Source: a virus (lineage: Duplodnaviria > Heunggongvirae > Uroviricota > Caudoviricetes). Taken from it: a stretch of 64,000 nt of DNA. The stretch's first letter is position 1, and each line of letters opens with the position of its first letter. The notes beneath the pieces were generated by a model. The model saw only the letters and a program-made list of their open reading frames with translations, was not told the origin of the DNA and ran no database searches. Of the stretch, positions 1 to 64,000 are shown one piece after another. The translations under genes were made by a program, and so were the position numbers. The DNA is taken from the IMG/VR virus record IMGVR_UViG_3300044796_000394; one strand, written 5' to 3'.

Positions 1-73
1 AAACCAGACATACTCGGTCGCATCAATCGGTTTAGAGAAGGTGTTTTTTCCACCCTATAAAGGCAAGATTAAT

Positions 74-1354
74 ATGTCCATGCTCGCCGAAGCTAAACAG
101 CAATTAGAAGCCGCTTACAAATATGCTTCCATTGATCCTGAATCGTGGGAGCGTCTTCAACACCCCCAAAGAACCATACAATGTGCCATTCCTATGAGGC
201 ACGATGATGGGGTACTTCAAGTTTACAAAGCGTACAGATGTCAATACGACACGACATTGGGGCCAGCAAAGGGCGGCATTCGCTACCATCCACACGTTGA
301 CCGTGACCATTGTGAAGCATTAGCCTTCTGGATGACTTTCAAGTGTGCTGCTGTTAAGATTCCTTTCGGTGGGGCAAAAGGTGGAATTGCCGTTGATGCC
401 AAGAGTCTTTCCCACCGAGAATTGGAACGATTGAGCAAAGCTTACATTGATGCTTTCGCCGATGTGATTGGCCCGGACATTGATATTCCGGCACCTGATA
501 TGTATACCGACGAACGGACGATGGGTTGGATGTACAGCGAATACCGCAAGATCAAGGGCGGTCATCCCAAAGATATGATTACTGGTAAGCCGACTGCTTT
601 GGGTGGCATTGAAGGCCGACACAGTGCTACAGGATACGGTGGCTTTTTCGTCTTGGATACAATTCTGAAGCAATACGCAAGTCAAATCAATTTGAAGTTA
701 AGTGAAGGCCAAAAAACCATTGCCTTACAGGGATTTGGTAAGGTCGGTACTTGGCTTGCCGAAAAGGCTTGGGAGCAAGGATACAAAGTTGTTGCGATCA
801 CTAATGAATTTGGCGGTGTATATGAACCCAAACACGGTTTACATATTCCTACTGCCAAAGCCGCACAAGAAGAATCGGGCGGTAAGAGTTGGGGTGTCCA
901 CGCAGCGGAAACATCTGTTATCACCAATGAAGATTTGTTAGCTTTGGATGTTGACGTTCTTGTCCCTGCCGCAATGGAACGAGTGATTACAGACAAGAAT
1001 GCGAATGCTGTACAGGCCAAGATTATTTTGGAGCTTGCCAACGGCCCGACTACGAATGCGGCTGATACCATTTTGAATGATCGTGGAATTTTTGTTATCC
1101 CAGACATTTTGGCGAATGCCGGTGGGGTGGTTGTCAGTTATTTTGAATGGGTGCAAAACAGAGGTGGCATCGTTAAGTCACTAGAAGAAGTGAATAAGGA
1201 ATTACGTACGGTTATGTTGGGAGCAACGAACAAAGCGATGGATCGATTACTGGAATTCAAAATCCCGCTTAGGACAGCAACGTACGCATTAGCTTTGAAG
1301 CGTATCGGAATGGCTAATGAGAGCCTTGGCGTGAGGCAGTATTTCAGGAAATAA
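74..1354 (+). CDS. gdhA: Glu/Leu/Phe/Val dehydrogenase family, glutamate dehydrogenase
   Basis: Motifs KGGIRY, GGAKGG, PAPD, Rossmann GFGKVG, ELANGP, PDILANAGGV; ATG at 74 preferred over GTG at 41. Confidence 0.93.
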   Translation: MSMLAEAKQQLEAAYKYASIDPESWERLQHPQRTIQCAIPMRHDDGVLQVYKAYRCQYDTTLGPAKGGIRYHPHVDRDHCEALAFWMTFKCAAVKIPFGGAKGGIAVDAKSLSHRELERLSKAYIDAFADVIGPDIDIPAPDMYTDERTMGWMYSEYRKIKGGHPKDMITGKPTALGGIEGRHSATGYGGFFVLDTILKQYASQINLKLSEGQKTIALQGFGKVGTWLAEKAWEQGYKVVAITNEFGGVYEPKHGLHIPTAKAAQEESGGKSWGVHAAETSVITNEDLLALDVDVLVPAAMERVITDKNANAVQAKIILELANGPTTNAADTILNDRGIFVIPDILANAGGVVVSYFEWVQNRGGIVKSLEEVNKELRTVMLGATNKAMDRLLEFKIPLRTATYALALKRIGMANESLGVRQYFRK

Positions 1355-1357
1355 CTT

Positions 1358-1711
1358 ATGGTTGATTTTAGAAGCACTAGGAATTATCATTTGAATGGTC
1401 GCAACGTAATACCGTGTAGTGGTTTTTTCTTTCAATTGATCCAATCTCAACAAGTTGGCTCATTTGTAGTCGCTCAAATCAAGTACACAACATGTACTAC
1501 TTTTGACGGCAATAAAATCATCGTGTTTGATGGAATGAAAATTGACGATTTGATGAAGTTAAAAACCATCGATCCTCATTTTTCCGAAGAAGTAAAAAAT
1601 TGCCATCCAATAGCAAGGTTCATGCCAACGCCTGAAGGATGGAATCACGCAATAAAGTTTTGCGAAATGTTAAGTGTTGAACAGTCGGCTTGTCCACAAT
1701 ATTCTTTTTGA
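1358..1711 (+). CDS. hypothetical protein
   Basis: 117-aa ORF starting 3 nt after gdhA stop. Confidence 0.6.
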   Translation: MVDFRSTRNYHLNGRNVIPCSGFFFQLIQSQQVGSFVVAQIKYTTCTTFDGNKIIVFDGMKIDDLMKLKTIDPHFSEEVKNCHPIARFMPTPEGWNHAIKFCEMLSVEQSACPQYSF

Positions 1712-1720
1712 GGTTTTTCT

Positions 1721-1909
1721 ATGAAGTCTTTTCTTATTGGTTTGGTAATTTTGGCTATTGGTTTCGGTGGAGGCTTATATGCTTCCAAGTTTGATTGTGT
1801 TCGCTCATGTCCTTGTCTCGGCAAAGTTTGCGGTGCCAAGGAGTGCCCATGCCCATGTCCACCTGCTAAGGGTGATGTTGCCGGTGACTGCTGCGTTCCA
1901 AAGAAGTAA
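1721..1909 (+). CDS. small Cys-rich protein with N-terminal signal/TM helix
   Basis: GAGG SD; hydrophobic N-terminus followed by 9 Cys in ~40 aa. Confidence 0.65.
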   Translation: MKSFLIGLVILAIGFGGGLYASKFDCVRSCPCLGKVCGAKECPCPCPPAKGDVAGDCCVPKK

Positions 1910-1910
1910 A

Positions 1911-1953
1911 TTGAATCCAATTAAGCAAGCCTTATAATGAGGCTTGCTTAATT
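1911..1953 (+). promoter_or_regulatory. sigma70-like promoter overlapped by a 14-bp inverted repeat
   Basis: TTGAAT-16nt-TATAAT; AATTAAGCAAGCCT/AGGCTTGCTTAATT arms enclose the -10 box; no U tract. Confidence 0.5.
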
Positions 1954-1975
1954 CACTAAACCCTTTCAGGAGATC

Positions 1976-2254
1976 ATGATGGCTCTTACGCTAATTCAAG
2001 TTAAGGATGTCTGCCAAGCACAAGCGAGCAATAAGTCTCCGTGGTCTTGGGGAACGCCAAATACAACTTGTAAATACCTTACCGGCGAAATAGTTGGCAA
2101 ACAGTACAAACAACTCTGTATGAAGTTGGCGCCGGGTGTGGTTGAAAAGAAGAGAAAAGATGGTATGCTGGCTCATGACTTTGATAAGTTGCCCGATAAC
2201 TGTCCCGGCTACTCATACCTGAAGTATAAGGATCAAGGATACGACGTTCCTTAA
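1976..2254 (+). CDS. hypothetical protein (4 Cys)
   Basis: AGGAG SD, 92-aa ORF. Confidence 0.7.
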   Translation: MMALTLIQVKDVCQAQASNKSPWSWGTPNTTCKYLTGEIVGKQYKQLCMKLAPGVVEKKRKDGMLAHDFDKLPDNCPGYSYLKYKDQGYDVP

Positions 2255-2271
2255 CTTCTCTTCTTGAAAGA

Positions 2272-2481
2272 ATGAAAATGAGCAAGACATCCGAAAGCAT
2301 CGCAATGGCTGAGTATGAAAAATACAAAGCCCAAATGACGAGTTTGGAAACACAGGGCGACACCACAAGCAAGAATGCCATCTCAATTCGAACGATGCTC
2401 TTTCAATTGTGGAATAAGTTAACGCCAGAGCAACAAAGAGAAATAGCAAAGAAGTACATTCCTTCCGGAAGTTTTTCATAA
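2272..2481 (+). CDS. hypothetical protein
   Basis: Packed co-directional 69-aa ORF. Confidence 0.55.
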   Translation: MKMSKTSESIAMAEYEKYKAQMTSLETQGDTTSKNAISIRTMLFQLWNKLTPEQQREIAKKYIPSGSFS

Positions 2482-2491
2482 AAGGTAAGCC

Positions 2492-5329
2492 ATGAATCTT
2501 GACCCTAACACTCGTGAACAAGAAGTTCTCAAATTGTGGAAGGGTCAAGATACGTTTCAGGCGATTCAATTTCGTCGGAAATCGGCTAAGCCTTTTGTGA
2601 TGTTTGAAGGCCCGCCAACCGCCAATGGCAAACCCGGCATCCATCACGTTCTCACCCGCACATTTAAAGATGCAATCGCACGCTTCCAAACCATGAAAGG
2701 CCGTTACGTTGAACGACGGGCCGGATGGGATGAACACGGATTGCCAGTAGAATTAGAAGTCCAAAAAGCCTACGGACTCCCCACCAAAGAATCCATTCTC
2801 GATTACGGTGTTGCTGAATTTAATAACAACTGCCAAGTCAGCACCCGCAACTTCATCGCCGATTGGGAAAAATTAACCCACCGAATGGGTTATTGGCTCG
2901 ATTTTGAAAACGCCTATAACACATCAGATCCTAGTTATATCAACAAAGTTTGGACAGTCTTAGATAATCTCATGGCTAATGATGAGATTTATCAAGACTA
3001 TAAAATCGTGCCTTGGGCTTGCGATTCCCAAACCGTCTTATCCAATTCAGAATTAGAACAAGGTTATAAAGAGGTTGAACACAATACGATGACGGTTAAA
3101 TTCCGCATCGATGATGACACCAATACCTATCTGATCGCATGGACAACTACCCCTTGGACATTGCCAGCTAATATGGCTTTAGCAGTCAATCCTTCGTTAA
3201 CATATTACGAAACCATTGACTCAGAGGGGTGCCATTGCATTAGCCTCAAAAAAACCGAACCCTCATTACCAATCAGTGGCCACAAACTTGTCGGCCTAAA
3301 ATATCGTCACCCATTTATCTCTGGTAAGGTCTGTCAAGTCTATGGCGACAACTTCGTTAGAGGCGATACAGGAACCGGAATTGTACATATCGCACCTGCT
3401 TTTGGCATTGATGATTACGCTCTTTGGAAAAAGAGTATGGCCCTTGAGCCAATCATCTGTCACGTAAATCCGGATGGTTCTTTCAACGCAGCAGCTCCAG
3501 ACTTGCTGCGAGGCATCAATTTGTTGGACAGAAATTTCAAAACTGTTAACTCTTTAATTCATGCCCACTTGACTTCGGCAGGAGCAAACTACGAAAATCA
3601 ATCCTTCAAGGATTCGGGATTTACACATCAATACCCGCACAATTGGCGAACGGGTAAGCCTCTTATCTATATGTTTAGACATAGTTGGTTCGTGAAAACA
3701 ACCGGCCTCAAACTTCGTCAAGTTAACAAAGAAGAAGTGACTTGGTATCCTAGTAATATCAAAGAAGGTAGATTTGGACAATGGCTTGATGGTGGCAAAG
3801 ATTGGGCAATTTCCCGTGAACGATTTTGGGGTACACCGTTGCCCTTTTATCGTGATGCTGACAATAACGTCTCTTTCCAAGTCCCTCAATATTATCACAA
3901 GCCGGGTTCTGATACGCCCATCGTCAAAGATAGAGTAATCTGGAAACGAACCTCAGAAGTTTTGGACTGCTGGTTCGATAGTGGCGCAATGCCGTTTGCC
4001 GCTTATGAGAAGTTCCAGCCAGCCGATGTAATTTGTGAGGGCATCGATCAAACCCGTGGGTGGTTCTATTCGTTAATGGTTATTGGTGTTGCTCTCACAG
4101 AACATACGCCATTCAAGGCAGCGATTTGCCTCGGCCATGTTCTGGATAAGAACGGCGTGAAAATGAGCAAGTCCAAAAAGAATGCTGTTGATCCTTGGGA
4201 AGTTTTTGAGCGAGAAGGCGCTGATGCCGTTCGTTGGTACATGCTCAAAACACCAATCGGACAATCTCTTTTGTGGAATGAAGCCGAAGTTAAAAAAGTC
4301 AATCAAACATTCTTCAATCGCTTGCTTAGCTCTCTTGACTTTTACGAGCAACAACAAAACCCCGACAAGCCTCATCGATCTAGTAATGGGTCAAAAGATG
4401 CTACGGATATTTGGATGATGGCACGCCTACACAGTGTTGTTAACAGCGTATCCCAATATTTGGAAGATTATGAATTTGCCAAAGCGATTGAAGCCATTGA
4501 GCTTTTTACCAACGATCTTTCTAATGTTTGGATTAGAACAAATCGATCACGATTCCTTGCTGATGGTGCCCATGTTCCTAACGGTATTTTGAAAAACTGC
4601 CTAAAAACACTAACATTGTTAATTGCACCGTTGGCGCCGATGTTGGCTGAACATGTCTGGTATCGTTTGTGTCCAGAAAACATTGTTTATGGAAGCATGG
4701 GTTCGGTACATGCTACCGATTGGCCTAAACCAGAAGATAATACGTGGGACGCATTCTCAAAAAATATTGTTATTCTTGAAGCCATGAAAGAAGCTCGTCA
4801 AGTTATCACTGAAGGCTTGAAACAGAGAGACAAGCGGAATATCCGTTTGAGGCAACCGATCAAAGCAGTGCGGGTGCCTCGTAACATCAATCCACAACTC
4901 ATTCAATTCGTCAAGACGGAGTTGAATGTTAAAGACATCATCGTTGATGCTAAGGGGGAATCCGTGGAAATGGATTTCAACCTTACGGATGAACTTGTAG
5001 CGGAAGGTATGGCAAGAGATTTGATGCGGGCTATTCAAGTTCGCCGCAAAGATTTAGGTTTGAAGCGTGGTGAACCAATTCGTATCGTATTGGAAGTCGA
5101 TAAAAAGACCAGATCCATGCTTGAACCACATATGAGTGAGTTGATGTTAAGTGTGACTTGTGGTGATCTGCGATACAAAGAAGTCGCAGATACAGCATCG
5201 CCGATTGTAATGGAAGTCACAAAAATGGAACCGGCTAACCCAGATGGCTATAAGGAATTCGGAAAAGCCACAACAAAACTGACTTCTGCTGAAATCGCCA
5301 AAGTGATATTGACAAATCGTGTCGGTTAA
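2492..5329 (+). CDS. ileS: isoleucyl-tRNA synthetase, type 2 (IleRS2-like)
   Basis: EGPPTANGKPGIHH (HIGH region), GWDEHGLPVE, WTTTPWTLPAN and GTGIVHIAPAFG editing motifs, ISRERFWGTPLP, EGIDQTRGWF, KMSKS; C-terminal EGMARDLMRAIQ typical of type 2. Confidence 0.95.
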   Translation: MNLDPNTREQEVLKLWKGQDTFQAIQFRRKSAKPFVMFEGPPTANGKPGIHHVLTRTFKDAIARFQTMKGRYVERRAGWDEHGLPVELEVQKAYGLPTKESILDYGVAEFNNNCQVSTRNFIADWEKLTHRMGYWLDFENAYNTSDPSYINKVWTVLDNLMANDEIYQDYKIVPWACDSQTVLSNSELEQGYKEVEHNTMTVKFRIDDDTNTYLIAWTTTPWTLPANMALAVNPSLTYYETIDSEGCHCISLKKTEPSLPISGHKLVGLKYRHPFISGKVCQVYGDNFVRGDTGTGIVHIAPAFGIDDYALWKKSMALEPIICHVNPDGSFNAAAPDLLRGINLLDRNFKTVNSLIHAHLTSAGANYENQSFKDSGFTHQYPHNWRTGKPLIYMFRHSWFVKTTGLKLRQVNKEEVTWYPSNIKEGRFGQWLDGGKDWAISRERFWGTPLPFYRDADNNVSFQVPQYYHKPGSDTPIVKDRVIWKRTSEVLDCWFDSGAMPFAAYEKFQPADVICEGIDQTRGWFYSLMVIGVALTEHTPFKAAICLGHVLDKNGVKMSKSKKNAVDPWEVFEREGADAVRWYMLKTPIGQSLLWNEAEVKKVNQTFFNRLLSSLDFYEQQQNPDKPHRSSNGSKDATDIWMMARLHSVVNSVSQYLEDYEFAKAIEAIELFTNDLSNVWIRTNRSRFLADGAHVPNGILKNCLKTLTLLIAPLAPMLAEHVWYRLCPENIVYGSMGSVHATDWPKPEDNTWDAFSKNIVILEAMKEARQVITEGLKQRDKRNIRLRQPIKAVRVPRNINPQLIQFVKTELNVKDIIVDAKGESVEMDFNLTDELVAEGMARDLMRAIQVRRKDLGLKRGEPIRIVLEVDKKTRSMLEPHMSELMLSVTCGDLRYKEVADTASPIVMEVTKMEPANPDGYKEFGKATTKLTSAEIAKVILTNRVG

Positions 5330-5367
5330 GTTAGACTATCTGACCGATACAAATAAAGGGCGATTTT

Positions 5368-6804
5368 ATGAAAAAGGCAGAATTAGTAGAAGCAGGCATT
5401 CCCGTGAATTGCCATGCTGCTGCCATTAAGGTCATTCAAGATGGCTTCCGGCACAAAATCTTCCCTTCCAACAAAGGGGCACGGGAAGCTTTAACGAGAG
5501 TGGCCGCTGCGCCTGAAATGCACCTCGGCGCAGACGACTTCTACCGAGAATTGGCAAGCACCATCATTGCCACCCGCAAACAGCACGTTGAAGACGAAGC
5601 TCTTTACGCCAAAAACAGCATTGGTACAAGCCAATCGTTTGCCTCTTGGGGTGCCGACATTGAACAAGGTGCCATTGATCAAATGCAAAATGCGGTATCC
5701 CTGCCAGTTTCAGTGGTCGGCGCCATGATGCCCGATGCCCACAGTGGGTACGGTTTGCCCGTAGGCGGTGTTCTGGCCACATACGACAGCATCGTTCCTT
5801 ATGCGGTAGGCGTCGATATTGGTTGCCGGATGCGTTTTACGTTCACCGATATCGATCCATCACTCCTCAAGGATTCTCACGACAAGAAGGCGACTCCGCT
5901 CTGTAAAGCCTTGCGTGAAGGAACGGTTTTTGGCGTCGGCGGTCAACACGAAATTAAGATGAACCATCCAGTCATGGACAAGGATTGGAACATCACGGCT
6001 GTCACAAAAGCCGCCAAAGATAAGGCATGGCGGCAGTTGGGAACCAGCGGTTCCGGCAATCACTTCGCCGAATGGGGCATTGTGACGTTAACTCAAAAAG
6101 AATTCGGTTTAGAGCCGGGGAAATACGTCGCTCTCATGACTCACAGCGGCTCCCGTGGTTCGGGTTCTGATGTTTGTAGTTACTATACCGACGTTGCCGC
6201 TTCCAAGCTGCCAAAGGCTTATGAGAAATTCGGCAAAATGAAATTGGCGTGGTTGCCAATGGCTTCCGAAGCTGGCCAAGAGTATTGGGCAGCTATGAAC
6301 CTTATGGGTGATTATGCCGCTGCCAATCACTACGTCATTCACGAATTGGTTCTCAAGAATATGGGAGCAACGGCCCTTAAAGTGATTGAGAACCACCACA
6401 ATTTCGCATGGAAAGAAGATTACAAGGGAACCGAAGTGTACGTTCACCGTAAAGGTGCTACACCTGCCGGAAAGGGCGTACTGGGTATTATCCCCGGTAG
6501 TATGGCCACTTCCGCATTCGTCGTACGAGGCAAGGGCAATCCTGAAAGCTTGATGTCGGCTTCTCACGGTGCCGGGCGGGCAATGAGCCGCACCAAAGCT
6601 AAGGAACAGTTTAACTGGAGCACATGGAAGAGCCAAATCCAAAATGCCGGTGTACGACTATTGAGCGGCGGGATTGATGAGGTTCCCGGTGCTTACAAAG
6701 ACATTCACAAAGTCATGGCTCAACAAACCGACTTGATTGATGTTGTGGCAGAATTCATGCCCAAAATCGTCCTCATGGGTCAAGATGGTCGGAGCGAAGA
6801 TTAA
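5368..6804 (+). CDS. rtcB: RtcB-family RNA 3'-phosphate/5'-OH ligase
   Basis: PDAH, GVDIGC, GSGNHF, HSGSRG, HHNF, HRKGA, SHGAGR motifs. Confidence 0.95.
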   Translation: MKKAELVEAGIPVNCHAAAIKVIQDGFRHKIFPSNKGAREALTRVAAAPEMHLGADDFYRELASTIIATRKQHVEDEALYAKNSIGTSQSFASWGADIEQGAIDQMQNAVSLPVSVVGAMMPDAHSGYGLPVGGVLATYDSIVPYAVGVDIGCRMRFTFTDIDPSLLKDSHDKKATPLCKALREGTVFGVGGQHEIKMNHPVMDKDWNITAVTKAAKDKAWRQLGTSGSGNHFAEWGIVTLTQKEFGLEPGKYVALMTHSGSRGSGSDVCSYYTDVAASKLPKAYEKFGKMKLAWLPMASEAGQEYWAAMNLMGDYAAANHYVIHELVLKNMGATALKVIENHHNFAWKEDYKGTEVYVHRKGATPAGKGVLGIIPGSMATSAFVVRGKGNPESLMSASHGAGRAMSRTKAKEQFNWSTWKSQIQNAGVRLLSGGIDEVPGAYKDIHKVMAQQTDLIDVVAEFMPKIVLMGQDGRSED

Positions 6805-7214
6805 TGGACGCAACACAACAACAACGGTTAACTGAATTGCGAAATAGGCAACGAATATGCCTTATGAGTCGCACCGTTCTTTCGTCGGACGAAAAGACGG
6901 AGTTGAAGAATTTATCACAACAAGAAAAACGGGAAATGATTGAATTTGTTGGGCAAGAGCTTTACGAGTGGGCAACAGAAATGTTATTTCGTCATGACCC
7001 TATTGGGTTGGGCGGTATGGATTGTCCAAAAAACGAATATTCCTTGGAAGCAAGATGTATTATGTCTCGTGTCAAAAATATGACATCGGTTGATAAGATA
7101 CACGAAATTGTTTGGAATGTATTTCTGCAAATGTTTAGTGAACATTGTGCTGGTGAAAAAGAAAAATATCTCCCAATTGCTCAAGATATTCTCAAAAAGT
7201 TAACGGATGCATAG
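6804..7214 (+). CDS. hypothetical protein
   Basis: Start overlaps rtcB stop (TAATG); HDPIGL...EY motif. Confidence 0.65.
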   Translation: MDATQQQRLTELRNRQRICLMSRTVLSSDEKTELKNLSQQEKREMIEFVGQELYEWATEMLFRHDPIGLGGMDCPKNEYSLEARCIMSRVKNMTSVDKIHEIVWNVFLQMFSEHCAGEKEKYLPIAQDILKKLTDA

Positions 7215-7216
7215 CC

Positions 7217-7462
7217 ATGAGCGAAAAAGGCATTTCAAGAGTCATCATCGGCCTATTTGTGCTGTTTGGCGGCATCATTGTATGTTATTTTGGTGCTATG
7301 CAACTTGGGCCAATGCAAGCGAAACCTGAACACCTACAAGCTCTCAAAGCAAATAAGATGGGCGATTTCAGCGACAGTTATGGCGGCTCACGATACAAGC
7401 TTTGCCGTGTTGATTTGCCCGATGGATCTTGGTACGTAGTCGCTATACCCACTACTAGGTGA
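7217..7462 (+). CDS. hypothetical membrane protein
   Basis: One N-terminal TM segment; packed in operon. Confidence 0.6.
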   Translation: MSEKGISRVIIGLFVLFGGIIVCYFGAMQLGPMQAKPEHLQALKANKMGDFSDSYGGSRYKLCRVDLPDGSWYVVAIPTTR

Positions 7463-7466
7463 GTCC

Positions 7467-8231
7467 ATGAAAGTTGCGAAATGGTTTACGAAACATTATA
7501 CACTCGCACAAACCTTTGACACGGGCATTCAGTATGCTTTTTTGTCAGCGGATAACGAACAGTGTTTCCCATTGGTGACTTGTAAGGAATTTTTGATTGA
7601 CGCCGTTCATGCGTTAATTCATAACAAGCCTACGTTCCTCTATGGGTTTACGTACAGTATAGCCAACAACCCGCCGATCTGTCTTGACCCTTGTCGTCTA
7701 CTTCTTTCTACCAATAGCAAAAAAAACAAAGCCACATTTTACGAAGATGCGGTTCGACTGAAATCCTTTTTAAATCTCCTTGAACAAAAAATGGGATGCG
7801 AAAACGAGTCAGAAATTGAAGTGGTAGAAAATCATCCCCCTCTACCTTACATCAAACAGCCTATGGTTTTGTTAACCAGTCCGGCCTTGTGGATGCTTTC
7901 ACCGCCAATGCTTTCGTTATTCGCCCTACTCATTCGGGTGGGGTTCTACTACAACGGCAAAGAAACAGCATGGGGTCACTGTCAAAAAGTCCGTGACAAA
8001 AAGATCATCACCGATCATCCACGAAACGGCGAGTATCTTAAGTCGGCTTGGAAAACCATAATGGATTTGGTGGAATCGGGCGGTATGTGCCGGTTCAAAC
8101 CAGATATGAAAGATAATTGGCCACTATTCGCTCAACAATGGCAGTTGCACGAATGGTCAGGAATTGTATCGCTGGCCAAGGGAACAACGAAAAATCTCTG
8201 TCCACAATGGTATCCCAAATCTACATCTTGA
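7467..8231 (+). CDS. hypothetical protein
   Basis: 254-aa ORF with AGGTGAG SD. Confidence 0.7.
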   Translation: MKVAKWFTKHYTLAQTFDTGIQYAFLSADNEQCFPLVTCKEFLIDAVHALIHNKPTFLYGFTYSIANNPPICLDPCRLLLSTNSKKNKATFYEDAVRLKSFLNLLEQKMGCENESEIEVVENHPPLPYIKQPMVLLTSPALWMLSPPMLSLFALLIRVGFYYNGKETAWGHCQKVRDKKIITDHPRNGEYLKSAWKTIMDLVESGGMCRFKPDMKDNWPLFAQQWQLHEWSGIVSLAKGTTKNLCPQWYPKSTS

Positions 8232-8240
8232 GGGACTACA

Positions 8241-10232
8241 ATGAACAGTCAATTTGGTTTTGTCTGCGTTGGAGCAGGTTCGTCACGTGTTTCAGTCGGC
8301 AACCCCGTCTATAACGCCGATGAAACCATTGCTCTGATACGCAGAATGAAAGATTGTGATATTGTGGTTCTCCAAGAGTTGGGGATCACTGGCTACACTT
8401 GTCGCAATCTTTTCAGTCAAGAGCTTCTTATTAACTCTGCTGCACAGCAGGTTCAACGTGTCGCCGAAGCAACCAATTGGGTCAAAAATGGGATTCCCCC
8501 TCAATTGGTCTTTGTAGGCTGTCCCATATACGTTAACAACAATCTGTACAATTGCGCCGTAGCGATCCAAGACGGCGAAGTGATCGGTATCGTCCCGAAG
8601 CAGCACCTTCCCAATTACAAGGAATTTGAAGAAACTCGTTGGTTTCAACCCGGTTCTTCTAAGTTGCCACAATCCATTAAGTGGCAAGGCGAAACCGTCC
8701 CATTTGGCACTGATCTCCTATTTGACTTCGGCAACAATGTTGTCGTCGGTGTGGAAATTTGTGAAGATTTGTGGATGCCTATTCCGCCTAGTTCCCATCA
8801 GGCACAAGCGGGCGCAACCATTTTAGTTAACCTTTCGGCGTCCAATGAAACGGTTGCCAAAGCAGACTACCGTCGTGATTTGGTAGTTGGACAATCTGGC
8901 CGATGTATTGCCGCATACGTTTATTCGTCTGCCGGGCCTTCCGAATCGACAACAGACTTGATTTTCGGCGGTCACTGTATGATTGCCGAAAATGGGAGCC
9001 TCTTGAAACAGTCCAAGAGAGTTGGCGATGGATCAAAGCTGTCGTTCAATTCGCACTTCATCATGGGTGATGTTGATGTGCAAAAGATTATGTTTGAGAG
9101 ACGGCAAACTACAAGCTATGGCCAAGAAGTCAGGTTGAACTACCGCAGAATTAACGTTCGCTCACGACAAAAAACCAAAACATTACATCGCACCATTGAC
9201 AGTATGCCATTTGTTCCCAAAGACTCTGGTAAACTCAATGAACGATGTACGGAAATTTTCGCCTATCAAGTGGCCGGTCTTGCTTGTCGTCTCAACAGAA
9301 TAGGACGCTACAATCCTGTGATCGGTGTTTCGGGTGGTTTAGACTCCACTTTGGCGTTGCTTGTGTTAGCGAAAACGTTCGAAGCTCTTGGTATTGATCC
9401 CGGCAAGATCCAAGGAATCACGATGCCCGGTTTCGGTACCACCAGCCGGACGCTTGACAACGCTAAAAAGCTGATGGATCAATTGAAAATCAGCCAAACG
9501 ACCATTGACGTTTGTCATTTGAGTTTGGAAACATTCCGTCAGATGGGACACAAACCTTTCGGACTTTCGCCTTATCTGGAAATGGATAAATTTAAAGAAG
9601 CACTCAAAGGTTTAAAGAAACAAGATCGTCATGATCTTGTTTTTGAGAACGTTCAAGCGAGAGTGCGAACCCACTTCCTAATGAATCAGGGCTTCGTCGT
9701 TGGCACTGGCGACTTAACCGAAGCAGCGTTGGGTTGGTGCACGTTCAATGCTGACCATATGAGTATGTACAACCCCAATTGCTCTGTACCAAAGACATTG
9801 GTCAAGTTCCTAGTCAAATGGGCCGCTGAAAACGAATTCGACGGCAAAACACAAAAAACCCTGCTCGATATTGTTGATACGGAAATTTCGCCCGAATTGT
9901 TGCCGGTGGACAATGAGGGGAAAGCTCAATCTACCCAAGATACGTTGGGGGCTTTTGAGTTACATGACTTTTTCCTATTCAACATTATTCGGAATGGATT
10001 TTCACCGGATAAAGTGTTATTCTTAGCGGAATATGCCTTTGACGGTGCTTACAAAAAAGAAGTTATTCACAAGACGTTGAAGTTATTTTATGAAAAATTC
10101 TTCCGCAATCAGTTCAAACGAAATTGCGTTCCCGATGGTGTTAAAGTTGGATCTGTGAGTTTGTCGCCCCGTGGTGATTGGCGAATGTCTTCCGACTCCG
10201 ATCCCACTCTTTGGCTTAAGGAGCTACAGTAA
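8241..10232 (+). CDS. nadE: glutamine-dependent NAD+ synthetase
   Basis: N-terminal nitrilase domain with E-K-C triad (QELG, PKQHLPNY, EICEDLW); synthetase domain GVSGGLDSTLAL, ENVQAR, SLSPRGDWRM. Confidence 0.95.
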   Translation: MNSQFGFVCVGAGSSRVSVGNPVYNADETIALIRRMKDCDIVVLQELGITGYTCRNLFSQELLINSAAQQVQRVAEATNWVKNGIPPQLVFVGCPIYVNNNLYNCAVAIQDGEVIGIVPKQHLPNYKEFEETRWFQPGSSKLPQSIKWQGETVPFGTDLLFDFGNNVVVGVEICEDLWMPIPPSSHQAQAGATILVNLSASNETVAKADYRRDLVVGQSGRCIAAYVYSSAGPSESTTDLIFGGHCMIAENGSLLKQSKRVGDGSKLSFNSHFIMGDVDVQKIMFERRQTTSYGQEVRLNYRRINVRSRQKTKTLHRTIDSMPFVPKDSGKLNERCTEIFAYQVAGLACRLNRIGRYNPVIGVSGGLDSTLALLVLAKTFEALGIDPGKIQGITMPGFGTTSRTLDNAKKLMDQLKISQTTIDVCHLSLETFRQMGHKPFGLSPYLEMDKFKEALKGLKKQDRHDLVFENVQARVRTHFLMNQGFVVGTGDLTEAALGWCTFNADHMSMYNPNCSVPKTLVKFLVKWAAENEFDGKTQKTLLDIVDTEISPELLPVDNEGKAQSTQDTLGAFELHDFFLFNIIRNGFSPDKVLFLAEYAFDGAYKKEVIHKTLKLFYEKFFRNQFKRNCVPDGVKVGSVSLSPRGDWRMSSDSDPTLWLKELQ

Positions 10233-10504
10233 TGCAGATAGGCGATTTAATTGTTTTCAAAGAATCCAAATACTTCAAAGACCCATTTGTTGTGATGAGG
10301 GGCTTTAAGAACCAGAATGGCATTAATTATTCAGTTTCATCATTCGACGCTCGAATGATGATGACCATTCTTGAGCGTGAGTCCAAAAAAGTTGGACAAA
10401 TAGACGGTGACTCATTTTATGAAATCAAATCAAAGTGGGGCCACACGATTAGTGCTTATGCCACTTCGATGGTGTACCTAAGCGAAATCACATTCTCAGA
10501 TTGA
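10232..10504 (+). CDS. hypothetical protein
   Basis: TAATG coupling to nadE. Confidence 0.6.
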   Translation: MQIGDLIVFKESKYFKDPFVVMRGFKNQNGINYSVSSFDARMMMTILERESKKVGQIDGDSFYEIKSKWGHTISAYATSMVYLSEITFSD

Positions 10505-10559
10505 TTTAACTGACGATTTAAGTTATAGTAGTACCATCTACTCGGCGAAAGGGATTTAT

Positions 10560-11096
10560 ATGAGCGAACCCAAACCAAAAACGTGGCAGGATTACTTGCC
10601 AGCAGAGGAACGTCGCAAGTATGAAGAAGAGCGACGAGAACACCTTAAGCGATTGGACGATGAAACCTTTCGTGAAATTCAAGCATTGGTTGACGGTTTA
10701 CCCGATAAAAAAGGTGAAAAAGTGAGTCCATTTTATACGCCAAACATCGCTAAGACTTACCCCTATGCGGAAGCAAGGGTGGCTGTGGAAGAAACAGCAA
10801 AAGAAGAAAAAGTTAAGCCTTCTCTCACCATGAAGATGATGCAGGAAGCAAAGGAATTGTCGAGTAAGGGGATGAGCGAACATGCCATCTCAAAGCAAAT
10901 TGAAAAATCAGAAGGTTGGGTCAAAGGAAGTTTGTTAATTCTTAACAAACTTCCGCCATCTGTTCATCAAGCAATTGAAAGCAATCAATTGAGCAGAATT
11001 GCTGCCCTACAATTGCTTTTGTGTCCTCCGGATAAACTTGAAAAAGTTGTCGAGGGACTTGTGAAATTGTATGCCATAGAAGGCACGAAACTTTAA
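10560..11096 (+). CDS. HTH protein resembling the ParB/KorB DNA-binding domain
   Basis: GMSEHAISKQIEKSEGWVKGSLLILNKLPPSVHQAIESNQLS pattern. Confidence 0.6.
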   Translation: MSEPKPKTWQDYLPAEERRKYEEERREHLKRLDDETFREIQALVDGLPDKKGEKVSPFYTPNIAKTYPYAEARVAVEETAKEEKVKPSLTMKMMQEAKELSSKGMSEHAISKQIEKSEGWVKGSLLILNKLPPSVHQAIESNQLSRIAALQLLLCPPDKLEKVVEGLVKLYAIEGTKL

Positions 11097-11410
11097 CCCA
11101 TCATGCCCATGCCCATACCCATAAGTCGCCTGCGTCTTCCACGAAGCATTTTCTTCGCTGGTGTTAAGGGCATCTTCATGAAGAACGACGAACAATCACC
11201 AACAAACTTGGTGCATTCTGCCTGTGTTGAAAACGAATTGATTGCTATCCATTTGGCTGTTGGCAATTTATTCTTGAAGCACTGACACTTATTGTTGTCG
11301 TCTGGGTTGTTGCCTAGAATCCAAGGTTTGAGTTGAGCCTTTTTCATTTGGGCCTTCATCTTACCTTTTTTCATCTTGGCTTTTTTCATTCGCTTTTTCT
11401 TAGGCATCAT
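11093..11410 (-). CDS. small, very basic K/R/M-rich late protein
   Basis: AGGAGG SD and upstream TATATA on minus strand; K-rich N-terminus, MGMGMG C-terminus. Confidence 0.65.
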   Translation of the reverse strand: MMPKKKRMKKAKMKKGKMKAQMKKAQLKPWILGNNPDDNNKCQCFKNKLPTAKWIAINSFSTQAECTKFVGDCSSFFMKMPLTPAKKMLRGRRRRLMGMGMGMMG

Positions 11411-11456
11411 AAGCCTCCTGTTTCGTAAAAATATATACGGTAGAAAGTATCAAAAC

Positions 11457-11927
11457 ATGAAAGACGACATCGAGAAGGCTGGAAGTGTTAACGAAGCATT
11501 GGAGATTTTGTTCAGTGGTGGAGCATTGCCTACTCCCCAATCAACGCAAATCAATGAACTTAAAGACTCAATTCTTGTGTCTGCTGTTCAAACATTCATT
11601 CAAATGATGCCAAGATTTCTGTCGCTGACAGACGATCAGAAGAAGGAATTTATCGGCGCATTAATGTGCTATCATTCCCAAGAAACTGATCCCATCGTCA
11701 GAAATGAGGCATTCTATGTCTTGTACGAATATCTGCTCGATGCCCCACCAGCAGCACAAGAAGAGATACCTGAACCGCAAAAAACCATAGAGCGTTTTGA
11801 AGCGTCAACAACGCCATGCGAAGATTGTCAAGAAATCCCAACCAACAGAATTAAGTTCACTGAAAAGAACCGATCAGAAGAGCATTTCTTGTGCGAAAGA
11901 TGTGAAGAATCAACACGACACGAATAA
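11457..11927 (+). CDS. hypothetical protein with C-terminal zinc ribbon
   Basis: CEDC...CERC; start moved to ATG 11457 to avoid overlap. Confidence 0.6.
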   Translation: MKDDIEKAGSVNEALEILFSGGALPTPQSTQINELKDSILVSAVQTFIQMMPRFLSLTDDQKKEFIGALMCYHSQETDPIVRNEAFYVLYEYLLDAPPAAQEEIPEPQKTIERFEASTTPCEDCQEIPTNRIKFTEKNRSEEHFLCERCEESTRHE

Positions 11928-11936
11928 GGATGTTCC

Positions 11937-12122
11937 ATGAAAGATTTTCTAAAGGCTTGCAAACTTTCCTTGGGATGTTTAGGATTTTATTTCTGGTGTG
12001 TATTAATTGCGTTGCCGATTTTTGGATTGAATAACTTTGGAAACTATGGTATAGTGATGTTCGTACTTTGTGCTTTGATGTTTCCCTTACAAGTGTTAAA
12101 CAGGCTCAAATATGGCGACTAA
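11937..12122 (+). CDS. small membrane protein
   Basis: AAGGA SD; two hydrophobic segments. Confidence 0.55.
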   Translation: MKDFLKACKLSLGCLGFYFWCVLIALPIFGLNNFGNYGIVMFVLCALMFPLQVLNRLKYGD

Positions 12123-12345
12123 ATTTTTATGCATAGGTGGCCCACTAGATAAGGTGCGAGCAACCAGCGAAGAATTAGCAATACGGATGCCAGAATATAA
12201 CTCAGTGTATACTTCTTATAACTGTAGTTATCGCATTCGTCGTCCCAATAAAAAAATGATCGAGAATGCCAAAGAATCTGGCAGACCGGTGTTAACTTCC
12301 GCAATTATGGTTCACAATAGTGTGTTCCAAGTAAAGCCCATGTGA
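12112..12345 (+). CDS. hypothetical protein
   Basis: LCIGGPLD N-terminal motif common in small phage proteins; stop overlaps tRNA 5' end. Confidence 0.55.
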   Translation: MATKFLCIGGPLDKVRATSEELAIRMPEYNSVYTSYNCSYRIRRPNKKMIENAKESGRPVLTSAIMVHNSVFQVKPM

Positions 12346-12419
12346 TGGAACTGGCAGACTTCACGGTTCGAGAAGCCGTGGCTCTTTTGAGCGTGCAGGT
12401 TCGAAGCCTGTCATGGGCA
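12336..12419 (+). tRNA. tRNA-Leu(GAG), atypical C33/A37, no encoded CCA
   Basis: Acceptor GCCCATG/CATGGGC, A73, Leu-type D loop GGAACTGGCAGA, anticodon arm ACGGT-TCGAGAA-GCCGT, variable hairpin GCTC-TTTT-GAGC, T arm GCAGG-TTCGAAG-CCTGT. Confidence 0.85.
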
Positions 12420-12448
12420 CTGTTTTCCCCTTTTATCGGAGTATGATT

Positions 12449-12739
12449 ATGAATCTTGAACTTTGCGCCTCGTTCGCCGAAGCTGTGTTTCCCGCCGACG
12501 CTGTCGCCCGTGAGAACCTTTTCGAAAACGCCAAGTTGGGCCGCTTCAAAGACTTCGATGAAGCCATCATGCAGCAAGCTGTGGACTTCTATGCTGAAGG
12601 CGTCAGATCGGGTGGTGTTAAGTTCCCCACTCTGTTCTGCCAAGATGTTCAGGCCGCTCTCCCAACCCACGACAAACAGAACTTCAAGATCCTTGCGCAC
12701 GTCGCCCAATGCGAATGCTGCCAGCAAAAAGTCAGCTAA
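12449..12739 (+). CDS. hypothetical protein
   Basis: GGAG SD; C-terminal HxxxCxCC. Confidence 0.6.
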   Translation: MNLELCASFAEAVFPADAVARENLFENAKLGRFKDFDEAIMQQAVDFYAEGVRSGGVKFPTLFCQDVQAALPTHDKQNFKILAHVAQCECCQQKVS

Positions 12740-12742
12740 GTA

Positions 12743-12873
12743 GGTATCCGGTGTGAGCATGGGACTCACTCCTGTAGGTATTACTGGACTTGGGATAGAC
12801 CCAAGCTGCTCGAAAGGCGGAAGACCGGTGCAACTCCGGAAATGACAAAAGGTTCGATTCCTTTCGGATGCTA
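12743..12873 (+). ncRNA. tRNA-like structured RNA (acceptor stem, D-like arm, four internal hairpins, T arm)
   Basis: GGTATCCG/CGGATGCT terminal stem plus A; GTGAG/CTCAC hairpin; AAAGG-TTCGATT-CCTTT T arm; intergenic within the tRNA array. Confidence 0.75.
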
Positions 12874-12876
12874 CTT

Positions 12877-13182
12877 ATGAAACCTCGCATCATGTATGTT
12901 GAAAACAAAGCGACCGGCGAAGCTCATATCGGAAGAGTGAGCTTTTCTAAAACCGGTCGCACGGTTTACTACAACAGCAAAAGCCTATCCAATCTTGGCG
13001 GAAGAGGCTTTAAAGCCAATCACTACGACATTGACACACACGAAGAGTATTGGGTGTCCGGGCCTCACAAAGATGGCAATGACAAACTGTACGGTGGACA
13101 GAAGGGCGTTGTAATAGACGCCGACGTTTGGGACGAGTATTGGATAGAGATAAGGGGATTGAAAGAGATTCCCAAACGTTAA
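12877..13182 (+). CDS. conserved small hypothetical protein
   Basis: RIMYVE...IGRVSFSKTGRTVYY...GFKANHYD...EYWVSGP..DG.D.LYG family, recognised from memory. Confidence 0.75.
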   Translation: MKPRIMYVENKATGEAHIGRVSFSKTGRTVYYNSKSLSNLGGRGFKANHYDIDTHEEYWVSGPHKDGNDKLYGGQKGVVIDADVWDEYWIEIRGLKEIPKR

Positions 13183-13191
13183 TATGTTTGA

Positions 13192-13265
13192 GTCGGGGTA
13201 GCCCAACGGCAGGAGGCGACACACTCAAAATGTGTACAGTGTGGGTTCGAATCCCACCCTCGATA
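13192..13265 (+). tRNA. tRNA-Leu(CAA) with short variable region
   Basis: GTCGGGG/CCTCGAT acceptor, ACACA-CTCAAAA-TGTGT, 5-nt variable ACAGT, GTGGG-TTCGAAT-CCCAC, A73. Confidence 0.9.
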
Positions 13266-13371
13266 TTATGAAGAAGTTTATTAAATACACTTGTAATGTT
13301 GCTCGCAATGCGGTTTGTCTTTATTTTCGTCCGATCACGGCAACAATTCAATTTGTCAAAAAGAAGTTAAG

Positions 13372-13554
13372 ATGAAACCAACAGATAAAGAACATGAATG
13401 TTTTACCAAATTAGATAATGGATCAATACCGGCGGGTAGAGATGTTGATGTTTATCGTATTGACGACAAAACAATTTTTGTCAGCTTCCCAAATGGTGGG
13501 CATATTAGGATTGTAAGCGAAACACCAATTAAGACATTTTGCAAACCTGAATAA
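13372..13554 (+). CDS. hypothetical protein
   Basis: 60-aa ORF inside tRNA array. Confidence 0.5.
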   Translation: MKPTDKEHECFTKLDNGSIPAGRDVDVYRIDDKTIFVSFPNGGHIRIVSETPIKTFCKPE

Positions 13555-13711
13555 CAAAAGAAGTTAAAATGATTACCGCAATGGTTATTTGTTTTGTTTG
13601 TATGGTTATTGGAGCGGCTACTGATAGCGATTTGGCAACGCTGGCTTTCATTATTTTTATGATTTTATTGGGCATAAAAATAATTAGTTTTATTAATTCT
13701 TAATATAATTT

Positions 13712-13787
13712 GGTCTCGTAACATAGTCTGGTCTAATGTGCCGATCTTATAAGTCGGATATCGAAAGTTCAAATCTTTCCGAGACTA
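13712..13787 (+). tRNA. tRNA-Ile(UAU)
   Basis: GGTCTCG/CGAGACT acceptor, ACAT/ATGT D stem, CCGAT-CTTATAA-GTCGG, GAAAG-TTCAAAT-CTTTC, A73. Confidence 0.9.
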
Positions 13788-13788
13788 C

Positions 13789-13860
13789 TGTCGTTTAGCT
13801 GAGTGGTAAAGCGTCTGTACGACATGCAGAAGATCATCGGTTCAATTCCGGTAACGACAA
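13789..13860 (+). tRNA. tRNA-Val(GAC), atypical A32/C33
   Basis: TGTCGTT/AACGACA acceptor, TCTGT-ACGACAT-GCAGA, ATCGG-TTCAATT-CCGGT, A73. Confidence 0.88.
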
Positions 13861-13864
13861 CTTT

Positions 13865-13936
13865 GGCTCGTTAGTATAACGGATAGTGCGGTTGTTTCCT
13901 AAACGACAAGCAGAGGTTCGACTCCTCTACGGGCTA
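13865..13936 (+). tRNA. tRNA-Arg(CCU)
   Basis: GGCTCGT/ACGGGCT acceptor, GTTGT-TTCCTAA-ACGAC, AGAGG-TTCGACT-CCTCT; D loop carries GGA (A20 Arg identity). Confidence 0.9.
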
Positions 13937-13941
13937 CTTAT

Positions 13942-14017
13942 GCCTTCGTAATGGCCCCGGTTTCTACCCGGAAGGTGCATAACTGGAATTATACAGGTTC
14001 GACTCCTGTCGAGGGTG
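13942..14017 (+). tRNA. rearranged tRNA-Arg(UCU)-like RNA lacking a canonical D arm
   Basis: GCCTTCG/CGAGGGT acceptor, G73, CCGG-TTTCTAC-CCGG anticodon arm only 8 nt after the acceptor strand, ACAGG-TTCGACT-CCTGT T arm. Confidence 0.7.
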
Positions 14018-14036
14018 CTGGTTTCAATTAACGGAG

Positions 14037-14327
14037 ATGATTATTATGATGAAGAATATTTTGATCGCATTGGCAGTTATCGCAGGTGTGGCATTCACCA
14101 CTTCTGCTGCTTCCGCACAACATCGCTATCCCCCAAGAGGTGGTGCTGTTGTTGTAGTTAGACCGCCAGTATATGCCCCACCTGTCGTTGTAGTTCGCCC
14201 ACCAGTTTATAATTATAACTACAATTATGGCTATAACTACAACTATGGTTTCTACAATCCGTACTATAATCCATTCATATACGGCAATTCTTTTTACGGT
14301 AGTTCCTTTTTCTTCCGTATTCGTTAA
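14037..14327 (+). CDS. secreted Pro/Tyr/Asn-rich low-complexity protein
   Basis: GGAG SD; signal peptide ending ASA; VVVVRPPVY twice; YNYNY tract. Confidence 0.7.
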   Translation: MIIMMKNILIALAVIAGVAFTTSAASAQHRYPPRGGAVVVVRPPVYAPPVVVVRPPVYNYNYNYGYNYNYGFYNPYYNPFIYGNSFYGSSFFFRIR

Positions 14328-14332
14328 ACTTC

Positions 14333-14361
14333 AAAAAACCCGGTTTTAGCCGGGTTTTTTT
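14333..14361. terminator. intrinsic terminator
   Basis: A6-CCCGGTT-loop-GCCGGG-T7. Confidence 0.85.
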
Positions 14362-14376
14362 ACTTCATGGTGATAT

Positions 14377-14643
14377 ATGGAAATTGTTTGGATATTGGCT
14401 TATTTGGTCTTTAATTTCACAATGGTGTTGTTTTTAGTTCGCTATAATTTAATTTCTAAAAAAGATTGCCTTCCGGTGTTATTAGCGTGGCCGTATTTAG
14501 TTTTGATGACAGTTGTTACGATATTAGCGGTCTTGATATCGATGCCATTTATGGTATTATATAGCTTAACAGCTCAACGTTGGTTGGGCGGCATTAATGA
14601 TGTCTTATGGCGACTAGGAAGTCGTCATTCTGATCAAGGATAG
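14377..14643 (+). CDS. membrane protein
   Basis: Two long hydrophobic segments. Confidence 0.6.
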   Translation: MEIVWILAYLVFNFTMVLFLVRYNLISKKDCLPVLLAWPYLVLMTVVTILAVLISMPFMVLYSLTAQRWLGGINDVLWRLGSRHSDQG

Positions 14644-14646
14644 CAA

Positions 14647-15333
14647 ATGGCGATTCAACTTGCCCGATCCACCCAATCGGTACCAGTCAAAATGGTAAAG
14701 GTTAAGTTCAATTACAAAATTGGCGAAACGGTCACATTCAAGTTGTGGAAAACAAGACACTACGGAATGATCCTTGCCCGTGAACAAAATTGGCACGGCG
14801 GCTTGAAAGTCTACAAAGTTCAAGTAGACAAATACAGAAGCCATTACGTTTACGAATCTGAAATACGTCGTACAAAACGTCGTCCTAAATACATCGTCAA
14901 AATTACTGAGATCCAATTCGAATCTTTGGGTGAAGGTTTACACATTTTCCCAAATCGCTGGATCAACTTAAACAAATCTGCAAGTAAATTCGGCTCGCTC
15001 ATTCGCAGGGCAATTCCACTTCGTCCAACATTGGATGATATTAAACTCCCCCCTCGTGTCCCCGAACCACGCATCGGCATTCCATACAGCAACATTGAAG
15101 ACATGGACAAAAATGCCGGTGTCTTAGTGATGGCTGTTTCTCTTGAAGGACCGGCATGGAAGGGTGGTTTGAGAGAGTGGGACATTATCGTTAAGATGGG
15201 CAGTCAAATTGTCCATAATAGAGCGGAATACACAATCGCACTCAGACACATGTACATCGGTCAGGCAATGGAAGTGACTGTGATACGTGATAAACAGCCT
15301 GTTCAATTGGTCATTGTCATTGAAGGGTTCTAA
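14647..15333 (+). CDS. protein with C-terminal PDZ domain
   Basis: RIGI...GVLVMAVSLEGPAWKGGLREWDIIVKMG...VTVIRDKQ (HtrA-type PDZ). Confidence 0.75.
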   Translation: MAIQLARSTQSVPVKMVKVKFNYKIGETVTFKLWKTRHYGMILAREQNWHGGLKVYKVQVDKYRSHYVYESEIRRTKRRPKYIVKITEIQFESLGEGLHIFPNRWINLNKSASKFGSLIRRAIPLRPTLDDIKLPPRVPEPRIGIPYSNIEDMDKNAGVLVMAVSLEGPAWKGGLREWDIIVKMGSQIVHNRAEYTIALRHMYIGQAMEVTVIRDKQPVQLVIVIEGF

Positions 15334-15524
15334 TCGTGTTTTTGCCAAAGCCAACATGCGACGAATTCTTGCCAGAAGAAGAACCTAAGCCCAAACCCAA
15401 ATTTGATTGGCGAAAGGTTCAAGAAGAAAAATTTAACACCAAAAAAGTTCCGCCTGAAATGTATCTCTCACAAGACGATCAGGGGGAATTTTCTTTTTGG
15501 CGATAAATTTTTCCATAATTTCTC

Positions 15525-15553
15525 TTGCTATTTGAAACAGGATGTGATACACT
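15525..15553 (+). promoter_or_regulatory. sigma70-like promoter
   Basis: TTGCTA-17nt-TACACT upstream of ATG 15590. Confidence 0.55.
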
Positions 15554-15589
15554 CATTTGGCGTTCACAACTTTCTTTCAAGGGGAAATC

Positions 15590-16192
15590 ATGTTCGACAA
15601 ATTCGGAAAATTGGTGGTGTTGGGATGCGGCGGGTTAATTGCGAGCGTTGTAGTCGTCGGCATCATCTTTGGCATCTGGTATTTCGGCACATTCAACAAG
15701 CAAGCAAGATTCGTCGCTCAAATTTCGGGCGAACAAGACGTATGCAAGATCAGCTACGACAACACATGGAAGGTCATTCAAGAAATGGCCCAAGTTCCCG
15801 ATGCCTACAAAGACGGCTTCAAGGAATCATGGGGTGTGATTGTTAACAGCAGTCCTAGCAAAACCGCTGGCCTCGTAAACGCCTACGTCACTCGCTTCAA
15901 CCCCAAATTTGACAGCAAGTTGTATGAAAAGCTTATGGTCACCATCGAGCATCAGCGGAAATCATTCGCAGAAGCCCAAAAGAAGCTGCGGGCACTGAAA
16001 ACCGAACACGACGCTTTCCGAACAACCATGCCCGTTGACAGCATGTTGGGCCGAATGCTCTTCGGCACTTTCCCGCCAATCGAAGTCCAACTCGTTCTCT
16101 CGGAAAAGACCGACAACGCCTTCGAGACCGGTCGAGACGACAAGATCAACGTCTTTGACCGCAAACCCGCCACCGTTCCTACCGCCAGTTGA
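15590..16192 (+). CDS. LemA-like membrane-anchored protein
   Basis: N-terminal TM then helical domain (YDNTWKVIQEMAQV...LYEKLMVTIEHQRKSF); AAGGGG SD. Confidence 0.6.
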   Translation: MFDKFGKLVVLGCGGLIASVVVVGIIFGIWYFGTFNKQARFVAQISGEQDVCKISYDNTWKVIQEMAQVPDAYKDGFKESWGVIVNSSPSKTAGLVNAYVTRFNPKFDSKLYEKLMVTIEHQRKSFAEAQKKLRALKTEHDAFRTTMPVDSMLGRMLFGTFPPIEVQLVLSEKTDNAFETGRDDKINVFDRKPATVPTAS

Positions 16193-16294
16193 TCCGCCGA
16201 TGTGGGCAGTATTGATGACTTACGGCGTGACATTTCTAGCCAACGTCGGCATCGTTTTGGGATTTAGTTTGAAGAAAGACTGAATAGATAATGA

Positions 16295-16681
16295 ATGACT
16301 TTCAAAGAATTTATAGCAAAGCATGATATCGACTTTTCGCCAGTCGTTAACTTGATCGATAAGGCTTTGCTATCTATCAAGAGAGTTGAACCACAAATCG
16401 ATCATCCGCTTTGGATGCAATCAAAACAACATCTGAGTGGATATGAGGATGTTGTTCAATTCTTTTACAACAGTTTACATTCATTGCGGGAATGGGTGAG
16501 CCGAGGCGCTCACAACAAGAAGTTATCTCAGACGATAAAGCCATTGTACAATAAGATTTTGAAAGATGTGTCTAGGCTTGTAGCGAAGAAAGAAACGCAT
16601 CCTACGCTTCAACAATTCAATGTACAGAACACTTTTGACTCAATTCAGAAGATGATTCAAGACATAACTTCTAGTGTTTGA
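16295..16681 (+). CDS. putative internal head protein (CTS-like leader MTFKEFIA)
   Basis: Leader resembles T4 internal-protein targeting peptide; TAGATA 4 nt upstream. Confidence 0.6.
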   Translation: MTFKEFIAKHDIDFSPVVNLIDKALLSIKRVEPQIDHPLWMQSKQHLSGYEDVVQFFYNSLHSLREWVSRGAHNKKLSQTIKPLYNKILKDVSRLVAKKETHPTLQQFNVQNTFDSIQKMIQDITSSV

Positions 16682-16835
16682 CTTGGCCTTGGCTCGTCTG
16701 CATATGGATGAACATACCAAGTATGATCACTTACTTGATAAGCCTCAATTTTGTCAAGAAATTGCTCTCGTTCTTCTTCGGTAGCAGATTGCCACCATTT
16801 AATAGCTTCTTCCATTTTATCTCTTACGATTTGAG

Positions 16836-16908
16836 TGGGCGTTGAGGGATTCGAACCCCCGGCTCTTTCCGTGTAAAGGAAATACTCTGGCCTCTGAGTT
16901 AAACGCCC
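16836..16908 (-). tRNA. tRNA-Val(UAC)
   Basis: GGGCGTT/AACGCCC acceptor, TTTCC-TTTACAC-GGAAA, GGGGG-TTCGAAT-CCCTC. Confidence 0.93.
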
Positions 16909-16959
16909 ATTTGTATTTAGATATTAAAGTATTTGCCCGTCGGTTTCAATATATAAAGT

Positions 16960-18039
16960 ATGCATCGTAGAAAAAGATTAGCAGCAAGAGCAGAAAGTTT
17001 CGGCGGAAGTTTAAGTTTAAGTTCCGCAGCAGCAGCGTCCTCTTCATTGGCTCCACAGAAAAAAATGGGCATGGGTATGGGCATGAAACCCCCCGGCAAC
17101 GGCATGGGTATGGGAATGGGTGGTGGCCCCGGTCCCGGCCCCGGAGGGCCGGGTGGTCCAGGTGGTGGTGGTGGACCGGGTAACGGTGGTCCCGGCCCCG
17201 GAGGGCCGGGTGGTCCAGGGCCGGGCATGGGAAAAACAACTAGCTCTCACGATTCTCAATCAAGTCACGCACCCACCATTCCATCGGCCCCACCAACTGG
17301 CCCCTTACCAGCAGGTGGTGGCCCCACAAACTGGCAAGTAGATTTCATTAACAATAGCAATGCGGTAACTGATGCCGATCTGCAAACTTGTATTGCCGCT
17401 CTACAAAAACAGGTTCAATTCCATTTTGGCCCGGTTTGGAACATTAATGCCGATCTTAAATTTAGCACTCAATTAAACTTCAATCCTACAATCTTCGTTC
17501 TGGATTATTCGTCCGATGTTAGCATTTTGGGTTATCACGACATAACACAAGCTGGTATTCCAGTAGGATTCGTATTCGCACAATCTTCAATTGATTCAGG
17601 TGAGTCTTGGCAAGTCACAGCAAGCCATGAACTTTTGGAACTATTAGGCGATCCTTATGTTAATTTGGCTTGCCAAGGTCAATTTGCCGGGCAGAACGTA
17701 TTCTTTGCCTATGAAACTTGTGATGCAGTAGAAAATGACGTTTATCAGATTGACGGTGTGGATGTATCTAACTTCCAATATCCATCATGGTTTGTCAATC
17801 AAAACTCTGATCGTTATGATTATATGGGAGTTTTAGATGCACCATTCACAATTTCTTCTGGTGGTTATTTAACGTATTTTCGAACAGTAGGCGACTGGAT
17901 TGATGTATCTTCCAATGGTTTGCTACCACTGAATAAGCCGAAATTCACCAGACATTTCCGAAGACGCAAACTTGCCAACCCGCTTTACTCAGTACCATTA
18001 GAAACCCCGATCAATAGGCACAACCATGTCAAAGATTAA
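16960..18039 (+). CDS. Gly/Pro/Met-rich N-terminus fused to zincin metallopeptidase-like domain
   Basis: GPGG/MGMG repeats; LGYHD, SHELLE (HExxE), YETCDAVE, VSNFQYPSWF. Confidence 0.75.
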   Translation: MHRRKRLAARAESFGGSLSLSSAAAASSSLAPQKKMGMGMGMKPPGNGMGMGMGGGPGPGPGGPGGPGGGGGPGNGGPGPGGPGGPGPGMGKTTSSHDSQSSHAPTIPSAPPTGPLPAGGGPTNWQVDFINNSNAVTDADLQTCIAALQKQVQFHFGPVWNINADLKFSTQLNFNPTIFVLDYSSDVSILGYHDITQAGIPVGFVFAQSSIDSGESWQVTASHELLELLGDPYVNLACQGQFAGQNVFFAYETCDAVENDVYQIDGVDVSNFQYPSWFVNQNSDRYDYMGVLDAPFTISSGGYLTYFRTVGDWIDVSSNGLLPLNKPKFTRHFRRRKLANPLYSVPLETPINRHNHVKD

Positions 18040-18040
18040 T

Positions 18041-18628
18041 ATGAAGTTCAAACATTGGTTAGAAGATACGAATGTTCCCGATCAGCATATCGATATTGAT
18101 ATTCCGCCAACTCACCAACAGAAAGATTATTCTTGTGGTGCTGCCTGTCTGCGAGCCATTAGTACTTACTTTAAAGTCGGCCCGAAAACCGAACAAGAAT
18201 TCATGAAGGATTGTAATACCAAACATGATAAAGGGACGCACCCAGAGAACCTAGAAAGGGTCGCCAAACAGTATGGTTTGAGTGTACAAGCCAAAAAGAA
18301 CATGACATTGAGTGAACTGCAGAACTATTTAAAGAACGGTGTACCAGTCATTTGCGTGATGCAGGCTTGGGGAGATCCAAAAGATTATCATAACGAAGAT
18401 AGCGGCCATTATGTAGTGGCTATTGGATTCAATGAAGTTAACATTTATTTTATGGACCCACTCATTGAGGATGCAGCACGTGGTCATTTGTCTCACTCAG
18501 AATTTGTGAAAAGATGGCACGACCATGCACCAGATGGTGAAAAATATATAAGATTTGGTATTGCCATGTGGAAGAATGTTAATTCGCCCAAAGCCGAAAA
18601 ATTACATACGACTCAAAAGATCAAGTAA
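18041..18628 (+). CDS. C39-like cysteine peptidase with CTS-like leader
   Basis: QQKDYSCGAACL, GHYVVAIG, FMDP; leader MKFKHWLE. Confidence 0.85.
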   Translation: MKFKHWLEDTNVPDQHIDIDIPPTHQQKDYSCGAACLRAISTYFKVGPKTEQEFMKDCNTKHDKGTHPENLERVAKQYGLSVQAKKNMTLSELQNYLKNGVPVICVMQAWGDPKDYHNEDSGHYVVAIGFNEVNIYFMDPLIEDAARGHLSHSEFVKRWHDHAPDGEKYIRFGIAMWKNVNSPKAEKLHTTQKIK

Positions 18629-19144
18629 TTATTTTCTTGGTGTCCAATTTGTATCCCAAGGGTGTTTGATATTGGCATTTCGACATCGAAGCATTGTGAA
18701 GCAGAAGCTATAACTTGCATTTTCGGTTATTTCATCTTCTTCACTGGCTTGAAGCATACGTTCAATGTATTGGGCATCATTACTGTTAACGATCAATCCT
18801 CGCCATTTGGCAATTTGAACAATATACTCGGTTAGTTCTTTATTTTTCATTATGCGTTGGCTTTCTTTTTCCGAAACGACAAGATCGTCTTGGAAGTAAA
18901 AAGATACAGCTTCCCACAATGGAAAATCTCTACGAATCATACAAAGGTCTGTATAACGATGATTTAAAATTTGTTCTACCCGCCATTGAACTTCGGGATT
19001 TGACGATGTTTTGAGTATTTCTATAAGTTGAGGCACAACGACAAAACCCGCCTGATCGAGTCCTTTGGTCGCAAATTCTCGCATTTGATAACTTGGACTG
19101 TCTAGGTTTTGTAAGAAAAACGATAAAAGAATTGCGGTTAACAT
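18629..19144 (-). CDS. HEAT-like repeat protein with signal peptide
   Basis: LDSPSYQMREFATKGL...PEVQWRVEQIL, a motif common in Planctomycete proteins. Confidence 0.65.
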   Translation of the reverse strand: MLTAILLSFFLQNLDSPSYQMREFATKGLDQAGFVVVPQLIEILKTSSNPEVQWRVEQILNHRYTDLCMIRRDFPLWEAVSFYFQDDLVVSEKESQRIMKNKELTEYIVQIAKWRGLIVNSNDAQYIERMLQASEEDEITENASYSFCFTMLRCRNANIKHPWDTNWTPRK

Positions 19145-19156
19145 ATAGTTATAAAT

Positions 19157-19188
19157 AAAAAACGCCGGATTTTTATCCGGCGTTTTTT
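19157..19188. terminator. intrinsic terminator
   Basis: A6-CGCCGGAT/ATCCGGCG-T6. Confidence 0.8.
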
Positions 19189-19191
19189 ACA

Positions 19192-19491
19192 TTAAATCTT
19201 TTGGCGAGCGGTTGGTGGATGCTCGGTGATATGGCTCTTAAGTTCTCGGACGGTGAACTTGTAGTAATCACTACGAGTCTTGCCCTTCCATTGAGCCAGA
19301 ACCTTAGTCGTTACTGGCAATTTCAAAAGTTCTTCTGCCGTATAAACGACATCAACCTTCATTTGAGTCTTACCGGGCGTCATCACCACGAAAGGATGCT
19401 GCTTTTGAATCCGATTATTGCGAAGACCTGAATCTTCGAAGTAGTGGCGGTTAGCAACACGAACATTCTTACCATTGGTCAATCTAATCAT
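19192..19491 (-). CDS. hypothetical protein
   Basis: GGAG SD before ATG at 19491. Confidence 0.6.
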   Translation of the reverse strand: MIRLTNGKNVRVANRHYFEDSGLRNNRIQKQHPFVVMTPGKTQMKVDVVYTAEELLKLPVTTKVLAQWKGKTRSDYYKFTVRELKSHITEHPPTARQKI

Positions 19492-19576
19492 CTTAACTCC
19501 GATTGGAAAATACACTTTTTAGTAATTGAAACACTAGGGCGTATTTTAGAGTAAAAAAATTAGAAATCAATAGCAG

Positions 19577-19789
19577 TTACTTCTTTTCTTTTTTGTCTTT
19601 TTTATCCTTTTTAGCCCAAGGTGGGGACTTCTTACCCTTGTCCTTGCCTTCACCTTCGTCTTCAACCTTTTCGCTCTTGTCTTCTTTTTTGCCCTTGAGC
19701 TTATCATTGATAAAATCAGGTACAATGCCCTTTTTGCCTTCATTGAAGCTGGCAACCCATTCTTCAAAAGTGCGTAATCTCTTTCCCAT
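19577..19789 (-). CDS. small K/E/D-rich putative prohead core/internal protein
   Basis: LRTFEEWVASFNE leader; highly charged tail; AAGGGA SD. Confidence 0.6.
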   Translation of the reverse strand: MGKRLRTFEEWVASFNEGKKGIVPDFINDKLKGKKEDKSEKVEDEGEGKDKGKKSPPWAKKDKKDKKEKK

Positions 19790-19860
19790 TTTATGTTCCC
19801 TTTCAACATTAACTTAAATTATCTATTCAACAAATGATGATTTCATTCTAAATAAGCCAT

Positions 19861-20766
19861 ATGAAGTTCCACCAATATCTAAGCATTAAAGAAAACAATA
19901 TCTCGGCAGAAATTGAAGATATTTTCCAAAAAACTATCACGGATATTGATACCCTCTTTGGTCAACTTTACAAAGGTACCGAAGCAATGGTTAAGAATGG
20001 TGAGAAGGCCAAACTGCCAGAAGAGCTTCAAAAGTCCATTATTGACGATTTGAGAAAAATCGCTATGAAGATCAAGGGCGGCGGCAATGTTCCGGCAGCA
20101 AATGTCAGAACCGATCCACGGATGGAAAACGTCATGGTAGACGCTTACGTTAAAGATATTATTGAAAACATCTCGGCAGTAAGCGGGTTAGGCAAAACTG
20201 GAACTTCTAATACTGGTAAGCCTGTTTATGACTTCAAGAGTACGCTTAACAATGTCAAGAATATGGTTATTGACCGTATGAACCAACTGAAAGGTTCAGT
20301 TTTGAAAGCGATGGGTATGGTTGGTGATATGTCTAAGCAAGTCGGCGATATTCATGGTAATGTGGTTACTAACATGAAGCCACAAGAGCGGGAAAGTGCC
20401 GAAGATGGTTTGGCGGTTATTGGCAATATGGCGAAGTCTGGCGGTGTCAAACTTTACAGTGGCGTAGACGGTGCTGGTAAGCCCACAGGGCCGCTTTCGT
20501 TTGATCCAAGGGATCGTCAATCCATTCGCTCACTCATCGGTACAATCAACGCTAAGAAGGTTTATGTTGATATGGGTGGAAAGATCACACCTATTGACCT
20601 TACGAACCGCCAAGCATGGACGGAACTACAAAGTGATATTCAAGCAGGTACTAAGGTTGAACCTTACGCTCCAAGAACTGGCAATCAGTTGAGAATGCGA
20701 AAGATGGCTCCGGGTGATGCTCAGCAAGGCATTAAAGTTAACAATGCTTCGCAAATGGGCAGTTAA
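19861..20766 (+). CDS. putative internal head protein
   Basis: Leader MKFHQYLSIKE; TAAATA 6 nt upstream. Confidence 0.65.
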   Translation: MKFHQYLSIKENNISAEIEDIFQKTITDIDTLFGQLYKGTEAMVKNGEKAKLPEELQKSIIDDLRKIAMKIKGGGNVPAANVRTDPRMENVMVDAYVKDIIENISAVSGLGKTGTSNTGKPVYDFKSTLNNVKNMVIDRMNQLKGSVLKAMGMVGDMSKQVGDIHGNVVTNMKPQERESAEDGLAVIGNMAKSGGVKLYSGVDGAGKPTGPLSFDPRDRQSIRSLIGTINAKKVYVDMGGKITPIDLTNRQAWTELQSDIQAGTKVEPYAPRTGNQLRMRKMAPGDAQQGIKVNNASQMGS

Positions 20767-21449
20767 TCTAAATCATACACAATCGTTCCAACAGCACCAT
20801 GAAGGCACTGTTGGAATATTTTTTCGATTTGAACGATAACTGGCACTCGTTGACTAATGCGAATGTGTCCATGCCATAAGTAGTCTGCGAACAATTCAAA
20901 CGCTAATTCTTCCATTCTATCTATGGCGTGAGGGTGCGTCATGTCCTTTTGTGAAATTCGTGCTGATCTGAATTTGAATAATTGACTCAGGTCTTTGATT
21001 CTTGATTTTTCGTCAACGTTAAGTGTTGTTTCGAGTTTACCCAAAAGAGATACGATGATGTCTTTTTCGCCGGGATTAGAATAATCCAGCAAGGCATGAG
21101 CAATATTATGCAAAATCATCCACGCTGTTAATGCCCCACCAGTACTGGCCTTCTTGGCAAATGTAATATGGTTTTCTGTTTTAATTCCCTTTTGTTGAAT
21201 TGTTTCAAGTACCCAATCTCTAAATTTCTTTGTACCTACATCACGTATTGGAGGTTGTCCAATAATGATATTGAAATCGTGTTTGGTTGAACGCTTTAAT
21301 GCCACCTCTAATTGGTTATAAGTTTTAGGAAGCTGTAAAGTCTTTATATCGGCCCGATTAAACATTGATATTTTATTGCTATTGGGTTTGACGAAGGGGC
21401 CGACGTTATAGCTCTTCAATGCCATTTCCATAAATTGTTTGAAATTCAT
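20763..21449 (-). CDS. putative internal head protein, possible degenerate zincin
   Basis: Leader MNFKQFME; WMILHNIAHAL and ELFADYL. Confidence 0.6.
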   Translation of the reverse strand: MNFKQFMEMALKSYNVGPFVKPNSNKISMFNRADIKTLQLPKTYNQLEVALKRSTKHDFNIIIGQPPIRDVGTKKFRDWVLETIQQKGIKTENHITFAKKASTGGALTAWMILHNIAHALLDYSNPGEKDIIVSLLGKLETTLNVDEKSRIKDLSQLFKFRSARISQKDMTHPHAIDRMEELAFELFADYLWHGHIRISQRVPVIVQIEKIFQQCLHGAVGTIVYDLD

Positions 21450-21679
21450 GCTGTGTTTTTGACACGAGGATCACCGTCATGGTAATGGACGAGACCGTCT
21501 TTGCTGGTCAACCCTTTCTTTCCGTAAGCAATATCGATATACGTAATAATGTCAGACGATCTAGCCGTACCATATAAAGGTGGATACTGACCTAGAGCGT
21601 CAGCAATAGGCGGATAAAGACCTAGCTTCGCATAAGTTCCATAACCTTCGGCTACAAACCATTCCTTAAACTTTAAAAT
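21446..21679 (-). CDS. small putative internal head protein (start uncertain, possibly ATT)
   Basis: AGGAG-7nt-ATT-TTA-AAG-TTT-AAG-GAA-TGG gives LKFKEWFVAE leader; YPP...QY motif. Confidence 0.5.
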   Translation of the reverse strand: MLKFKEWFVAEGYGTYAKLGLYPPIADALGQYPPLYGTARSSDIITYIDIAYGKKGLTSKDGLVHYHDGDPRVKNTA

Positions 21680-22875
21680 GGTATTTCTCCTGTTGGTATT
21701 TCGTGCGAATTGTGTTTTTCCTGTTTCTTGTATTCTATGACTCTTTCCAATGCTCGACTCCACAGGTCTAAAGCTGGTGCCATCTTAGGCATTCCTCGCT
21801 TGTAAAAGTCAAACATCTTTTCCTGCGAATTGAGCCAAGGATATTCACGGGCAATATCGTCTACCCAAGTGTCAGCACCGTACTTGTCCCACGAAAGTTC
21901 ATCACTACCATCAAACATTGAATTACGTGTTGAAATGCCACCTTTGCCTCGATAGCGAAAATTGTTTTTGTTGTTACGATAATTGGCGTGAGTGAGTTTA
22001 GCTCGCAAATCTTGATAAGCAGCAACTCTTTCCTGAAACATAGGATCGTATTCAAACATCAATTGATTTTTAACTTCCTTCAATTGCTTATAACTAATCC
22101 CGTACGCTTTAGCTTGTTGAAGTACTTCCGCAACACTGTGAAGTACTGGTAGTTCCTCATCAGCATCCTTGATTACCGGTTTGGGGTAATGCCTGCCCAA
22201 TCTTTTAGCGTAATTCCCTAACACATCTTTCATCTTAAGATCAGGAGCATATTTGCCACCTTTTTGGAGTTCACTATGATTGTCGTGGCTGAGATCGCCG
22301 TTAATGACATGAAAATAAACTCGTTTCATAAGAAGCTGTACTTCTTTGGGCAGCTTTTGTAACTGTTCAGCAAAGTCGGCTGAGTGGCGGTACTTTTTGA
22401 TAAAGATTGACAAATCGTGCTGATTGAAATATCGCACTGGATTTTGTGGTTTCTTTTTAGCGACAAAGGCACAAAGGTCAACAAAGTCTTGCCATGAAGT
22501 TACGGCCTTAACTTTCATTTCCATACGATTGCGATTAACTGCAGCGAGATATTCAGCAGGCTGATCGCTCTTGATACCGCCAATAGTTTTCATTCTGCGA
22601 TTGTGTACAAATTGCTCAATGCGGTCTTTGGCATCTTTAACACTGCTGGCCAAGACATACTTAATTTCTTCATCGTAACTGTTGTTTTTGGCTTTGGTTT
22701 TAGATCGTGGGTAGCGAAAGGTAACACGATATTTAATCATGTTGGAATGATCTGAGTCGTCTACACCAATAATGTGACGCTCAAAAATACCCAAAGGCAT
22801 TGGTTCCAATAAGACGCAAACATCGTCTACTTGAAAATACTCGGACTTGTTTTGAAAATATTCACCGAACAGCAT
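21673..22875 (-). CDS. putative internal head protein
   Basis: Leader MLFGEYF; TACATA 4 nt upstream of ATG 22875. Confidence 0.65.
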   Translation of the reverse strand: MLFGEYFQNKSEYFQVDDVCVLLEPMPLGIFERHIIGVDDSDHSNMIKYRVTFRYPRSKTKAKNNSYDEEIKYVLASSVKDAKDRIEQFVHNRRMKTIGGIKSDQPAEYLAAVNRNRMEMKVKAVTSWQDFVDLCAFVAKKKPQNPVRYFNQHDLSIFIKKYRHSADFAEQLQKLPKEVQLLMKRVYFHVINGDLSHDNHSELQKGGKYAPDLKMKDVLGNYAKRLGRHYPKPVIKDADEELPVLHSVAEVLQQAKAYGISYKQLKEVKNQLMFEYDPMFQERVAAYQDLRAKLTHANYRNNKNNFRYRGKGGISTRNSMFDGSDELSWDKYGADTWVDDIAREYPWLNSQEKMFDFYKRGMPKMAPALDLWSRALERVIEYKKQEKHNSHEIPTGEIPF

Positions 22876-22885
22876 GGAATATGTA

Positions 22886-23626
22886 TCACTTGGACGGCTC
22901 AATCTTATTGAGAGCCTTAAAGTATTCCTCAATCATTGCTCGATATTTTGAAGGTAACTGTCTGGTGATTTCTTGAATTGCTTTTTCACGTTTAGCTGGC
23001 GGAAGATTTCCCCAATTTTCAGCCAACTTCTTTAATTCTTTCTCGGTTACTTTTCCAATACCGCCATCAGTTGGTAATTGAGAATGTTGAGCAGGTGAGT
23101 CGCCTTGGCCATTGGGGCTTCCCGGCGTACCTTGTTCACCTTTGCTGGCTTGAGCATCAGCAGCATCTTTAGCTGCCTTCTCTTTGTCTTCTTGATCTTT
23201 AATTAATTTGTCTAGTTTGTTTATGATTTGCTTTTGTACTTTTTGAGTGTCCTCACCGGCCTTGACGTTTTGAAGTTTATCACCGGCTATTCTCATATCT
23301 CTGCCGATGTCATTCATGTCACCATCTTTCCACTTTTTCAAATCTTCTTCCATTAGATAAGCGACATTGGCATGGCGACTGTCCATAGGATGAAAAGAGT
23401 TGAGCAAACTTTCAAGCCACTTACTCGCATTTTCACGGTCATTGAGGGCGAAATAGTTAACTGCCATGATAAAGCAGTATTCATTATATTGTTCTGGCGT
23501 TGGTTGTACATCTTTCAAAACACCAAGCGATTGCTCGTAGTTTCTATCATGTGTCAAACCTTTTGCTTGGTTAACAGGATTTTGACTTAACAGAGACATC
23601 AAAACAGCGAGAACTAAACTATGCAT
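22886..23626 (-). CDS. secreted TPR-like/coiled-coil protein with Planctomycete-type C-terminus
   Basis: Signal peptide; C-terminal WGNLPPAKREKAIQ...LPSKYRAMIEEYFKAL. Confidence 0.7.
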   Translation of the reverse strand: MHSLVLAVLMSLLSQNPVNQAKGLTHDRNYEQSLGVLKDVQPTPEQYNEYCFIMAVNYFALNDRENASKWLESLLNSFHPMDSRHANVAYLMEEDLKKWKDGDMNDIGRDMRIAGDKLQNVKAGEDTQKVQKQIINKLDKLIKDQEDKEKAAKDAADAQASKGEQGTPGSPNGQGDSPAQHSQLPTDGGIGKVTEKELKKLAENWGNLPPAKREKAIQEITRQLPSKYRAMIEEYFKALNKIEPSK

Positions 23627-23635
23627 AGAAAACCT

Positions 23636-23890
23636 TTACTTGGCGGCCATTTCCCAACCGATGTTCAAATCAATCAACTCTCTAGAGAGCATTGGTTCAG
23701 CAGACAACCAAGCGAGTCTTACTTTGAAAAAGTTTTCAGTAACGTCATAAGACATACCACTGACTCGTAAAGATTGTTCACCTGCGAGACCTTCAAAATC
23801 CATACCAGAAAACGGTACGAAAGAAAGGTCTCTAATATTCATTACCCATTTGGCATCATTCGCCATAATATACATTTTTACTTTATTCAT
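23636..23890 (-). CDS. hypothetical protein
   Basis: ATGA overlap with upstream gene. Confidence 0.55.
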   Translation of the reverse strand: MNKVKMYIMANDAKWVMNIRDLSFVPFSGMDFEGLAGEQSLRVSGMSYDVTENFFKVRLAWLSAEPMLSRELIDLNIGWEMAAK

Positions 23891-24501
23891 TCTTGACTTT
23901 CAAAGGTTACTTGTTGTGCAGGAGCTTTCGTCATCCTGAGCATCCTTGCCACTTCATATCTGTGGTGCCCATCTATAATGTTGCCATCGGGATCAATGAC
24001 TATAGCCTTAAAATAGCCTTCGCCATTTTTAATTCTATTAACGATGAGGGCTATTTTCGCTTGTCCTTCTGGCGTATTGGAATGATTTTCCGTTTTGTGC
24101 ATAAATCGTAATGGAATAAGTTTAACGGGACTCAATCTCGGTCCATCAAACATATTGACAGAGCCGTTGGTTTCTAGATCCTCTAGACTGTTCTTTTTGA
24201 CTTCTACATCATCCCAACCAAACGGTTTCTTTCTGATTCGTTTGCCGATCTTCCAACTCTTGCCAGATTGGTACAGTGGGACAGCATTGGCAAATTGGCG
24301 ATTGTATTCAGGCCCATCGATGCCACCAAACATTGATGCGTGTGGTTGACTATCGGCATGTTCCCTGCGTCCAAATACCCAATCTCTAGCTGCTTGTTCG
24401 GTAGGAAAGGTCATATTGGCGGCATACTTAGCCCACCAAAGTAGACTTTCGGCATCTACACCGTTAAATTGTTTCGCTTCTAGCCACGTACGAAAATTCA
24501 T
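23887..24501 (-). CDS. ParB/Srx-like domain protein with CTS-like leader
   Basis: AIVIDPDGNIIDGHHRYEVARML; leader MNFRTWLE; TACATA 5 nt upstream. Confidence 0.78.
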   Translation of the reverse strand: MNFRTWLEAKQFNGVDAESLLWWAKYAANMTFPTEQAARDWVFGRREHADSQPHASMFGGIDGPEYNRQFANAVPLYQSGKSWKIGKRIRKKPFGWDDVEVKKNSLEDLETNGSVNMFDGPRLSPVKLIPLRFMHKTENHSNTPEGQAKIALIVNRIKNGEGYFKAIVIDPDGNIIDGHHRYEVARMLRMTKAPAQQVTFESQE

Positions 24502-24562
24502 CTTGATATGTAGAGGTTTTTTTAGTAAAATGCTGTAATCAATAAATCCGCAAGAGAAATAT

Positions 24563-26020
24563 ATGTCTGATAAGATGCGAATACAGCATTTGGGTCATGC
24601 GGGCTTCATAGTTAACGCTGCCGAAAAGAAGATCCTCATCGATCCTTTCTTTCATGGTGCATTTTTAGGCTCTTGGTTTCCATACCCCGATAACAGTCAA
24701 TTTGAACAAGAATTACTTGATCAGCAATTTGACTATCTCTATATCTCGCATACGCACGAAGATCACTGTGATGTTAAGTTTCTTGAAAAATTCAAACGTA
24801 ATATCAAAGTGATTTGCCCAAATTATCGTTCAAGAGCATTGGAATTGAAGTTAATTTCTCTCGGCTATACAGACTTGATCTTGTTGAAGCACAAGGAGTC
24901 GTATACCGATAAATTGACAGGATTTAAGATGGCTATGTATCTTGATACAAGTCATAAAGAAGATAGTGGCATTCTATTTGATGACAACGAAACGACCTTT
25001 CTTAACCTGAATGATTGCAATACTACACTCGCCGACTTGCCGACTGATGTTACGGTATTAGCAGCACAGTATTCAGGTGCCATGTGGTATCCTAATGCTT
25101 ATTTTTACAATAAACAAACCGAGGAATCCAAAACACAAACTGTCATTTTTGAGTTGATGGAAACGTTGTATCGCAAAATTGCACACATTAACCCCAAACA
25201 TTACATTCCATGTGCAGGGCCACCTTGTTTTCTCGATCCCCTTCTCAATAAGTTTAACGATAGAGAGAAAACAATCTTCCCAACATGGGATATAGTTCAA
25301 AATCGCTTTTCTCAAAGGTACCCCAATCTTCAAGTTGCACCCATGCTTGCGGGGGATATTTTTGTTGATAACCACATAGAGCCGGGCGATTTTGATTTGC
25401 CAACCAAAATTTTACCGTACGCTCAAAGTCGCATTCATGAATGGTCAATTAGCAACAAAGGTGCTTCTGTCAAAACGATAGATGTCGTTGACTATTTTGA
25501 CAAGCTACGCAAAAATAATATCCATATTTTTGATGAGAACATCACCTTCCGCCTTAGTTGTGGCATTAATGGTTGGACAATCAAATTAGGCAAAAATACT
25601 TTCATTGTCAAGGAAGGTAGACATGCTGAAAAAGGCTACGAGTTCTTTGTGCCACCTTGGATAATGAGGGATATTCTTGATGGGAAAACAGGTTGGGAGG
25701 AGGCACTCTTGTCTATGCGAGTGTCCATAGAGAGAAATCCTGATGTTTATGATGTTAAATTAATGGGCTTGTTGCGATACGGCAACCAACCAAAACAAAC
25801 CCTACAAATGGTCAAAGACACCAAATCAAATACAATGATTACCCGTGACGGTGTTACGTTTCAACAATTTTGTCCTCATGCGGGTGAGGATTTAAGTAAC
25901 GCCGAAATCAAGGATGGTATCATTACCTGTCCAAGACATCACTGGAAATGGGATGTGAAAACTGGTGAATGTCTAAAAGGTGGGACATTAAAACTTAAGT
26001 GTGGTGAATCTTGTAAATAA
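24563..26020 (+). CDS. metallo-beta-lactamase-fold protein with C-terminal Rieske [2Fe-2S] domain (CMP-Neu5Ac hydroxylase-related)
   Basis: LGHAG, IDPF, SHTHEDH, NLNDC, YIPCAGP; Rieske CPHAG...CPRHHW. Confidence 0.85.
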   Translation: MSDKMRIQHLGHAGFIVNAAEKKILIDPFFHGAFLGSWFPYPDNSQFEQELLDQQFDYLYISHTHEDHCDVKFLEKFKRNIKVICPNYRSRALELKLISLGYTDLILLKHKESYTDKLTGFKMAMYLDTSHKEDSGILFDDNETTFLNLNDCNTTLADLPTDVTVLAAQYSGAMWYPNAYFYNKQTEESKTQTVIFELMETLYRKIAHINPKHYIPCAGPPCFLDPLLNKFNDREKTIFPTWDIVQNRFSQRYPNLQVAPMLAGDIFVDNHIEPGDFDLPTKILPYAQSRIHEWSISNKGASVKTIDVVDYFDKLRKNNIHIFDENITFRLSCGINGWTIKLGKNTFIVKEGRHAEKGYEFFVPPWIMRDILDGKTGWEEALLSMRVSIERNPDVYDVKLMGLLRYGNQPKQTLQMVKDTKSNTMITRDGVTFQQFCPHAGEDLSNAEIKDGIITCPRHHWKWDVKTGECLKGGTLKLKCGESCK

Positions 26021-26052
26021 AAAAAAGCCGCCCATATGGGCGGCTTTTTTTT
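26021..26052. terminator. bidirectional intrinsic terminator
   Basis: A6-GCCGCCC/GGGCGGC-T8 between convergent genes. Confidence 0.88.
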
Positions 26053-26054
26053 AT

Positions 26055-28544
26055 TTACATACCAGAACTTGAAGAGCTAGAACTCATACTTGAAGAACTA
26101 GAACTAGAACTAGAAGTCGGACAACTTGATTCACAAACTCTTGAACCATCCAATCCAGAAGGATAAGGGCCACTATTAACTGTCCATTTATTAGTATCAG
26201 GAGCTCCAGCGAAACTCTTACATCTAGTATTAGAACCGACTGGCCAGAGTCCATCAAGTGACGTTGGACTTTCAAATCCCGAACCCCCAAATTTGGGTGT
26301 TACACAATACCAACCAACTGGCGTACAAGCCGCACAACAAGCAGCAAAAGCCGCATCATCGGTGCCGTAATTTCCATCATAAACAATCCATAGTTCCCAT
26401 TTTGGCGTTTTCGAGAACTTTTTAACTGCCTTCTCACCGCCAGAAACAGGTTTAACGCAATACCAACCTTCGCCACTTGGACCACTTGAACTTGAAGACG
26501 AAGAGGGTGGTACACACCCTGTAACGTAAGGAGCAATCTTGGCATATGCTGCTGAGATTTGGTAATAAGCGGCTTGAATTTGCTTGAAAATACCTTGAAG
26601 AGTAGCCAAATATTGGCCAATAACAGGATTACAAGATTCTTCACAATTAACGCTTGGCAAAGCTGTTAACATATCTTCCAATCCCGTTTTCAAACTTTCA
26701 TCATACATTCTGCGAAGTTTATCTACTTCTAAAACCTGATTGAATAAAGCCGTCCACCCATTACAGCATACCTCATTGTAATTTGTGATACAGTAATATT
26801 CCTTATTATCAAGACACTTAAGAAGTAGTTTGCTAATGGCACTAGATGTAACAGAATAATCCAATTTCATGTTCTTAACTGATTCAATCATGTCTTTGAC
26901 ACTACTTTGACAAGCCAATTTTATAGCAGGATTATTTTTACAATTACAATAAGCAATTTTTGCTGCAATGAATTTGGCATATCCTGAACAATCTGAATAA
27001 TCTTTAGGATCTATTGTTTTGCCACGGGCACATGCTTCATTGGCAATAGCACTTAAAGCTGCATCCAATGCAGCAAAGTAAGCAGCATTGACTTTCTTTT
27101 GTTCCGCTGTTAATTCGTATAATCTCTCAGGCTGACCATATTCATCACATGGCAAAGAATAAGTAGGCATATTTCCAGCCTGTGAAACAGCGACTCTTTG
27201 TTCTGCTGAAGCACCACAATTATCAAACAGTAGAGCCTTACAACGATCAACTGCGGCTTCATCCATAGCTCTTCGCATCAAATTACCGAAATATTGAGCC
27301 GATGATATAAAGACTTCGATGCCAACTGCTACGGCAAGTTGAATGCCAAGGTTTTTCAATATAGCTTTACCCAATCCCCTAGTCCATGCATAACCCGGTG
27401 GAGGTGGCACTGGTGAAATTGGTGGTCTAACAATGGTTTCAGGTACTCTAGGTGTAGTAGGAACAATACTTGGACGAGTCGTTCCCGGTCCCCAAGTCAC
27501 TTGTGGTGTTCCTGTTACGCCGGGTGTTGTACCAGCTGGCGTCGGTACTATTGCGCCCGGTCGTGGAGCTGGTCGCCCCGGCGCAGGAATGGGTTGCCAT
27601 CCTGAATTTGGTCCGGTACCAGTACCCGGTGGACTTATTACTATACGACTCCCATCTGGCATTATTCGAATTACAGATCCGTCCTCTAATGCTACAATCC
27701 CACTTACGGCACCTGAAAGCGGTGGTGGAACATTTGGATTATAAGTTGATGGCGTTACGTCAGCGAAGTTGGATGGACGTACAGGAACCGAACCCGGTGG
27801 CGGTGTCGGCGTAGGAGATGGTGCTGGTACGCCGGGTTGTGGTGTCGACGCAGATGGTGTCGACGGGACAGGGCACAGATTGTTAAGTGCTTGATTTTGC
27901 GCTAAAAGTGCTTGATCGGCAGCAATTGAAGAATTGTTGAGTGCCTGTATCGCAGCTATTGCTTCATCTTGAGTTAAAATTCCTGATGCCAACAAGGATT
28001 GTATTGTAAGCAAATCCGTCGCCCCCGCACCTGCAGCCCCTGTAGGAGGTACCGATGGTCCATATGGATCAACAGGATTAAATGGTGCTAGTGGGGGTCC
28101 AACCGGTCCAGGTCCAGGTGGATTATCAGGGGGGGGGACAAATGGTCCAACACCAAATGGATTGTATCCTTGTGGTATTCCTGCTGCTGGGCCATATTCA
28201 ATAGTTCCGCCCCCCGGTAAGGCTTCTGCTGGACCTACTGGAACAAAGGCTCCGGGTGGTACGAAATTACGATTTTGAGAATACCAACCTTGCGGAATGC
28301 CATAATTAGGCCCATAGATGCCCGGCCCCGGCCTCATTCCACCGTCTGGCACTGTTTGTCGGCCCGGCCCATTTGTTCCAAGCCTTTCACGAGGTGTAGA
28401 AGGGTAGTATCCATTGGGTGGTTCAACTTGCCAAGGCTGAAGAGGCCCAATGAAACCGTAATCGCCGGGTCGTGGAACGCCGGGGGGTGTTGGTTCTGGT
28501 GGAGAAGGTACTCCCGGTGTTGGTACTCTTGGTGTATCGGCCAT
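26055..28544 (-). CDS. large Pro/Gly-rich, Cys-rich protein with poly-Ser linkers
   Basis: ~380-aa Pro-rich N-terminus, a hydrophobic helix, Cys-rich helical region, two GWYCV modules, poly-Ser; AAGGA SD before ATG 28544. Confidence 0.75.
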   Translation of the reverse strand: MADTPRVPTPGVPSPPEPTPPGVPRPGDYGFIGPLQPWQVEPPNGYYPSTPRERLGTNGPGRQTVPDGGMRPGPGIYGPNYGIPQGWYSQNRNFVPPGAFVPVGPAEALPGGGTIEYGPAAGIPQGYNPFGVGPFVPPPDNPPGPGPVGPPLAPFNPVDPYGPSVPPTGAAGAGATDLLTIQSLLASGILTQDEAIAAIQALNNSSIAADQALLAQNQALNNLCPVPSTPSASTPQPGVPAPSPTPTPPPGSVPVRPSNFADVTPSTYNPNVPPPLSGAVSGIVALEDGSVIRIMPDGSRIVISPPGTGTGPNSGWQPIPAPGRPAPRPGAIVPTPAGTTPGVTGTPQVTWGPGTTRPSIVPTTPRVPETIVRPPISPVPPPPGYAWTRGLGKAILKNLGIQLAVAVGIEVFISSAQYFGNLMRRAMDEAAVDRCKALLFDNCGASAEQRVAVSQAGNMPTYSLPCDEYGQPERLYELTAEQKKVNAAYFAALDAALSAIANEACARGKTIDPKDYSDCSGYAKFIAAKIAYCNCKNNPAIKLACQSSVKDMIESVKNMKLDYSVTSSAISKLLLKCLDNKEYYCITNYNEVCCNGWTALFNQVLEVDKLRRMYDESLKTGLEDMLTALPSVNCEESCNPVIGQYLATLQGIFKQIQAAYYQISAAYAKIAPYVTGCVPPSSSSSSSGPSGEGWYCVKPVSGGEKAVKKFSKTPKWELWIVYDGNYGTDDAAFAACCAACTPVGWYCVTPKFGGSGFESPTSLDGLWPVGSNTRCKSFAGAPDTNKWTVNSGPYPSGLDGSRVCESSCPTSSSSSSSSSMSSSSSSSGM

Positions 28545-28675
28545 ATTTTTCCTTAAAGAGATATTGTTCAATAAAATAGTTACCGCCATTTAAAAATGCC
28601 ATATGCTATGCTGGAAATAAGGAATTGAATAAATTTATCATAAATAAATAGGATTATAAATTTTAGGAGGTTTAT

Positions 28676-30529
28676 ATGACAGTTAATAGTATTACTGTAG
28701 GAACAACAACAACCGGTAATTCGGGCACAAGTGCTCACGTTACTAACTCTGGAACCGCATCCGATGTAGTTCTTGATTTTGTTATCCCACGTGGAAATAC
28801 GGGCGCCAAAGGTGCTCAAGGTGTTCGTGGTATTCAAGGTGTACAAGGCGTTCAAGGTGCCATTGGCGTTCAAGGGCCACAAGGCGACGTTGGCGAGCAA
28901 GGCATTCAGGGCGTTAAAGGTGACAAGGGCGACAAAGGTGATGTTGGTGCCCAAGGCATTCAGGGTGTTAAAGGTGACAAGGGTGATACCGGCGATGTTG
29001 GTGCACAAGGTATTCAAGGCGTTAAAGGTGATCAAGGAGACGTTGGGCCAAAGGGTGATGTTGGTGCTCAAGGCATCCAAGGTATCCAAGGCGTTAAAGG
29101 CGACAAAGGCGACAAAGGCGACAAAGGCGACATTGGCCCAAAGGGTGACCAAGGTGATGCCACGTTAATGTACTATGTGGATCGTGCTCCTGTTTCAGCA
29201 GGTGTATACGATGAAGAATTTGATGGTACTAATGATGTTCTTCCAGCTAACTGGTCACTTAACACTGTTTCAGGCTTGGAATTGTTTGTGGCACCAATTG
29301 TGTGGCGGATGAAGGCCGCTAACAAGATTTGGACGGATACAAGCCGAACCACACTTGCCAATGATGGCGACTTGATTGGTGCGTTTCAATGTACCTACTC
29401 TGGCATCATCTTCACTTTGGTGAATGGTGCTGGTGCAACGTTAGTGGATGAAGGTGACGGCAATTGGTCTGTGGTTCATAACGCCGATGGATGTTACCAA
29501 GCTAGTTCATTCAGTGCTGGAGACGACTTTACAGTTGCTTTCCGATTAAAAGTACCAGCAGGATACTCTGGTTTGTTCGATGGAGCACCATCCAATGGTA
29601 ACGTATTTCGGAACAATGCAAGTGCGTTCGGGGATGTGAGTAACTGGGAACTCCATAATCATAACCCTGATGCTTCTTTCGGTGCGATTTCAACAGAAAC
29701 GTGGCTCAATCATACCATCGTTGCTCACCACGGTGCTGATGTAGGTCGCAGCCTTGATCTCTACCAAGATGGTAGTTTCTTAGGCAATACGCTTGGCTCA
29801 GGCGCAACCAGCATCGCTTGGACTACTCCAAGTATCGGTGGCTTGAATGGCACTGCGAGCTTCGTTGGTCGGTGGTCTGGATGTGCCATTCAGAATACGG
29901 CAGCTGATTTGGGTCGTGTTGCTGAAATTGAAACATTCTTAAACTCAACTGATCCAGCTGCCTTCGGCACCGTGTCCGATCTTGATACCATATCTGATCT
30001 CGACACAGTTTATGTTAACAGTCGGTGGCCTTCTTGGTTTACTCTTGAAGGAACTGGAAATAGCGATTACGTACTCACTCGTTCAAACTTTACACCGGGA
30101 TCTGGTGATTTCGGTATTTGGTTCAAAGTTTGCGGTGGACCTCATACAAACACTGAATCCAAGAATTTCAGAGTTTATGTATCCAATGACGATCATAGCG
30201 AAGCTCGTGCATGGGAACTTTATGCTTCCAGCAATGGCCCTAGCATAAGATCACTTAGCGTTATTGGTAATGCTGAAAGCTTGTGGAGCGGCGCAGTTTC
30301 CGTTCCAGCTACGACAGTGGTATACGGTGGTCTCACAAGATCAGCCGATAACAACTGGAGTGTTTGGTATTCTACAAATGGCATGTGTTGGGAACGACAC
30401 GCTGTCGCATCACACAGTTTTGATGTGAGCAAAATTGAATTTCATATTAGCACCAATAGTTGCCCTTCCATGATGGGTATCGATTGGTTGCGTTCTCGTA
30501 CCGACTTGGCTTGGCCTCGTTATTCATAA
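28676..30529 (+). CDS. collagen-like fibre protein with C-terminal LamG/ConA-like beta-sandwich domains
   Basis: [19 protein letters not shown] followed by ~40 G-X-Y triplets; beta-rich C-terminus ([15 protein letters not shown]); AGGAGG SD. Confidence 0.85.
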
Positions 30530-30543
30530 CGATCAAATTAACC

Positions 30544-30573
30544 AAAAAAGCCGCCCAATTGGGCGGCTTTTTT
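30544..30573. terminator. intrinsic terminator
   Basis: A6-GCCGCCC/GGGCGGC-T6. Confidence 0.85.
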
Positions 30574-30619
30574 GGTTACATACTAGAACTAGAGATAGTT
30601 ATAAAATAGTCGTTAAAAT

Positions 30620-30650
30620 AAAAAAAGCCATCCCGAAGGATGGCTTTTTT
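30620..30650 (-). terminator. intrinsic terminator after major capsid gene
   Basis: A7-GCCATCC-CGAA-GGATGGC-T6; reads as a UUCG tetraloop on the minus strand. Confidence 0.88.
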
Positions 30651-30665
30651 ATTAAGTTTTAACAC

Positions 30666-32099
30666 TTAGATTACGAAGTTGGCGATTGACAACCGGGCGT
30701 AGAACTTAGCACCTTCACGAAGAAGCTTCTTGCCGTACCGAGTCATGAGACCCTTACGAGGCGTGAATGAATCTGGGTCAAGGACGGTTGGGGTCTGCGT
30801 GAGCGGAACGTATGGGCAGTAGTAGTACCCGCTGTCGAGGTAGCTGTCACCCTTATAACCGAGAAGAATTTGACCAGTTGGGAACAACGGATCTTTGTAC
30901 ATTCTCCACTTGCTGTTGATCGTTCCAACGTATTGAATACCGAGGTTACCAGTGAAGGTATCGCTCATGGTTGGGGCAAAACCAGCGGTTGCCGTTTCAA
31001 AGATTGAAGCAACTTCAGGGCTGCACACAATCCAGTTACATCCGCCCCGAAGGGTCTTACGGTGAACTACGTTGCTGATTTCAACCAGCTTGATGTAAAG
31101 AGCTTCGTACTTTTCCTTGATGGTGTCACCAAGAGCGGTATTGAAGTCCCACGCTGAAACTGTACCAGCGTTGTTCCGAAGATCGGTCAACACTTCACGG
31201 TCAATTTCCATGTTAATTTCTTGAGCCAATACTGAGGTCAGTTCGGCTTCGGCATCCAGATTGTGCTGGCTGCGAAGGTCTTGCTGAGCTTCGTATGTCC
31301 AAACGGCCTTCAATTTACGAGTGATAGCAACGATGTCTTCAGATTCAACAACGAGGTTGATTTCTGGGATGTCTTGCTGACCTTCGAGGTTTTGCTCGTA
31401 GTTGATAACAACACTGTTAACACCCGGATCGGCTGACCAAGTCAGGGTCAATACACCGGTTACCAAGTTGAGAACACCAGTGGAAACAGTTGGTGAAGGT
31501 GAACCAACGGCAGTCTTCGTAAAGGTGCCATCAGAAGCGATCACGAACGTGTAAATCAACACTGAGTCGTCATAGATCGAGCCAGTTACCGTACCAGCGA
31601 GAACAGGTGTCCGTTCAAACTTGTATTGGAGGACAGTGCCACCACCGGCATTAGCTTGGGTTTCATTTGAGACGAACTGGTGTGAGTACCAGATGTCGAG
31701 GTTTGCCGTACCATCGGCACGTTGTTGCAGCGACAAAGCGTCATCACCGGGGAATCCAGTCTGAGTAGCACCACGGGTTGCGCCCTTGTTGCTGCTGTAG
31801 CGGAAGCGGAGATAGTACACCAAGCCGGTTGGGCCGAGCAAAGGCTGAACGCTGACGATCTTGTTAGCGATCAATTGTGGGTAAATACGGCGTACCAAGG
31901 GGATCGAGATCCGCTTGAACTGTGAAATGTCGCCGGTGTCGGTTGACTGTTCATTGATGAGTCTCTGGTTTTCCATGAGAACTGCGGTGCTCTTGCGAGT
32001 GTCGCCGTTCTGGATGCCTTCGAGAAGACCAATGTCGCCCCATCGCTTGGATAGGACTGCCGCTTCGTTGAGATAGTGGCTGTTAAGATTCATTTGCAT
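30666..32099 (-). CDS. gp23: major capsid protein, T4 gp23-like
   Basis: SVQPLLGPTGL, RKLKAVWTYEAQQDL, EINMEIDRE, YYCPYVPL, GLMTRYG. Confidence 0.96.
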   Translation of the reverse strand: MQMNLNSHYLNEAAVLSKRWGDIGLLEGIQNGDTRKSTAVLMENQRLINEQSTDTGDISQFKRISIPLVRRIYPQLIANKIVSVQPLLGPTGLVYYLRFRYSSNKGATRGATQTGFPGDDALSLQQRADGTANLDIWYSHQFVSNETQANAGGGTVLQYKFERTPVLAGTVTGSIYDDSVLIYTFVIASDGTFTKTAVGSPSPTVSTGVLNLVTGVLTLTWSADPGVNSVVINYEQNLEGQQDIPEINLVVESEDIVAITRKLKAVWTYEAQQDLRSQHNLDAEAELTSVLAQEINMEIDREVLTDLRNNAGTVSAWDFNTALGDTIKEKYEALYIKLVEISNVVHRKTLRGGCNWIVCSPEVASIFETATAGFAPTMSDTFTGNLGIQYVGTINSKWRMYKDPLFPTGQILLGYKGDSYLDSGYYYCPYVPLTQTPTVLDPDSFTPRKGLMTRYGKKLLREGAKFYARLSIANFVI

Positions 32100-32135
32100 A
32101 AACTAATATTTCCTCTGGGTTAACCTTTAAGCTAT

Positions 32136-33104
32136 TTATTTAGAAGTCCGCAGCGGTCTGTCTTCATCACGGGAACGTCCCGTTTGACCTGACAAGTATT
32201 TCCAGTCTGCGTAAATTTCTTCACCAGCATGTTCAACAATCGTGTTGCTGTTGGTGTTTGCTACGGGTTCACCAGAAGCATCCTTCGTTTCGCCGATCAC
32301 TACACGACGATTCTCAGTATTGCCTTCACCCCGTCCCTCTGCCTTGCGTGCTTTTTCTAATCTCACATTGCGTTCATTGCTCTTGTTTTCGCTGATGAGC
32401 GAATGCTGATGTTTCACAGCTTCGGTCAAACGAGTATTGTCTGTTGCCAAACGCATACTCTTAGCTTCCAAAATCTTGATCTGAGCCTTTTGCTCATCGA
32501 GTTGCTTGTTCAGGTTCTCGACTCTTGAGGAAGTCGCAACAGCGAAATCTTCATCGGACAGATAGTTTTGGGCGACTTCGAGAATTCTCTCAAAAGCCAA
32601 TTTGTGTTCGGTGACGGCTGGATCGTTCATTACGTCCTTCTTGGCCATCTCGTAATATTTTTCGCCTTGGATTGCCAAGAACTGATCAATCTTGTCGACC
32701 ATGTAATCTCGGACTTCGGCCAACCGCTTGTCGTATTCTTCGTAAAGACTTACTTCGAGCGTGTCGTTCTTTGAACGTTCTTCTTGGAGCATTTGGTAGG
32801 CTTCTTCATAGCCTTCTTCCAAAGCTGCATCAAATTCTTCTTTTTGAACCGCTAAGCGATCACGCAAGTCAGTGATGATTTCCCACGCTTGGGCATAACC
32901 ACGCTCTGCGACTTGTTCGTCAGAAGTTTTTTCTTCTTCGACAGTCTTATATGCTTCGCTAAGCTTGTCGCTATATTCTGCTTCTAATTCCTTGGTTGCT
33001 TCTTCGAGGAAGTTGGAAATAGCCGTAGAAACTTCCTTTTGAGCATCTTCAGGGAGAAGACCAGCCATAGCTTTCATGATCTGCTCGGTACTCTTGTTTG
33101 CCAT
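32136..33104 (-). CDS. gp22: prohead scaffold/core protein, T4 gp22-like
   Basis: Acidic coiled coil between protease and capsid genes; AGGAG SD. Confidence 0.8.
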   Translation of the reverse strand: MANKSTEQIMKAMAGLLPEDAQKEVSTAISNFLEEATKELEAEYSDKLSEAYKTVEEEKTSDEQVAERGYAQAWEIITDLRDRLAVQKEEFDAALEEGYEEAYQMLQEERSKNDTLEVSLYEEYDKRLAEVRDYMVDKIDQFLAIQGEKYYEMAKKDVMNDPAVTEHKLAFERILEVAQNYLSDEDFAVATSSRVENLNKQLDEQKAQIKILEAKSMRLATDNTRLTEAVKHQHSLISENKSNERNVRLEKARKAEGRGEGNTENRRVVIGETKDASGEPVANTNSNTIVEHAGEEIYADWKYLSGQTGRSRDEDRPLRTSK

Positions 33105-33393
33105 TGATAATCTCTCCTAAGCCTTATGCTGCTATTCAGTTCAACCTTATATATGCAGCGACGTTAAACTTTTTTCTGAAATTATGTCGCATCATGTCCA
33201 AACAGATGCTCGATAGAAATATGTATGCCGGTGCCTTCATTTTTAAACAACTTTTGCCACGATTCTTCGTGGCAAAATTTATGTCTCAAAAAGGCTTTTT
33301 CGCTGGCCACTGATTTCTTCGCCGTGACCGATTTAACCTTCAATTGGTGATGAGCTTATAATTAACATCACGCTGTTTTATATAGTGGTCTAA

Positions 33394-34044
33394 TTATGCT
33401 TTTTTGCGAATATCTTTTTTGATGCTCTGCATTTGATTATCCAAGGCCAAGCCGAAGTAAGAAACAAAAGCCTTACTGTTAACATTGTGATTTTCAACGA
33501 TTGGCTTGACTGGTTCAAAATTTTCACGTTTGCTTGAAACCTTATTCATCGGCTGTTGGAAAGCAGCATAAGTGCTAGGATCGGCAACGGCATCAAAAGT
33601 GATTAATTTGTAACTTTCGCCAATAACCAAAACGCCTTCATTGTTCGTTTGGCCATTACCAACACCACGACTACTAATACCAATACGACCACCGGCTTCC
33701 ATGATGCTCTTTAAGATCATGCCGCTTGGCGTACGAAGAATTTCGCCTTCACCCATCAACACATTACCTTCCCACCATAAGCGGGTAACAACGTGACTTG
33801 TATTGGCCAAGTGAATAATCGAATCCGTAGGGTGATCGAGTTCGCCGTAAAGCCCCTTGGAGCTAACTGTTTCTGCTAATTTTTCCACGTTCGATGCTAG
33901 AACGTCATACGGGTACATCCGCTTATTCTTATTGGTGGCATTGGCCTCTTGAAACTTACCCTGAAACTTGGTTCGTCCGTTAGTGGATTCACTCAAAGCA
34001 AAGGAAGTCCATCCGCAGCAGTCAATAAGGAGATGATCAGTCAT
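33394..34044 (-). CDS. gp21: prohead protease, T4 gp21-like
   Basis: GKFQEANATNKNKRMYP, GELDHP, ISSRGVG, FDAVADPS. Confidence 0.94.
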   Translation of the reverse strand: MTDHLLIDCCGWTSFALSESTNGRTKFQGKFQEANATNKNKRMYPYDVLASNVEKLAETVSSKGLYGELDHPTDSIIHLANTSHVVTRLWWEGNVLMGEGEILRTPSGMILKSIMEAGGRIGISSRGVGNGQTNNEGVLVIGESYKLITFDAVADPSTYAAFQQPMNKVSSKRENFEPVKPIVENHNVNSKAFVSYFGLALDNQMQSIKKDIRKKA

Positions 34045-34134
34045 ATTTTTTACACTCCAAATCTATTACACACTTTGTCTCTATATTTATGCCGGAAGCA
34101 GCGAAAATGTTGGACAAGCAGATTACATTAACTT

Positions 34135-35115
34135 GTGAACGAAATCTTATTAGGTGATTGTTTGGATAATATTAAGAAGATTGAGGACAACTCAATTGAC
34201 ATAATAATTACCGATCCCCCTTATTGGCTTGGCTCTAAATTCAAAATAGACGCCCAAGGTCAATACGTTGGCACCACCACCGACTGTAAACACACCGGCA
34301 CAACTTGGAAAATTGGCGATGGCTACTGGCTCGAAGCCATATTCAAAGAATTCTTTAGAGTTATAAAGCATGGAAGTTTTGTTTTGTTGTTCAGCATCGA
34401 TAGATTCATTGACCTGCCAACCTATAATGCTCGCCGTAACGGTTTCGACGTCTGCCAGTCCGTTTACTGGAAATTCAAACAAGGAATGCCCAAGGGCACC
34501 AATACGAGCAAAAGAGTGGACGCTTTGATCCTTCAAGGAAACGCCGGTACACGTTCGCTTAGAAAGCAAGAGTTTGACAATCCATCCGGTAAGGAAATTG
34601 AAGTCAAATCAGGCAGCAACGGCTTTTCCCACGACGTTAAACTTATCAACAGAAAATCAGAAACAGTGCCACTAACGGATGCCGGTAAAAAGTACGCAGG
34701 CTCAGTTTATGGATTGGCTTGCTTGGCTCCTGAAATCGAAGTAATCGGCGTATATCGCAAACCGGCCAAGTACGACAACATGGCCACAGATGCCGCTAAA
34801 TCGCTTGAAGACCCCACTGTACGGGCAGCAGCGGTCTACGTAGACAGATACAAAGAGAAATACGGCAAGTTTCCGGGTCAAGTGCTAGAAGTTAACAAAC
34901 CGAATTCCACGGAACGCAACGGACACCCCACACAGAAGCCTGTACAACTCATGGAGGACTTGATTATGCTGTTCAGCAACGACGACGACATTGTGCTCGA
35001 TCCCTTTTGCGGTTCGGGTACAACGCTTGTAGCGGCTAAGAAAATGGATAGAAAATACTTGGGATTTGAAATTAATGAAACATTCAAGAATATTGCCGAT
35101 GAGAGGTTAAAGTAA
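34135..35115 (+). CDS. N6-adenine/N4-cytosine DNA methyltransferase (beta class)
   Basis: IITDPPY precedes HPTQKP and LDPFCGSGTT. Confidence 0.92.
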   Translation: MNEILLGDCLDNIKKIEDNSIDIIITDPPYWLGSKFKIDAQGQYVGTTTDCKHTGTTWKIGDGYWLEAIFKEFFRVIKHGSFVLLFSIDRFIDLPTYNARRNGFDVCQSVYWKFKQGMPKGTNTSKRVDALILQGNAGTRSLRKQEFDNPSGKEIEVKSGSNGFSHDVKLINRKSETVPLTDAGKKYAGSVYGLACLAPEIEVIGVYRKPAKYDNMATDAAKSLEDPTVRAAAVYVDRYKEKYGKFPGQVLEVNKPNSTERNGHPTQKPVQLMEDLIMLFSNDDDIVLDPFCGSGTTLVAAKKMDRKYLGFEINETFKNIADERLK

Positions 35116-35142
35116 AAAAGCCCGGCAATGCCGGGCTTTTTT
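35114..35142. terminator. bidirectional intrinsic terminator
   Basis: A6-GCCCGGC-AAT-GCCGGGC-T6; identical hairpin at 48901. Confidence 0.88.
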
Positions 35143-35147
35143 GTAGT

Positions 35148-37058
35148 TTACTCAACTGCGTTCTTAGGATCAACCAACTGCTTAGGGATCAAAGCCTTTG
35201 GCACGTATGGGTTTTGGAGACCCGGCCACGTATCGCCTGAGCCATTGCCCCATTGATCGTCGTCTGCTACGCTTTCGGCACCCTTCATAACGTAATCGCC
35301 GTAAGGCTTTGGAACGTTCGGGTTTTCGAGTGATGGCCATACATCCTTGCCACCCTTGTTACCCCAACTTCTGTTGCGGGCTTCTTCGGAATTAGCGTGG
35401 CTGTACTTCATTTTCTCTTGGCCGATTTGAGGAGCTGGATCGTCCCAATCACCGGGGAACTTGCTAGGAATACCATCAACCTTAGCGTTGGTAGCCATTT
35501 GAGGGTGATCACCGACTACCGTATCATGTGGGGTCTTAACCACAGTCCAAGTATCGCTTGCACCCGGCAAGTTGGCTTCTACAACATTTCTCAACCAGTC
35601 AGCAACTTCAACTGCGAATTCTACTGAACCAGCAGCCTTGCCACCGAGTACCAATTCCAATTCTGATACAATTTCGCTGGCTTCCGAACGAACTTCATCG
35701 TTGCGGCTTTCCAATGCGATCTTGCGAACATCGAGGACGGCATTGTAAAGGTCTTCGTAAACCTTCATTTCCGTAGCAATTGATTCATCCAGTGAAGGGA
35801 AGTAGTTGCCCATAGCCGATTGGAAATCCACGAAAGCGTCTTTGCTTTCTACTGGAGTCACATTGGCGAGAGTGTAAAGTTTTTCTACTCGTTCGCTATA
35901 AGCGTGGTGAGCAGTTCTCAAAATACCTTCTGCCATGAAGCTACAAGTATTGTCGTCAAAGTTAACAACACCGGCGTTTTCCAAAGCCGTTCCGATTGTC
36001 TTGGCCAACTCTTGTTGAGTCAAGAAAAGAACGCTTGGGAAGTTTTGAACAACGCTACCCAAAGTATCTTCGAGGGCAGCAGTGTCAGACAGATTGTTGT
36101 GTCTCTTGAGTTCTGAAACAGCCTTTGCGAAACCTGCGTCATTAGCCAAACGCAAACCAGCTTCACGCATAACCTTCGGGCTATCTTGCTTGATCATCTT
36201 GTCAAAGTGCATCTTGATGAGCTTGGCTTCATTGCGAGCCTTGGTCGTTGGGATGCTAACAGAGGTCAAGTTGCCCTTGGCGTCTTGGCGAGTAATTGAT
36301 TCACTCAATACATAACCATTTTCAACAATGTCAGCGTATTGGAATACGTTTTCGGTCAAGGTCAACCACTCGTTGAGATGCTTCTTGCCACGACCGTATT
36401 GCTTGCCACCGCTCAAAGCGTGAAGGCGGCTATAAGAATGGCTGTTAACCTTACGACGGGATCGTTCGGAAGCCAATTGTGAATGACGCTTCTTTCCACC
36501 AGCCTTGTAAGATGCACCGTGAAGTCTGTGAGCCTTCTTAGCTGCTGCTGACTTCTTAGGATCTTTAGCACCCTTGCGAACGAAAACCTTCGGGCCATTG
36601 TGGCCACGGGTTCCATACAAGCGAACGTGTGCTTCATCAAGAGGATCAGCTTCTGAAGGAACAAGAGTGCCTTCACGCTTGTACTTGTCGGAAGCCAATT
36701 CCATGTATTTTTCAAGTAAGCCAGCTGCATTCGCATCTTTATCTTCGAGAATGGCTGACAAGAGATCGTTAACAACTTCACGACGCTTGCTGTTGGCAGA
36801 AGCTTCGTCAATAACGAGTTCTTCAATGTTATCGAAGGTAATTCTTTCGCCTTCGACTCTATAATCCGAACGAAGGAAAGTTCCATCGCCCTTTTGGTAA
36901 ATGACATTTTGATCGTTAACTGATTCCAGAACCAGCGACTCAACACCCAAGGTGCGTGCCAAATGGTCTTGAGCCTCGATCAACTCGTTCACAACCGTTG
37001 ACAGAGAATCCTCTTTCATCGTCTCGAAATCTTTGTAATCTACAAGCTTTCTTTTCAT
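35148..37058 (-). CDS. head-module structural/core protein
   Basis: Between portal and protease; AGGAG SD; many L/I-x-E candidate gp21 sites; basic central tract; C-terminal WPxLxNPxVPK repeat. Confidence 0.65.
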   Translation of the reverse strand: MKRKLVDYKDFETMKEDSLSTVVNELIEAQDHLARTLGVESLVLESVNDQNVIYQKGDGTFLRSDYRVEGERITFDNIEELVIDEASANSKRREVVNDLLSAILEDKDANAAGLLEKYMELASDKYKREGTLVPSEADPLDEAHVRLYGTRGHNGPKVFVRKGAKDPKKSAAAKKAHRLHGASYKAGGKKRHSQLASERSRRKVNSHSYSRLHALSGGKQYGRGKKHLNEWLTLTENVFQYADIVENGYVLSESITRQDAKGNLTSVSIPTTKARNEAKLIKMHFDKMIKQDSPKVMREAGLRLANDAGFAKAVSELKRHNNLSDTAALEDTLGSVVQNFPSVLFLTQQELAKTIGTALENAGVVNFDDNTCSFMAEGILRTAHHAYSERVEKLYTLANVTPVESKDAFVDFQSAMGNYFPSLDESIATEMKVYEDLYNAVLDVRKIALESRNDEVRSEASEIVSELELVLGGKAAGSVEFAVEVADWLRNVVEANLPGASDTWTVVKTPHDTVVGDHPQMATNAKVDGIPSKFPGDWDDPAPQIGQEKMKYSHANSEEARNRSWGNKGGKDVWPSLENPNVPKPYGDYVMKGAESVADDDQWGNGSGDTWPGLQNPYVPKALIPKQLVDPKNAVE

Positions 37059-37173
37059 CTGATAACTCCTAAACGCTTGGCCGACAAGGTCGCTACTAAA
37101 TCCCCTGCGGAGTGTACGAACTTATCATATATACACCCTCAGCTAATTTTTTGCTTTAAATCTAAATATCATT

Positions 37174-37530
37174 ATGACAAACTTAAAACGAGCGGGATTG
37201 TTAACCCTTAATCAATTTCGAGAAACAGCACTCGGCGATATGAAGGGTGAGATAAGTAGTGACACTAACAAAGAAGTTGCAGACGAAATCCTTGAATTAC
37301 TCAAAGATTTTGATGAAAATTTTCGTATTCTTTTTGTATCTACCATTCACGAAGGTCGTAAACAACAATCCTTTTTAGATGCGTTGAAGAAAATGACCAG
37401 TCTGCTCAAAACTTTAAAGCAATTGCCAGACGAACGCAAAAAAGATGGTGAAAAAGATCCGTTGTCTAATACGGTAGCTAGACCACACGATGGCCCAGAC
37501 GGTCCCGATGGCGCAGGTAATGGTGGTTAA
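37174..37530 (+). CDS. putative internal head protein
   Basis: TAAATA 5 nt upstream; LTLNQFRE leader variant. Confidence 0.55.
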   Translation: MTNLKRAGLLTLNQFRETALGDMKGEISSDTNKEVADEILELLKDFDENFRILFVSTIHEGRKQQSFLDALKKMTSLLKTLKQLPDERKKDGEKDPLSNTVARPHDGPDGPDGAGNGG

Positions 37531-37548
37531 TCTCTAATTGGACTGGTA

Positions 37549-39003
37549 ATGAAAAATTTTAACGAATGGGTTTTACTAGAAGCCGAAACTACTCCGCAAG
37601 GCAAAGTACAAAGTGTTGAAGAATATTTGACAAAGTCTTGGCATCCATTAATTGCACAAGGTAATTACCTAGTTTACATCCCCGATGTTCACTATCGCCC
37701 AGACCTCCAAAACGCTGGTCCAAAAGATAGTAGTGGTGGAACAGGGCGACGAGATATAAGTGCCTACAATCACGATCAAAGAGGAACAACCCTTTTTGGT
37801 TTGGCCGAATTTCTGAACAATGGTTTTAAGATCATCGAAGGCGAAATGGTTCATATCTCAAACCATTCGGTTTTACTTGTAAGTATCGACCCCAAATCTA
37901 ATATTCAATTTCTGGACGCCAAAAACGATCAAACGAACCCTTGGCGTTGGATTACTGAAAGATTGTCTGATTACAAGCATTATGCTAAATCTCTCAAATT
38001 GTCACCTGAGCAACACAAAGACTTGGCTTATGATATGGCGGAAGTTGAAAAAGAAATTATGTCGTGGTACAAACAAGGAACATATCCTAACGGCAGAGTA
38101 GCAGATGATAGAAAAATGCCACCAACAGATTTTCGGTTAAAGAAAATGCTTTGGCTTATTAATGTTCAAATTCCTAGCATCATTGGACATTATTCTGACA
38201 ATAAACATAAAGTCAACATACCAAAATATAATACGTATTATGATGACCGGGGATCACCGTGGTCACGCAATATCCCTGCTAGAAAAGTCGATGTAGACGT
38301 TATCAGTCATTCGGGGCCATTGTCTACGACCAAATGGGCTATCGCCTTCAACCCAAAGGCTATGCGAAAAGTTGACTCGGTTGTACTTCCAAGTTCGTTC
38401 AGCGGATTGAAAAAAACTAATGCCGATCCGGTTACAGGAAAACAAAATCTAATTGTCCAATCACCGCAAAGTAAGCAATATCTTGGCTTTGATGCCAAGA
38501 TTAACAAGGGACTTCAAGAAATTACTGAGTTGATTAACAATATGTTGGAATGGGATGAAAGAATAACAGATGTTCAAGGCGGTATTAGAACGAAGAAAGA
38601 CGTTATTAGTAAACTCAAGAAAGTTGGTGATTTAGCTACTTCGTTGGCAAGATCACAGCCTAATGAAGTGGAAGAATTAGAAAAGAGATTCCAACACATT
38701 CTTGATCAAATTGATAATGAAGCCGTGTACAATGATACCGAAGATGATTATGGTGAGTTCACACAGCATCTTAACGATGAATGCCGTGAAGAATTACGTC
38801 CTCATTTCAACAGACAAATTGGTGTTCGGAGAAAAGACATTGCTCCCGAAGAAGACGACGCCTTTGAAGATGCCATTGAAAAATGTATGGATGCCAAACG
38901 GCAAGAATACGAAGATGATAGTGATAGAAAGCATTGGGGAGACATAGTAAATGCGTTTCGCAAAGTCATCCAGAATATCCAATCTCTCAAGACATCGCAA
39001 TAG
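37549..39003 (+). CDS. putative internal head (ejected) protein
   Basis: Leader MKNFNEWVLLE; 484 aa. Confidence 0.65.
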   Translation: MKNFNEWVLLEAETTPQGKVQSVEEYLTKSWHPLIAQGNYLVYIPDVHYRPDLQNAGPKDSSGGTGRRDISAYNHDQRGTTLFGLAEFLNNGFKIIEGEMVHISNHSVLLVSIDPKSNIQFLDAKNDQTNPWRWITERLSDYKHYAKSLKLSPEQHKDLAYDMAEVEKEIMSWYKQGTYPNGRVADDRKMPPTDFRLKKMLWLINVQIPSIIGHYSDNKHKVNIPKYNTYYDDRGSPWSRNIPARKVDVDVISHSGPLSTTKWAIAFNPKAMRKVDSVVLPSSFSGLKKTNADPVTGKQNLIVQSPQSKQYLGFDAKINKGLQEITELINNMLEWDERITDVQGGIRTKKDVISKLKKVGDLATSLARSQPNEVEELEKRFQHILDQIDNEAVYNDTEDDYGEFTQHLNDECREELRPHFNRQIGVRRKDIAPEEDDAFEDAIEKCMDAKRQEYEDDSDRKHWGDIVNAFRKVIQNIQSLKTSQ

Positions 39004-39661
39004 TATCGTAGTCGTTATCAACAGCCCATTGTGCTAAATCATGAAGGGCTTTGATGTTTCTCTGAATTCTTTCCTTGTCCACACCGCCGAAATGTACATC
39101 GGCCTTCCCCGGCTTTTTATCAACCTTGGCAGGCTCAACAGCCTTATCAATCTGGAAATCATTAATGGATTGAATCTTCCACAACAATTCTCTTGATTGA
39201 AGTGACTGTACCCCTCGCATACCCATTAATTGCAACACCAAATCAGCCATGTCGTTGCTCATGTTAACTTCCGGTGCCCGATTCTGACTATCCGGAATTT
39301 CTACATCAATACGATAAACGACATCGGGATGGAACGTTCCGCTTTGTTCCTTGCGGAATTTCCCATGTTTAACACCCATTTCCCCAATGGCATAAACAGC
39401 ACCATTGACAATTTTAGCCCACTCTGTTTCAGGCACGCCAGTAGGGTACAGGTTCATAGTACCTTTTTTCAAATGAGTATTCAAACCATCAATGGTAAAA
39501 ATACCTTCGGGATTGGTAGCTTTTTGACTCAAAGGTGCGTGTTGGTGAAGCCAAGCACGCACCTTATAGCCAAGGTCGGCGATGTCCTTAACATCGCTTG
39601 CCTCATATCCCTCTGGTTCAAACGTTACGCTTTCCGTTAACCACTTTTTGAAATTATTCAC
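38987..39661 (-). CDS. putative internal head protein
   Basis: Leader (M)NNFKKWLTE; overlaps portal stop. Confidence 0.65.
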   Translation of the reverse strand: MNNFKKWLTESVTFEPEGYEASDVKDIADLGYKVRAWLHQHAPLSQKATNPEGIFTIDGLNTHLKKGTMNLYPTGVPETEWAKIVNGAVYAIGEMGVKHGKFRKEQSGTFHPDVVYRIDVEIPDSQNRAPEVNMSNDMADLVLQLMGMRGVQSLQSRELLWKIQSINDFQIDKAVEPAKVDKKPGKADVHFGGVDKERIQRNIKALHDLAQWAVDNDYDTIAMS

Positions 39662-42194
39662 CTTCTACCTCGCTGGCATCAATTTCTTCGTCGTCAATTC
39701 CTTGCGACAAATCGTAAATTTCCAAATCGTACATCTTCAACTCATCGTCAGTTGGATCAGGCAATTCTACTACTTCAGGCTTCTCTGGTTGACCGTACGT
39801 GTCTTGTGCTTCGGCTCCAGGCTGTTGATCGCCCCCCGCATCCATTTCGCCACCTGTAGGCGGTTGATCTGGAGGCGGTTGCTGCCCGCTCATATCATTT
39901 GGTACTGGCCCGCCTGCTTGTGATCCCAATTCATTGCCCGGTGCTTGCGGCATAGCCACACCCAACAATTGAGGATTTTGACTCATTACTTGCAGCTTCA
40001 GTTCTTGCAGCTTCTGAATCATTGAACGAGCGACTTTTTCCTTCGCCTTTTCCAACGGTTCGTGCATAACATCCGTCAACAAGTCCAAGTCAGAATAAAC
40101 CATCGTACCCTTCAAGGTGGAAAGACGGTTAACACGGGCATCCTTGATTTCGTTTTCTGAGATTTCACGGTAGTGAGATGGAGCAGTCATCTTGATCTGC
40201 AAATCATCAAACAAATCACTTGGATAGCCACGCAATTGTAAGTGTCGAATAGCAACCTGAACCAGTCCACTCGCAACGTTTCTTTGTAGCCTCTCAACCA
40301 ATCTCGCAAACTTAACATCAACACTGGATAACGTCACTTTGGTGATTGAAGGATCGTCTTGTGCCATGTAGTTTCTTGGGAAACACATTGAGATAAACAA
40401 CTTGTTTCTGAAGTACAAGGCATCGTCAATTTCGCCTAAGTTTTGGGCACCGGGCAATGTTTCAACCCGTGTATTAGAATTCGGACGCAATGGAATCCAG
40501 AAGTCTTCATCGGCTGTCGGTGGCGTATTTCTTTCATCAACTGGCCCTGCACCCGACTGACCACCCTTAGAAGTAAATACCTTTTTCTTACGGAATTGAT
40601 CTTTCAATCGTTCCATGAAAGCTTCAGTTTTGAACGATGATAATTGACCAACATCGATGTAAAAGACCCGTCTTTCCGGCGCACGTGAAAGACGATAGAT
40701 TAACATACTATCTTCCATCAACTTCAATTGGTGCGCTGGGCCACGTGCTGCTTCAATCAAACTCACTCCATAAGGGAAAAACGTCTTGCGATTTCCGCCA
40801 ATACTAAAGTGTACGATAGATTGAGGTTGGAATCTGATAGCCGTTGCCTGCATCAATTCCGCTTCTGTAGCCTTCGTTACGTCAACCTTAGCTAAACTCT
40901 GATAATCAGGCCCATCTTTGGCTTGTTGGAATTCAATAGTCTTGCCTTTGATCGTATCAATACGATAAATACTTTCAGGTGGAAGTACTTGTACTTTCAA
41001 AATACCTAACTTGGGTTCATCGGAATCAATGACGAGTTCAATGAAGTGATCGCCATAAAGGAACAAGTCCCGGCACCAGCTCCAAATATTTTCGTCAAGG
41101 TTAATCATCGTCGGATGAAAAAAGAGGAATTCCAATTCTTCTTTGATGTCCGGATTTTTGCAGATGATATCGAGCATGTGCCCGTTCTCACCGATCTGGC
41201 AATTATGAAATACGCCGATGTCAGTACAGAAATTTTCGTGCTGATCTACGGAAAGATCGTAAACGTCCTCTTCGGCACCTTCCCAAGTAGCCAATACGGT
41301 TACGTAATCGGGAATCTCGCCTAAATGCTGGCATTCACGATAGCAAAAACCTTCGTATCTCAATCTTTCGGAAAGGGTATCCCAATCCTTACCGAAGAAC
41401 TCAGCGACTTGTTTGGTTTTCAATCCACCGGCAATGGATCTAACAATCTTGTATAGATTTTCTTTTTGTGTTTCGCCGGTACGCCATTCTTCAATGAAAT
41501 CACGTTCCGTCATCCAGCCTTTGTTATGGGTGAAAATACGTGGGAATTGTTTGCGTTTGGCACAAGCAAAAGTTTTTTCTGGCCGTTTGCGGTAGAAAGG
41601 CATCATACGATCACCCTTCTTTAACTGCCCCGCTTCAATCCATTCACCATTTCTCAACAAAACCCTATGGTCAGCAGTACAGCGGAATTGCGCACCGTCT
41701 GAAACGGTTACAACAACAGTTTTAGACTTCTTGACAATGCGTGGATGATGTGCCCAACCGAGTGTGTAATCTTGCTTGCCAAAATCGTAACAATATACGA
41801 GGAACTTTTCCCCTGTCATCTTGCGGGCAGCGAGGTCTTTAATTTCAATAAAGCCGAATGGAGTAGCAACTTTGGTATGTCCAGCAACGCAGGCTTCGTC
41901 AGCGAAAATCGTAATAGCATTTTCAATTTCGGGTACTGTTCTTAATCTTTCGTATTCTTTATATCGGCTTTGACGGTTTGTTACGCTGGATAAATCGATG
42001 AAGTCATTGCTGTCACGAAGCCTTACAACACCCCTACTACCACCAAAATATTCACCACTTTGACGAATGTCTTGAATGGCGTCTGGAACGGTAACGCCCG
42101 CACCTTCAATATCGTGAGTTACTTCACGCCGACGGATGGGATCAAGCTCACCTTGAAACTGCCATACCTTGTACAAATCACTCCAAAACGGCAT
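39654..42194 (-). CDS. gp20: portal protein, T4 gp20-like, intein-containing
   Basis: PEIENAI, QLKLMEDSMLIYRLSRAPERRVFYIDVG, EDFWIP, TLPGAQNLGEIDD. Confidence 0.95.
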   Translation of the reverse strand: MPFWSDLYKVWQFQGELDPIRRREVTHDIEGAGVTVPDAIQDIRQSGEYFGGSRGVVRLRDSNDFIDLSSVTNRQSRYKEYERLRTVPEIENAITIFADEACVAGHTKVATPFGFIEIKDLAARKMTGEKFLVYCYDFGKQDYTLGWAHHPRIVKKSKTVVVTVSDGAQFRCTADHRVLLRNGEWIEAGQLKKGDRMMPFYRKRPEKTFACAKRKQFPRIFTHNKGWMTERDFIEEWRTGETQKENLYKIVRSIAGGLKTKQVAEFFGKDWDTLSERLRYEGFCYRECQHLGEIPDYVTVLATWEGAEEDVYDLSVDQHENFCTDIGVFHNCQIGENGHMLDIICKNPDIKEELEFLFFHPTMINLDENIWSWCRDLFLYGDHFIELVIDSDEPKLGILKVQVLPPESIYRIDTIKGKTIEFQQAKDGPDYQSLAKVDVTKATEAELMQATAIRFQPQSIVHFSIGGNRKTFFPYGVSLIEAARGPAHQLKLMEDSMLIYRLSRAPERRVFYIDVGQLSSFKTEAFMERLKDQFRKKKVFTSKGGQSGAGPVDERNTPPTADEDFWIPLRPNSNTRVETLPGAQNLGEIDDALYFRNKLFISMCFPRNYMAQDDPSITKVTLSSVDVKFARLVERLQRNVASGLVQVAIRHLQLRGYPSDLFDDLQIKMTAPSHYREISENEIKDARVNRLSTLKGTMVYSDLDLLTDVMHEPLEKAKEKVARSMIQKLQELKLQVMSQNPQLLGVAMPQAPGNELGSQAGGPVPNDMSGQQPPPDQPPTGGEMDAGGDQQPGAEAQDTYGQPEKPEVVELPDPTDDELKMYDLEIYDLSQGIDDEEIDASEVEGE
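41202..41891 (-). mobile_element. intein (230 aa) in portal protein
   Basis: ADEA|CVAGHTKV block A, CTADHRVL block B, VYDLSV...GVFHN|C terminal blocks. Confidence 0.92.
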
Positions 42195-42311
42195 ATTCTT
42201 TACTCTCTTATTATGCTTTCAATGCTATCATAGTTAACTTTCTTCAATTGGCAGAAAGACTATGTTTCAAATATATAGCTCAAAAAGACGAAACCATCAG
42301 ACCTATTATCG

Positions 42312-42761
42312 ATGAAATACATTTTAATTCACACCCACCACGGCTCCCCTTACGATGTTTTGGTGGAATATTTCAGCAAAGTTCCCGGTGTTTGGGCGGG
42401 GGAAACCGGCAAAAACTATAAACAAGTTAAAGATTTGACCGATCTTCAAAATATGGACAAGCGTGCCATCAAGTTCGTTGATGTCATCTTAGAAAACAAG
42501 CAAATCCAATCTCCGGTGATCGAAAAATTGACGCTCAACATCTTTCTGATGGGTAACGAAGTGGGATCGCAAGACTATTTACGGTTCAGGCTGAGAAGAA
42601 TGTACGAGATTTGGCGAAGGAATGGGGGAATAGTTTTAGGCCCAACCATCGATGAATGGGCAAAGATCGAGAATTTGTACGATAGAAAAATTGACAAAGT
42701 GGAATTGAAGAATAGCGAAATCATTGACAAGTACTTATCAAAATTTCTACTACATATGTGA
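42312..42761 (+). CDS. hypothetical protein
   Basis: 149-aa ORF divergent from portal. Confidence 0.6.
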   Translation: MKYILIHTHHGSPYDVLVEYFSKVPGVWAGETGKNYKQVKDLTDLQNMDKRAIKFVDVILENKQIQSPVIEKLTLNIFLMGNEVGSQDYLRFRLRRMYEIWRRNGGIVLGPTIDEWAKIENLYDRKIDKVELKNSEIIDKYLSKFLLHM

Positions 42762-42991
42762 TGGAAAGTTTCAAAAATTGGATGGAAGGTGAATACGGCA
42801 CTTCGGCTTATGGGTTTGTTGGGGCTTGGGCCTCTTCTTCTGGGAACTCTAACCCACAAGGGGCGAATGACGAAACATTTGCCAAGCAGGGTGTTAAATC
42901 AAACTACACAGCAGTGGATATGCAAAAAAAATTGCCGCCGAAAAATCGGCGGCAACCATTAGGCAACATTAGTGCCCGAATTGGCGTTTGA
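42761..42991 (+). CDS. small putative internal head protein
   Basis: Leader MESFKNWME; TACATA 4 nt upstream. Confidence 0.6.
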   Translation: MESFKNWMEGEYGTSAYGFVGAWASSSGNSNPQGANDETFAKQGVKSNYTAVDMQKKLPPKNRRQPLGNISARIGV

Positions 42992-43217
42992 TAGCATCTT
43001 GCTGTAGCCTTTGAATTCTGCGTCTTTCAGCAGAAGGATCTAAGGTTGGTCGTGGTAGCGAAAGATTGGAGTCATTCGGTGCCATGCTAAATGGTGGTTG
43101 AACAATTCCCGGTGGTGGCGCAACAAATGGCCTACGAGGGGCTTGTAAATTCGCTCTAGCCCGTTGTTGTTGTTGGCGAAAATTGTTGTTCCCGCCGCTT
43201 CGACAGCTACATCCCAT
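42969..43217 (-). CDS. small protein with MGCSCR N-terminus
   Basis: AGGAGG SD; 82 aa. Confidence 0.6.
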   Translation of the reverse strand: MGCSCRSGGNNNFRQQQQRARANLQAPRRPFVAPPPGIVQPPFSMAPNDSNLSLPRPTLDPSAERRRIQRLQQDAIKRQFGH

Positions 43218-43238
43218 AAATAATACCTCCTGTATTAT

Positions 43239-44330
43239 TTAGTAGCAACTCGTTATCTTCGCTTTTGCTTTACTTGCTTCCATCAAATGGGATGATACAA
43301 ATCTCTTTAACACATCGCTAGGGATTGCTTTATTCAGATTGTTGTCATGTGGAATGCCACAACCATACAGAGTAGGACATAGAACTTTTTGCCCGACAGG
43401 TCGCTTGCGATGATGAAGGAAATCAATAATCGCTTCCTTAAACTTGTCAAAAAAGGCAGCGGGCGATGAGTCTTTCACGTTATCGTAAAGCCCAAACGCT
43501 GCGATTTGTTGTACAACGGTATCCAGAACGAATTCTACCGGTACTCGCCGCTTTCCTGTCCCAACACGACTGAAATCAATGAACCATGAGTAGGTATCGG
43601 GGTCGTAGTGGAATAAGGGGTTCTGTTGTCCAAGTTTGACATGTAAATCAATGTACCCTTGCAGGTCAACTAAATGCATGTGTCCCTTGGCCAAATAGAA
43701 GCAATGATAGTAATACCCAATCAAACTGCGGTAAGTTAATATCAAAGTATTCCGCTGACGGCGGGGACGATACAATTCGTTTCTCAGACAATTCGTGCAG
43801 AAGATTTGACCAACCGGAACCACACTCTTATTGAAGGCGGTAATGGACTTGGACAAAATCGTATTCTTTTCACAGCAATTACAAACGCAAGCAACACGGG
43901 TACCAATGGCCAAATCATCATCCCCCGAAAAATTAGTGATTGTCACTTTCTTGATTTCGGGCTTGGTGGCATTCGGCATTCCTACAACTGCCGGAGGCGT
44001 TGTGGGATAAGAACGTGTTCTTGAACTAACACTAGATGTTGTTGAAGTTGTTGAAACATCAAAATTGGGCATCCCCGGATCAATTAACTTTATCGTCTCT
44101 TTGGCAGCATCGGAGAAAGCTTTATTACTTCCTTTCACCAAATCATGCAGGTGCATTAAGATGCCCCACGCTGCCCGTCCCACTTTGCCACATGCTTTTA
44201 TGCAAGTGATGCGATAGGACTCAGTGTATTGAGGATTGGCAATGTCTTCATACAACTCTGAAAGAGTCATATCGCCCTCAACATCGGGGCATACGACATT
44301 AGTGCCATTCGCAAGTAGTACTTGTCCCAT
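43239..44330 (-). CDS. hypothetical protein with Cys-cluster (zinc-binding)
   Basis: CVCNCC...CTNC; 363 aa. Confidence 0.7.
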   Translation of the reverse strand: MGQVLLANGTNVVCPDVEGDMTLSELYEDIANPQYTESYRITCIKACGKVGRAAWGILMHLHDLVKGSNKAFSDAAKETIKLIDPGMPNFDVSTTSTTSSVSSRTRSYPTTPPAVVGMPNATKPEIKKVTITNFSGDDDLAIGTRVACVCNCCEKNTILSKSITAFNKSVVPVGQIFCTNCLRNELYRPRRQRNTLILTYRSLIGYYYHCFYLAKGHMHLVDLQGYIDLHVKLGQQNPLFHYDPDTYSWFIDFSRVGTGKRRVPVEFVLDTVVQQIAAFGLYDNVKDSSPAAFFDKFKEAIIDFLHHRKRPVGQKVLCPTLYGCGIPHDNNLNKAIPSDVLKRFVSSHLMEASKAKAKITSCY

Positions 44331-44427
44331 AGGATTGTAACCCGTTCATTAAATCAATGCAGGGAATTTTTGTCGGATACTCATATATAACTCAAGCGAT
44401 AGTGATTATCTATAGGAGTTTAATACA

Positions 44428-44637
44428 ATGAGAGACTTTCACGACTGGATGAAAGATAACGGCAAGAAGATTGAAATCAGTGAAGGTAGTGCGAAACGTG
44501 CTGGTGTACGAGCACATGCTTATCCTCCTGCTTACAATCGGGCACAATACGCAGGTGTCAAAAATGACAACCCTGCCGCTTTGACGCCAACGGCTGCTGA
44601 TGCTGCCTATTACTTGACCAATAAAGACGCCGACTAA
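44428..44637 (+). CDS. small putative internal head protein
   Basis: AGGAG SD; leader MRDFHDWM; YPP...QY motif. Confidence 0.65.
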   Translation: MRDFHDWMKDNGKKIEISEGSAKRAGVRAHAYPPAYNRAQYAGVKNDNPAALTPTAADAAYYLTNKDAD

Positions 44638-44655
44638 ATTTTAGTAAGTTAAACT

Positions 44656-44681
44656 AAGCCCCCGGTTTTTCCGGGGGTTTT
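44656..44681. terminator. intrinsic terminator
   Basis: CCCCGG/CCGGGG hairpin followed by T tract between convergent genes. Confidence 0.7.
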
Positions 44682-44686
44682 CGTTT

Positions 44687-45421
44687 TTACACAAGTTCGT
44701 GAAACCAAGTTCTCACAAACTTAAACTTTTTCACGGCCCATCCAGCTTTTGTCAAATCAAATTTTTCATCTGGCTTGCAAACGTATTCTTCATTTTGCTC
44801 GGCGTAACCCAACTGCCATACGTGATCTTCGGGCATTTCAATTACAACACTTTCCTTGAAATACTCCAATGCCACTTTCATCGGCAAATTCTCAATCGCC
44901 TCACGCCACATTTGAGGCTTGGAAACAAAGAAAATTTGATTGAGTGTCCTGCGTTCATCAATAACGTAAATTGGAACTTGGCTTTGCATTAAGTATAGAA
45001 CCGCTTCGGACTTTCCTGAGTCTTCTTCTGCGATTGCTACACTGATGGGTTTAGAGCAATAGTTAATGGGCGTTGAATAATCAAAACCTGCCGTGTATTC
45101 CTTACTGACTGCCATATTGTAGATGGTTTCAGTAATATTTTGACCGCTGAATTTTGGGTGTGGAAATGCCAAATCTCCCTTAAAACAGACAGATACTTTT
45201 TTTGAAACATCTACGCCGTGCTCTACAAAACCAGAATGTGGCGGTTGATCATTTTCAGTTGCCGACTGTCTTAATTTCGTCAGGATTTGTTCACTCACTG
45301 CTGGATTACGACTTTGACCGACACAACCAGAAAAACCCGCATTCAAACTCACATACTTCATACTGTGCACCTTAAAGCAAAAAAGAGGCCGTTTGGCCCC
45401 TTTATTACTACGAGATGTCAT
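44687..45421 (-). CDS. hypothetical protein
   Basis: 244-aa ORF directly downstream of 45426..46001. Confidence 0.6.
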   Translation of the reverse strand: MTSRSNKGAKRPLFCFKVHSMKYVSLNAGFSGCVGQSRNPAVSEQILTKLRQSATENDQPPHSGFVEHGVDVSKKVSVCFKGDLAFPHPKFSGQNITETIYNMAVSKEYTAGFDYSTPINYCSKPISVAIAEEDSGKSEAVLYLMQSQVPIYVIDERRTLNQIFFVSKPQMWREAIENLPMKVALEYFKESVVIEMPEDHVWQLGYAEQNEEYVCKPDEKFDLTKAGWAVKKFKFVRTWFHELV

Positions 45422-45425
45422 TCAG

Positions 45426-46001
45426 TTAATCAAGGAGAAGTCGGACGCCTTCAAGCGGGTTCTCGTTCAATTTCTTTTTCTTCTTGTCTTTTGCGTCTTC
45501 TTCATTTAGTTTGTCGTTACGCATAACGAATTCAACTTGTCCCTCTGTAGTAATGAGTGGGGGTTGTTCAGTAATCAATTTTTCTTCCATAGCCTTTACC
45601 TCGCTCACGAGTAAGAGTTGACCGGTTTGAATCATTGGCAAATATTGGGCGTTACCGGTAAATTCACCACCCACAGGAATCGCCTTGCCATCATTAAGGT
45701 ATAGATTGTCTAAAGTGCGATTCTTGAAAACGAAAGTTTGTTCTGTTAGTACTGTTCCATCGTTCTCAGCCAACTTCTTAACAAGGCGAAGTTCCCCGGA
45801 CTGAACTAACTGCATGTAATAATCATCACCAACGAATTGTCCCTTGTGAGGAATATTTCGTACGTTTGAAGCGGTTGGGCGTGGCAATTGATATGAGCCA
45901 GCGGTATTGTTTTGGAATAAGAAACTTCCGGCACCGCTCATGTCGTGATCACGTTTAGCTAATTGTTGAGCTTTGCGAAGTTGCTTTCGTGGGTTCATCA
46001 T
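45426..46001 (-). CDS. late protein with two tandem ~45-aa repeats
   Basis: FxFxNxT...IPxxGxFxG...Y..LVQxGxLxLV twice; TATATA upstream. Confidence 0.7.
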   Translation of the reverse strand: MMNPRKQLRKAQQLAKRDHDMSGAGSFLFQNNTAGSYQLPRPTASNVRNIPHKGQFVGDDYYMQLVQSGELRLVKKLAENDGTVLTEQTFVFKNRTLDNLYLNDGKAIPVGGEFTGNAQYLPMIQTGQLLLVSEVKAMEEKLITEQPPLITTEGQVEFVMRNDKLNEEDAKDKKKKKLNENPLEGVRLLLD

Positions 46002-46077
46002 TCTTTTGGTCTTCTTTCTTGCGTAATATACCTTAATATATAGTTCCTAAACCATTTTTTCAGGAGAGCAGACCACT

Positions 46078-46629
46078 ATGTCGAAAACAACTACCGAACC
46101 GGCCAAATGGCACAAGATTTACCGAGACAATGAAGACAAGTGCTTCTTTGTCGGAAAAGACGGAAAATCCGGCCTTGCCCGCTCCGAGTACGATTGGCGA
46201 ACCACCGATTCACTTTCACGGGAATCTGGGTTAACCAAGCGGGAATGTGAAGAAATCCTCGATTTCTACGCCAAGAAGGGTGTCGTCATCCAACATTCAG
46301 GCGGCGAAAAGTGGGGTTATTGGGAACGAGTCGGTGTACCGAAGTCGGAAACCGATCCGATTGCCAAGGATCACCAAGATCGCACCGACCGTCAAGTTGC
46401 GGTTAACGGTGGCGCCAAGAAACCCACCCTTCCCGGTGGAACCAGCGTTATCGCCGCACCGGCACCCGCCCCCGGAACAGCTCCTGCTCCTGCTCCCGGT
46501 ACTGGTACCACCGGTGCTCCCAAGGCTCCCGCCAAGAAACCCGTAACTGGAACCAGTGGTGGCAATGCGGGAATTGGTGCCCCCATTTCTGCGAAACCCG
46601 CCGTCAAAAAGCCAGTAGCGACTCCTTAA
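46078..46629 (+). CDS. winged-HTH-like protein with Pro/Ala/Lys-rich tail
   Basis: AGGAG SD; WRTTDSLSRESGLTKRECEEILDFYAKKGVV. Confidence 0.6.
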   Translation: MSKTTTEPAKWHKIYRDNEDKCFFVGKDGKSGLARSEYDWRTTDSLSRESGLTKRECEEILDFYAKKGVVIQHSGGEKWGYWERVGVPKSETDPIAKDHQDRTDRQVAVNGGAKKPTLPGGTSVIAAPAPAPGTAPAPAPGTGTTGAPKAPAKKPVTGTSGGNAGIGAPISAKPAVKKPVATP

Positions 46630-46671
46630 TGTTTAATGTTCACAACAGTTATACCAATACTATGTTGAGGT

Positions 46672-48084
46672 ATGACTGTTGTAGACAAAGACATTCCATC
46701 GAATCGCAAATTGCTTGGCCAATTCCTCACGCCCCTCGACGTAGCTCAATTCTGCGTAGATCGTATCGACACCGATGCTGATCTAATCGTAGAACCGAGT
46801 TGCGGCGAGGGTGTGTTTTTGGATCTGCTAAGAAAAAAATTCCCCGAAGCACATATCATTGGCAACGAATTAGATCCCGATCTTATGGCCAATTATCAGG
46901 GCGAAGAGCATATCTTAAATCAAAATTTTTACGATATGAAATCTTTGCCACCTGCACGCAAGGTAGCATTCGTCGGAAATCCACCGTACAGAAGTCCGGC
47001 ACTATCACTCAAAACTCACAACGCATATATGAATATGTTGCGAAATGAGGCCAATATTGGCGGTGTACGTGAAGAAGCTGTGCTGTTCATCCTTCACACA
47101 TTCTATCTGGCCGAGTCTCTTGGATACGACTGTGAAGCACATTACATTTTGCCTCGTGCCATCTTTCAGAACAACTCAAAAGTATTCACAAAGTTCGCAA
47201 ACTTATTGAATGAAAAATTTGGTGTAAGAGCCGTCTACGATCTTGGGAAAACATTCGACTCCGTATCTCGCAATCTGGTTTTTGTTTCAATGACAAAAGG
47301 CCCGAAATCTAAAACCATCAACGTCAATGATGAACCCAGAGAAGATTGGCTAGGTGCCGGAGCCGACATCATACCCTTCCAAAAGATTTTCAAAAAAACG
47401 TATCTCGGTTCCGTTCCATGTGAAAGCATTTTTCTGTCTTGCGCCAATGAATCCAAAGAAGAATTTAAAAATAGACTCGCCCATTTATTTAATACAGAAG
47501 TCAATACCAATAATATCGTAGACCTTTTATCGTACAAGGGCGAACCACATCTAAGGGCACTCAAAAAAAGAAGCGTAGAAAAAGTTAACGTGGTGCTGGA
47601 TTACATCAAAGAAGCCAAGAAACTTGTTGCTCTTGAAGATTTTAGCAATTCGGTGTATTATCAACCGATAAGACACAGACATGAAAACCGCTGGTATTTC
47701 AGGCATAATGCTCTCAAGAAAGCGTCATTCGTTTATCAAATAAACTCAAATCCCTGTCCATCGTTTTCTTTCCCCGGAAATCCTAGTAGTTCTTCCAAGG
47801 ATTACTTTGTTTATTGCGATTACGACATTAACAGAAATAGCGGGCCAGGCGCACAACGTCTTGTACCAATAGAAAATGTAGAAAACAACTTGACTGATTG
47901 GTTCAAAGATTACTGGCAATCCAATACAAAATTGGCCTTGAATTTAGTGATAGATTATTTACAATGGGTAGGTGAGTCGGAGTGGTACAAGACCACCAAG
48001 AAAATGAATGAGCGGTTTTACTTCGGAATCCCCGTTAATTTTTTGAAAGAATTCCATGCCCAGAAAAGTACTCGTAGTGGGTGA
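46672..48084 (+). CDS. N6-adenine DNA methyltransferase (gamma class)
   Basis: LGQFLTP, VEPSCGEGVFL, VGNPPY. Confidence 0.88.
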   Translation: MTVVDKDIPSNRKLLGQFLTPLDVAQFCVDRIDTDADLIVEPSCGEGVFLDLLRKKFPEAHIIGNELDPDLMANYQGEEHILNQNFYDMKSLPPARKVAFVGNPPYRSPALSLKTHNAYMNMLRNEANIGGVREEAVLFILHTFYLAESLGYDCEAHYILPRAIFQNNSKVFTKFANLLNEKFGVRAVYDLGKTFDSVSRNLVFVSMTKGPKSKTINVNDEPREDWLGAGADIIPFQKIFKKTYLGSVPCESIFLSCANESKEEFKNRLAHLFNTEVNTNNIVDLLSYKGEPHLRALKKRSVEKVNVVLDYIKEAKKLVALEDFSNSVYYQPIRHRHENRWYFRHNALKKASFVYQINSNPCPSFSFPGNPSSSSKDYFVYCDYDINRNSGPGAQRLVPIENVENNLTDWFKDYWQSNTKLALNLVIDYLQWVGESEWYKTTKKMNERFYFGIPVNFLKEFHAQKSTRSG

Positions 48085-48694
48085 ACAAGAGAACCAGAGT
48101 TACTACGAGCCGTTTTCCGATTTCGGGGAAGCGGCGTATGATTGTGAAATCCTCTGGACAAATCCTCACTCTATCGCTTTGGTTGTATTTACAGGCGGTG
48201 CTGACGTAAGTCCATCACTGTATGATGAAGAAGCAAATATCGGAACATTCACATCGCCACGGCGTGACATCTTCGAAATGATCGCCTTCACCAAAGCACG
48301 TTCGTATAGCCTGCGAATGGCGGGAATTTGCCGTGGGGCACAATTCTTAAATGTGATGGCAGGCGGGAAGATGATCCAGCACGTTGACAGCCACGGCAAC
48401 TACCACTCAATGACGACCATTGACGGCGAAGAAATGGAAGTCAGCAGCACTCACCACCAAATGATTATCCCACCAAAGCAAGATGCCCTTTTAGTGGGTT
48501 GGTCTTCGGTACGGCGCAGCGGTGTTTACTTGGGTGCCAAAGGCCCAACTGACGTTCCCGAAAAGGAAACCGAAGTTATCTACTTGCCAAAAATCAATGC
48601 GGTCGGGATGCAATATCACCCCGAAAGCATGAGCGTCCACAGCAAGGGTTTCCAATACGCTGCAACGCTAGTCAAGAAGTACCTGTATGATTAA
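48056..48694 (+). CDS. class I glutamine amidotransferase / peptidase C26
   Basis: FTGGADV, GICRGAQ, STHHQ, QYHPE. Confidence 0.9.
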   Translation: MPRKVLVVGEQENQSYYEPFSDFGEAAYDCEILWTNPHSIALVVFTGGADVSPSLYDEEANIGTFTSPRRDIFEMIAFTKARSYSLRMAGICRGAQFLNVMAGGKMIQHVDSHGNYHSMTTIDGEEMEVSSTHHQMIIPPKQDALLVGWSSVRRSGVYLGAKGPTDVPEKETEVIYLPKINAVGMQYHPESMSVHSKGFQYAATLVKKYLYD

Positions 48695-48696
48695 TC

Positions 48697-48725
48697 TTGA
48701 CAAAATGCCGTGTTCATGATATGCT
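48697..48725 (+). promoter_or_regulatory. sigma70-like promoter
   Basis: TTGACA-17nt-TATGCT. Confidence 0.7.
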
Positions 48726-48758
48726 CTGTGAGTGTTTTTACACCATTGGAGAAAAATC

Positions 48759-48899
48759 ATGGCTTCGTTCGGTGACGGTATCAAGTTCGATGCTGGCAAG
48801 GCATCCAATTTGGGATGTTTAGGCTGTTCCGTTATCATCATCTTGGGAATGATGGTGGTCGGACTTACGGGAACTGTCATCTACCTGTTGTGTCGTTAA
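48759..48899 (+). CDS. 46-aa single-TM protein (below ORF-track cutoff)
   Basis: Own promoter, GGAG SD and downstream terminator; MASFGDGIKFDAGKASNLGCLGCSVIIILGMMVVGLTGTVIYLLCR. Confidence 0.65.
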   Translation: MASFGDGIKFDAGKASNLGCLGCSVIIILGMMVVGLTGTVIYLLCR

Positions 48900-48900
48900 C

Positions 48901-48929
48901 AAAAAAAGCCCGGCAATGCCGGGCTTTTT
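48901..48929. terminator. bidirectional intrinsic terminator
   Basis: A7-GCCCGGC-AAT-GCCGGGC-T5. Confidence 0.88.
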
Positions 48930-48932
48930 CGT

Positions 48933-50975
48933 TTAATGTCCAAATCCAAATTTCTTTGGAATCCATTTATTGGTTTTCTTATCATAAGCCCATATGTGTA
49001 ATGGTGGGGCTTTTTCAGTAGGCATCGGTGCCCGCTTAACTTTCTTCGGCTTTTCAGCAGCAGGTTCAGGGTCATCACCGAACAAATTCGTACTCTTAAG
49101 ACTTGCAGGACGCAAAGGCTCTTCCTTGGGTTTAGGTTCGGCCTTCGGCTCTTTGATTTTCTTTGGAGCCGGTGGGGTATGCGCTGCCGTCTGCGTCATA
49201 ACATCAATTGCCTTCTTTGGCACATCCTTCTTGATTTCAGTTGCACCAGAATTACTCTTACGCTTCTCAATAATGCTTTGAGCCATGTGCTGTAGTGCGA
49301 TAGGCATACCCTTGCTTCTGATCTTATCTGGGTTCATTTCACCCAATTTGATAAGCATCTTGCCCAACATTTCAGCCGCCGCATCGAGCTTGGTATCACT
49401 GTACCCAAACTCTTTATCAGCACGCAAATTGGTAACAAGCCAAGACTTGTAAGTTTTCACCATTTCCGGCGTAACGTGAACGTCCGCTGCTTCCGCTTCG
49501 GTTGGAATCTTGAAATCCCGTAACTCTTTTTCAGCATCATCACGATTATCGTCATCACGTTTGTGATCCCGACCAGCCATCGCCGACATATCTGTATCAT
49601 TATTTTTAGAATGTTTGAGATAAGTGCTGATTTCTTGTGTTGCTACCTGTCGTGCTTTGTTAATCCGAAAATCTTGATCGGCATATTCGGCACTACCAAC
49701 AACAGCATCACTGCTTAAGGAGTCCATAGCCGCTTGTTCCAATTGATCCAAGCTATCGCCCAATGGCTGATTGGTTTGGCCTTGCATAAATCTCAAAGCG
49801 ATTTTGGCACCGGCGTTGGCATCGTGTTGAAGGATCGACATCCAATCCATCGAAGGGTCCATATTCTTCTTGAAACGAGAACTCGCCTTATTGAGTGATG
49901 GTACATTTTCAGGATCGCTAAGGTGTTTGTTTTGACCATCAATCCACTTCTGGATTAAATCAAACTTATGACCAGCAACCTTCTTCGCCGTATCCACAGT
50001 ACTACCAGCCTTGAACCCCGGATGATAAGTACCACGTTCCATCCAACGCATCGCTGAGACACGGGGTAATGGGTTGTCGTAGAAGTTAACACCCTTGTCT
50101 TTCAAATCTTCAAGTCTTTGTTTCAATGCTTCAATGTGAACGGGAATCGGAATTGTTCGGCCTCCACCAACCTCCCAATCCATCACTTCACCAGCCTTAT
50201 GACCCTTAGAAGGCATCATAGCCTTGGGATCATTAACCAAGTGACCGCTATACCGTCTCATGAAAGCAGGAACCAAAACCCTCTTCAATTCATCAGGCGA
50301 TAATTGGCTTTTGAAAGCTTGAATAAATTCGTGATCGTTCTCATCGAGATAAATTGGTTCTTTGACCTTAACACCGCCACGGTGATCTTCGGCATTACTT
50401 GATCCAAAACCGCCAACGTGAGTTACGAATGGTTTCCGTCCACCAGATGTAGCTGTAAGGTTCGGCTTGTAATCCTTCAAAGCATAAGCCTGTGAAAGTT
50501 CAGGAACCTTATCACTGTCGTGGAAATAGGAATTGCCCAACCACTCTTTGGCAGTACGAGTGGAAGAATCACGAGTCAAGTTAATCTTGGCAGGATCATA
50601 TCCCAAATCTTCAAGCTTCTGTAAAAGTTGCTTAGAGTGCGTATCAACCTCTAAATCAAAGCGGATTGGAATAAAATCTTTTTTGCCTTTGGTTTTTTCA
50701 AATTGCGTTTGAATGGAAATGTTTCTTTTGGATGGATCTGGTTTTTGAAGAACCTTCTCACTGTACCGATAAGCAACGGCTTTCGCCAATACCACGCCCA
50801 ATAAACGCCGCATTTCTTCGCCGCTATATTTGTCACCGTAATTTTGTGTTACGTAATCGGCAATCGGTTTTAGGTAAGCAGTATCCGCATCATCGAAGTA
50901 AATTTCCTTGCCGAATGGAACGGCGGGCATTTCGACGAGCAGTCTGTGCTCAAAATATTTTTTGAAATTCATCAT
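48933..50975 (-). CDS. large putative internal head protein
   Basis: Leader MMNFKKYFEHRLLVE; internal repeat IYFDDADTAYL / IYLDENDHEFI; TATATA upstream. Confidence 0.7.
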   Translation of the reverse strand: MMNFKKYFEHRLLVEMPAVPFGKEIYFDDADTAYLKPIADYVTQNYGDKYSGEEMRRLLGVVLAKAVAYRYSEKVLQKPDPSKRNISIQTQFEKTKGKKDFIPIRFDLEVDTHSKQLLQKLEDLGYDPAKINLTRDSSTRTAKEWLGNSYFHDSDKVPELSQAYALKDYKPNLTATSGGRKPFVTHVGGFGSSNAEDHRGGVKVKEPIYLDENDHEFIQAFKSQLSPDELKRVLVPAFMRRYSGHLVNDPKAMMPSKGHKAGEVMDWEVGGGRTIPIPVHIEALKQRLEDLKDKGVNFYDNPLPRVSAMRWMERGTYHPGFKAGSTVDTAKKVAGHKFDLIQKWIDGQNKHLSDPENVPSLNKASSRFKKNMDPSMDWMSILQHDANAGAKIALRFMQGQTNQPLGDSLDQLEQAAMDSLSSDAVVGSAEYADQDFRINKARQVATQEISTYLKHSKNNDTDMSAMAGRDHKRDDDNRDDAEKELRDFKIPTEAEAADVHVTPEMVKTYKSWLVTNLRADKEFGYSDTKLDAAAEMLGKMLIKLGEMNPDKIRSKGMPIALQHMAQSIIEKRKSNSGATEIKKDVPKKAIDVMTQTAAHTPPAPKKIKEPKAEPKPKEEPLRPASLKSTNLFGDDPEPAAEKPKKVKRAPMPTEKAPPLHIWAYDKKTNKWIPKKFGFGH

Positions 50976-51002
50976 GGCCTCTCTCATTATATATTATCTA
51001 TC

Positions 51003-51920
51003 ATGGATTTCATGGGTTCTAAAAAAAGACTTGTTGCCGAAATCGAAAAGTACGTCATCGGAACAACTGTTTTGGATGCTTGTTGCGGTTCCGGCGCTGT
51101 ATCGCAACATCTCGCCAAGTTGGGCAAACACGTAATTGCCTCTGATTTATTACATTTTCCCGGTACCATTGTCAGAGGCTCCATAGGGTTAACCGACTCA
51201 CAAAAAAAATCTGCCGACCAATTTATTGAGTACGCAAATACCCTCAAAGGTAAACAGGGATTTTTCTACAACAACTACAGCAACGAAAGAACTTACTTCC
51301 TTCCCCACAATGCAGCCTTCTTAGATCATATCCGTGAAGAAATCGAAAACGTATCCGACTCCAAACTTAAGGATTATCTATTGTATTGCGGCTTAGAAGC
51401 AATGAGTCGTGTACAAAATGTTTGCGGCATGCAAGCGTGCTTCCTCAAACACTTCAAACGAACAGCGAAATTAACTATATTTTTACGGGAAGAACCGATC
51501 TATTCAGGACAAGCCGAGTTCATCAGACAAAACGCTATACAAACCGTACAAGAAAGAAAATTTGATACTGTTTACATAGACCCGCCGTATACCGAAAGAC
51601 AATACGGAAAGACCTATCATCTGTACGAAACTTTTATACGGAATGATAACCCTGAAATCTTCGGCAAAACAGGACAACGAAAAACTCTTGAAGAACCGAG
51701 TGAATTCTGTCAGATTTACAAATACGAACAAGCCTTTGTTAACTTCGTTGCCAATTGTTCGGGACGGGTGATTATCAGCTATAACTCCGAAGGAAACATG
51801 AAGAAAGAAAGGTTCGTAGAGTTATTTTCGCCCAAAGTGATTGAAATGCCGCTTCCAAAGTACAATTCTCACGGTAAGTCAGGGATAGTTTCGGAATATC
51901 TTTTCGTGATTGATAAATAA
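51003..51920 (+). CDS. D12-class N6-adenine DNA methyltransferase
   Basis: FMGSKKRL, VLDACCGSGAVS, VYIDPPY, ISYN. Confidence 0.9.
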   Translation: MDFMGSKKRLVAEIEKYVIGTTVLDACCGSGAVSQHLAKLGKHVIASDLLHFPGTIVRGSIGLTDSQKKSADQFIEYANTLKGKQGFFYNNYSNERTYFLPHNAAFLDHIREEIENVSDSKLKDYLLYCGLEAMSRVQNVCGMQACFLKHFKRTAKLTIFLREEPIYSGQAEFIRQNAIQTVQERKFDTVYIDPPYTERQYGKTYHLYETFIRNDNPEIFGKTGQRKTLEEPSEFCQIYKYEQAFVNFVANCSGRVIISYNSEGNMKKERFVELFSPKVIEMPLPKYNSHGKSGIVSEYLFVIDK

Positions 51921-51923
51921 GAT

Positions 51924-52814
51924 ATGCCCAACTGCTTCGCAAATACCCTGCTCATTAGCCGCCCCACCCAAAACGGTCGTGGAACGTGCGGCCCATCATG
52001 TGGTGTCAACGGTGGAGGTGATTGTAACACCCCCGGCCTCAGCCCACGCCGCAAACGAGATGCCGTTATCGATGAACTTAAGGACTACGTCTTGCTTATG
52101 CTCGGCGGGCCTGTCATCGGCATAGAACTGGACGATCAGCAACTTGATATGGCCGTCAAGCAAACGCTCAAGATTATGGAATACTTTGCCCCACGGGAAT
52201 ATTTCACCTATTATACATTCAGTACAACCCCCGGCCAAAGTGTTTATGAGATGCCTCCCGATGTCGGATACGTCCGCCACGTGGCCTACCGTGAAACTAC
52301 CGAATACGGCTTTCAAGCAGAAGATTTAGGCGGTTCTATCCCCCTTGAGTACTTCTATCCGGGTGGTTCGGGAGGCGGCAGTGGTGGTCTTGGCGGATTC
52401 ATGAACCCAATTCAACCATTATGGGGCAGCGCCGGTGAATGGGTGTTGTACAAAAACTACGAAAGAATGTATACTCGTTTGAGTAGCTCGCTTGGCGGTT
52501 GGGAATGGGTTAACGGATATAGACACATTAAACTCTATCCAATTCCTTTCCGTCCAACCCGTGTTATTGTTCACTACATGCAGAAATGTAAGGATTGGGA
52601 AGACATCACTCTGGCGATGAATGAGGGTGCGTTGGCCCATGCGAAGATGATGCTTGGATTAATTCGTCGTAAATATACCAATCCGCCCGGCCCCGGTGGT
52701 GGCATTCAATTGGACGGCGCTCAAATGTACCAAGAAGGCAAAGAAGAATACGAAAAATGGAAAGAAGAATTGATTTACAAATGGGGTGACATCCTCCCCA
52801 TTTCTCTTGGATAG
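51924..52814 (+). CDS. gp13: neck protein, T4 gp13-like
   Basis: LKDYVLLMLGGPVIGIELDDQQL; RRKY...GPGGGIQLDGAQMYQEG. Confidence 0.88.
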   Translation: MPNCFANTLLISRPTQNGRGTCGPSCGVNGGGDCNTPGLSPRRKRDAVIDELKDYVLLMLGGPVIGIELDDQQLDMAVKQTLKIMEYFAPREYFTYYTFSTTPGQSVYEMPPDVGYVRHVAYRETTEYGFQAEDLGGSIPLEYFYPGGSGGGSGGLGGFMNPIQPLWGSAGEWVLYKNYERMYTRLSSSLGGWEWVNGYRHIKLYPIPFRPTRVIVHYMQKCKDWEDITLAMNEGALAHAKMMLGLIRRKYTNPPGPGGGIQLDGAQMYQEGKEEYEKWKEELIYKWGDILPISLG

Positions 52815-52836
52815 TGCTGCCTGTAATCTTGGGTTG

Positions 52837-52878
52837 AAAAATCTCCTTATACACTATAATGGTTGTAAGGAGATTTTT
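52837..52878 (+). promoter_or_regulatory. RBS-sequestering hairpin with TATAAT in its loop
   Basis: AAAAATCTCCTTATA pairs with TGTAAGGAGATTTTT, covering the AAGGAG SD of the HNH gene. Confidence 0.75.
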
Positions 52879-52880
52879 TT

Positions 52881-53645
52881 ATGAAACGAACACAAAAAGA
52901 AGTTGAAGGTTATTTTGAATCACAAGGCTGCAAGCTATTGGATGAATATACCGGTTGTATGAAGCCCATGAAATACCAATGTAAGTGTGAGAGAGAAGAT
53001 TATAAATCTTGGAATAAATTCAAAGATAGAGGACACAGATGTGGCTATTGTCATGAAACCGGCAGAAAGAAAAAGTTAACTTTTGAAGAAGCTAAAAAAG
53101 AATTCGATGATAGAGGATTTGAATTAATTGAAACAGAATACAAGAATGTCAGCTATCCAATGTCATATCGATGCAAATGTGGAAATATCTCACGTATTTG
53201 TATAACAAGTTTGCGAAATAACGCCTCATGCTATGAATGTGGTCTTAATAAAAACAAAAAAGAAAATCATCATATGTGGATTGAAGATAGATCGCAAAAA
53301 GCAGAATACGATCTTATCAAAAAGAAATGTTATAAAGCTTTAAGAAAAAGTCTCAAAGCAGTATGTCGCTACAAGACATCTCGTACTGAATACATGTTGG
53401 GATATTCACCCAAACAGCTTCAAGAACATTTAAAGAGCCACCCCAATTGGCAAAGTGTGAAAAATGGCAAATGGCATTTAGATCATATATTTCCAATTAA
53501 TGCCTTTAAGGAGCATGGAATTGATGATTTGAAAATCATTAACTGTTTGGAAAACCTTCAACCGATGGAAGGAAGAGCGAATATTAGCAAAGGCAGGAAA
53601 TATAATGAGAAAGAGTTCTTGGATTGGCTAAATAAGAAACAATGA
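52881..53645 (+). CDS. free-standing HNH homing endonuclease
   Basis: Two N-terminal YxCKC...CxxC repeats; WHLDHIFP...LENLQPM...NISKG; AT-rich. Confidence 0.88.
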   Translation: MKRTQKEVEGYFESQGCKLLDEYTGCMKPMKYQCKCEREDYKSWNKFKDRGHRCGYCHETGRKKKLTFEEAKKEFDDRGFELIETEYKNVSYPMSYRCKCGNISRICITSLRNNASCYECGLNKNKKENHHMWIEDRSQKAEYDLIKKKCYKALRKSLKAVCRYKTSRTEYMLGYSPKQLQEHLKSHPNWQSVKNGKWHLDHIFPINAFKEHGIDDLKIINCLENLQPMEGRANISKGRKYNEKEFLDWLNKKQ

Positions 53646-54409
53646 GTGAATATTGGATTCAAGATGGCGGCGACGTAGATTATGCCGATGGTGACATAGG
53701 TGATATGAACCATGAAGCCATCGTCATTCGTACCGTACAAGGCAGAATAATCGATACGGCATCATCAAAGTATCATTTGAGAAATAATCATGGCGGGTAT
53801 TTTGATGCCGACTCCCAATGGGACGAATTTCAAAATGCCTTAGCAATGGAATTCGCCAAGGAAATGATTGAAGCTAAGCCAGCCAATCAAAAAAAGATAG
53901 AAAAATCGGTTCATTACGATCCTGAGCCGTTTTTCAAGGCAGCATTAAAGCAATGCGGTGTCAAACAACCAGAATACGATGTCGCAAACGGCGTTGGCGA
54001 TGCTCGTGATTACGCTATGGAACGTTGGGGATGGAAAACCTATCGTAACGGCAACGTTGATACTTGGCGACTGACTCGTAAAGACATGCAGGATATTATC
54101 AAAGGATTAGATGCCATTTCAGACGCAGATGGTTGGTCAGAGAAAAAATTTAAAAAGTATCGTTTCACAATTAACGTGTTTTCAACCAAAAAGCACTTCT
54201 ATCTAACAGTAGAACAAATGGAAAAATGGATCAGTAATCCAACTGCTACGATTGCCCAAGATAGTGCTACCGACATTTATGGAGCAAATCAAGATTTAGC
54301 CAAAAGTCTGATGCATCCTCATTACCACAATCGGCCCGGTGTTAATCCTTTTGGCGATAGCGTGCTATATTCTTTTAAGGCGTTTTTAGAGAGCATCAAT
54401 GGAAAATAA
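53642..54409 (+). CDS. late protein with C-terminal CTS-like motif
   Basis: TAAATA 7 nt upstream; EYWI..GG...ADGD...NHE; ends YSFKAFLES. Confidence 0.65.
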   Translation: MSEYWIQDGGDVDYADGDIGDMNHEAIVIRTVQGRIIDTASSKYHLRNNHGGYFDADSQWDEFQNALAMEFAKEMIEAKPANQKKIEKSVHYDPEPFFKAALKQCGVKQPEYDVANGVGDARDYAMERWGWKTYRNGNVDTWRLTRKDMQDIIKGLDAISDADGWSEKKFKKYRFTINVFSTKKHFYLTVEQMEKWISNPTATIAQDSATDIYGANQDLAKSLMHPHYHNRPGVNPFGDSVLYSFKAFLESINGK

Positions 54410-54926
54410 AAAATTTGAAGAGTGGATGAAAGAGAAAGAACCGGATCTTTTAGAAGATTCGGGTCGTTACAGCGTAGAAGTTAACTACCGAACCAGCTAT
54501 TCAGAAGTCATTGACAACTACGCCCGCTTGACTCTGGGATACGTTTCAGCCGGATTAAAGAACGTCGGCTACCACGTACGCAATCTCTACACCGAAAAAC
54601 CCTACCGCATCCTCGTCAGCACCCGCAATTGGGATGATGGCGAATGGGTAGGTGTACTCTTATTCAATAGCCAAGAAAAGGTATTTGTAATTGCCAAAGG
54701 TCATTACAACAAAGACCGAAAAACTGTTTCAATTCAATCATCGCATAAAGCACAGGGAAATACGCCAGCGGAATTGACAAAGGAAATGCGGAACTTGACC
54801 GAGAAATTGAAGAAAGAAAATCCGAGAGGCAGTAACACTCTGGAGCCAGCACCGATGAAGCGTGGGCCGAAACCGAAGTTCATGCAGAAGATCAACAAAA
54901 TCCAAGGGCCATTCAAGCCTTATTAA
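54399..54926 (+). CDS. putative internal head protein
   Basis: Leader MENKKFEEWMKE...LLE. Confidence 0.65.
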   Translation: MENKKFEEWMKEKEPDLLEDSGRYSVEVNYRTSYSEVIDNYARLTLGYVSAGLKNVGYHVRNLYTEKPYRILVSTRNWDDGEWVGVLLFNSQEKVFVIAKGHYNKDRKTVSIQSSHKAQGNTPAELTKEMRNLTEKLKKENPRGSNTLEPAPMKRGPKPKFMQKINKIQGPFKPY

Positions 54927-54982
54927 ATATTTTATGTATCCCCCGGATATATACATTAGGCTTATCCAGAGGAGAGAACATA

Positions 54983-55237
54983 ATGAACACACTTAAAGAA
55001 ATGCGAGAAAAAATTCTCGATGAAATGGAGAATATTCCACGACGACCACAAGAAACTCAAAGTCCATTAAGAGAACTTTATTGGTCAAAGATGATGCACA
55101 ATCGTGGAAAAAATGGGGCCAATCTGTCTCATTTTGAAATTTTCAAAGAATGCTTAACTGAATTACAAGCACGGTATCCAAACTTAAATTTTAAATACAA
55201 TACAGACTTTTTTAACCATCCGGGGAATAGATATTAA
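54983..55237 (+). CDS. hypothetical protein
   Basis: GAGGAG SD. Confidence 0.65.
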   Translation: MNTLKEMREKILDEMENIPRRPQETQSPLRELYWSKMMHNRGKNGANLSHFEIFKECLTELQARYPNLNFKYNTDFFNHPGNRY

Positions 55238-55275
55238 AAGAAGCAAGCCTTCAATTGAAGGCTTGCCAAATGATA

Positions 55276-55387
55276 GGAAAGTTGGCTGAGAGGTTTAAGG
55301 CTCTCGACTGAAAATCGAGCGATCCAACGGGGTGTGTCTGATAACTTGCCCCCAGTAGATTCGTGGGTTCGAATCCCGCACTTTCCG
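55276..55387 (+). tRNA. tRNA with Ser-type body, GAA (Phe) anticodon and 43-nt variable arm
   Basis: GGAAAGT/ACTTTCC acceptor, G73, D arm GCTGAGAGGTTTAAGGC, CTCGA-CTGAAAA-TCGAG, GTGGG-TTCGAAT-CCCGC. Confidence 0.85.
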
Positions 55388-55609
55388 TTTACATATTATA
55401 TATTAGCGATATTTGAATTTTATTTTTCAAAATATTAATCTATTTAAATCACAACTTCGGTAGGTGCCCAATCCAATTTCGGCAGTTCTGTTTCCAATAA
55501 ACGTTGAGCGAGTTTTTCAATTCGCTCAACTTCTTCTGTTTTGTTTTTGACTTTTTTTGATTCCAACCATATTTCCTTGATCATCAATCTTTCGTATTCG
55601 TCAAGCATA

Positions 55610-56158
55610 TCATCTCTCGATAAAGTTCGGATTGTAGAGATATTTTTTCTGCAATTTGTTATAAACGTATTTGTAAACCTTGGGAGCATCTGCCGTACTG
55701 CCTTGCCATACATCTTGATGGAATGGACTTAATCTATGACCCAGAATTTCTGCTTGCGGAACTTCGCCTTTGGCGGCATGTGCATTGGCATACAAATCCG
55801 GTGACGAAGGACGAGATATTGGTTTAGGGGGCGTATAAACAGGTCGTTGTGCCGGTTGGGGGACTCTGTTACTCTTGCTGTTGGATACAGTGGTTTTGAG
55901 ATACTGATCAATACCATCAAGCATAATGGCAGAAACGGCTTGTGGTGTTAATTGCCCTCGTCCTGATTTTTCTTTGATTGTAGCTTGAACCATATTCCAC
56001 CAAGAATCACCCAATGTAGGACTGGCTAATACCTTATTGACCTTCTCTTTATCATGCGGACTCATTATTTGATGAGCCTGCATGGCCAAGTTTTCAACAC
56101 CTTGATTATCTTCGTGTAAAGTAATAGATTTCTTAAAGTAAAATTCTTGCCATTTCAT
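55610..56158 (-). CDS. putative internal head protein
   Basis: Leader MKWQEFYF...LHE; TAAATA 7 nt upstream. Confidence 0.6.
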   Translation of the reverse strand: MKWQEFYFKKSITLHEDNQGVENLAMQAHQIMSPHDKEKVNKVLASPTLGDSWWNMVQATIKEKSGRGQLTPQAVSAIMLDGIDQYLKTTVSNSKSNRVPQPAQRPVYTPPKPISRPSSPDLYANAHAAKGEVPQAEILGHRLSPFHQDVWQGSTADAPKVYKYVYNKLQKKYLYNPNFIER

Positions 56159-56188
56159 ATGCTGGTATTTACCTATGAAGATAGAAAA

Positions 56189-56839
56189 TCAATAAGCTTT
56201 AAATTTTTCATTGATTTTTTCTATCGCTTCTACTGGATCGGCATGAGACAGAATTGGTCTACCGACAACAAAATAATCGGCATTAATATCAACATCCGCC
56301 AAACGCTTTTGATCGTCAAATGCTACTTTACCAAACGGACGGAAGCCGGGACAAATCGCTTTTAGGTCTAATGCTTTGTATATATCGCATTCACGACCAG
56401 CGCAGACCACAGTGGTAATACCAATTTCACGGAATGTTTCTGTAAATCTCTGTACTGGATAACCACGGTAGATAGTTCTCACAGAATCATCGTCGAGGCT
56501 CGTCAGTGTCGTTACAGCGGCAATGGTGGTCTTTCTACCCGAAACAGCATTGAGAGCGTGTTTGAGCATATCGGCCCCGCCACTAGCGTGTACTGTGATA
56601 ATACTGGCACCGGCTTTGGATAATCTTGATGCAGCGTTGAAAACCGTACCGGGCGTGTCGTGAAGTTTAGGATCGGCAAAAACTTCGCCGTAATTGCGTA
56701 ATTCTTTAATGACCTGAACGCCGTATTCCAGCAATAGATCATTAACTTTAAATCCCCACACTTTACCAGAAAACATTTTGGCAAAACCAATGGCTGTTTC
56801 CATTGGCATATCATCCAATGCGACAATTAACTGTTTCAT
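56189..56839 (-). CDS. pyrF: orotidine-5'-phosphate decarboxylase
   Basis: LIVALD, GFKV, FADPKLHDTPGTV (DxKxxD), ITVHASGG, VTTLTS, CPGFRP, VVGRPI. Confidence 0.93.
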   Translation of the reverse strand: MKQLIVALDDMPMETAIGFAKMFSGKVWGFKVNDLLLEYGVQVIKELRNYGEVFADPKLHDTPGTVFNAASRLSKAGASIITVHASGGADMLKHALNAVSGRKTTIAAVTTLTSLDDDSVRTIYRGYPVQRFTETFREIGITTVVCAGRECDIYKALDLKAICPGFRPFGKVAFDDQKRLADVDINADYFVVGRPILSHADPVEAIEKINEKFKAY

Positions 56840-57114
56840 GAGAATCCCGCTATACTAAGGAGGATTGTACTATAATCCAAAAAGTATAGGAAATAAAGGC
56901 CAATTAATGTTTGTATACTCTCGTATGATTGACAACAATGTTTGTCAATATTACCACAACAGTGTCAAAAGATCAGCTATCTATTTTTTTGGTGATAATT
57001 GGCAAATGCGATTACTAGACAAAAATAGAGTCATAGAAACAATCGAAGAATGTTCCCATGACTCTATGCATGCTAATATTGAAACTATGAAAAGATGGAT
57101 TATCTTAGGTGAAA

Positions 57115-57915
57115 TTAGTCGCTAATCTTAGTTAACAGGGTTTCAAAACATTTTTCCCAATCGCCCTTGATCAATCTAGTTGTCGGATACCACAAACCAT
57201 CCCATCTCGCATCTGGCTCATCCGGCCCTAATAGTACATACGTCCGTTTACCCATAGCACCCGCTAAATGAACCGCACCCGTATCCACAGATACTACATA
57301 ATCCAGCGAATTGATCAATTTAGCAGTATCGTACCAGTCAGTGATCGTAACGCCATTGAGAGGAAAATCTTCGGCACCTTTAACCAAATCCCAATTATTG
57401 ATACTTGGCTGAATGTGGAAAAGGTTAACGCCTTTGTCTACAAGTGGCTTAAAGAATTTCAGAGGACAGGATCGTTGAACATTTCTCGGATGGTCTGGAT
57501 TGCCTTCCCAAGCAATACCGACATTGATCCCCTTGGGAATTTCCGTCTTTTCCGTCAGAATAATATAAGGTTCCAACGGAATTGGTTTATGTAACAAGAA
57601 AGGCAGACTTAGAGAACATATGTGGTAATCATTATAAGGCAGCACATCACCGCCTTTTTCCAAAAAGCCATACCCCAAGTGTTTTACGATACGCTCCATT
57701 TCCATCGGTGCGTGCAGCGTAATAGACTTAGGGGTTTGTTCCTTCAAAAAACGCAGGAATCGCAAAAACATAATCTGATCGCCAATTCCCTGCTCCATGT
57801 ATACAATAACATCTTTATTGTTAAGATTTTCACCGTACCACCGACGACTATACAAGTAAGTCTTTCGGTAGTACTCCATTTTTGGTTCGCTAAATCGTTC
57901 TATGTAATCACGCAT
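57115..57915 (-). CDS. glycosyltransferase family 9-like protein
   Basis: EQGIGDQIMFLRF, VGIAWEGNP, DYVVSVDTGAVHLAGAMG, WYP; start MRDY at 57915. Confidence 0.85.
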   Translation of the reverse strand: MRDYIERFSEPKMEYYRKTYLYSRRWYGENLNNKDVIVYMEQGIGDQIMFLRFLRFLKEQTPKSITLHAPMEMERIVKHLGYGFLEKGGDVLPYNDYHICSLSLPFLLHKPIPLEPYIILTEKTEIPKGINVGIAWEGNPDHPRNVQRSCPLKFFKPLVDKGVNLFHIQPSINNWDLVKGAEDFPLNGVTITDWYDTAKLINSLDYVVSVDTGAVHLAGAMGKRTYVLLGPDEPDARWDGLWYPTTRLIKGDWEKCFETLLTKISD

Positions 57916-57919
57916 GATA

Positions 57920-58432
57920 TTACTTCTTTTCAATAACGAAATCAAAAGTTCCCATATCGCCCGCTTGATTGATAACACGGCTCTTATCAAACCAGTGATC
58001 CGTCTCATTGTATTTGTCATCAGCAAAATACAACTGCGTAGTTAAGTTTTTGTAGCTCTTTAGGGAAACCTTGGCGTGAATGTGCGAACAGCGGAATTCA
58101 GTTTCGGAGATTGAGTAATCGCCGGGAATAATCGTATGAAGCGAGTACTTGCCATCTTTATCTGTAATGACCTTACCACGGAAGTTAAAGCCATCATTGT
58201 CATAAACGCCCGCTGCATCGGCTTGCCAGAAATCCAAGAGGACACCACCTACAGGATCACCGTTAACATCAAGTACTCGACCTGACAAATGAAGTGATGG
58301 TTGTTCGCAGAGAGTGTTGCGGAAAGGCGCCTTCGCTTTGTAAAACGGCCCTAGAATATCAGCACCAGTAGGAGTGAGCATTTCGGAAGCCTTTTTGGTA
58401 ATAAACTTTTGATATTCAAAATTCTGTGTCAT
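57920..58432 (-). CDS. intradiol ring-cleavage dioxygenase-like protein
   Basis: GPFY, WQADAAGVYD, FRG..TD.DG.Y...TI.PGDY, RCSHIH, TTQLYF (2 Tyr/2 His Fe ligands). Confidence 0.88.
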   Translation of the reverse strand: MTQNFEYQKFITKKASEMLTPTGADILGPFYKAKAPFRNTLCEQPSLHLSGRVLDVNGDPVGGVLLDFWQADAAGVYDNDGFNFRGKVITDKDGKYSLHTIIPGDYSISETEFRCSHIHAKVSLKSYKNLTTQLYFADDKYNETDHWFDKSRVINQAGDMGTFDFVIEKK

Positions 58433-58449
58433 TGTACTTTATCTTTTCA

Positions 58450-58986
58450 TTAGAAAATAGGGTAATCTCTCTTAGGCTGAGGTACGTTTCCTTCACCTGT
58501 CGTTGTCGTTTCTTGGAATCTCTCACAAATAATCTGTAAGTGGAGAGCACCCCACATTTGGAACTGAGTTAACCTAGTATCTACTACCACCCAATTTTCA
58601 CTTAGGTGTGGCGTATGGATTCTGGAGCCACGTTTGGGTTGATGCCCAATCGCTGCTACCACGGCTCGTACATTACACTCAAACACCACATCGCCAATCC
58701 CATCGATACCGAATTGGGTTGAAGGATTTTGCGGTTCAATTGGTTCGTACATTCCGAAAATTTGAATTGGCACAGGACTCCACAACTTACTACGATCTTC
58801 TACGTAAAGTGGGTCAATGTTTTGTATTTGAATCAGCACTTCGTAATAAAACAAAGGACTGCCATAAGCCATAATGAGCTCTTGGTCATAACGATTGAAT
58901 AGATCGTGAGCCTGATTCATCGGGTCAAATTGGTTAATTGAACCGGTGAGTTGATAGGGAGTGCCATCTGGATTGCGGATTGCCAT
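58450..58986 (-). CDS. gp14: neck/head-closure protein, T4 gp14-like
   Basis: ELIMAYG...DPLYVED...TQFGI...PKRGSRI; TAAATA 4 nt upstream. Confidence 0.72.
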   Translation of the reverse strand: MAIRNPDGTPYQLTGSINQFDPMNQAHDLFNRYDQELIMAYGSPLFYYEVLIQIQNIDPLYVEDRSKLWSPVPIQIFGMYEPIEPQNPSTQFGIDGIGDVVFECNVRAVVAAIGHQPKRGSRIHTPHLSENWVVVDTRLTQFQMWGALHLQIICERFQETTTTGEGNVPQPKRDYPIF

Positions 58987-59001
58987 ACTATATTTATCGT
59001 T

Positions 59002-59379
59002 ATGAAGAAATATTCAACAATCACAATGATCAATAAAAACACGGAGTTAGTTGCCGAAAGACCTATCCTGCGTCCCTATTTGAATAATGGAAAATTAAGC
59101 TTTGAATTTGCTGATAATAATGACTTGGAAAAATTAGGCAAATATCTTTCCGAATATTACAATAAACCTGACTTTAATCCAAAATTAGTACCACCGTTAA
59201 GTTTGTTTTACAAAACTTACGAAGAGGGTCAACTTGAAACAATGTGGATTATCAAAGGTGCTCAGTTAATTGATCTCATTTTTGATGCAGTAGACTTCAC
59301 AGAATTGCCAACTCTTGAACTCGTATTTTCATTCTCAGATTACACATTTAGAAATGTCTACCTAGAACATATCGTCTAA
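59002..59379 (+). CDS. hypothetical protein
   Basis: ORF fills gap between two minus-strand genes; start uncertain. Confidence 0.5.
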   Translation: MKKYSTITMINKNTELVAERPILRPYLNNGKLSFEFADNNDLEKLGKYLSEYYNKPDFNPKLVPPLSLFYKTYEEGQLETMWIIKGAQLIDLIFDAVDFTELPTLELVFSFSDYTFRNVYLEHIV

Positions 59380-59778
59380 TTACTTGGCACCCAATACAGG
59401 TGTAATCTTAATTCTTTGACCCGAAGAACCATCTAACATTACCGGAGCGTTAGGAAATCTTTCGGCAAGCAAAACAGTTGTACCAGCATTGTCGGTAATC
59501 ATATAACCGTAAGTGATAACTGCGCTGTTGAATGTCCAAATCTGTTCAGCAAAAACCGCCGTATAATTACCAGTCAAGTCGTCAATGACGTAATCCCAAT
59601 CACTAGGGGATAGCAATTTCGTTGTGTAATCCGGATGAATAACTTCTTGATATATGCCTGAATTATCAGTCTTACTTGGCGTATGATCGTTAGAATAAAG
59701 CTTCAATCGCAAAATCTGATTTTGCGTCATTGTGCCTAAAATGAAAAGCTGGCCGTTTAATAATGTGGTGAAACTCAT
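59380..59778 (-). CDS. putative virion structural protein
   Basis: LKLYSNDHTP...FAEQIWTF...YGYMITD; TATATA 6 nt upstream. Confidence 0.6.
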   Translation of the reverse strand: MSFTTLLNGQLFILGTMTQNQILRLKLYSNDHTPSKTDNSGIYQEVIHPDYTTKLLSPSDWDYVIDDLTGNYTAVFAEQIWTFNSAVITYGYMITDNAGTTVLLAERFPNAPVMLDGSSGQRIKITPVLGAK

Positions 59779-59840
59779 ATTTGATATATAGTTAATCGAA
59801 AAATTAACGTCTAACGTCTCAATAAGAAAAGGAGGTTAAT

Positions 59841-60380
59841 TTGACAATCAAAAAAAAAGATGGAACGGATTTTCGCCTCCAAGGGCCAAATCCCATCATG
59901 ACAGAACAAGAGTTGTGGGACAAATACACTTTGCACAACTTTGCGAGTGACGAAGAGTTCATTCACGCAGCGCCAACACTTCCAACATTTGAAAGTTTGG
60001 ATGATGTTCAAACCGAAGAAATTGAAGTATCCGTTAAAGAAACTCCTGTACCACCACAACCACCTAAAAAGAAGCACCCCGACAAAAATACTATTCGTGT
60101 TTTGTGTTTGCCAGCAACCTTCCAGCAAACCATAGATCCTGTTTATGGTGAAACAAAAAGCACGCTTATGTACGGACGACAATTTGCTTTTGATTGCGAG
60201 GTCGAAGATACCAACGACATAACCTGTCGCCTAAAAACGAACCTTATGATGGTGGAAAAACAAAGCATCATATTCTTTCCAAAAGAAAGACGTTGGTGGA
60301 AAGTTGCTTCGGCAGAAAAGAATAAAGATGTTCTTATATTGAATTGTTTGTTATCCGACATTCAACCATCGTTTACCTAA
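59841..60380 (+). CDS. hypothetical protein, N-terminus paralogous to the gp14-like gene
   Basis: AGGAGG SD, TTG start; IKKKDGTDFRLQGPNP vs IRNPDGTPYQLTGSIN; also IDPVYGE vs IDPLYVE. Confidence 0.65.
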   Translation: MTIKKKDGTDFRLQGPNPIMTEQELWDKYTLHNFASDEEFIHAAPTLPTFESLDDVQTEEIEVSVKETPVPPQPPKKKHPDKNTIRVLCLPATFQQTIDPVYGETKSTLMYGRQFAFDCEVEDTNDITCRLKTNLMMVEKQSIIFFPKERRWWKVASAEKNKDVLILNCLLSDIQPSFT

Positions 60381-60630
60381 CTTCATTGGTCAGTTGTAGG
60401 CTAATACCGTGCTTTTCAAATTCTTCACGGCAATCATCATACGCTTTTAGATAACCTGCTTCATAAACATCAATCATCATTTGAACGAAATTGCGAAAAT
60501 CGGTTTCTGTAATAATTTGATGCGCAGTTCGCTCTAAAATATCATTATGATTTTCTGCTTTCTCGGTACCCATGAACTTAACTGTATATTCTTTGATAGC
60601 TACCAAATAGCGGTTCGGCGTTTGAAACAA
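60373..60630 (-). CDS. hypothetical protein
   Basis: GAGGTG SD, TTG start. Confidence 0.55.
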   Translation of the reverse strand: MFQTPNRYLVAIKEYTVKFMGTEKAENHNDILERTAHQIITETDFRNFVQMMIDVYEAGYLKAYDDCREEFEKHGISLQLTNEVR

Positions 60631-60638
60631 GGTTCACC

Positions 60639-61211
60639 TCACAAAATTTTGTATTTTTTCTTGGGCCTGAAAACGATTTTGCCCGACTCAACCAACCAAC
60701 TCATTCTCTCATAAATATTGTCTGGTCTGGTTTTTAACTCTTCTGCATTATTGGATATATACTCGTTAAATACATTCACCTTTGATTGATCTTCATTATT
60801 CATAGGTCGGACAACCGCTGTTCTTTTGACCACTAACAACATAGCAATAGGGTCGTGTTTCTTAACCTTTAAATCGGTTTTTGCGAACCATAATCTCAAC
60901 CCACCTATCCACCAATCGGTCTGAAATCCGGTTGGCATAACCACTGGTGCTTGGCCCGTAATTGCCAAGGGGTGTGTTACCAAAACTAAATTCGTATCAT
61001 CCGGAGTCAACAATTCGGCCTTAATATTTAATTCATAAATACCCGGAAAGATTTCGGTCGGATTCCATTCTTCGCCCGGAAACAACAACTCATACGCCGA
61101 TGAAGCCATATCCCTGTAGCAGCCGTGAAGATACGGTTGTTGTTCGCCGCCTTTCAAATTAGGCGTACTAATTTGAAAGGGGCGTATCCAATCTTGGCTA
61201 AACTTGATCAT
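60639..61211 (-). CDS. hypothetical protein (DUF6065-like, tentative)
   Basis: TGFQTDWW...KKHDPIAMLLVV pattern. Confidence 0.55.
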   Translation of the reverse strand: MIKFSQDWIRPFQISTPNLKGGEQQPYLHGCYRDMASSAYELLFPGEEWNPTEIFPGIYELNIKAELLTPDDTNLVLVTHPLAITGQAPVVMPTGFQTDWWIGGLRLWFAKTDLKVKKHDPIAMLLVVKRTAVVRPMNNEDQSKVNVFNEYISNNAEELKTRPDNIYERMSWLVESGKIVFRPKKKYKIL

Positions 61212-61232
61212 GTATACCTAAATAGGAGTTAT

Positions 61233-62207
61233 ATGTCGGATAAATTTCTCAATGACTGTGCCGAACCTAATCCAATAGATCCAAGACTGGATATTGATCC
61301 TGTTAATCCCGATTGTCCAGATTGCGACCGGGAGCCAAGCCAAAAAGACGTTCCCCTTCTTCAAGATAACCGACATAACAAAACCGGCCTTGGCAGAGCG
61401 GCCAATTGCGATCCTATGCAATCTGGTCATATTGTTGACGACTTCAAGCAAGACCCAAAAAGACTCCAAGAACCTTGGATGGCTTCTTATATTCCACGTT
61501 ATAGCAAAGCTAAGCGTGGTTGTGATGAAGCTGTTAAAGATTTATTTGAAGACATTGTGGTTATTGACGAGCAAGGTAGTGCACATAAAGTTCCGATTAT
61601 ATGGGCAACACAAGAGCGGGCAGTAGCAGCAATCATTCAGCCAAACGTTCGAAAAGACGATAGTACGGTAGTGGATCGCATACGTTTACCTATGCTGGCA
61701 ATCTATGATAGCGACTTTTCTATCAATAACGACAGATACATTTATCACGGTGCCGTTGACTATCTTCGCAATCGCCGTGCCGATGGTAAACCGGGCCTAA
61801 CAACTCAAGAAGAACGACCACGTGATACCATCTTTGGTGTAACCCGTGGTTTGCCAGTGGACATTGGATATACGCTGTTTGCGTGGACTCTTTACAAAGA
61901 GGATATGAACCAGATCCTAGAGCAAATTGTATTAAAATTTTCACCGATAGCATACATAAAAGTGCAAGGCGTATATTGGGAGACAATCGTTAAGCTTGAG
62001 TCGATAGCCAACAATGAAAACTTGGAACCCGGCGGAAATAATCTCCGTGTTATCAAGTGGCAATTCAACTTGCGTGCCGAAACGTTTATTCCACAACCGA
62101 TTGTTCGTAAGAAGTCAGTTCTTCAAACGAGAATCAATGTGGTAGACGATATCGACGACAAGGAAATTACCGGCATCATTGCCAGACTTGAAACTTCGGC
62201 GGAATGA
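61233..62207 (+). CDS. gp15: tail completion/sheath stabiliser, T4 gp15-like
   Basis: KVPIIWATQER, RLPMLAI, PVDIGYTL, DMNQILEQIVLKF; TAAATA and AGGAG before ATG 61233. Confidence 0.85.
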   Translation: MSDKFLNDCAEPNPIDPRLDIDPVNPDCPDCDREPSQKDVPLLQDNRHNKTGLGRAANCDPMQSGHIVDDFKQDPKRLQEPWMASYIPRYSKAKRGCDEAVKDLFEDIVVIDEQGSAHKVPIIWATQERAVAAIIQPNVRKDDSTVVDRIRLPMLAIYDSDFSINNDRYIYHGAVDYLRNRRADGKPGLTTQEERPRDTIFGVTRGLPVDIGYTLFAWTLYKEDMNQILEQIVLKFSPIAYIKVQGVYWETIVKLESIANNENLEPGGNNLRVIKWQFNLRAETFIPQPIVRKKSVLQTRINVVDDIDDKEITGIIARLETSAE

Positions 62208-62217
62208 AAAAACAGAC

Positions 62218-62421
62218 ATGATTGAAATTACAAATACGCAAATGGGTCCGATACAAATTGTGGTTCGCTCAAAACGAAAGTTAAGGGCATTCACAACAAT
62301 GACCATCCCTGGCCGTGGGTCGAGTAAAAATAAAGTTTACATCGAGGATGAGTCGGTCACTGATTATATACAGTTAGTGGAAAAACACGGCCTAATTTCC
62401 ACAAGGCGAATTACAGAGTAA
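62218..62421 (+). CDS. small structural-module protein
   Basis: 67 aa between gp15 and sheath. Confidence 0.6.
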   Translation: MIEITNTQMGPIQIVVRSKRKLRAFTTMTIPGRGSSKNKVYIEDESVTDYIQLVEKHGLISTRRITE

Positions 62422-62439
62422 AGTAGGGAGATCTAAACA

Positions 62440-64000
62440 ATGTCATTAAAAGGTTTTCCGCCTTCCAACCTAATCAGTCCGAGCGTACGGATTTCTGAAG
62501 TCGATTTGAGCTTCCTACCGGCAGTTCAGACGGGGCACCGGGCGGGATTAGTTGGTTTTGCGAGCAAAGGGCCAATTAACAACCCGACTTTGGTAAGTTC
62601 TGTGAATGAACTTCATACCATCTTCGGACATCCGCATCCAGACGTAGGCGATCCCTACCTGATTTATGCGGCAGAGCAGTACTTGCAATTCGGCAGTGAG
62701 TTATTCATTGTTCGTGTTGGTAGCATTGACCCTGTTGATAGCGAAGCGGCGTTGGTTGCCTCTGTAGATATTCCTACGGCTGGTGGCCCGGTTCAAATTT
62801 TGTCGAATGTTGCCGGTCCTTATACCTTCCCCGACGATGCGTTTTTCCGTTGGAAGTTAAATGGAATTCTGGCTTCTAAGACTTTGGTTGTGTTGGCGGG
62901 AACATTCTCAGTCACCGACCTTGTTAACAATCTTAACGCCCAATTGACTCCCGCTATTGACGGTATTGAGTTCTTTTGGACGAACCCTGACTCTGTGACG
63001 GGTGCTGCTCAATCCACAAGTAAAATTGCGGTCGAGTCAGTATTCAGCTATGGTGTTAACTCTTCCATTGAATTCGTATCCGTTCAATCTTCATTGTATG
63101 GCCCTCAATGGGACAACGGTGGATTATCTTGGGTAGCTCCTATCTCTGGTCTCGGCCAAGGTATGACTGACGCCAACCAAACAGGTACTATTGGTCGTTA
63201 TCCTAACAACTCATCGCAAACTCTTGGAAATTACGATTTCACTGGATTGTCTGGACTTAACCTCCAAATCGTAATTGACGGTACTGATAATATCTTGATC
63301 GATAATATCGTTCAAGTGGTTGATATTGATGAAAGTGCCCAAACCACTCAAGACGTTGTAGATTTTATCAACAACCAAATTGATGTTGGTGATATTCCCG
63401 GTGGGTTCGTGGCTGTTGTTTCTAGCAACTTCCTCAAACTTCAAACCTTACATACTGGTGCAGGTGCGAGACTGTTGGTGAAAACCTCTAGCACCGCTGA
63501 TGCTTTGTTCGGTTTGGACAATGACACCCACACTGGTACAAGTCCAGCAGGAGTTTCAGGTACTTCAAACTACACTGCCGGTAGAGTAACCGGTTCGGTT
63601 AATAGTGGTGGTACGGTTTGTTTCAGCTTGAGTGCTGACTCCGCTGGTATTGATGGAAATCAAACGCAAGTTAAGATTACGAACAACATTGTTGATGGTA
63701 ATTTCACGCTCGAAGTTTATTCTTATGGAAGCCAAGTTGAACAATTTGGTCTCTTGAGCAAGGATGAAACCAACACTTACTTTGTTGAATCTTATCTGTC
63801 GCTGGTTTCAAATTACGTTCGTGTTGCCAACAATGACAATACTTTGGCGTTGCCTGCGAATGGCATCTATCAATTGGCCGGTGGTAGCGATGGTATTCCT
63901 GCCGATCCTGATAGCCAAGACATTCTGTTGATTGGTAGTGCCACCTCAATGACCGGACTTCAAGCGTTGTCCGATCCAGAGCAAGTTGACATTGACCTCG
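62440..64000 (+). CDS. gp18: tail sheath protein, T4 gp18-like (3' truncated by window)
   Basis: Not in ORF track; translated from ATG 62440: ISPSVRISEVDLS...AGLVGFASKGPINNPTLV...ELHTIFG.P...YLQFGSELFIVRV; GGGAG SD. Confidence 0.92.
   Translation, partial: MSLKGFPPSNLISPSVRISEVDLSFLPAVQTGHRAGLVGFASKGPINNPTLVSSVNELHTIFGHPHPDVGDPYLIYAAEQYLQFGSELFIVRVGSIDPVDSEAALVASVDIPTAGGPVQILSNVAGPYTFPDDAFFRWKLNGILASKTLVVLAGTFSVTDLVNNLNAQLTPAIDGIEFFWTNPDSVTGAAQSTSKIAVESVFSYGVNSSIEFVSVQSSLYGPQWDNGGLSWVAPISGLGQGMTDANQTGTIGRYPNNSSQTLGNYDFTGLSGLNLQIVIDGTDNILIDNIVQVVDIDESAQTTQDVVDFINNQIDVGDIPGGFVAVVSSNFLKLQTLHTGAGARLLVKTSSTADALFGLDNDTHTGTSPAGVSGTSNYTAGRVTGSVNSGGTVCFSLSADSAGIDGNQTQVKITNNIVDGNFTLEVYSYGSQVEQFGLLSKDETNTYFVESYLSLVSNYVRVANNDNTLALPANGIYQLAGGSDGIPADPDSQDILLIGSATSMTGLQALSDPEQVDIDL

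Follow-up and report, generated by a model that had tools for sequence, protein, structure and literature searches.

A phage tRNA-Arg(UCU) gene with a transposed internal block and its widespread, mostly unannotated family

Here, we describe a phage gene that is best explained, as far as sequence can tell, as a tRNA of rearranged strand order rather than as a decayed pseudogene. The gene lies in a 64,000-nucleotide stretch of DNA (the window) from a large T4-like phage encoding the major capsid protein Gp23, a portal protein and gp15 as well as IleRS, RtcB and NAD synthase. In canonical numbering, its strands follow each other in the order 1-9, 22-47, 10-21, 48-76, i.e. not in cloverleaf order, and comparison with its relatives supports that the block 10-21 has been moved precisely into the 47/48 junction, where the D stem would re-form. 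The family of transposed genes is widespread and mostly unannotated, and appears to be a new structural variant of tRNA. For the window gene, we consider it likely that the product is a tRNA-Arg(UCU) that takes another strand path to the normal L shape, is charged by the host ArgRS and reads AGA. To our knowledge, the cloverleaf strand order has been treated as universal for cytosolic and bacterial tRNAs, and the known exceptions either lose arms or scramble only the gene. The features of the window are as follows.

2492-6804 (+), phage isoleucyl-tRNA ligase gene and then RtcB, located upstream of the tRNA run at a distance of about 7 kb
13712..13936 (+), canonical tRNAs Ile(UAU), Val(GAC) and Arg(CCU), upstream in the same tight run, identified by ARAGORN and Rfam
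13942..13948 (+), 5' strand of the acceptor stem (1-7), with its partner strand at 14010-14016
13949..13950 (+), U8 and A9, read from the sequence; both were demanded by the parser
13951..13955 (+), displaced 3' strand of the predicted D stem and position 26 (canonical 22-26), fused straight to A9 and assigned by covariation of 23:12 and 24:11
13956..13972 (+), anticodon arm (27-43) with UCU at 13963-13965, U33, A37 and a mismatched 27:43, read from the sequence
13973..13976 (+), linker equivalent to canonical variable-loop positions 44-47, assigned by its variable-loop match together with base 13992
13977..13980 (+), displaced 5' strand of the predicted D stem (10-13), covarying with the equivalents of 13952-13953
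13981..13991 (+), displaced D loop (14-21) with A14, A15, G18 (13985), G19, A20 (13987; the Arg determinant) and A21 (13991)
13992 (+), U48, predicted Levitt partner of A15 from the 15:48 pairing in the family
13993..14009 (+), T arm (49-65), assigned by sequence and fold
14010..14017 (+), 3' strand of the acceptor stem and discriminator G73 (14017); CCA is not encoded

Much of this layout had been recognized in a first-pass annotation of the window. The acceptor stem, U8A9, the T arm, G73 and the length of 76 nt can all be read directly in the sequence, as can the anticodon hairpin (4 bp, loop 13961-67) that begins only 8 nt past the acceptor strand, and the D-loop-like motif placed between the anticodon and T arms lies at 13981-88. 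Thus, the gene has the canonical 7-bp acceptor stem (13942-13948 with 14010-14016; two of the seven pairs are G-U), 5-bp T stem, T-loop consensus and discriminator, and a 7-nt anticodon loop with U33 and a purine at 37. By sequence and covariation, the D-stem pairs, A21, R15:Y48 and G18G19 are also present, in the displaced position, with 22:13 mostly unpaired across the family. The linker and base 13992 together spell the most frequent variable loop of canonical Arg tRNAs in the loci analysed (24/145), and because of this match the D block apparently sits inside the variable loop. In the same 145 tRNAs, UA occupies positions 8-9 in 113. The transposed gene is the last of four closely spaced tRNA genes (1, 4 and 5 nt apart), all of which lack an encoded CCA; it follows Arg(CCU) as had been described, with a spacing that is similar rather than the same.

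Neither ARAGORN nor Rfam, the latter even at E up to 10, calls the window gene, in agreement with the earlier expectation that standard scanners would probably miss it. Together with the two G-U acceptor pairs and the 27:43 mismatch, the missing calls would suit a pseudogene from a recent local rearrangement or an assembly error, an explanation to which we give next to no weight. The gene is present without any difference or joint in contigs of two peat runs (one DNA and one RNA-library, from two studies; the DNA run may be the window's own source), which argues that it is not an assembly artefact. Moreover, hundreds of divergent homologues share the rearrangement with intact stems, and at the family level this refutes both a pseudogene and an assembly error. 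On a covariance model of the family, the window gene, which is part of the training set, scores 68.3 bits, versus at most 25.1 bits for the canonical tRNAs of the window. Its folding energy is unremarkable (z -0.78), as in the canonical neighbours, and single-sequence folding did not discriminate. The contigs from the RNA library cover a whole 20-kb stretch evenly and are, therefore, uninformative on expression and processing; a promoter scan found nothing above chance.

The family was assembled from seven pattern scans of viral and genome contigs and one phage record, together at least 841 loci that were parsed with the window (842). Many pattern matches in these scans are non-members and only parsed ones were counted; among the matches listed, parsed-member loci per scan numbered 16/120, 87/122, 9/120, 55/121, 51/120, 41/117 and 97/120. 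The patterns and the parser demanded pairing of the acceptor, anticodon and T stems as well as U8, A9, A14 and GG, so that these features are not independent evidence. Run on 4.24 Mb of loci that had been reversed or only complemented, the parser in a slightly relaxed form had 0 hits, which argues that the family exceeds chance. The structural parser returned at least 275 distinct candidates, of which at least 273 (at least 842 loci) have Arg or Ile-type anticodons; the other two have GUA, probably a false parse, and CCA. The 273 listed members comprise 218 of Arg type (UCU 136, ACG 51, UCG 16, CCU 13, GCG 1, CCG 1) and 55 of Ile type (UAU 39, GAU 14, CAU 2), numbers that mirror the search patterns, three of which fixed UCU, rather than natural frequencies. 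The CCA-anticodon candidate and the two with CAU (Ile2 or Met) are found at L449:286-366 (-), L506:1486-1565 (-) and L778:10066-10145 (+).

Members are 73-88 nt long, mostly 76-80 nt, with a linker of 3 to 12 nt (mode 4 nt; 118/273 listed members), and CCA is encoded in 147 of the 218 listed Arg members. Metagenomes scanned for the subtype to which the window gene belongs yielded 87 distinct sequences at 120 loci (5 unparsed), with CCA encoded in 69. Built from 92 of the first 99 members, the covariance model had 73 hits, distributed over 55 of the 57 array-rich loci; each hit is of Arg or Ile type and two look degenerate, and ARAGORN makes about 805 calls in these loci. ARAGORN calls overlap just 10 of the 273 listed members. 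A copy resembling that of Streptomyces phage Gilson is present in 30 GenBank phage records (26 Streptomyces phages, Rhodococcus phage NiceHouse, Microbacterium phage Big4 and two uncultured), and only those of Karp (tRNA-Arg) and Mildred21 (tRNA-OTHER) annotate it. Members also occur at no fewer than 50 loci of bacterial assemblies (at least 50), many within tRNA arrays. Single arrays with three or four transposed tRNAs were seen at L799, L668 and L731. A further group, subtype B, consists of 12 distinct sequences, all from a UCU pattern, with an 8/4 acceptor branch, no D hairpin and a helix of 4-6 bp and varied sequence at the same place; none of its 12 loci (L964, L966-L974, L976, L977) has a canonical Arg(UCU) call.

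The central evidence comes from the D stem. Among the 230 listed members with the standard 7-nt first segment, 23:12 is paired in all 230 (CG 162, UA 26, AU 24, GC 18) and 24:11 in 229, in four Watson-Crick types; across all 273 without register correction, the two are paired in 269 and 233 members. No pattern or parser behind these counts demanded either pair. Their corrected mutual information (1.60 for 23:12 and 1.34 for 24:11) ranks amid that of the acceptor, anticodon and T-stem pairs, and in 115 disjoint nearest pairs of sequences, double changes preserve pairing in 28/28 and 30/31 cases. In other words, the search for compensatory changes among homologues that the first-pass annotation had proposed found the rearrangement to be shared and the D-stem pairing to be kept. 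For the whole structure, covariation in a MAFFT alignment is 0.902, versus 0.227 after shuffling and at most 0.167 after sliding, a comparison that includes the three ordinary stems, for which the searches had partly selected. The earlier description of the gene as lacking a D arm, thus, holds for the D hairpin, which is absent, but not for the D stem, which remains, rebuilt from displaced strands. Likewise, of the continuous helix of about 10 bp proposed earlier, the middle (23:12 and 24:11) covaries, while the flanks are irregular: 22:13 is paired in only 74/273 listed members and mostly U-U (177/273), and 27:43 is unpaired in 85/230; 25:10 is paired in 180/273. Canonical Arg tRNAs, unlike the transposed family, have C13-G22 in 108/145. 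A register with A9:U13 and base 22 flipped out is indistinguishable because both bases are invariant. A small alternative hairpin, also suggested earlier, has all four pairs in just 11/273 listed members and is not borne out.

Tertiary positions follow the same pattern. An A precedes position 48, equivalent to A21, in 268/273 listed members and was never a search criterion; U48 is present in 81/81 listed members from the two scans that left position 48 free, and of the 273, 271 have A:U at 15:48 and the other 2 have G:C. Position 37, at which the parser accepted either A or G, is A in 273/273, and members with six different Arg anticodons retain U33, A37 and the 7-nt loop. In Ile members, U12-A23 and A38 are often missing. 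These data bear on the possibility that the gene encodes a D-armless tRNA similar to mitochondrial tRNA-Ser, in which a large variable loop merely resembles a D loop and no D stem is rebuilt. The missing D hairpin, the motif being unpaired in the single-sequence fold and the variable linker (3 to 12 nt) would fit this possibility. Nevertheless, we consider it highly improbable, as it leaves unaccounted for the covariation of 23:12 and 24:11, the conserved A21 and U48, the two G15:C48 double changes and a position 20 that tracks isotype.

This tracking is pronounced: A20 is present in 218/218 Arg members and U20 in 53/55 Ile-type listed members, with A73 in 55/55 of the latter. In a scan that left position 20 and the anticodon free, A20 was found in 31/31 Arg members, and U20 and A73 in 17/19 and 19/19 Ile members. 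Bacterial tRNA-Arg determinants are A20, C35, U/G36 and A/G/U73, and the A20, U20 and A73 marks agree with the bacterial determinants listed, in the part of that source available to us (PMC9976931). The window copy has A20, C35, U36 and G73. In a tree built on 78 columns, identity columns included, 90 members required 3 label changes; a single Ile clade was not rejected (p-AU 0.97) and the constrained tree scored higher, so that repeated switching between Arg and Ile is not demonstrated. A search of viral contigs with the window IleRS found no relative.

In tRNA arrays, the transposed gene replaces the canonical isoacceptor. The comparison covered 64 clusters of loci, each holding 10 or more canonical tRNAs (loci of at most 20 kb; related phages among them are not independent). 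Canonical UCU is present in 2/38 clusters with transposed UCU versus 11/26 without (p 4e-4), both UCU forms thus occurring together in 2 of 38 arrays, and canonical ACG in 0/21 clusters with transposed ACG versus 15/43 without (p 1e-3). For UCG, CCU, GAU and UAU, the direction is the same and individually non-significant at the 10-tRNA threshold, while six unrelated anticodons show no depletion in the 64 clusters. The same arrays retain canonical Arg isoacceptors. The cultured Streptomyces phage Gilson (complete genome) follows this theme: it has an unannotated transposed copy with anticodon UCU (NC_048742.1, 71932-72005) and 35 ARAGORN-called tRNAs that include Arg GCG, UCG and CCU, with canonical UCU absent. 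In the window, AGA accounts for 197 of 778 Arg codons (25%) in 50 ORFs. Together with the homologues and compensatory changes, this slot replacement agrees with the first-pass proposal that the gene is not a pseudogene but reaches the tRNA core by another route.

A quite improbable alternative is that the RNA folds and is maybe charged and yet does not decode; instead, it would decoy tRNA nucleases or synthetases directed against phages, or donate its aminoacyl group off the ribosome. tRNA-like RNAs outside translation exist in phages and mobile DNA, i.e. Y RNAs and some allo-tRNAs, according to the portions of PMC4201824 and PMC5389517 at hand; IleRS and RtcB are also encoded in the window; and the gene can be redundant, with a canonical Arg(UCU) confirmed elsewhere in 2/5 bacterial assemblies tested, which are incomplete. 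Six Arg and two or three Ile anticodons in a canonical 7-nt loop with U33 and A37 speak against such a role, and codon-specific replacement of the canonical isoacceptor suits decoding better than a decoy.

Circularly permuted tRNA genes also depart from cloverleaf order, and in their case processing restores a normal tRNA. By analogy, the transposed gene could be scrambled only as DNA, with the RNA cut and re-ligated to a cloverleaf, e.g. by RtcB. The identical covariation would be expected, RtcB is encoded in the window and an RNA ligase and a polynucleotide kinase in Gilson, and precedents are known in algae and archaea (PMC4033280, in the part accessible). This explanation is remote, however: three exact cuts and joins would be required in a sequence with neither spacer nor splice motif, the lengths of linker and loop differ among members, and a canonical product would not arise from subtype B, with its longer helix and 8/4 branch. 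The RNA-library contigs have no joint, a weak argument as DNA may be present. The transposed order is most likely also that of the mature RNA.

How might a tRNA with this order fold? In canonical tRNA, A9 lies in the major groove of the D stem beside 12-23, 10-25 and 13-22 are flanked by 45-47, and A21 stacks by 48. Because of these positions, the new joins 9-22, 47-10 and 21-48 would connect bases that are neighbours in the canonical core. In our model, the D and anticodon stems would merge into one irregular hairpin and the D loop would become the strand entering the T stem, with G18/G19 still docking on the T loop and A20 facing ArgRS. The transcript would mature through host RNase P, 3' trimming and CCA addition, be arginylated by the host ArgRS and then decode AGA.

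The transposed tRNAs share with canonical bacterial and phage tRNA-Arg and tRNA-Ile (RF00005) the 7/5 branch, the anticodon and T arms, U8, A14, G18G19, A21, R15:Y48, the identity marks A20 and N73 and a location in tRNA arrays. They differ from RF00005 in that block 10-21 follows 47, the D hairpin is missing and 13:22 is mostly U-U; the Gilson copy scores 28 bits, below the Rfam cut-off of 29, and the window copy gives no match. D-armless mitochondrial tRNA-Ser, as described in the accessible parts of PMC7609411 and PMC4033280, similarly have no D hairpin where the acceptor strand leads into the anticodon arm. By contrast, the D elements are relocated rather than lost in the full-length transposed tRNAs, which occur in phages and bacterial arrays; the window gene, with 76 nt and with D elements kept and covarying, is not of this mitochondrial type. 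Algae and archaea have circularly permuted and split tRNA genes (PMC4033280, same part), which share the departure from cloverleaf gene order; in permuted genes, the 3' half precedes the 5' half, whereas in the transposed family both acceptor strands are in their normal order and an internal block has moved, so that this class was rejected too. Allo-tRNAs and 8/4 tRNAs (Mukai et al., PMC5389517, in the portion available) are likewise non-canonical, missed by scanners and found in phages and soil bacteria, and subtype B shares their 8/4 branch. They have, however, a D hairpin, a long V arm and Ser/Ala identity, while the window gene has a 7/5 rather than an 8/4 or 9/3 branch, Arg identity and no D hairpin; subtype B, where the D hairpin is also absent, does not belong to them either. 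Finally, bacterial Y RNAs (YrlA; PMC4201824, as far as accessible) have a tRNA-like D/T elbow in a non-standard context, phages included, and the Gilson copy lies about 1.5 kb from a gene for a 538-aa 'RNA-binding protein'. Unlike Y RNAs, the window gene has a canonical anticodon loop and an open acceptor end; there was no Rfam match at E up to 10, a scan of 33 window proteins (small ORFs left out) gave no TROVE hit, and this class was rejected. The main texts of the open-access literature searched, in part as excerpts, contained no description of the transposed family; its novelty could be affected by the irregular tRNAs of the PMC5389517 supplement. In the accessible parts of PMC10865867 and PMC8421152, there is nothing on the transposed structure.

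A large natural family with another connectivity would show that translation reads the shape of a tRNA and a few bases and not the path of the strand, and cultured phages and a 76-nt transcript allow this question to be tested directly. Another implication is that phage tRNA sets are undercounted, with seemingly absent Arg(UCU), Arg(ACG) and Ile genes present and hidden from scanners, and the fold may serve as a scaffold on which engineered or nuclease-resistant tRNAs are built. The rearrangement may plausibly have originated by internal duplication and deletion. That it was kept as a neutral alternative fold and spread by anticodon change has close to an even chance; that it was kept through resistance to nucleases reading the variable-loop/core region is possible, at somewhat below even. 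Nuclease evasion is plausible because defences that cleave the variable loop exist and T5 tRNA-Tyr resists one of them via its variable loop (PMC13096335, from the part available), and the neutral alternative fits as well because the same arrays keep canonical Arg isoacceptors. More speculatively, and in our view doubtfully, the family could represent a second natural tRNA wiring that translates, is accepted by unmodified host synthetases, EF-Tu and ribosomes in several bacterial phyla, and is kept because its altered core resists anti-phage nucleases whose target in Arg and Ile tRNAs is the canonical variable-loop/D-stem region.

The window contains other unusual elements. At 12743-12873 (+), a second tRNA-like RNA combines an 8-bp acceptor-like stem and a T arm with a D-like hairpin and four more hairpins; it has no ARAGORN or Rfam call, a fold z of -1.94 and no blastn match in the fetched loci. 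A 112-nt element at 55276-55387 (+) with a long insertion after the anticodon region matches the Rfam tRNA model (50 bits) and is missed by ARAGORN, and the variable loop of a tRNA-Leu(CAA) at 13192-13265 (+) is short; several viral loci have similar copies of this tRNA. The portal protein gene at 39654-42194 (-) contains an intein domain. In other loci than the window, a recurring non-tRNA element with two T-loop-like hairpins and a D-loop-like GG motif between them, often directly after a tRNA, was observed at L010, L012, L013, L015, L037, L066, L067, L084, L090, L102, L104, L117 and L119, and may be part of a known large RNA.

Follow-up and report, generated by a model that had tools for sequence, protein, structure and literature searches.

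What is a phage doing with a tRNA that joins the body of a serine tRNA to the anticodon of phenylalanine? The question is raised by one gene in a 64,000-nucleotide stretch of viral DNA (IMG/VR record IMGVR_UViG_3300044796_000394), hereafter the window. A first-pass annotation, made from the sequence alone, had described a clean cloverleaf with a Phe-reading loop CU-GAA-AA and a 43-nt variable region. Both the anatomy and the coordinates were confirmed, and the gene contains the following features:

55276..55387, plus strand: serine-body tRNA gene with anticodon GAA and G73; 7/5 cloverleaf, same letters in two runs
55310..55312, plus strand: anticodon GAA in a canonical 7-nt loop with A37–A38; would read UUC/UUU
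55320..55362, plus strand: 43-nt variable region, with one unpaired base, 4-bp basal stem, internal loop, upper stem and apical loop
55325..55357, plus strand: internal loop CAAC (55325–55328) opposite CAGUA (55353–55357), recurring in relatives
55338..55344, plus strand: apical loop with a YUNR motif (CUGA), seen in the sequence

All stems are paired. The acceptor stem (55276–55282 with 55380–55386) forms seven of seven pairs, among them G1–C72, G2–C71 and A3–U70, and G73 follows at 55387. The D arm (55285–55301) has a Ser-type stem of 3 bp and GG in its loop, five of five pairs form in both the anticodon stem and the T stem (T arm at 55363–55379), and the variable region is about twice as long as a bacterial tRNA-Ser arm. 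CCA is not encoded. The Rfam tRNA model (RF00005) gave the gene 50 bits against a gathering cut-off of 29 (E value 1e-7). ARAGORN did not call it at default settings; a version with a 17-nt intron appeared only at a lowered threshold, which also yielded many implausible calls. A bulge-helix-bulge intron was rejected, as two 3-nt bulges around a 4-bp helix are absent by eye from sequence and fold. The minimum-energy fold of the whole gene differs from the cloverleaf (z −1.10). The gene span reads identically in contigs from two runs (X1 and X2), each belonging to a different study, which makes a single-base assembly error unlikely, the match being one of contigs, not raw reads, and of limited independence (both are 2025 peat runs, X1 possibly the source). 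A misread GGA had been envisaged at 55310–55312; contigs of both runs have GAA there.

According to PMC9976931 (accessible part), serine identity depends on the variable arm, on G73 and on the top acceptor pairs and disregards the anticodon, and Phe identity requires A73 as well as the anticodon and, in E. coli, also U20 and U59; this agrees with the rules that the first-pass annotation had stated. The window gene has the serine determinants G1–C72, G2–C71, G73 and a long arm. From the Phe set, G34–A35–A36 and U20 are present and the discriminator A73 and U59 are absent, with G73 and A59 in their places. At the base of the arm, one unpaired base on the 5′ side and none before C48 make a serine-type geometry, which is found, among the matches listed, in 22 of 23 canonical Ser tRNAs and in 43 of 45 members of the family described below; unpaired bases before C48 are lacking in only 32 of 77 phage cognate long-arm tRNAs (also among the matches listed). 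The anatomy thereby supports the proposed pairing of a probable serine identity with a Phe anticodon. The basal stem of the arm is 4 bp long and gives way to the internal loop, and stems of at most 4 bp occur in 3 of the 23 canonical Ser tRNAs. A bulge in the V stem abolished serylation of a 9/3 allo-tRNA, according to the accessible text of PMC7590224, and this precedent and the 4-bp stem together count against charging by SerRS. In tRNA-Tyr, a V loop carrying a Spinach aptamer reduced charging only 2.7-fold and still permitted translation (PMC5397188, accessible part), an activity that PMC7590224, where available, rates as marginal.

The window comes from a large T4-like phage with genes for a major capsid protein, a portal protein with an intein and a tail sheath stabiliser, as well as an IleRS-like synthetase, RtcB and NAD synthetase. 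As a minor point, the intein and the genes for the last three and for a glutamate dehydrogenase-like protein (judged by eye) lie at 41–10232 and 39654–42194. The runs containing the sequence are labelled peat metagenome. Seven of the 120 listed homologues of the NAD synthetase name an organism, in all seven cases one of the Planctomycetota, and a planctomycete host appears likely. Conserved columns at TTT/TTC codons have Phe in 44 of 53 cases and Ser in none, which refutes, for phage genes, the earlier idea of a programmed Phe-to-Ser recoding. Phe codons make up 4.05% of the 10,620 phage codons, so that a Phe-to-Ser toxin would hit the phage's proteins too, and this counts against a toxin reading. 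In RNA run X2, shallow coverage extended over 30 of 30 bins of 19.5 kb and did not increase at the gene; the contigs of this RNA library may be DNA, and they give no evidence of tRNA expression. Run X3 contains a small share only. For the ordinary tRNA-Phe in five host genomes, exact matches were found in three of the five, with controls as frequent overall in this noisy comparison.

Folding reproduced the arm structure proposed before, GATC/GATT, an internal loop and GGGGTG/TGCCCC. Its energy is unexceptional (no more stable than shuffles, z −0.72), and support for the structure therefore comes from relatives. An AGUA internal loop is common to the window gene, L007, L012, L038 and L070, with flanks that have changed and remain paired; among the matches listed, it occurs in 5 of 33 large-arm members, against a mean of 0.07 and a maximum of 1 in 500 shuffles. 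The CAAC/CAGUA loop presumably resembles the loop E or sarcin–ricin bulged-G motif. YUNR is present in 19 of 30 apical loops of at least 5 nt in the family (among the matches listed), compared with 8 expected, and is no commoner than chance in controls (2 of 8 and 4 of 18). The extra RNA domain suspected in the arm is thus real, consisting of a shared AGUA internal loop and a YUNR tip. YUNR loops nucleate antisense pairing in hok/Sok, as stated in the accessible part of PMC6562991. Separately, the seven bases at 55338–55344 resemble an Ile(GAU) anticodon loop, and the phage has the IleRS-like synthetase (2492–5329) and a tRNA-Ile(UAU); the likeness may be chance, since the tips of relatives differ.

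Relatives were sought with an anticodon-blind pattern (Ser-type D arm, CU-NNN-AA loop and long arm), which matched four viral and at least 80 metagenome loci, and from these eukaryote-type intron tRNA-Ser, assembly duplications, Tyr tRNAs, duplicates and broken-stem genes were removed. Among the matches listed, 32 unique intact metagenome genes have arms of at least 27 nt; 30 have a non-serine anticodon (UAU in 10, GUU in 5, CAA in 5, CCU in 2 and eight singles) and two a serine one. In the same matches, position 36 is A or U in 12 of 13 distinct anticodons (P value 0.002) and A34 is found in only 1 of the 32 giant-arm genes, counts that are not independent because the sequences are related. 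An A/U-36 bias and a rare A34 are an established pattern of decoding tRNAs. A neutral anticodon would give about three Ser in 32, similar to the ratio seen. A pattern scan for GAA gave six viral and 35 genome matches, which sorted into 6 intact genes, 22 loci of Ser type whose stems are damaged and 13 sequences that form no cloverleaf; the intact Ser-body GAA genes besides the window copy are L001, L092, L102, L104, L110 and L124.

The pooled family has 45 members including the window gene (among the matches listed), of which 40 were aligned and five with damaged acceptors omitted. Two-sided changes were seen at 19 of 24 stem pairs and 97% of cells pair (40 aligned sequences among the matches listed), pairing that is partly built in by the intact-stem filter. 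CCA is encoded in 14 of the 45 (among the matches listed). The body of the window gene is closest, among these matches, to the CAA members L060 (87%) and L038 (86%), canonical Ser reaching at most 78%, and L070 (anticodon GCA) is 73% identical over the whole length. As the nearest bodies carry CAA, GCA or UAU anticodons (among the matches listed), anticodons switch within the family, and the alternative raised earlier, drift from a phage Ser-GGA, is unlikely and unsupported. The conservation looked for across relatives was found for the stems, which covary, and not for GAA itself. Among viral sequences no exact match to the 5′ part of the gene was found, and BLAST against plasmids and phages yielded only partial 5′ matches, in 1 and 165 records respectively, with coverage below 80% throughout; the 5′ half matches phage tRNA-Ser genes at 83 to 84%. 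The 401 genomes of the phylum of G002 contained four pattern matches, three ordinary Ser tRNAs and L110. A transposase lies within a flank of at most 1.5 kb in 18 of 44 members (among the matches listed; nine seeds came from these loci) against 0 of 12 Ser controls. Pfam identified IS1595 domains in 13 of the adjacent transposases and IS1 in one, with one more below the cut-off, and other members adjoin HicA or Abi-like genes. Swappable non-serine anticodons are thus carried by a mobile family of serine-body tRNAs.

Beside the GAA relatives a second kind of gene is predicted. At L001, L104, L110 and L125, three from planctomycete genomes and one viral, a promoter-like site lies just after the tRNA (10 of 12 positions matching in three of them) and is followed by a predicted RNA of 59 to 67 nt made of a 5′ tail, a small hairpin and a terminator, the predicted genes sitting 40 to 110 nt after the tRNA. 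The tail has 15 unpaired nt in three of the four predicted folds and is the reverse complement of the arm of its own tRNA over 13, 16, 13 and 11 nt, respectively, with a different sequence at each locus. In swapped pairs the longest complements are 9 to 11 nt for L001, L104 and L110, the length for L125 having been read from its sequence, and at L104 the complement extends to 33 nt, over the anticodon arm. Cognate duplexes were computed at −22.5 to −30.9 kcal/mol and non-cognate ones at −5.6 to −16.8 kcal/mol; cofolding of whole RNAs predicted similar binding of the L110 RNA to the L125 tRNA and to its own. L102 has a 17-nt complement copy on the opposite strand and L092 a short one. No complement copy was found near the tRNA of L124, nor a clear trans partner beside any giant-arm member examined, and Rfam has no family for the small antisense genes at the eight loci searched. 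In a scan for tRNAs with a downstream promoter, only L001 was recovered as a partner locus among such layouts, and six other tRNAs so arranged have complements of 5 to 6 nt against 14. The null of a G–U-tolerant complement test was spoiled by tRNAs in the flanks, and only its match lengths were used. An inverted duplication could create such copies; the shared promoter, tail and terminator point to a function. Taken together, the small RNAs of the GAA relatives suggest a missense tRNA that is toxic and an antisense RNA that serves as its antitoxin; in these relatives the arm is the predicted target of the antisense RNA, a role unforeseen by the first-pass annotation.

Around the window gene the arrangement is different in detail, and the relevant features are:

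54983..55237, plus strand: 84-aa ORF upstream of the tRNA, with an ambiguous codon score
55243..55266, minus strand: perfect 24-bp palindrome with a minus-strand T run, predicted intrinsic terminator (fold z −5.5)
55395..55400, minus strand: weak candidate −10 box TATAAT, directed toward the tRNA, 7 nt beyond the discriminator and with no good −35 (chance 15% within an 87.5% A+T stretch)
55444..55713, minus strand: convergent ORF, coding-like from 55608 down
55503..55530, plus strand: predicted terminator of the tRNA transcript, inside the convergent ORF

No homologue was found for the 84-aa ORF and no promoter of its own for the tRNA, and the two are likely co-transcribed. If transcription of the convergent ORF read through, its mRNA would cover the tRNA in antisense and stop at the 55242 terminator, and with terminators predicted on both strands the predicted transcripts overlap across the whole tRNA. 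In trans, the best antisense match to the arm is 8 nt within 1.5 kb, a length reached by 71% of unrelated flanks, and the best complement in the 64 kb is 10 nt; no trans partner was found there. The palindrome behind which the gene had been placed is indeed perfect and ends 9 nt before the tRNA, and it is not special to the tRNA, as a sister stem lies at 1925–1947. Because of this recurrence the idea that palindrome and tRNA arrived together was dropped; we regard the palindrome as a phage-native terminator, which may simply end convergent genes. A hairpin after an A run precedes 10 of 45 members (among the matches listed), 0 of 22 Ser controls and 1 of 76 phage cognates (P value 4e-5, Fisher test), and an opposite-strand −10 box near the 3′ end is unspecific, occurring in 7 of 45 members (among the matches listed), 0 of 22 Ser controls and 17 of 76 phage cognates. 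The tRNA is absent from 80 of 80 syntenic phage loci around a 175-aa neighbour, and the three closest phages have unrelated DNA in its slot, which indicates a recent insertion; the phage probably acquired the gene at a variable position that follows a conserved late gene. Its isolation from the tRNA array was borne out, the nearest other tRNA found being about 38 kb away.

We favor, at somewhat less than an even chance, the reading that the gene encodes a serine-charged tRNA with a Phe anticodon that acts as a missense RNA toxin under antisense control. Read-through of the plus-strand operon would give a precursor ending at 55530, which host RNase P and the CCA-adding enzyme would mature. SerRS, indifferent to the anticodon, would recognise the arm base, G73 and the top acceptor pairs and charge the tRNA, and the seryl tRNA would compete with tRNA-Phe at UUU/UUC, inserting Ser and spoiling proteins. 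The enlarged arm would be a handle at which an antisense RNA unfolds the SerRS determinant, and in the window phage this part would fall to the minus-strand RNA that overlaps the tRNA and ends at 55242. The missing trans partner, the weak cis promoter and the phage-native terminator count against antisense control of the window copy, and the strongest new evidence comes from the relatives, not from the window copy. A broader form is only tentatively put forward and, taken as a whole, is doubtful: mobile elements would carry an undescribed all-RNA toxin–antitoxin or abortive-infection system, in which translation is poisoned by a Ser-charged tRNA whose anticodon may be any frequent non-serine one and the arm evolved as a sequence-specific handle for a labile antisense RNA, and a planctomycete jumbo phage would have captured one copy, timed it by convergent transcription and turned it into a weapon for attacking the host or co-infecting phages.

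Other readings place the function elsewhere or deny it. The RNA may have the shape of a tRNA and not decode, serving as a scaffold or decoy whose arm binds protein or RNA or absorbs a tRNA nuclease or synthetase. The short basal stem and internal loop may block SerRS, the anticodon is swapped freely with the AGUA arm motif conserved, and the inactive allo-tRNA-UAU variants, which occur beside transposons and toxin–antitoxin genes, offer a precedent (PMC5389517, accessible part). Nevertheless, we consider this unlikely, as A/U-36 in 12 of 13 anticodons (among the matches listed) and the rarity of A34 resemble decoding constraints, CCA is often encoded, the serine-type arm base is retained and no RNA target for the arm was found in the window. 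The absence of the gene from 80 related phage loci, the unrelated DNA in the slot of the three closest phages, the native hairpin and the failure to find an own promoter or antisense partner would all fit a passenger, a once-active mobile tRNA now silent or neutral that came by chance to lie between two phage terminators. This is quite improbable, since the stems are fully paired at only 73% identity to the closest relative over its length, indicating selection on structure until recently at least, and since the gene lies in sense orientation behind a long run of plus-strand genes with a terminator downstream.

A slim chance is left to a cognate tRNA-Phe on a long-armed body, charged with Phe and escaping host tRNA nucleases. 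Long-armed cognate tRNAs are common in phages (77 unique among the matches listed) and the main E. coli Phe determinants G34–A35–A36 and U20 are present (PMC9976931, accessible part), but phage cognates mostly keep their discriminator and frequently have a tilted arm, 45 of the 77 (among the matches listed) having unpaired bases before C48, and the window gene, with G73 and A59 and with acceptor and arm base both of serine type, lies outside the tRNA array and has nearest bodies with other anticodons. Hardly any weight remains for an assembly error or recent drift of a tRNA-Ser(GGA), or for programmed recoding of phage genes, readings that are largely refuted: GAA is one base from GGA and phage tRNA-Ser 5′ halves do match at 83 to 84%, yet a second run has the same letters, six other intact Ser-body GAA genes exist, the nearest bodies are non-Ser family members at 86 to 87% against at most 78% for canonical Ser (among the matches listed), and conserved columns at Phe codons are never Ser.

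The missense toxin that we favor would have parallels in known systems. Some allo-tRNAs of serine identity that carry Leu anticodons have been shown to insert Ser and to be lethal to E. coli; six allo-tRNA-UAU variants were inactive as suppressors, and irregular 7/5 tRNAs in peat polycistrons are mentioned (Mukai et al. 2017; accessible parts of PMC5389517). As far as these parts and those of the review PMC7609411 go, allo-tRNAs and the family described here share a long arm, G73, diverse non-serine anticodons with UAU the commonest in both, soil or peat occurrence and neighboring transposon and toxin–antitoxin genes. Allo-tRNAs have, however, 8/4 or 9/3 stems and a Sec-like long D stem with a tetraloop, whereas the window gene has 7 + 5 pairs and a Ser D arm; its eighth acceptor pair would be U–C, and it is not an allo-tRNA. 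The family also differs in arms of up to 49 nt with internal loops and in the cognate antisense genes of the GAA relatives. The type VIII system SdsR/RyeA (PMC8610362, accessible part) resembles the prediction for the window in that an RNA toxin is masked by an antisense RNA from the opposite strand, but SdsR is an mRNA-pairing small RNA and the presumed toxin here a mischarged tRNA. As in hok/Sok (PMC6562991, accessible part), a single-stranded antisense region would pair with a YUNR loop at L001, L104, L110 and L125 (the last without YUNR); Hok is a protein toxin whose mRNA Sok blocks, whereas no toxin protein is involved here. Bacterial class II tRNA-Ser shares the acceptor pairs, D arm, G73 and arm-base geometry with the window gene, which differs in its non-serine anticodon and in a roughly doubled arm broken after 4 bp.

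In the literature, as far as the accessible parts extend, we found neither enlarged-arm serine-body tRNAs of the 7/5 type nor antisense partners of theirs described, and the terms "antisense" and "IS1595" are absent from the PMC5389517 supplement; the figures of that paper may show members. Standard tRNA finders miss the window gene or label such genes by their anticodon, and the family is easily overlooked. The natural missense tRNAs known so far are mainly allo-tRNAs with 8/4 or 9/3 stems, which lie beside transposons and toxin genes. To the question of why they occur there, the 7/5 family with cognate antisense RNAs offers a testable answer, with the tRNA as toxin and the synthetase handle as off switch, and the four natural cognate pairs permit a direct swap test. 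If true, it would provide a natural gauge of the serine-arm size tolerated by synthetase and ribosome, and an RNA switch for suppressor tRNAs.

Several further observations concern tRNA-like genes and their surroundings. At 12743–12874 (plus strand) the window contains a tRNA-like RNA with a 7- to 8-bp acceptor, a long D-like stem, a T arm and several extra hairpins, which Rfam misses and ARAGORN reports as Thr with an intron only at a lowered threshold. A 74-nt tRNA at 13192–13265 (plus strand) has a Leu (CAA) anticodon and a short variable loop, unusual for Leu, and the tRNA cluster ends with a tRNA-like element at 13943–14019 (plus strand) that has an acceptor and T arm and no clear D arm. 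Near-identical perfect palindromes of 48 and 40 bp, in the shape of bidirectional terminators, lie at 26012–26059 and 30539–30578, the second overlapped by a weak and probably spurious Rfam STnc430 match (30525–30657). Ser-body GAA or GAU RNAs with intact arms and an unpaired acceptor end are found at L002–L006, L093, L108, L112–L114, L120, L340, L345, L361, L375 and L387, with L003 lying antisense between terminase-like and portal-like prophage ORFs. The family members L017, L023, L028, L029, L038, L046, L052 and L060 adjoin uncharacterised proteins of 135 to 250 aa, possible partners with an N terminus that looks rich in coiled coils.

Two viral scans for non-Ser anticodons gave mostly cognate Cys and Asn tRNAs (among the matches listed), and L210–L442 include many phage tRNAs for Cys, Asn, Lys and Trp in which an arm of 11 to 23 nt has been added and the discriminator is cognate (among the matches listed). 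Such added-arm tRNAs are like the window gene in being phage-borne and in combining a class II body with the anticodon of a class I amino acid, and unlike it in their shorter arms, their mostly cognate discriminators and their frequent location in arrays. Anticodons for stop codons (UCA, opal; UUA, ochre) occur at L007:1490–1586 (minus strand), which is inside a phage tRNA cluster, L009:1494–1603 (plus strand) and L036, making these members candidate natural serine nonsense suppressors. At L031, a Ser(UGA) tRNA with a 31-nt arm (1494–1593) lies directly behind a seryl-tRNA synthetase gene (189–1460), an arrangement suggesting that SerRS can accept such long arms.
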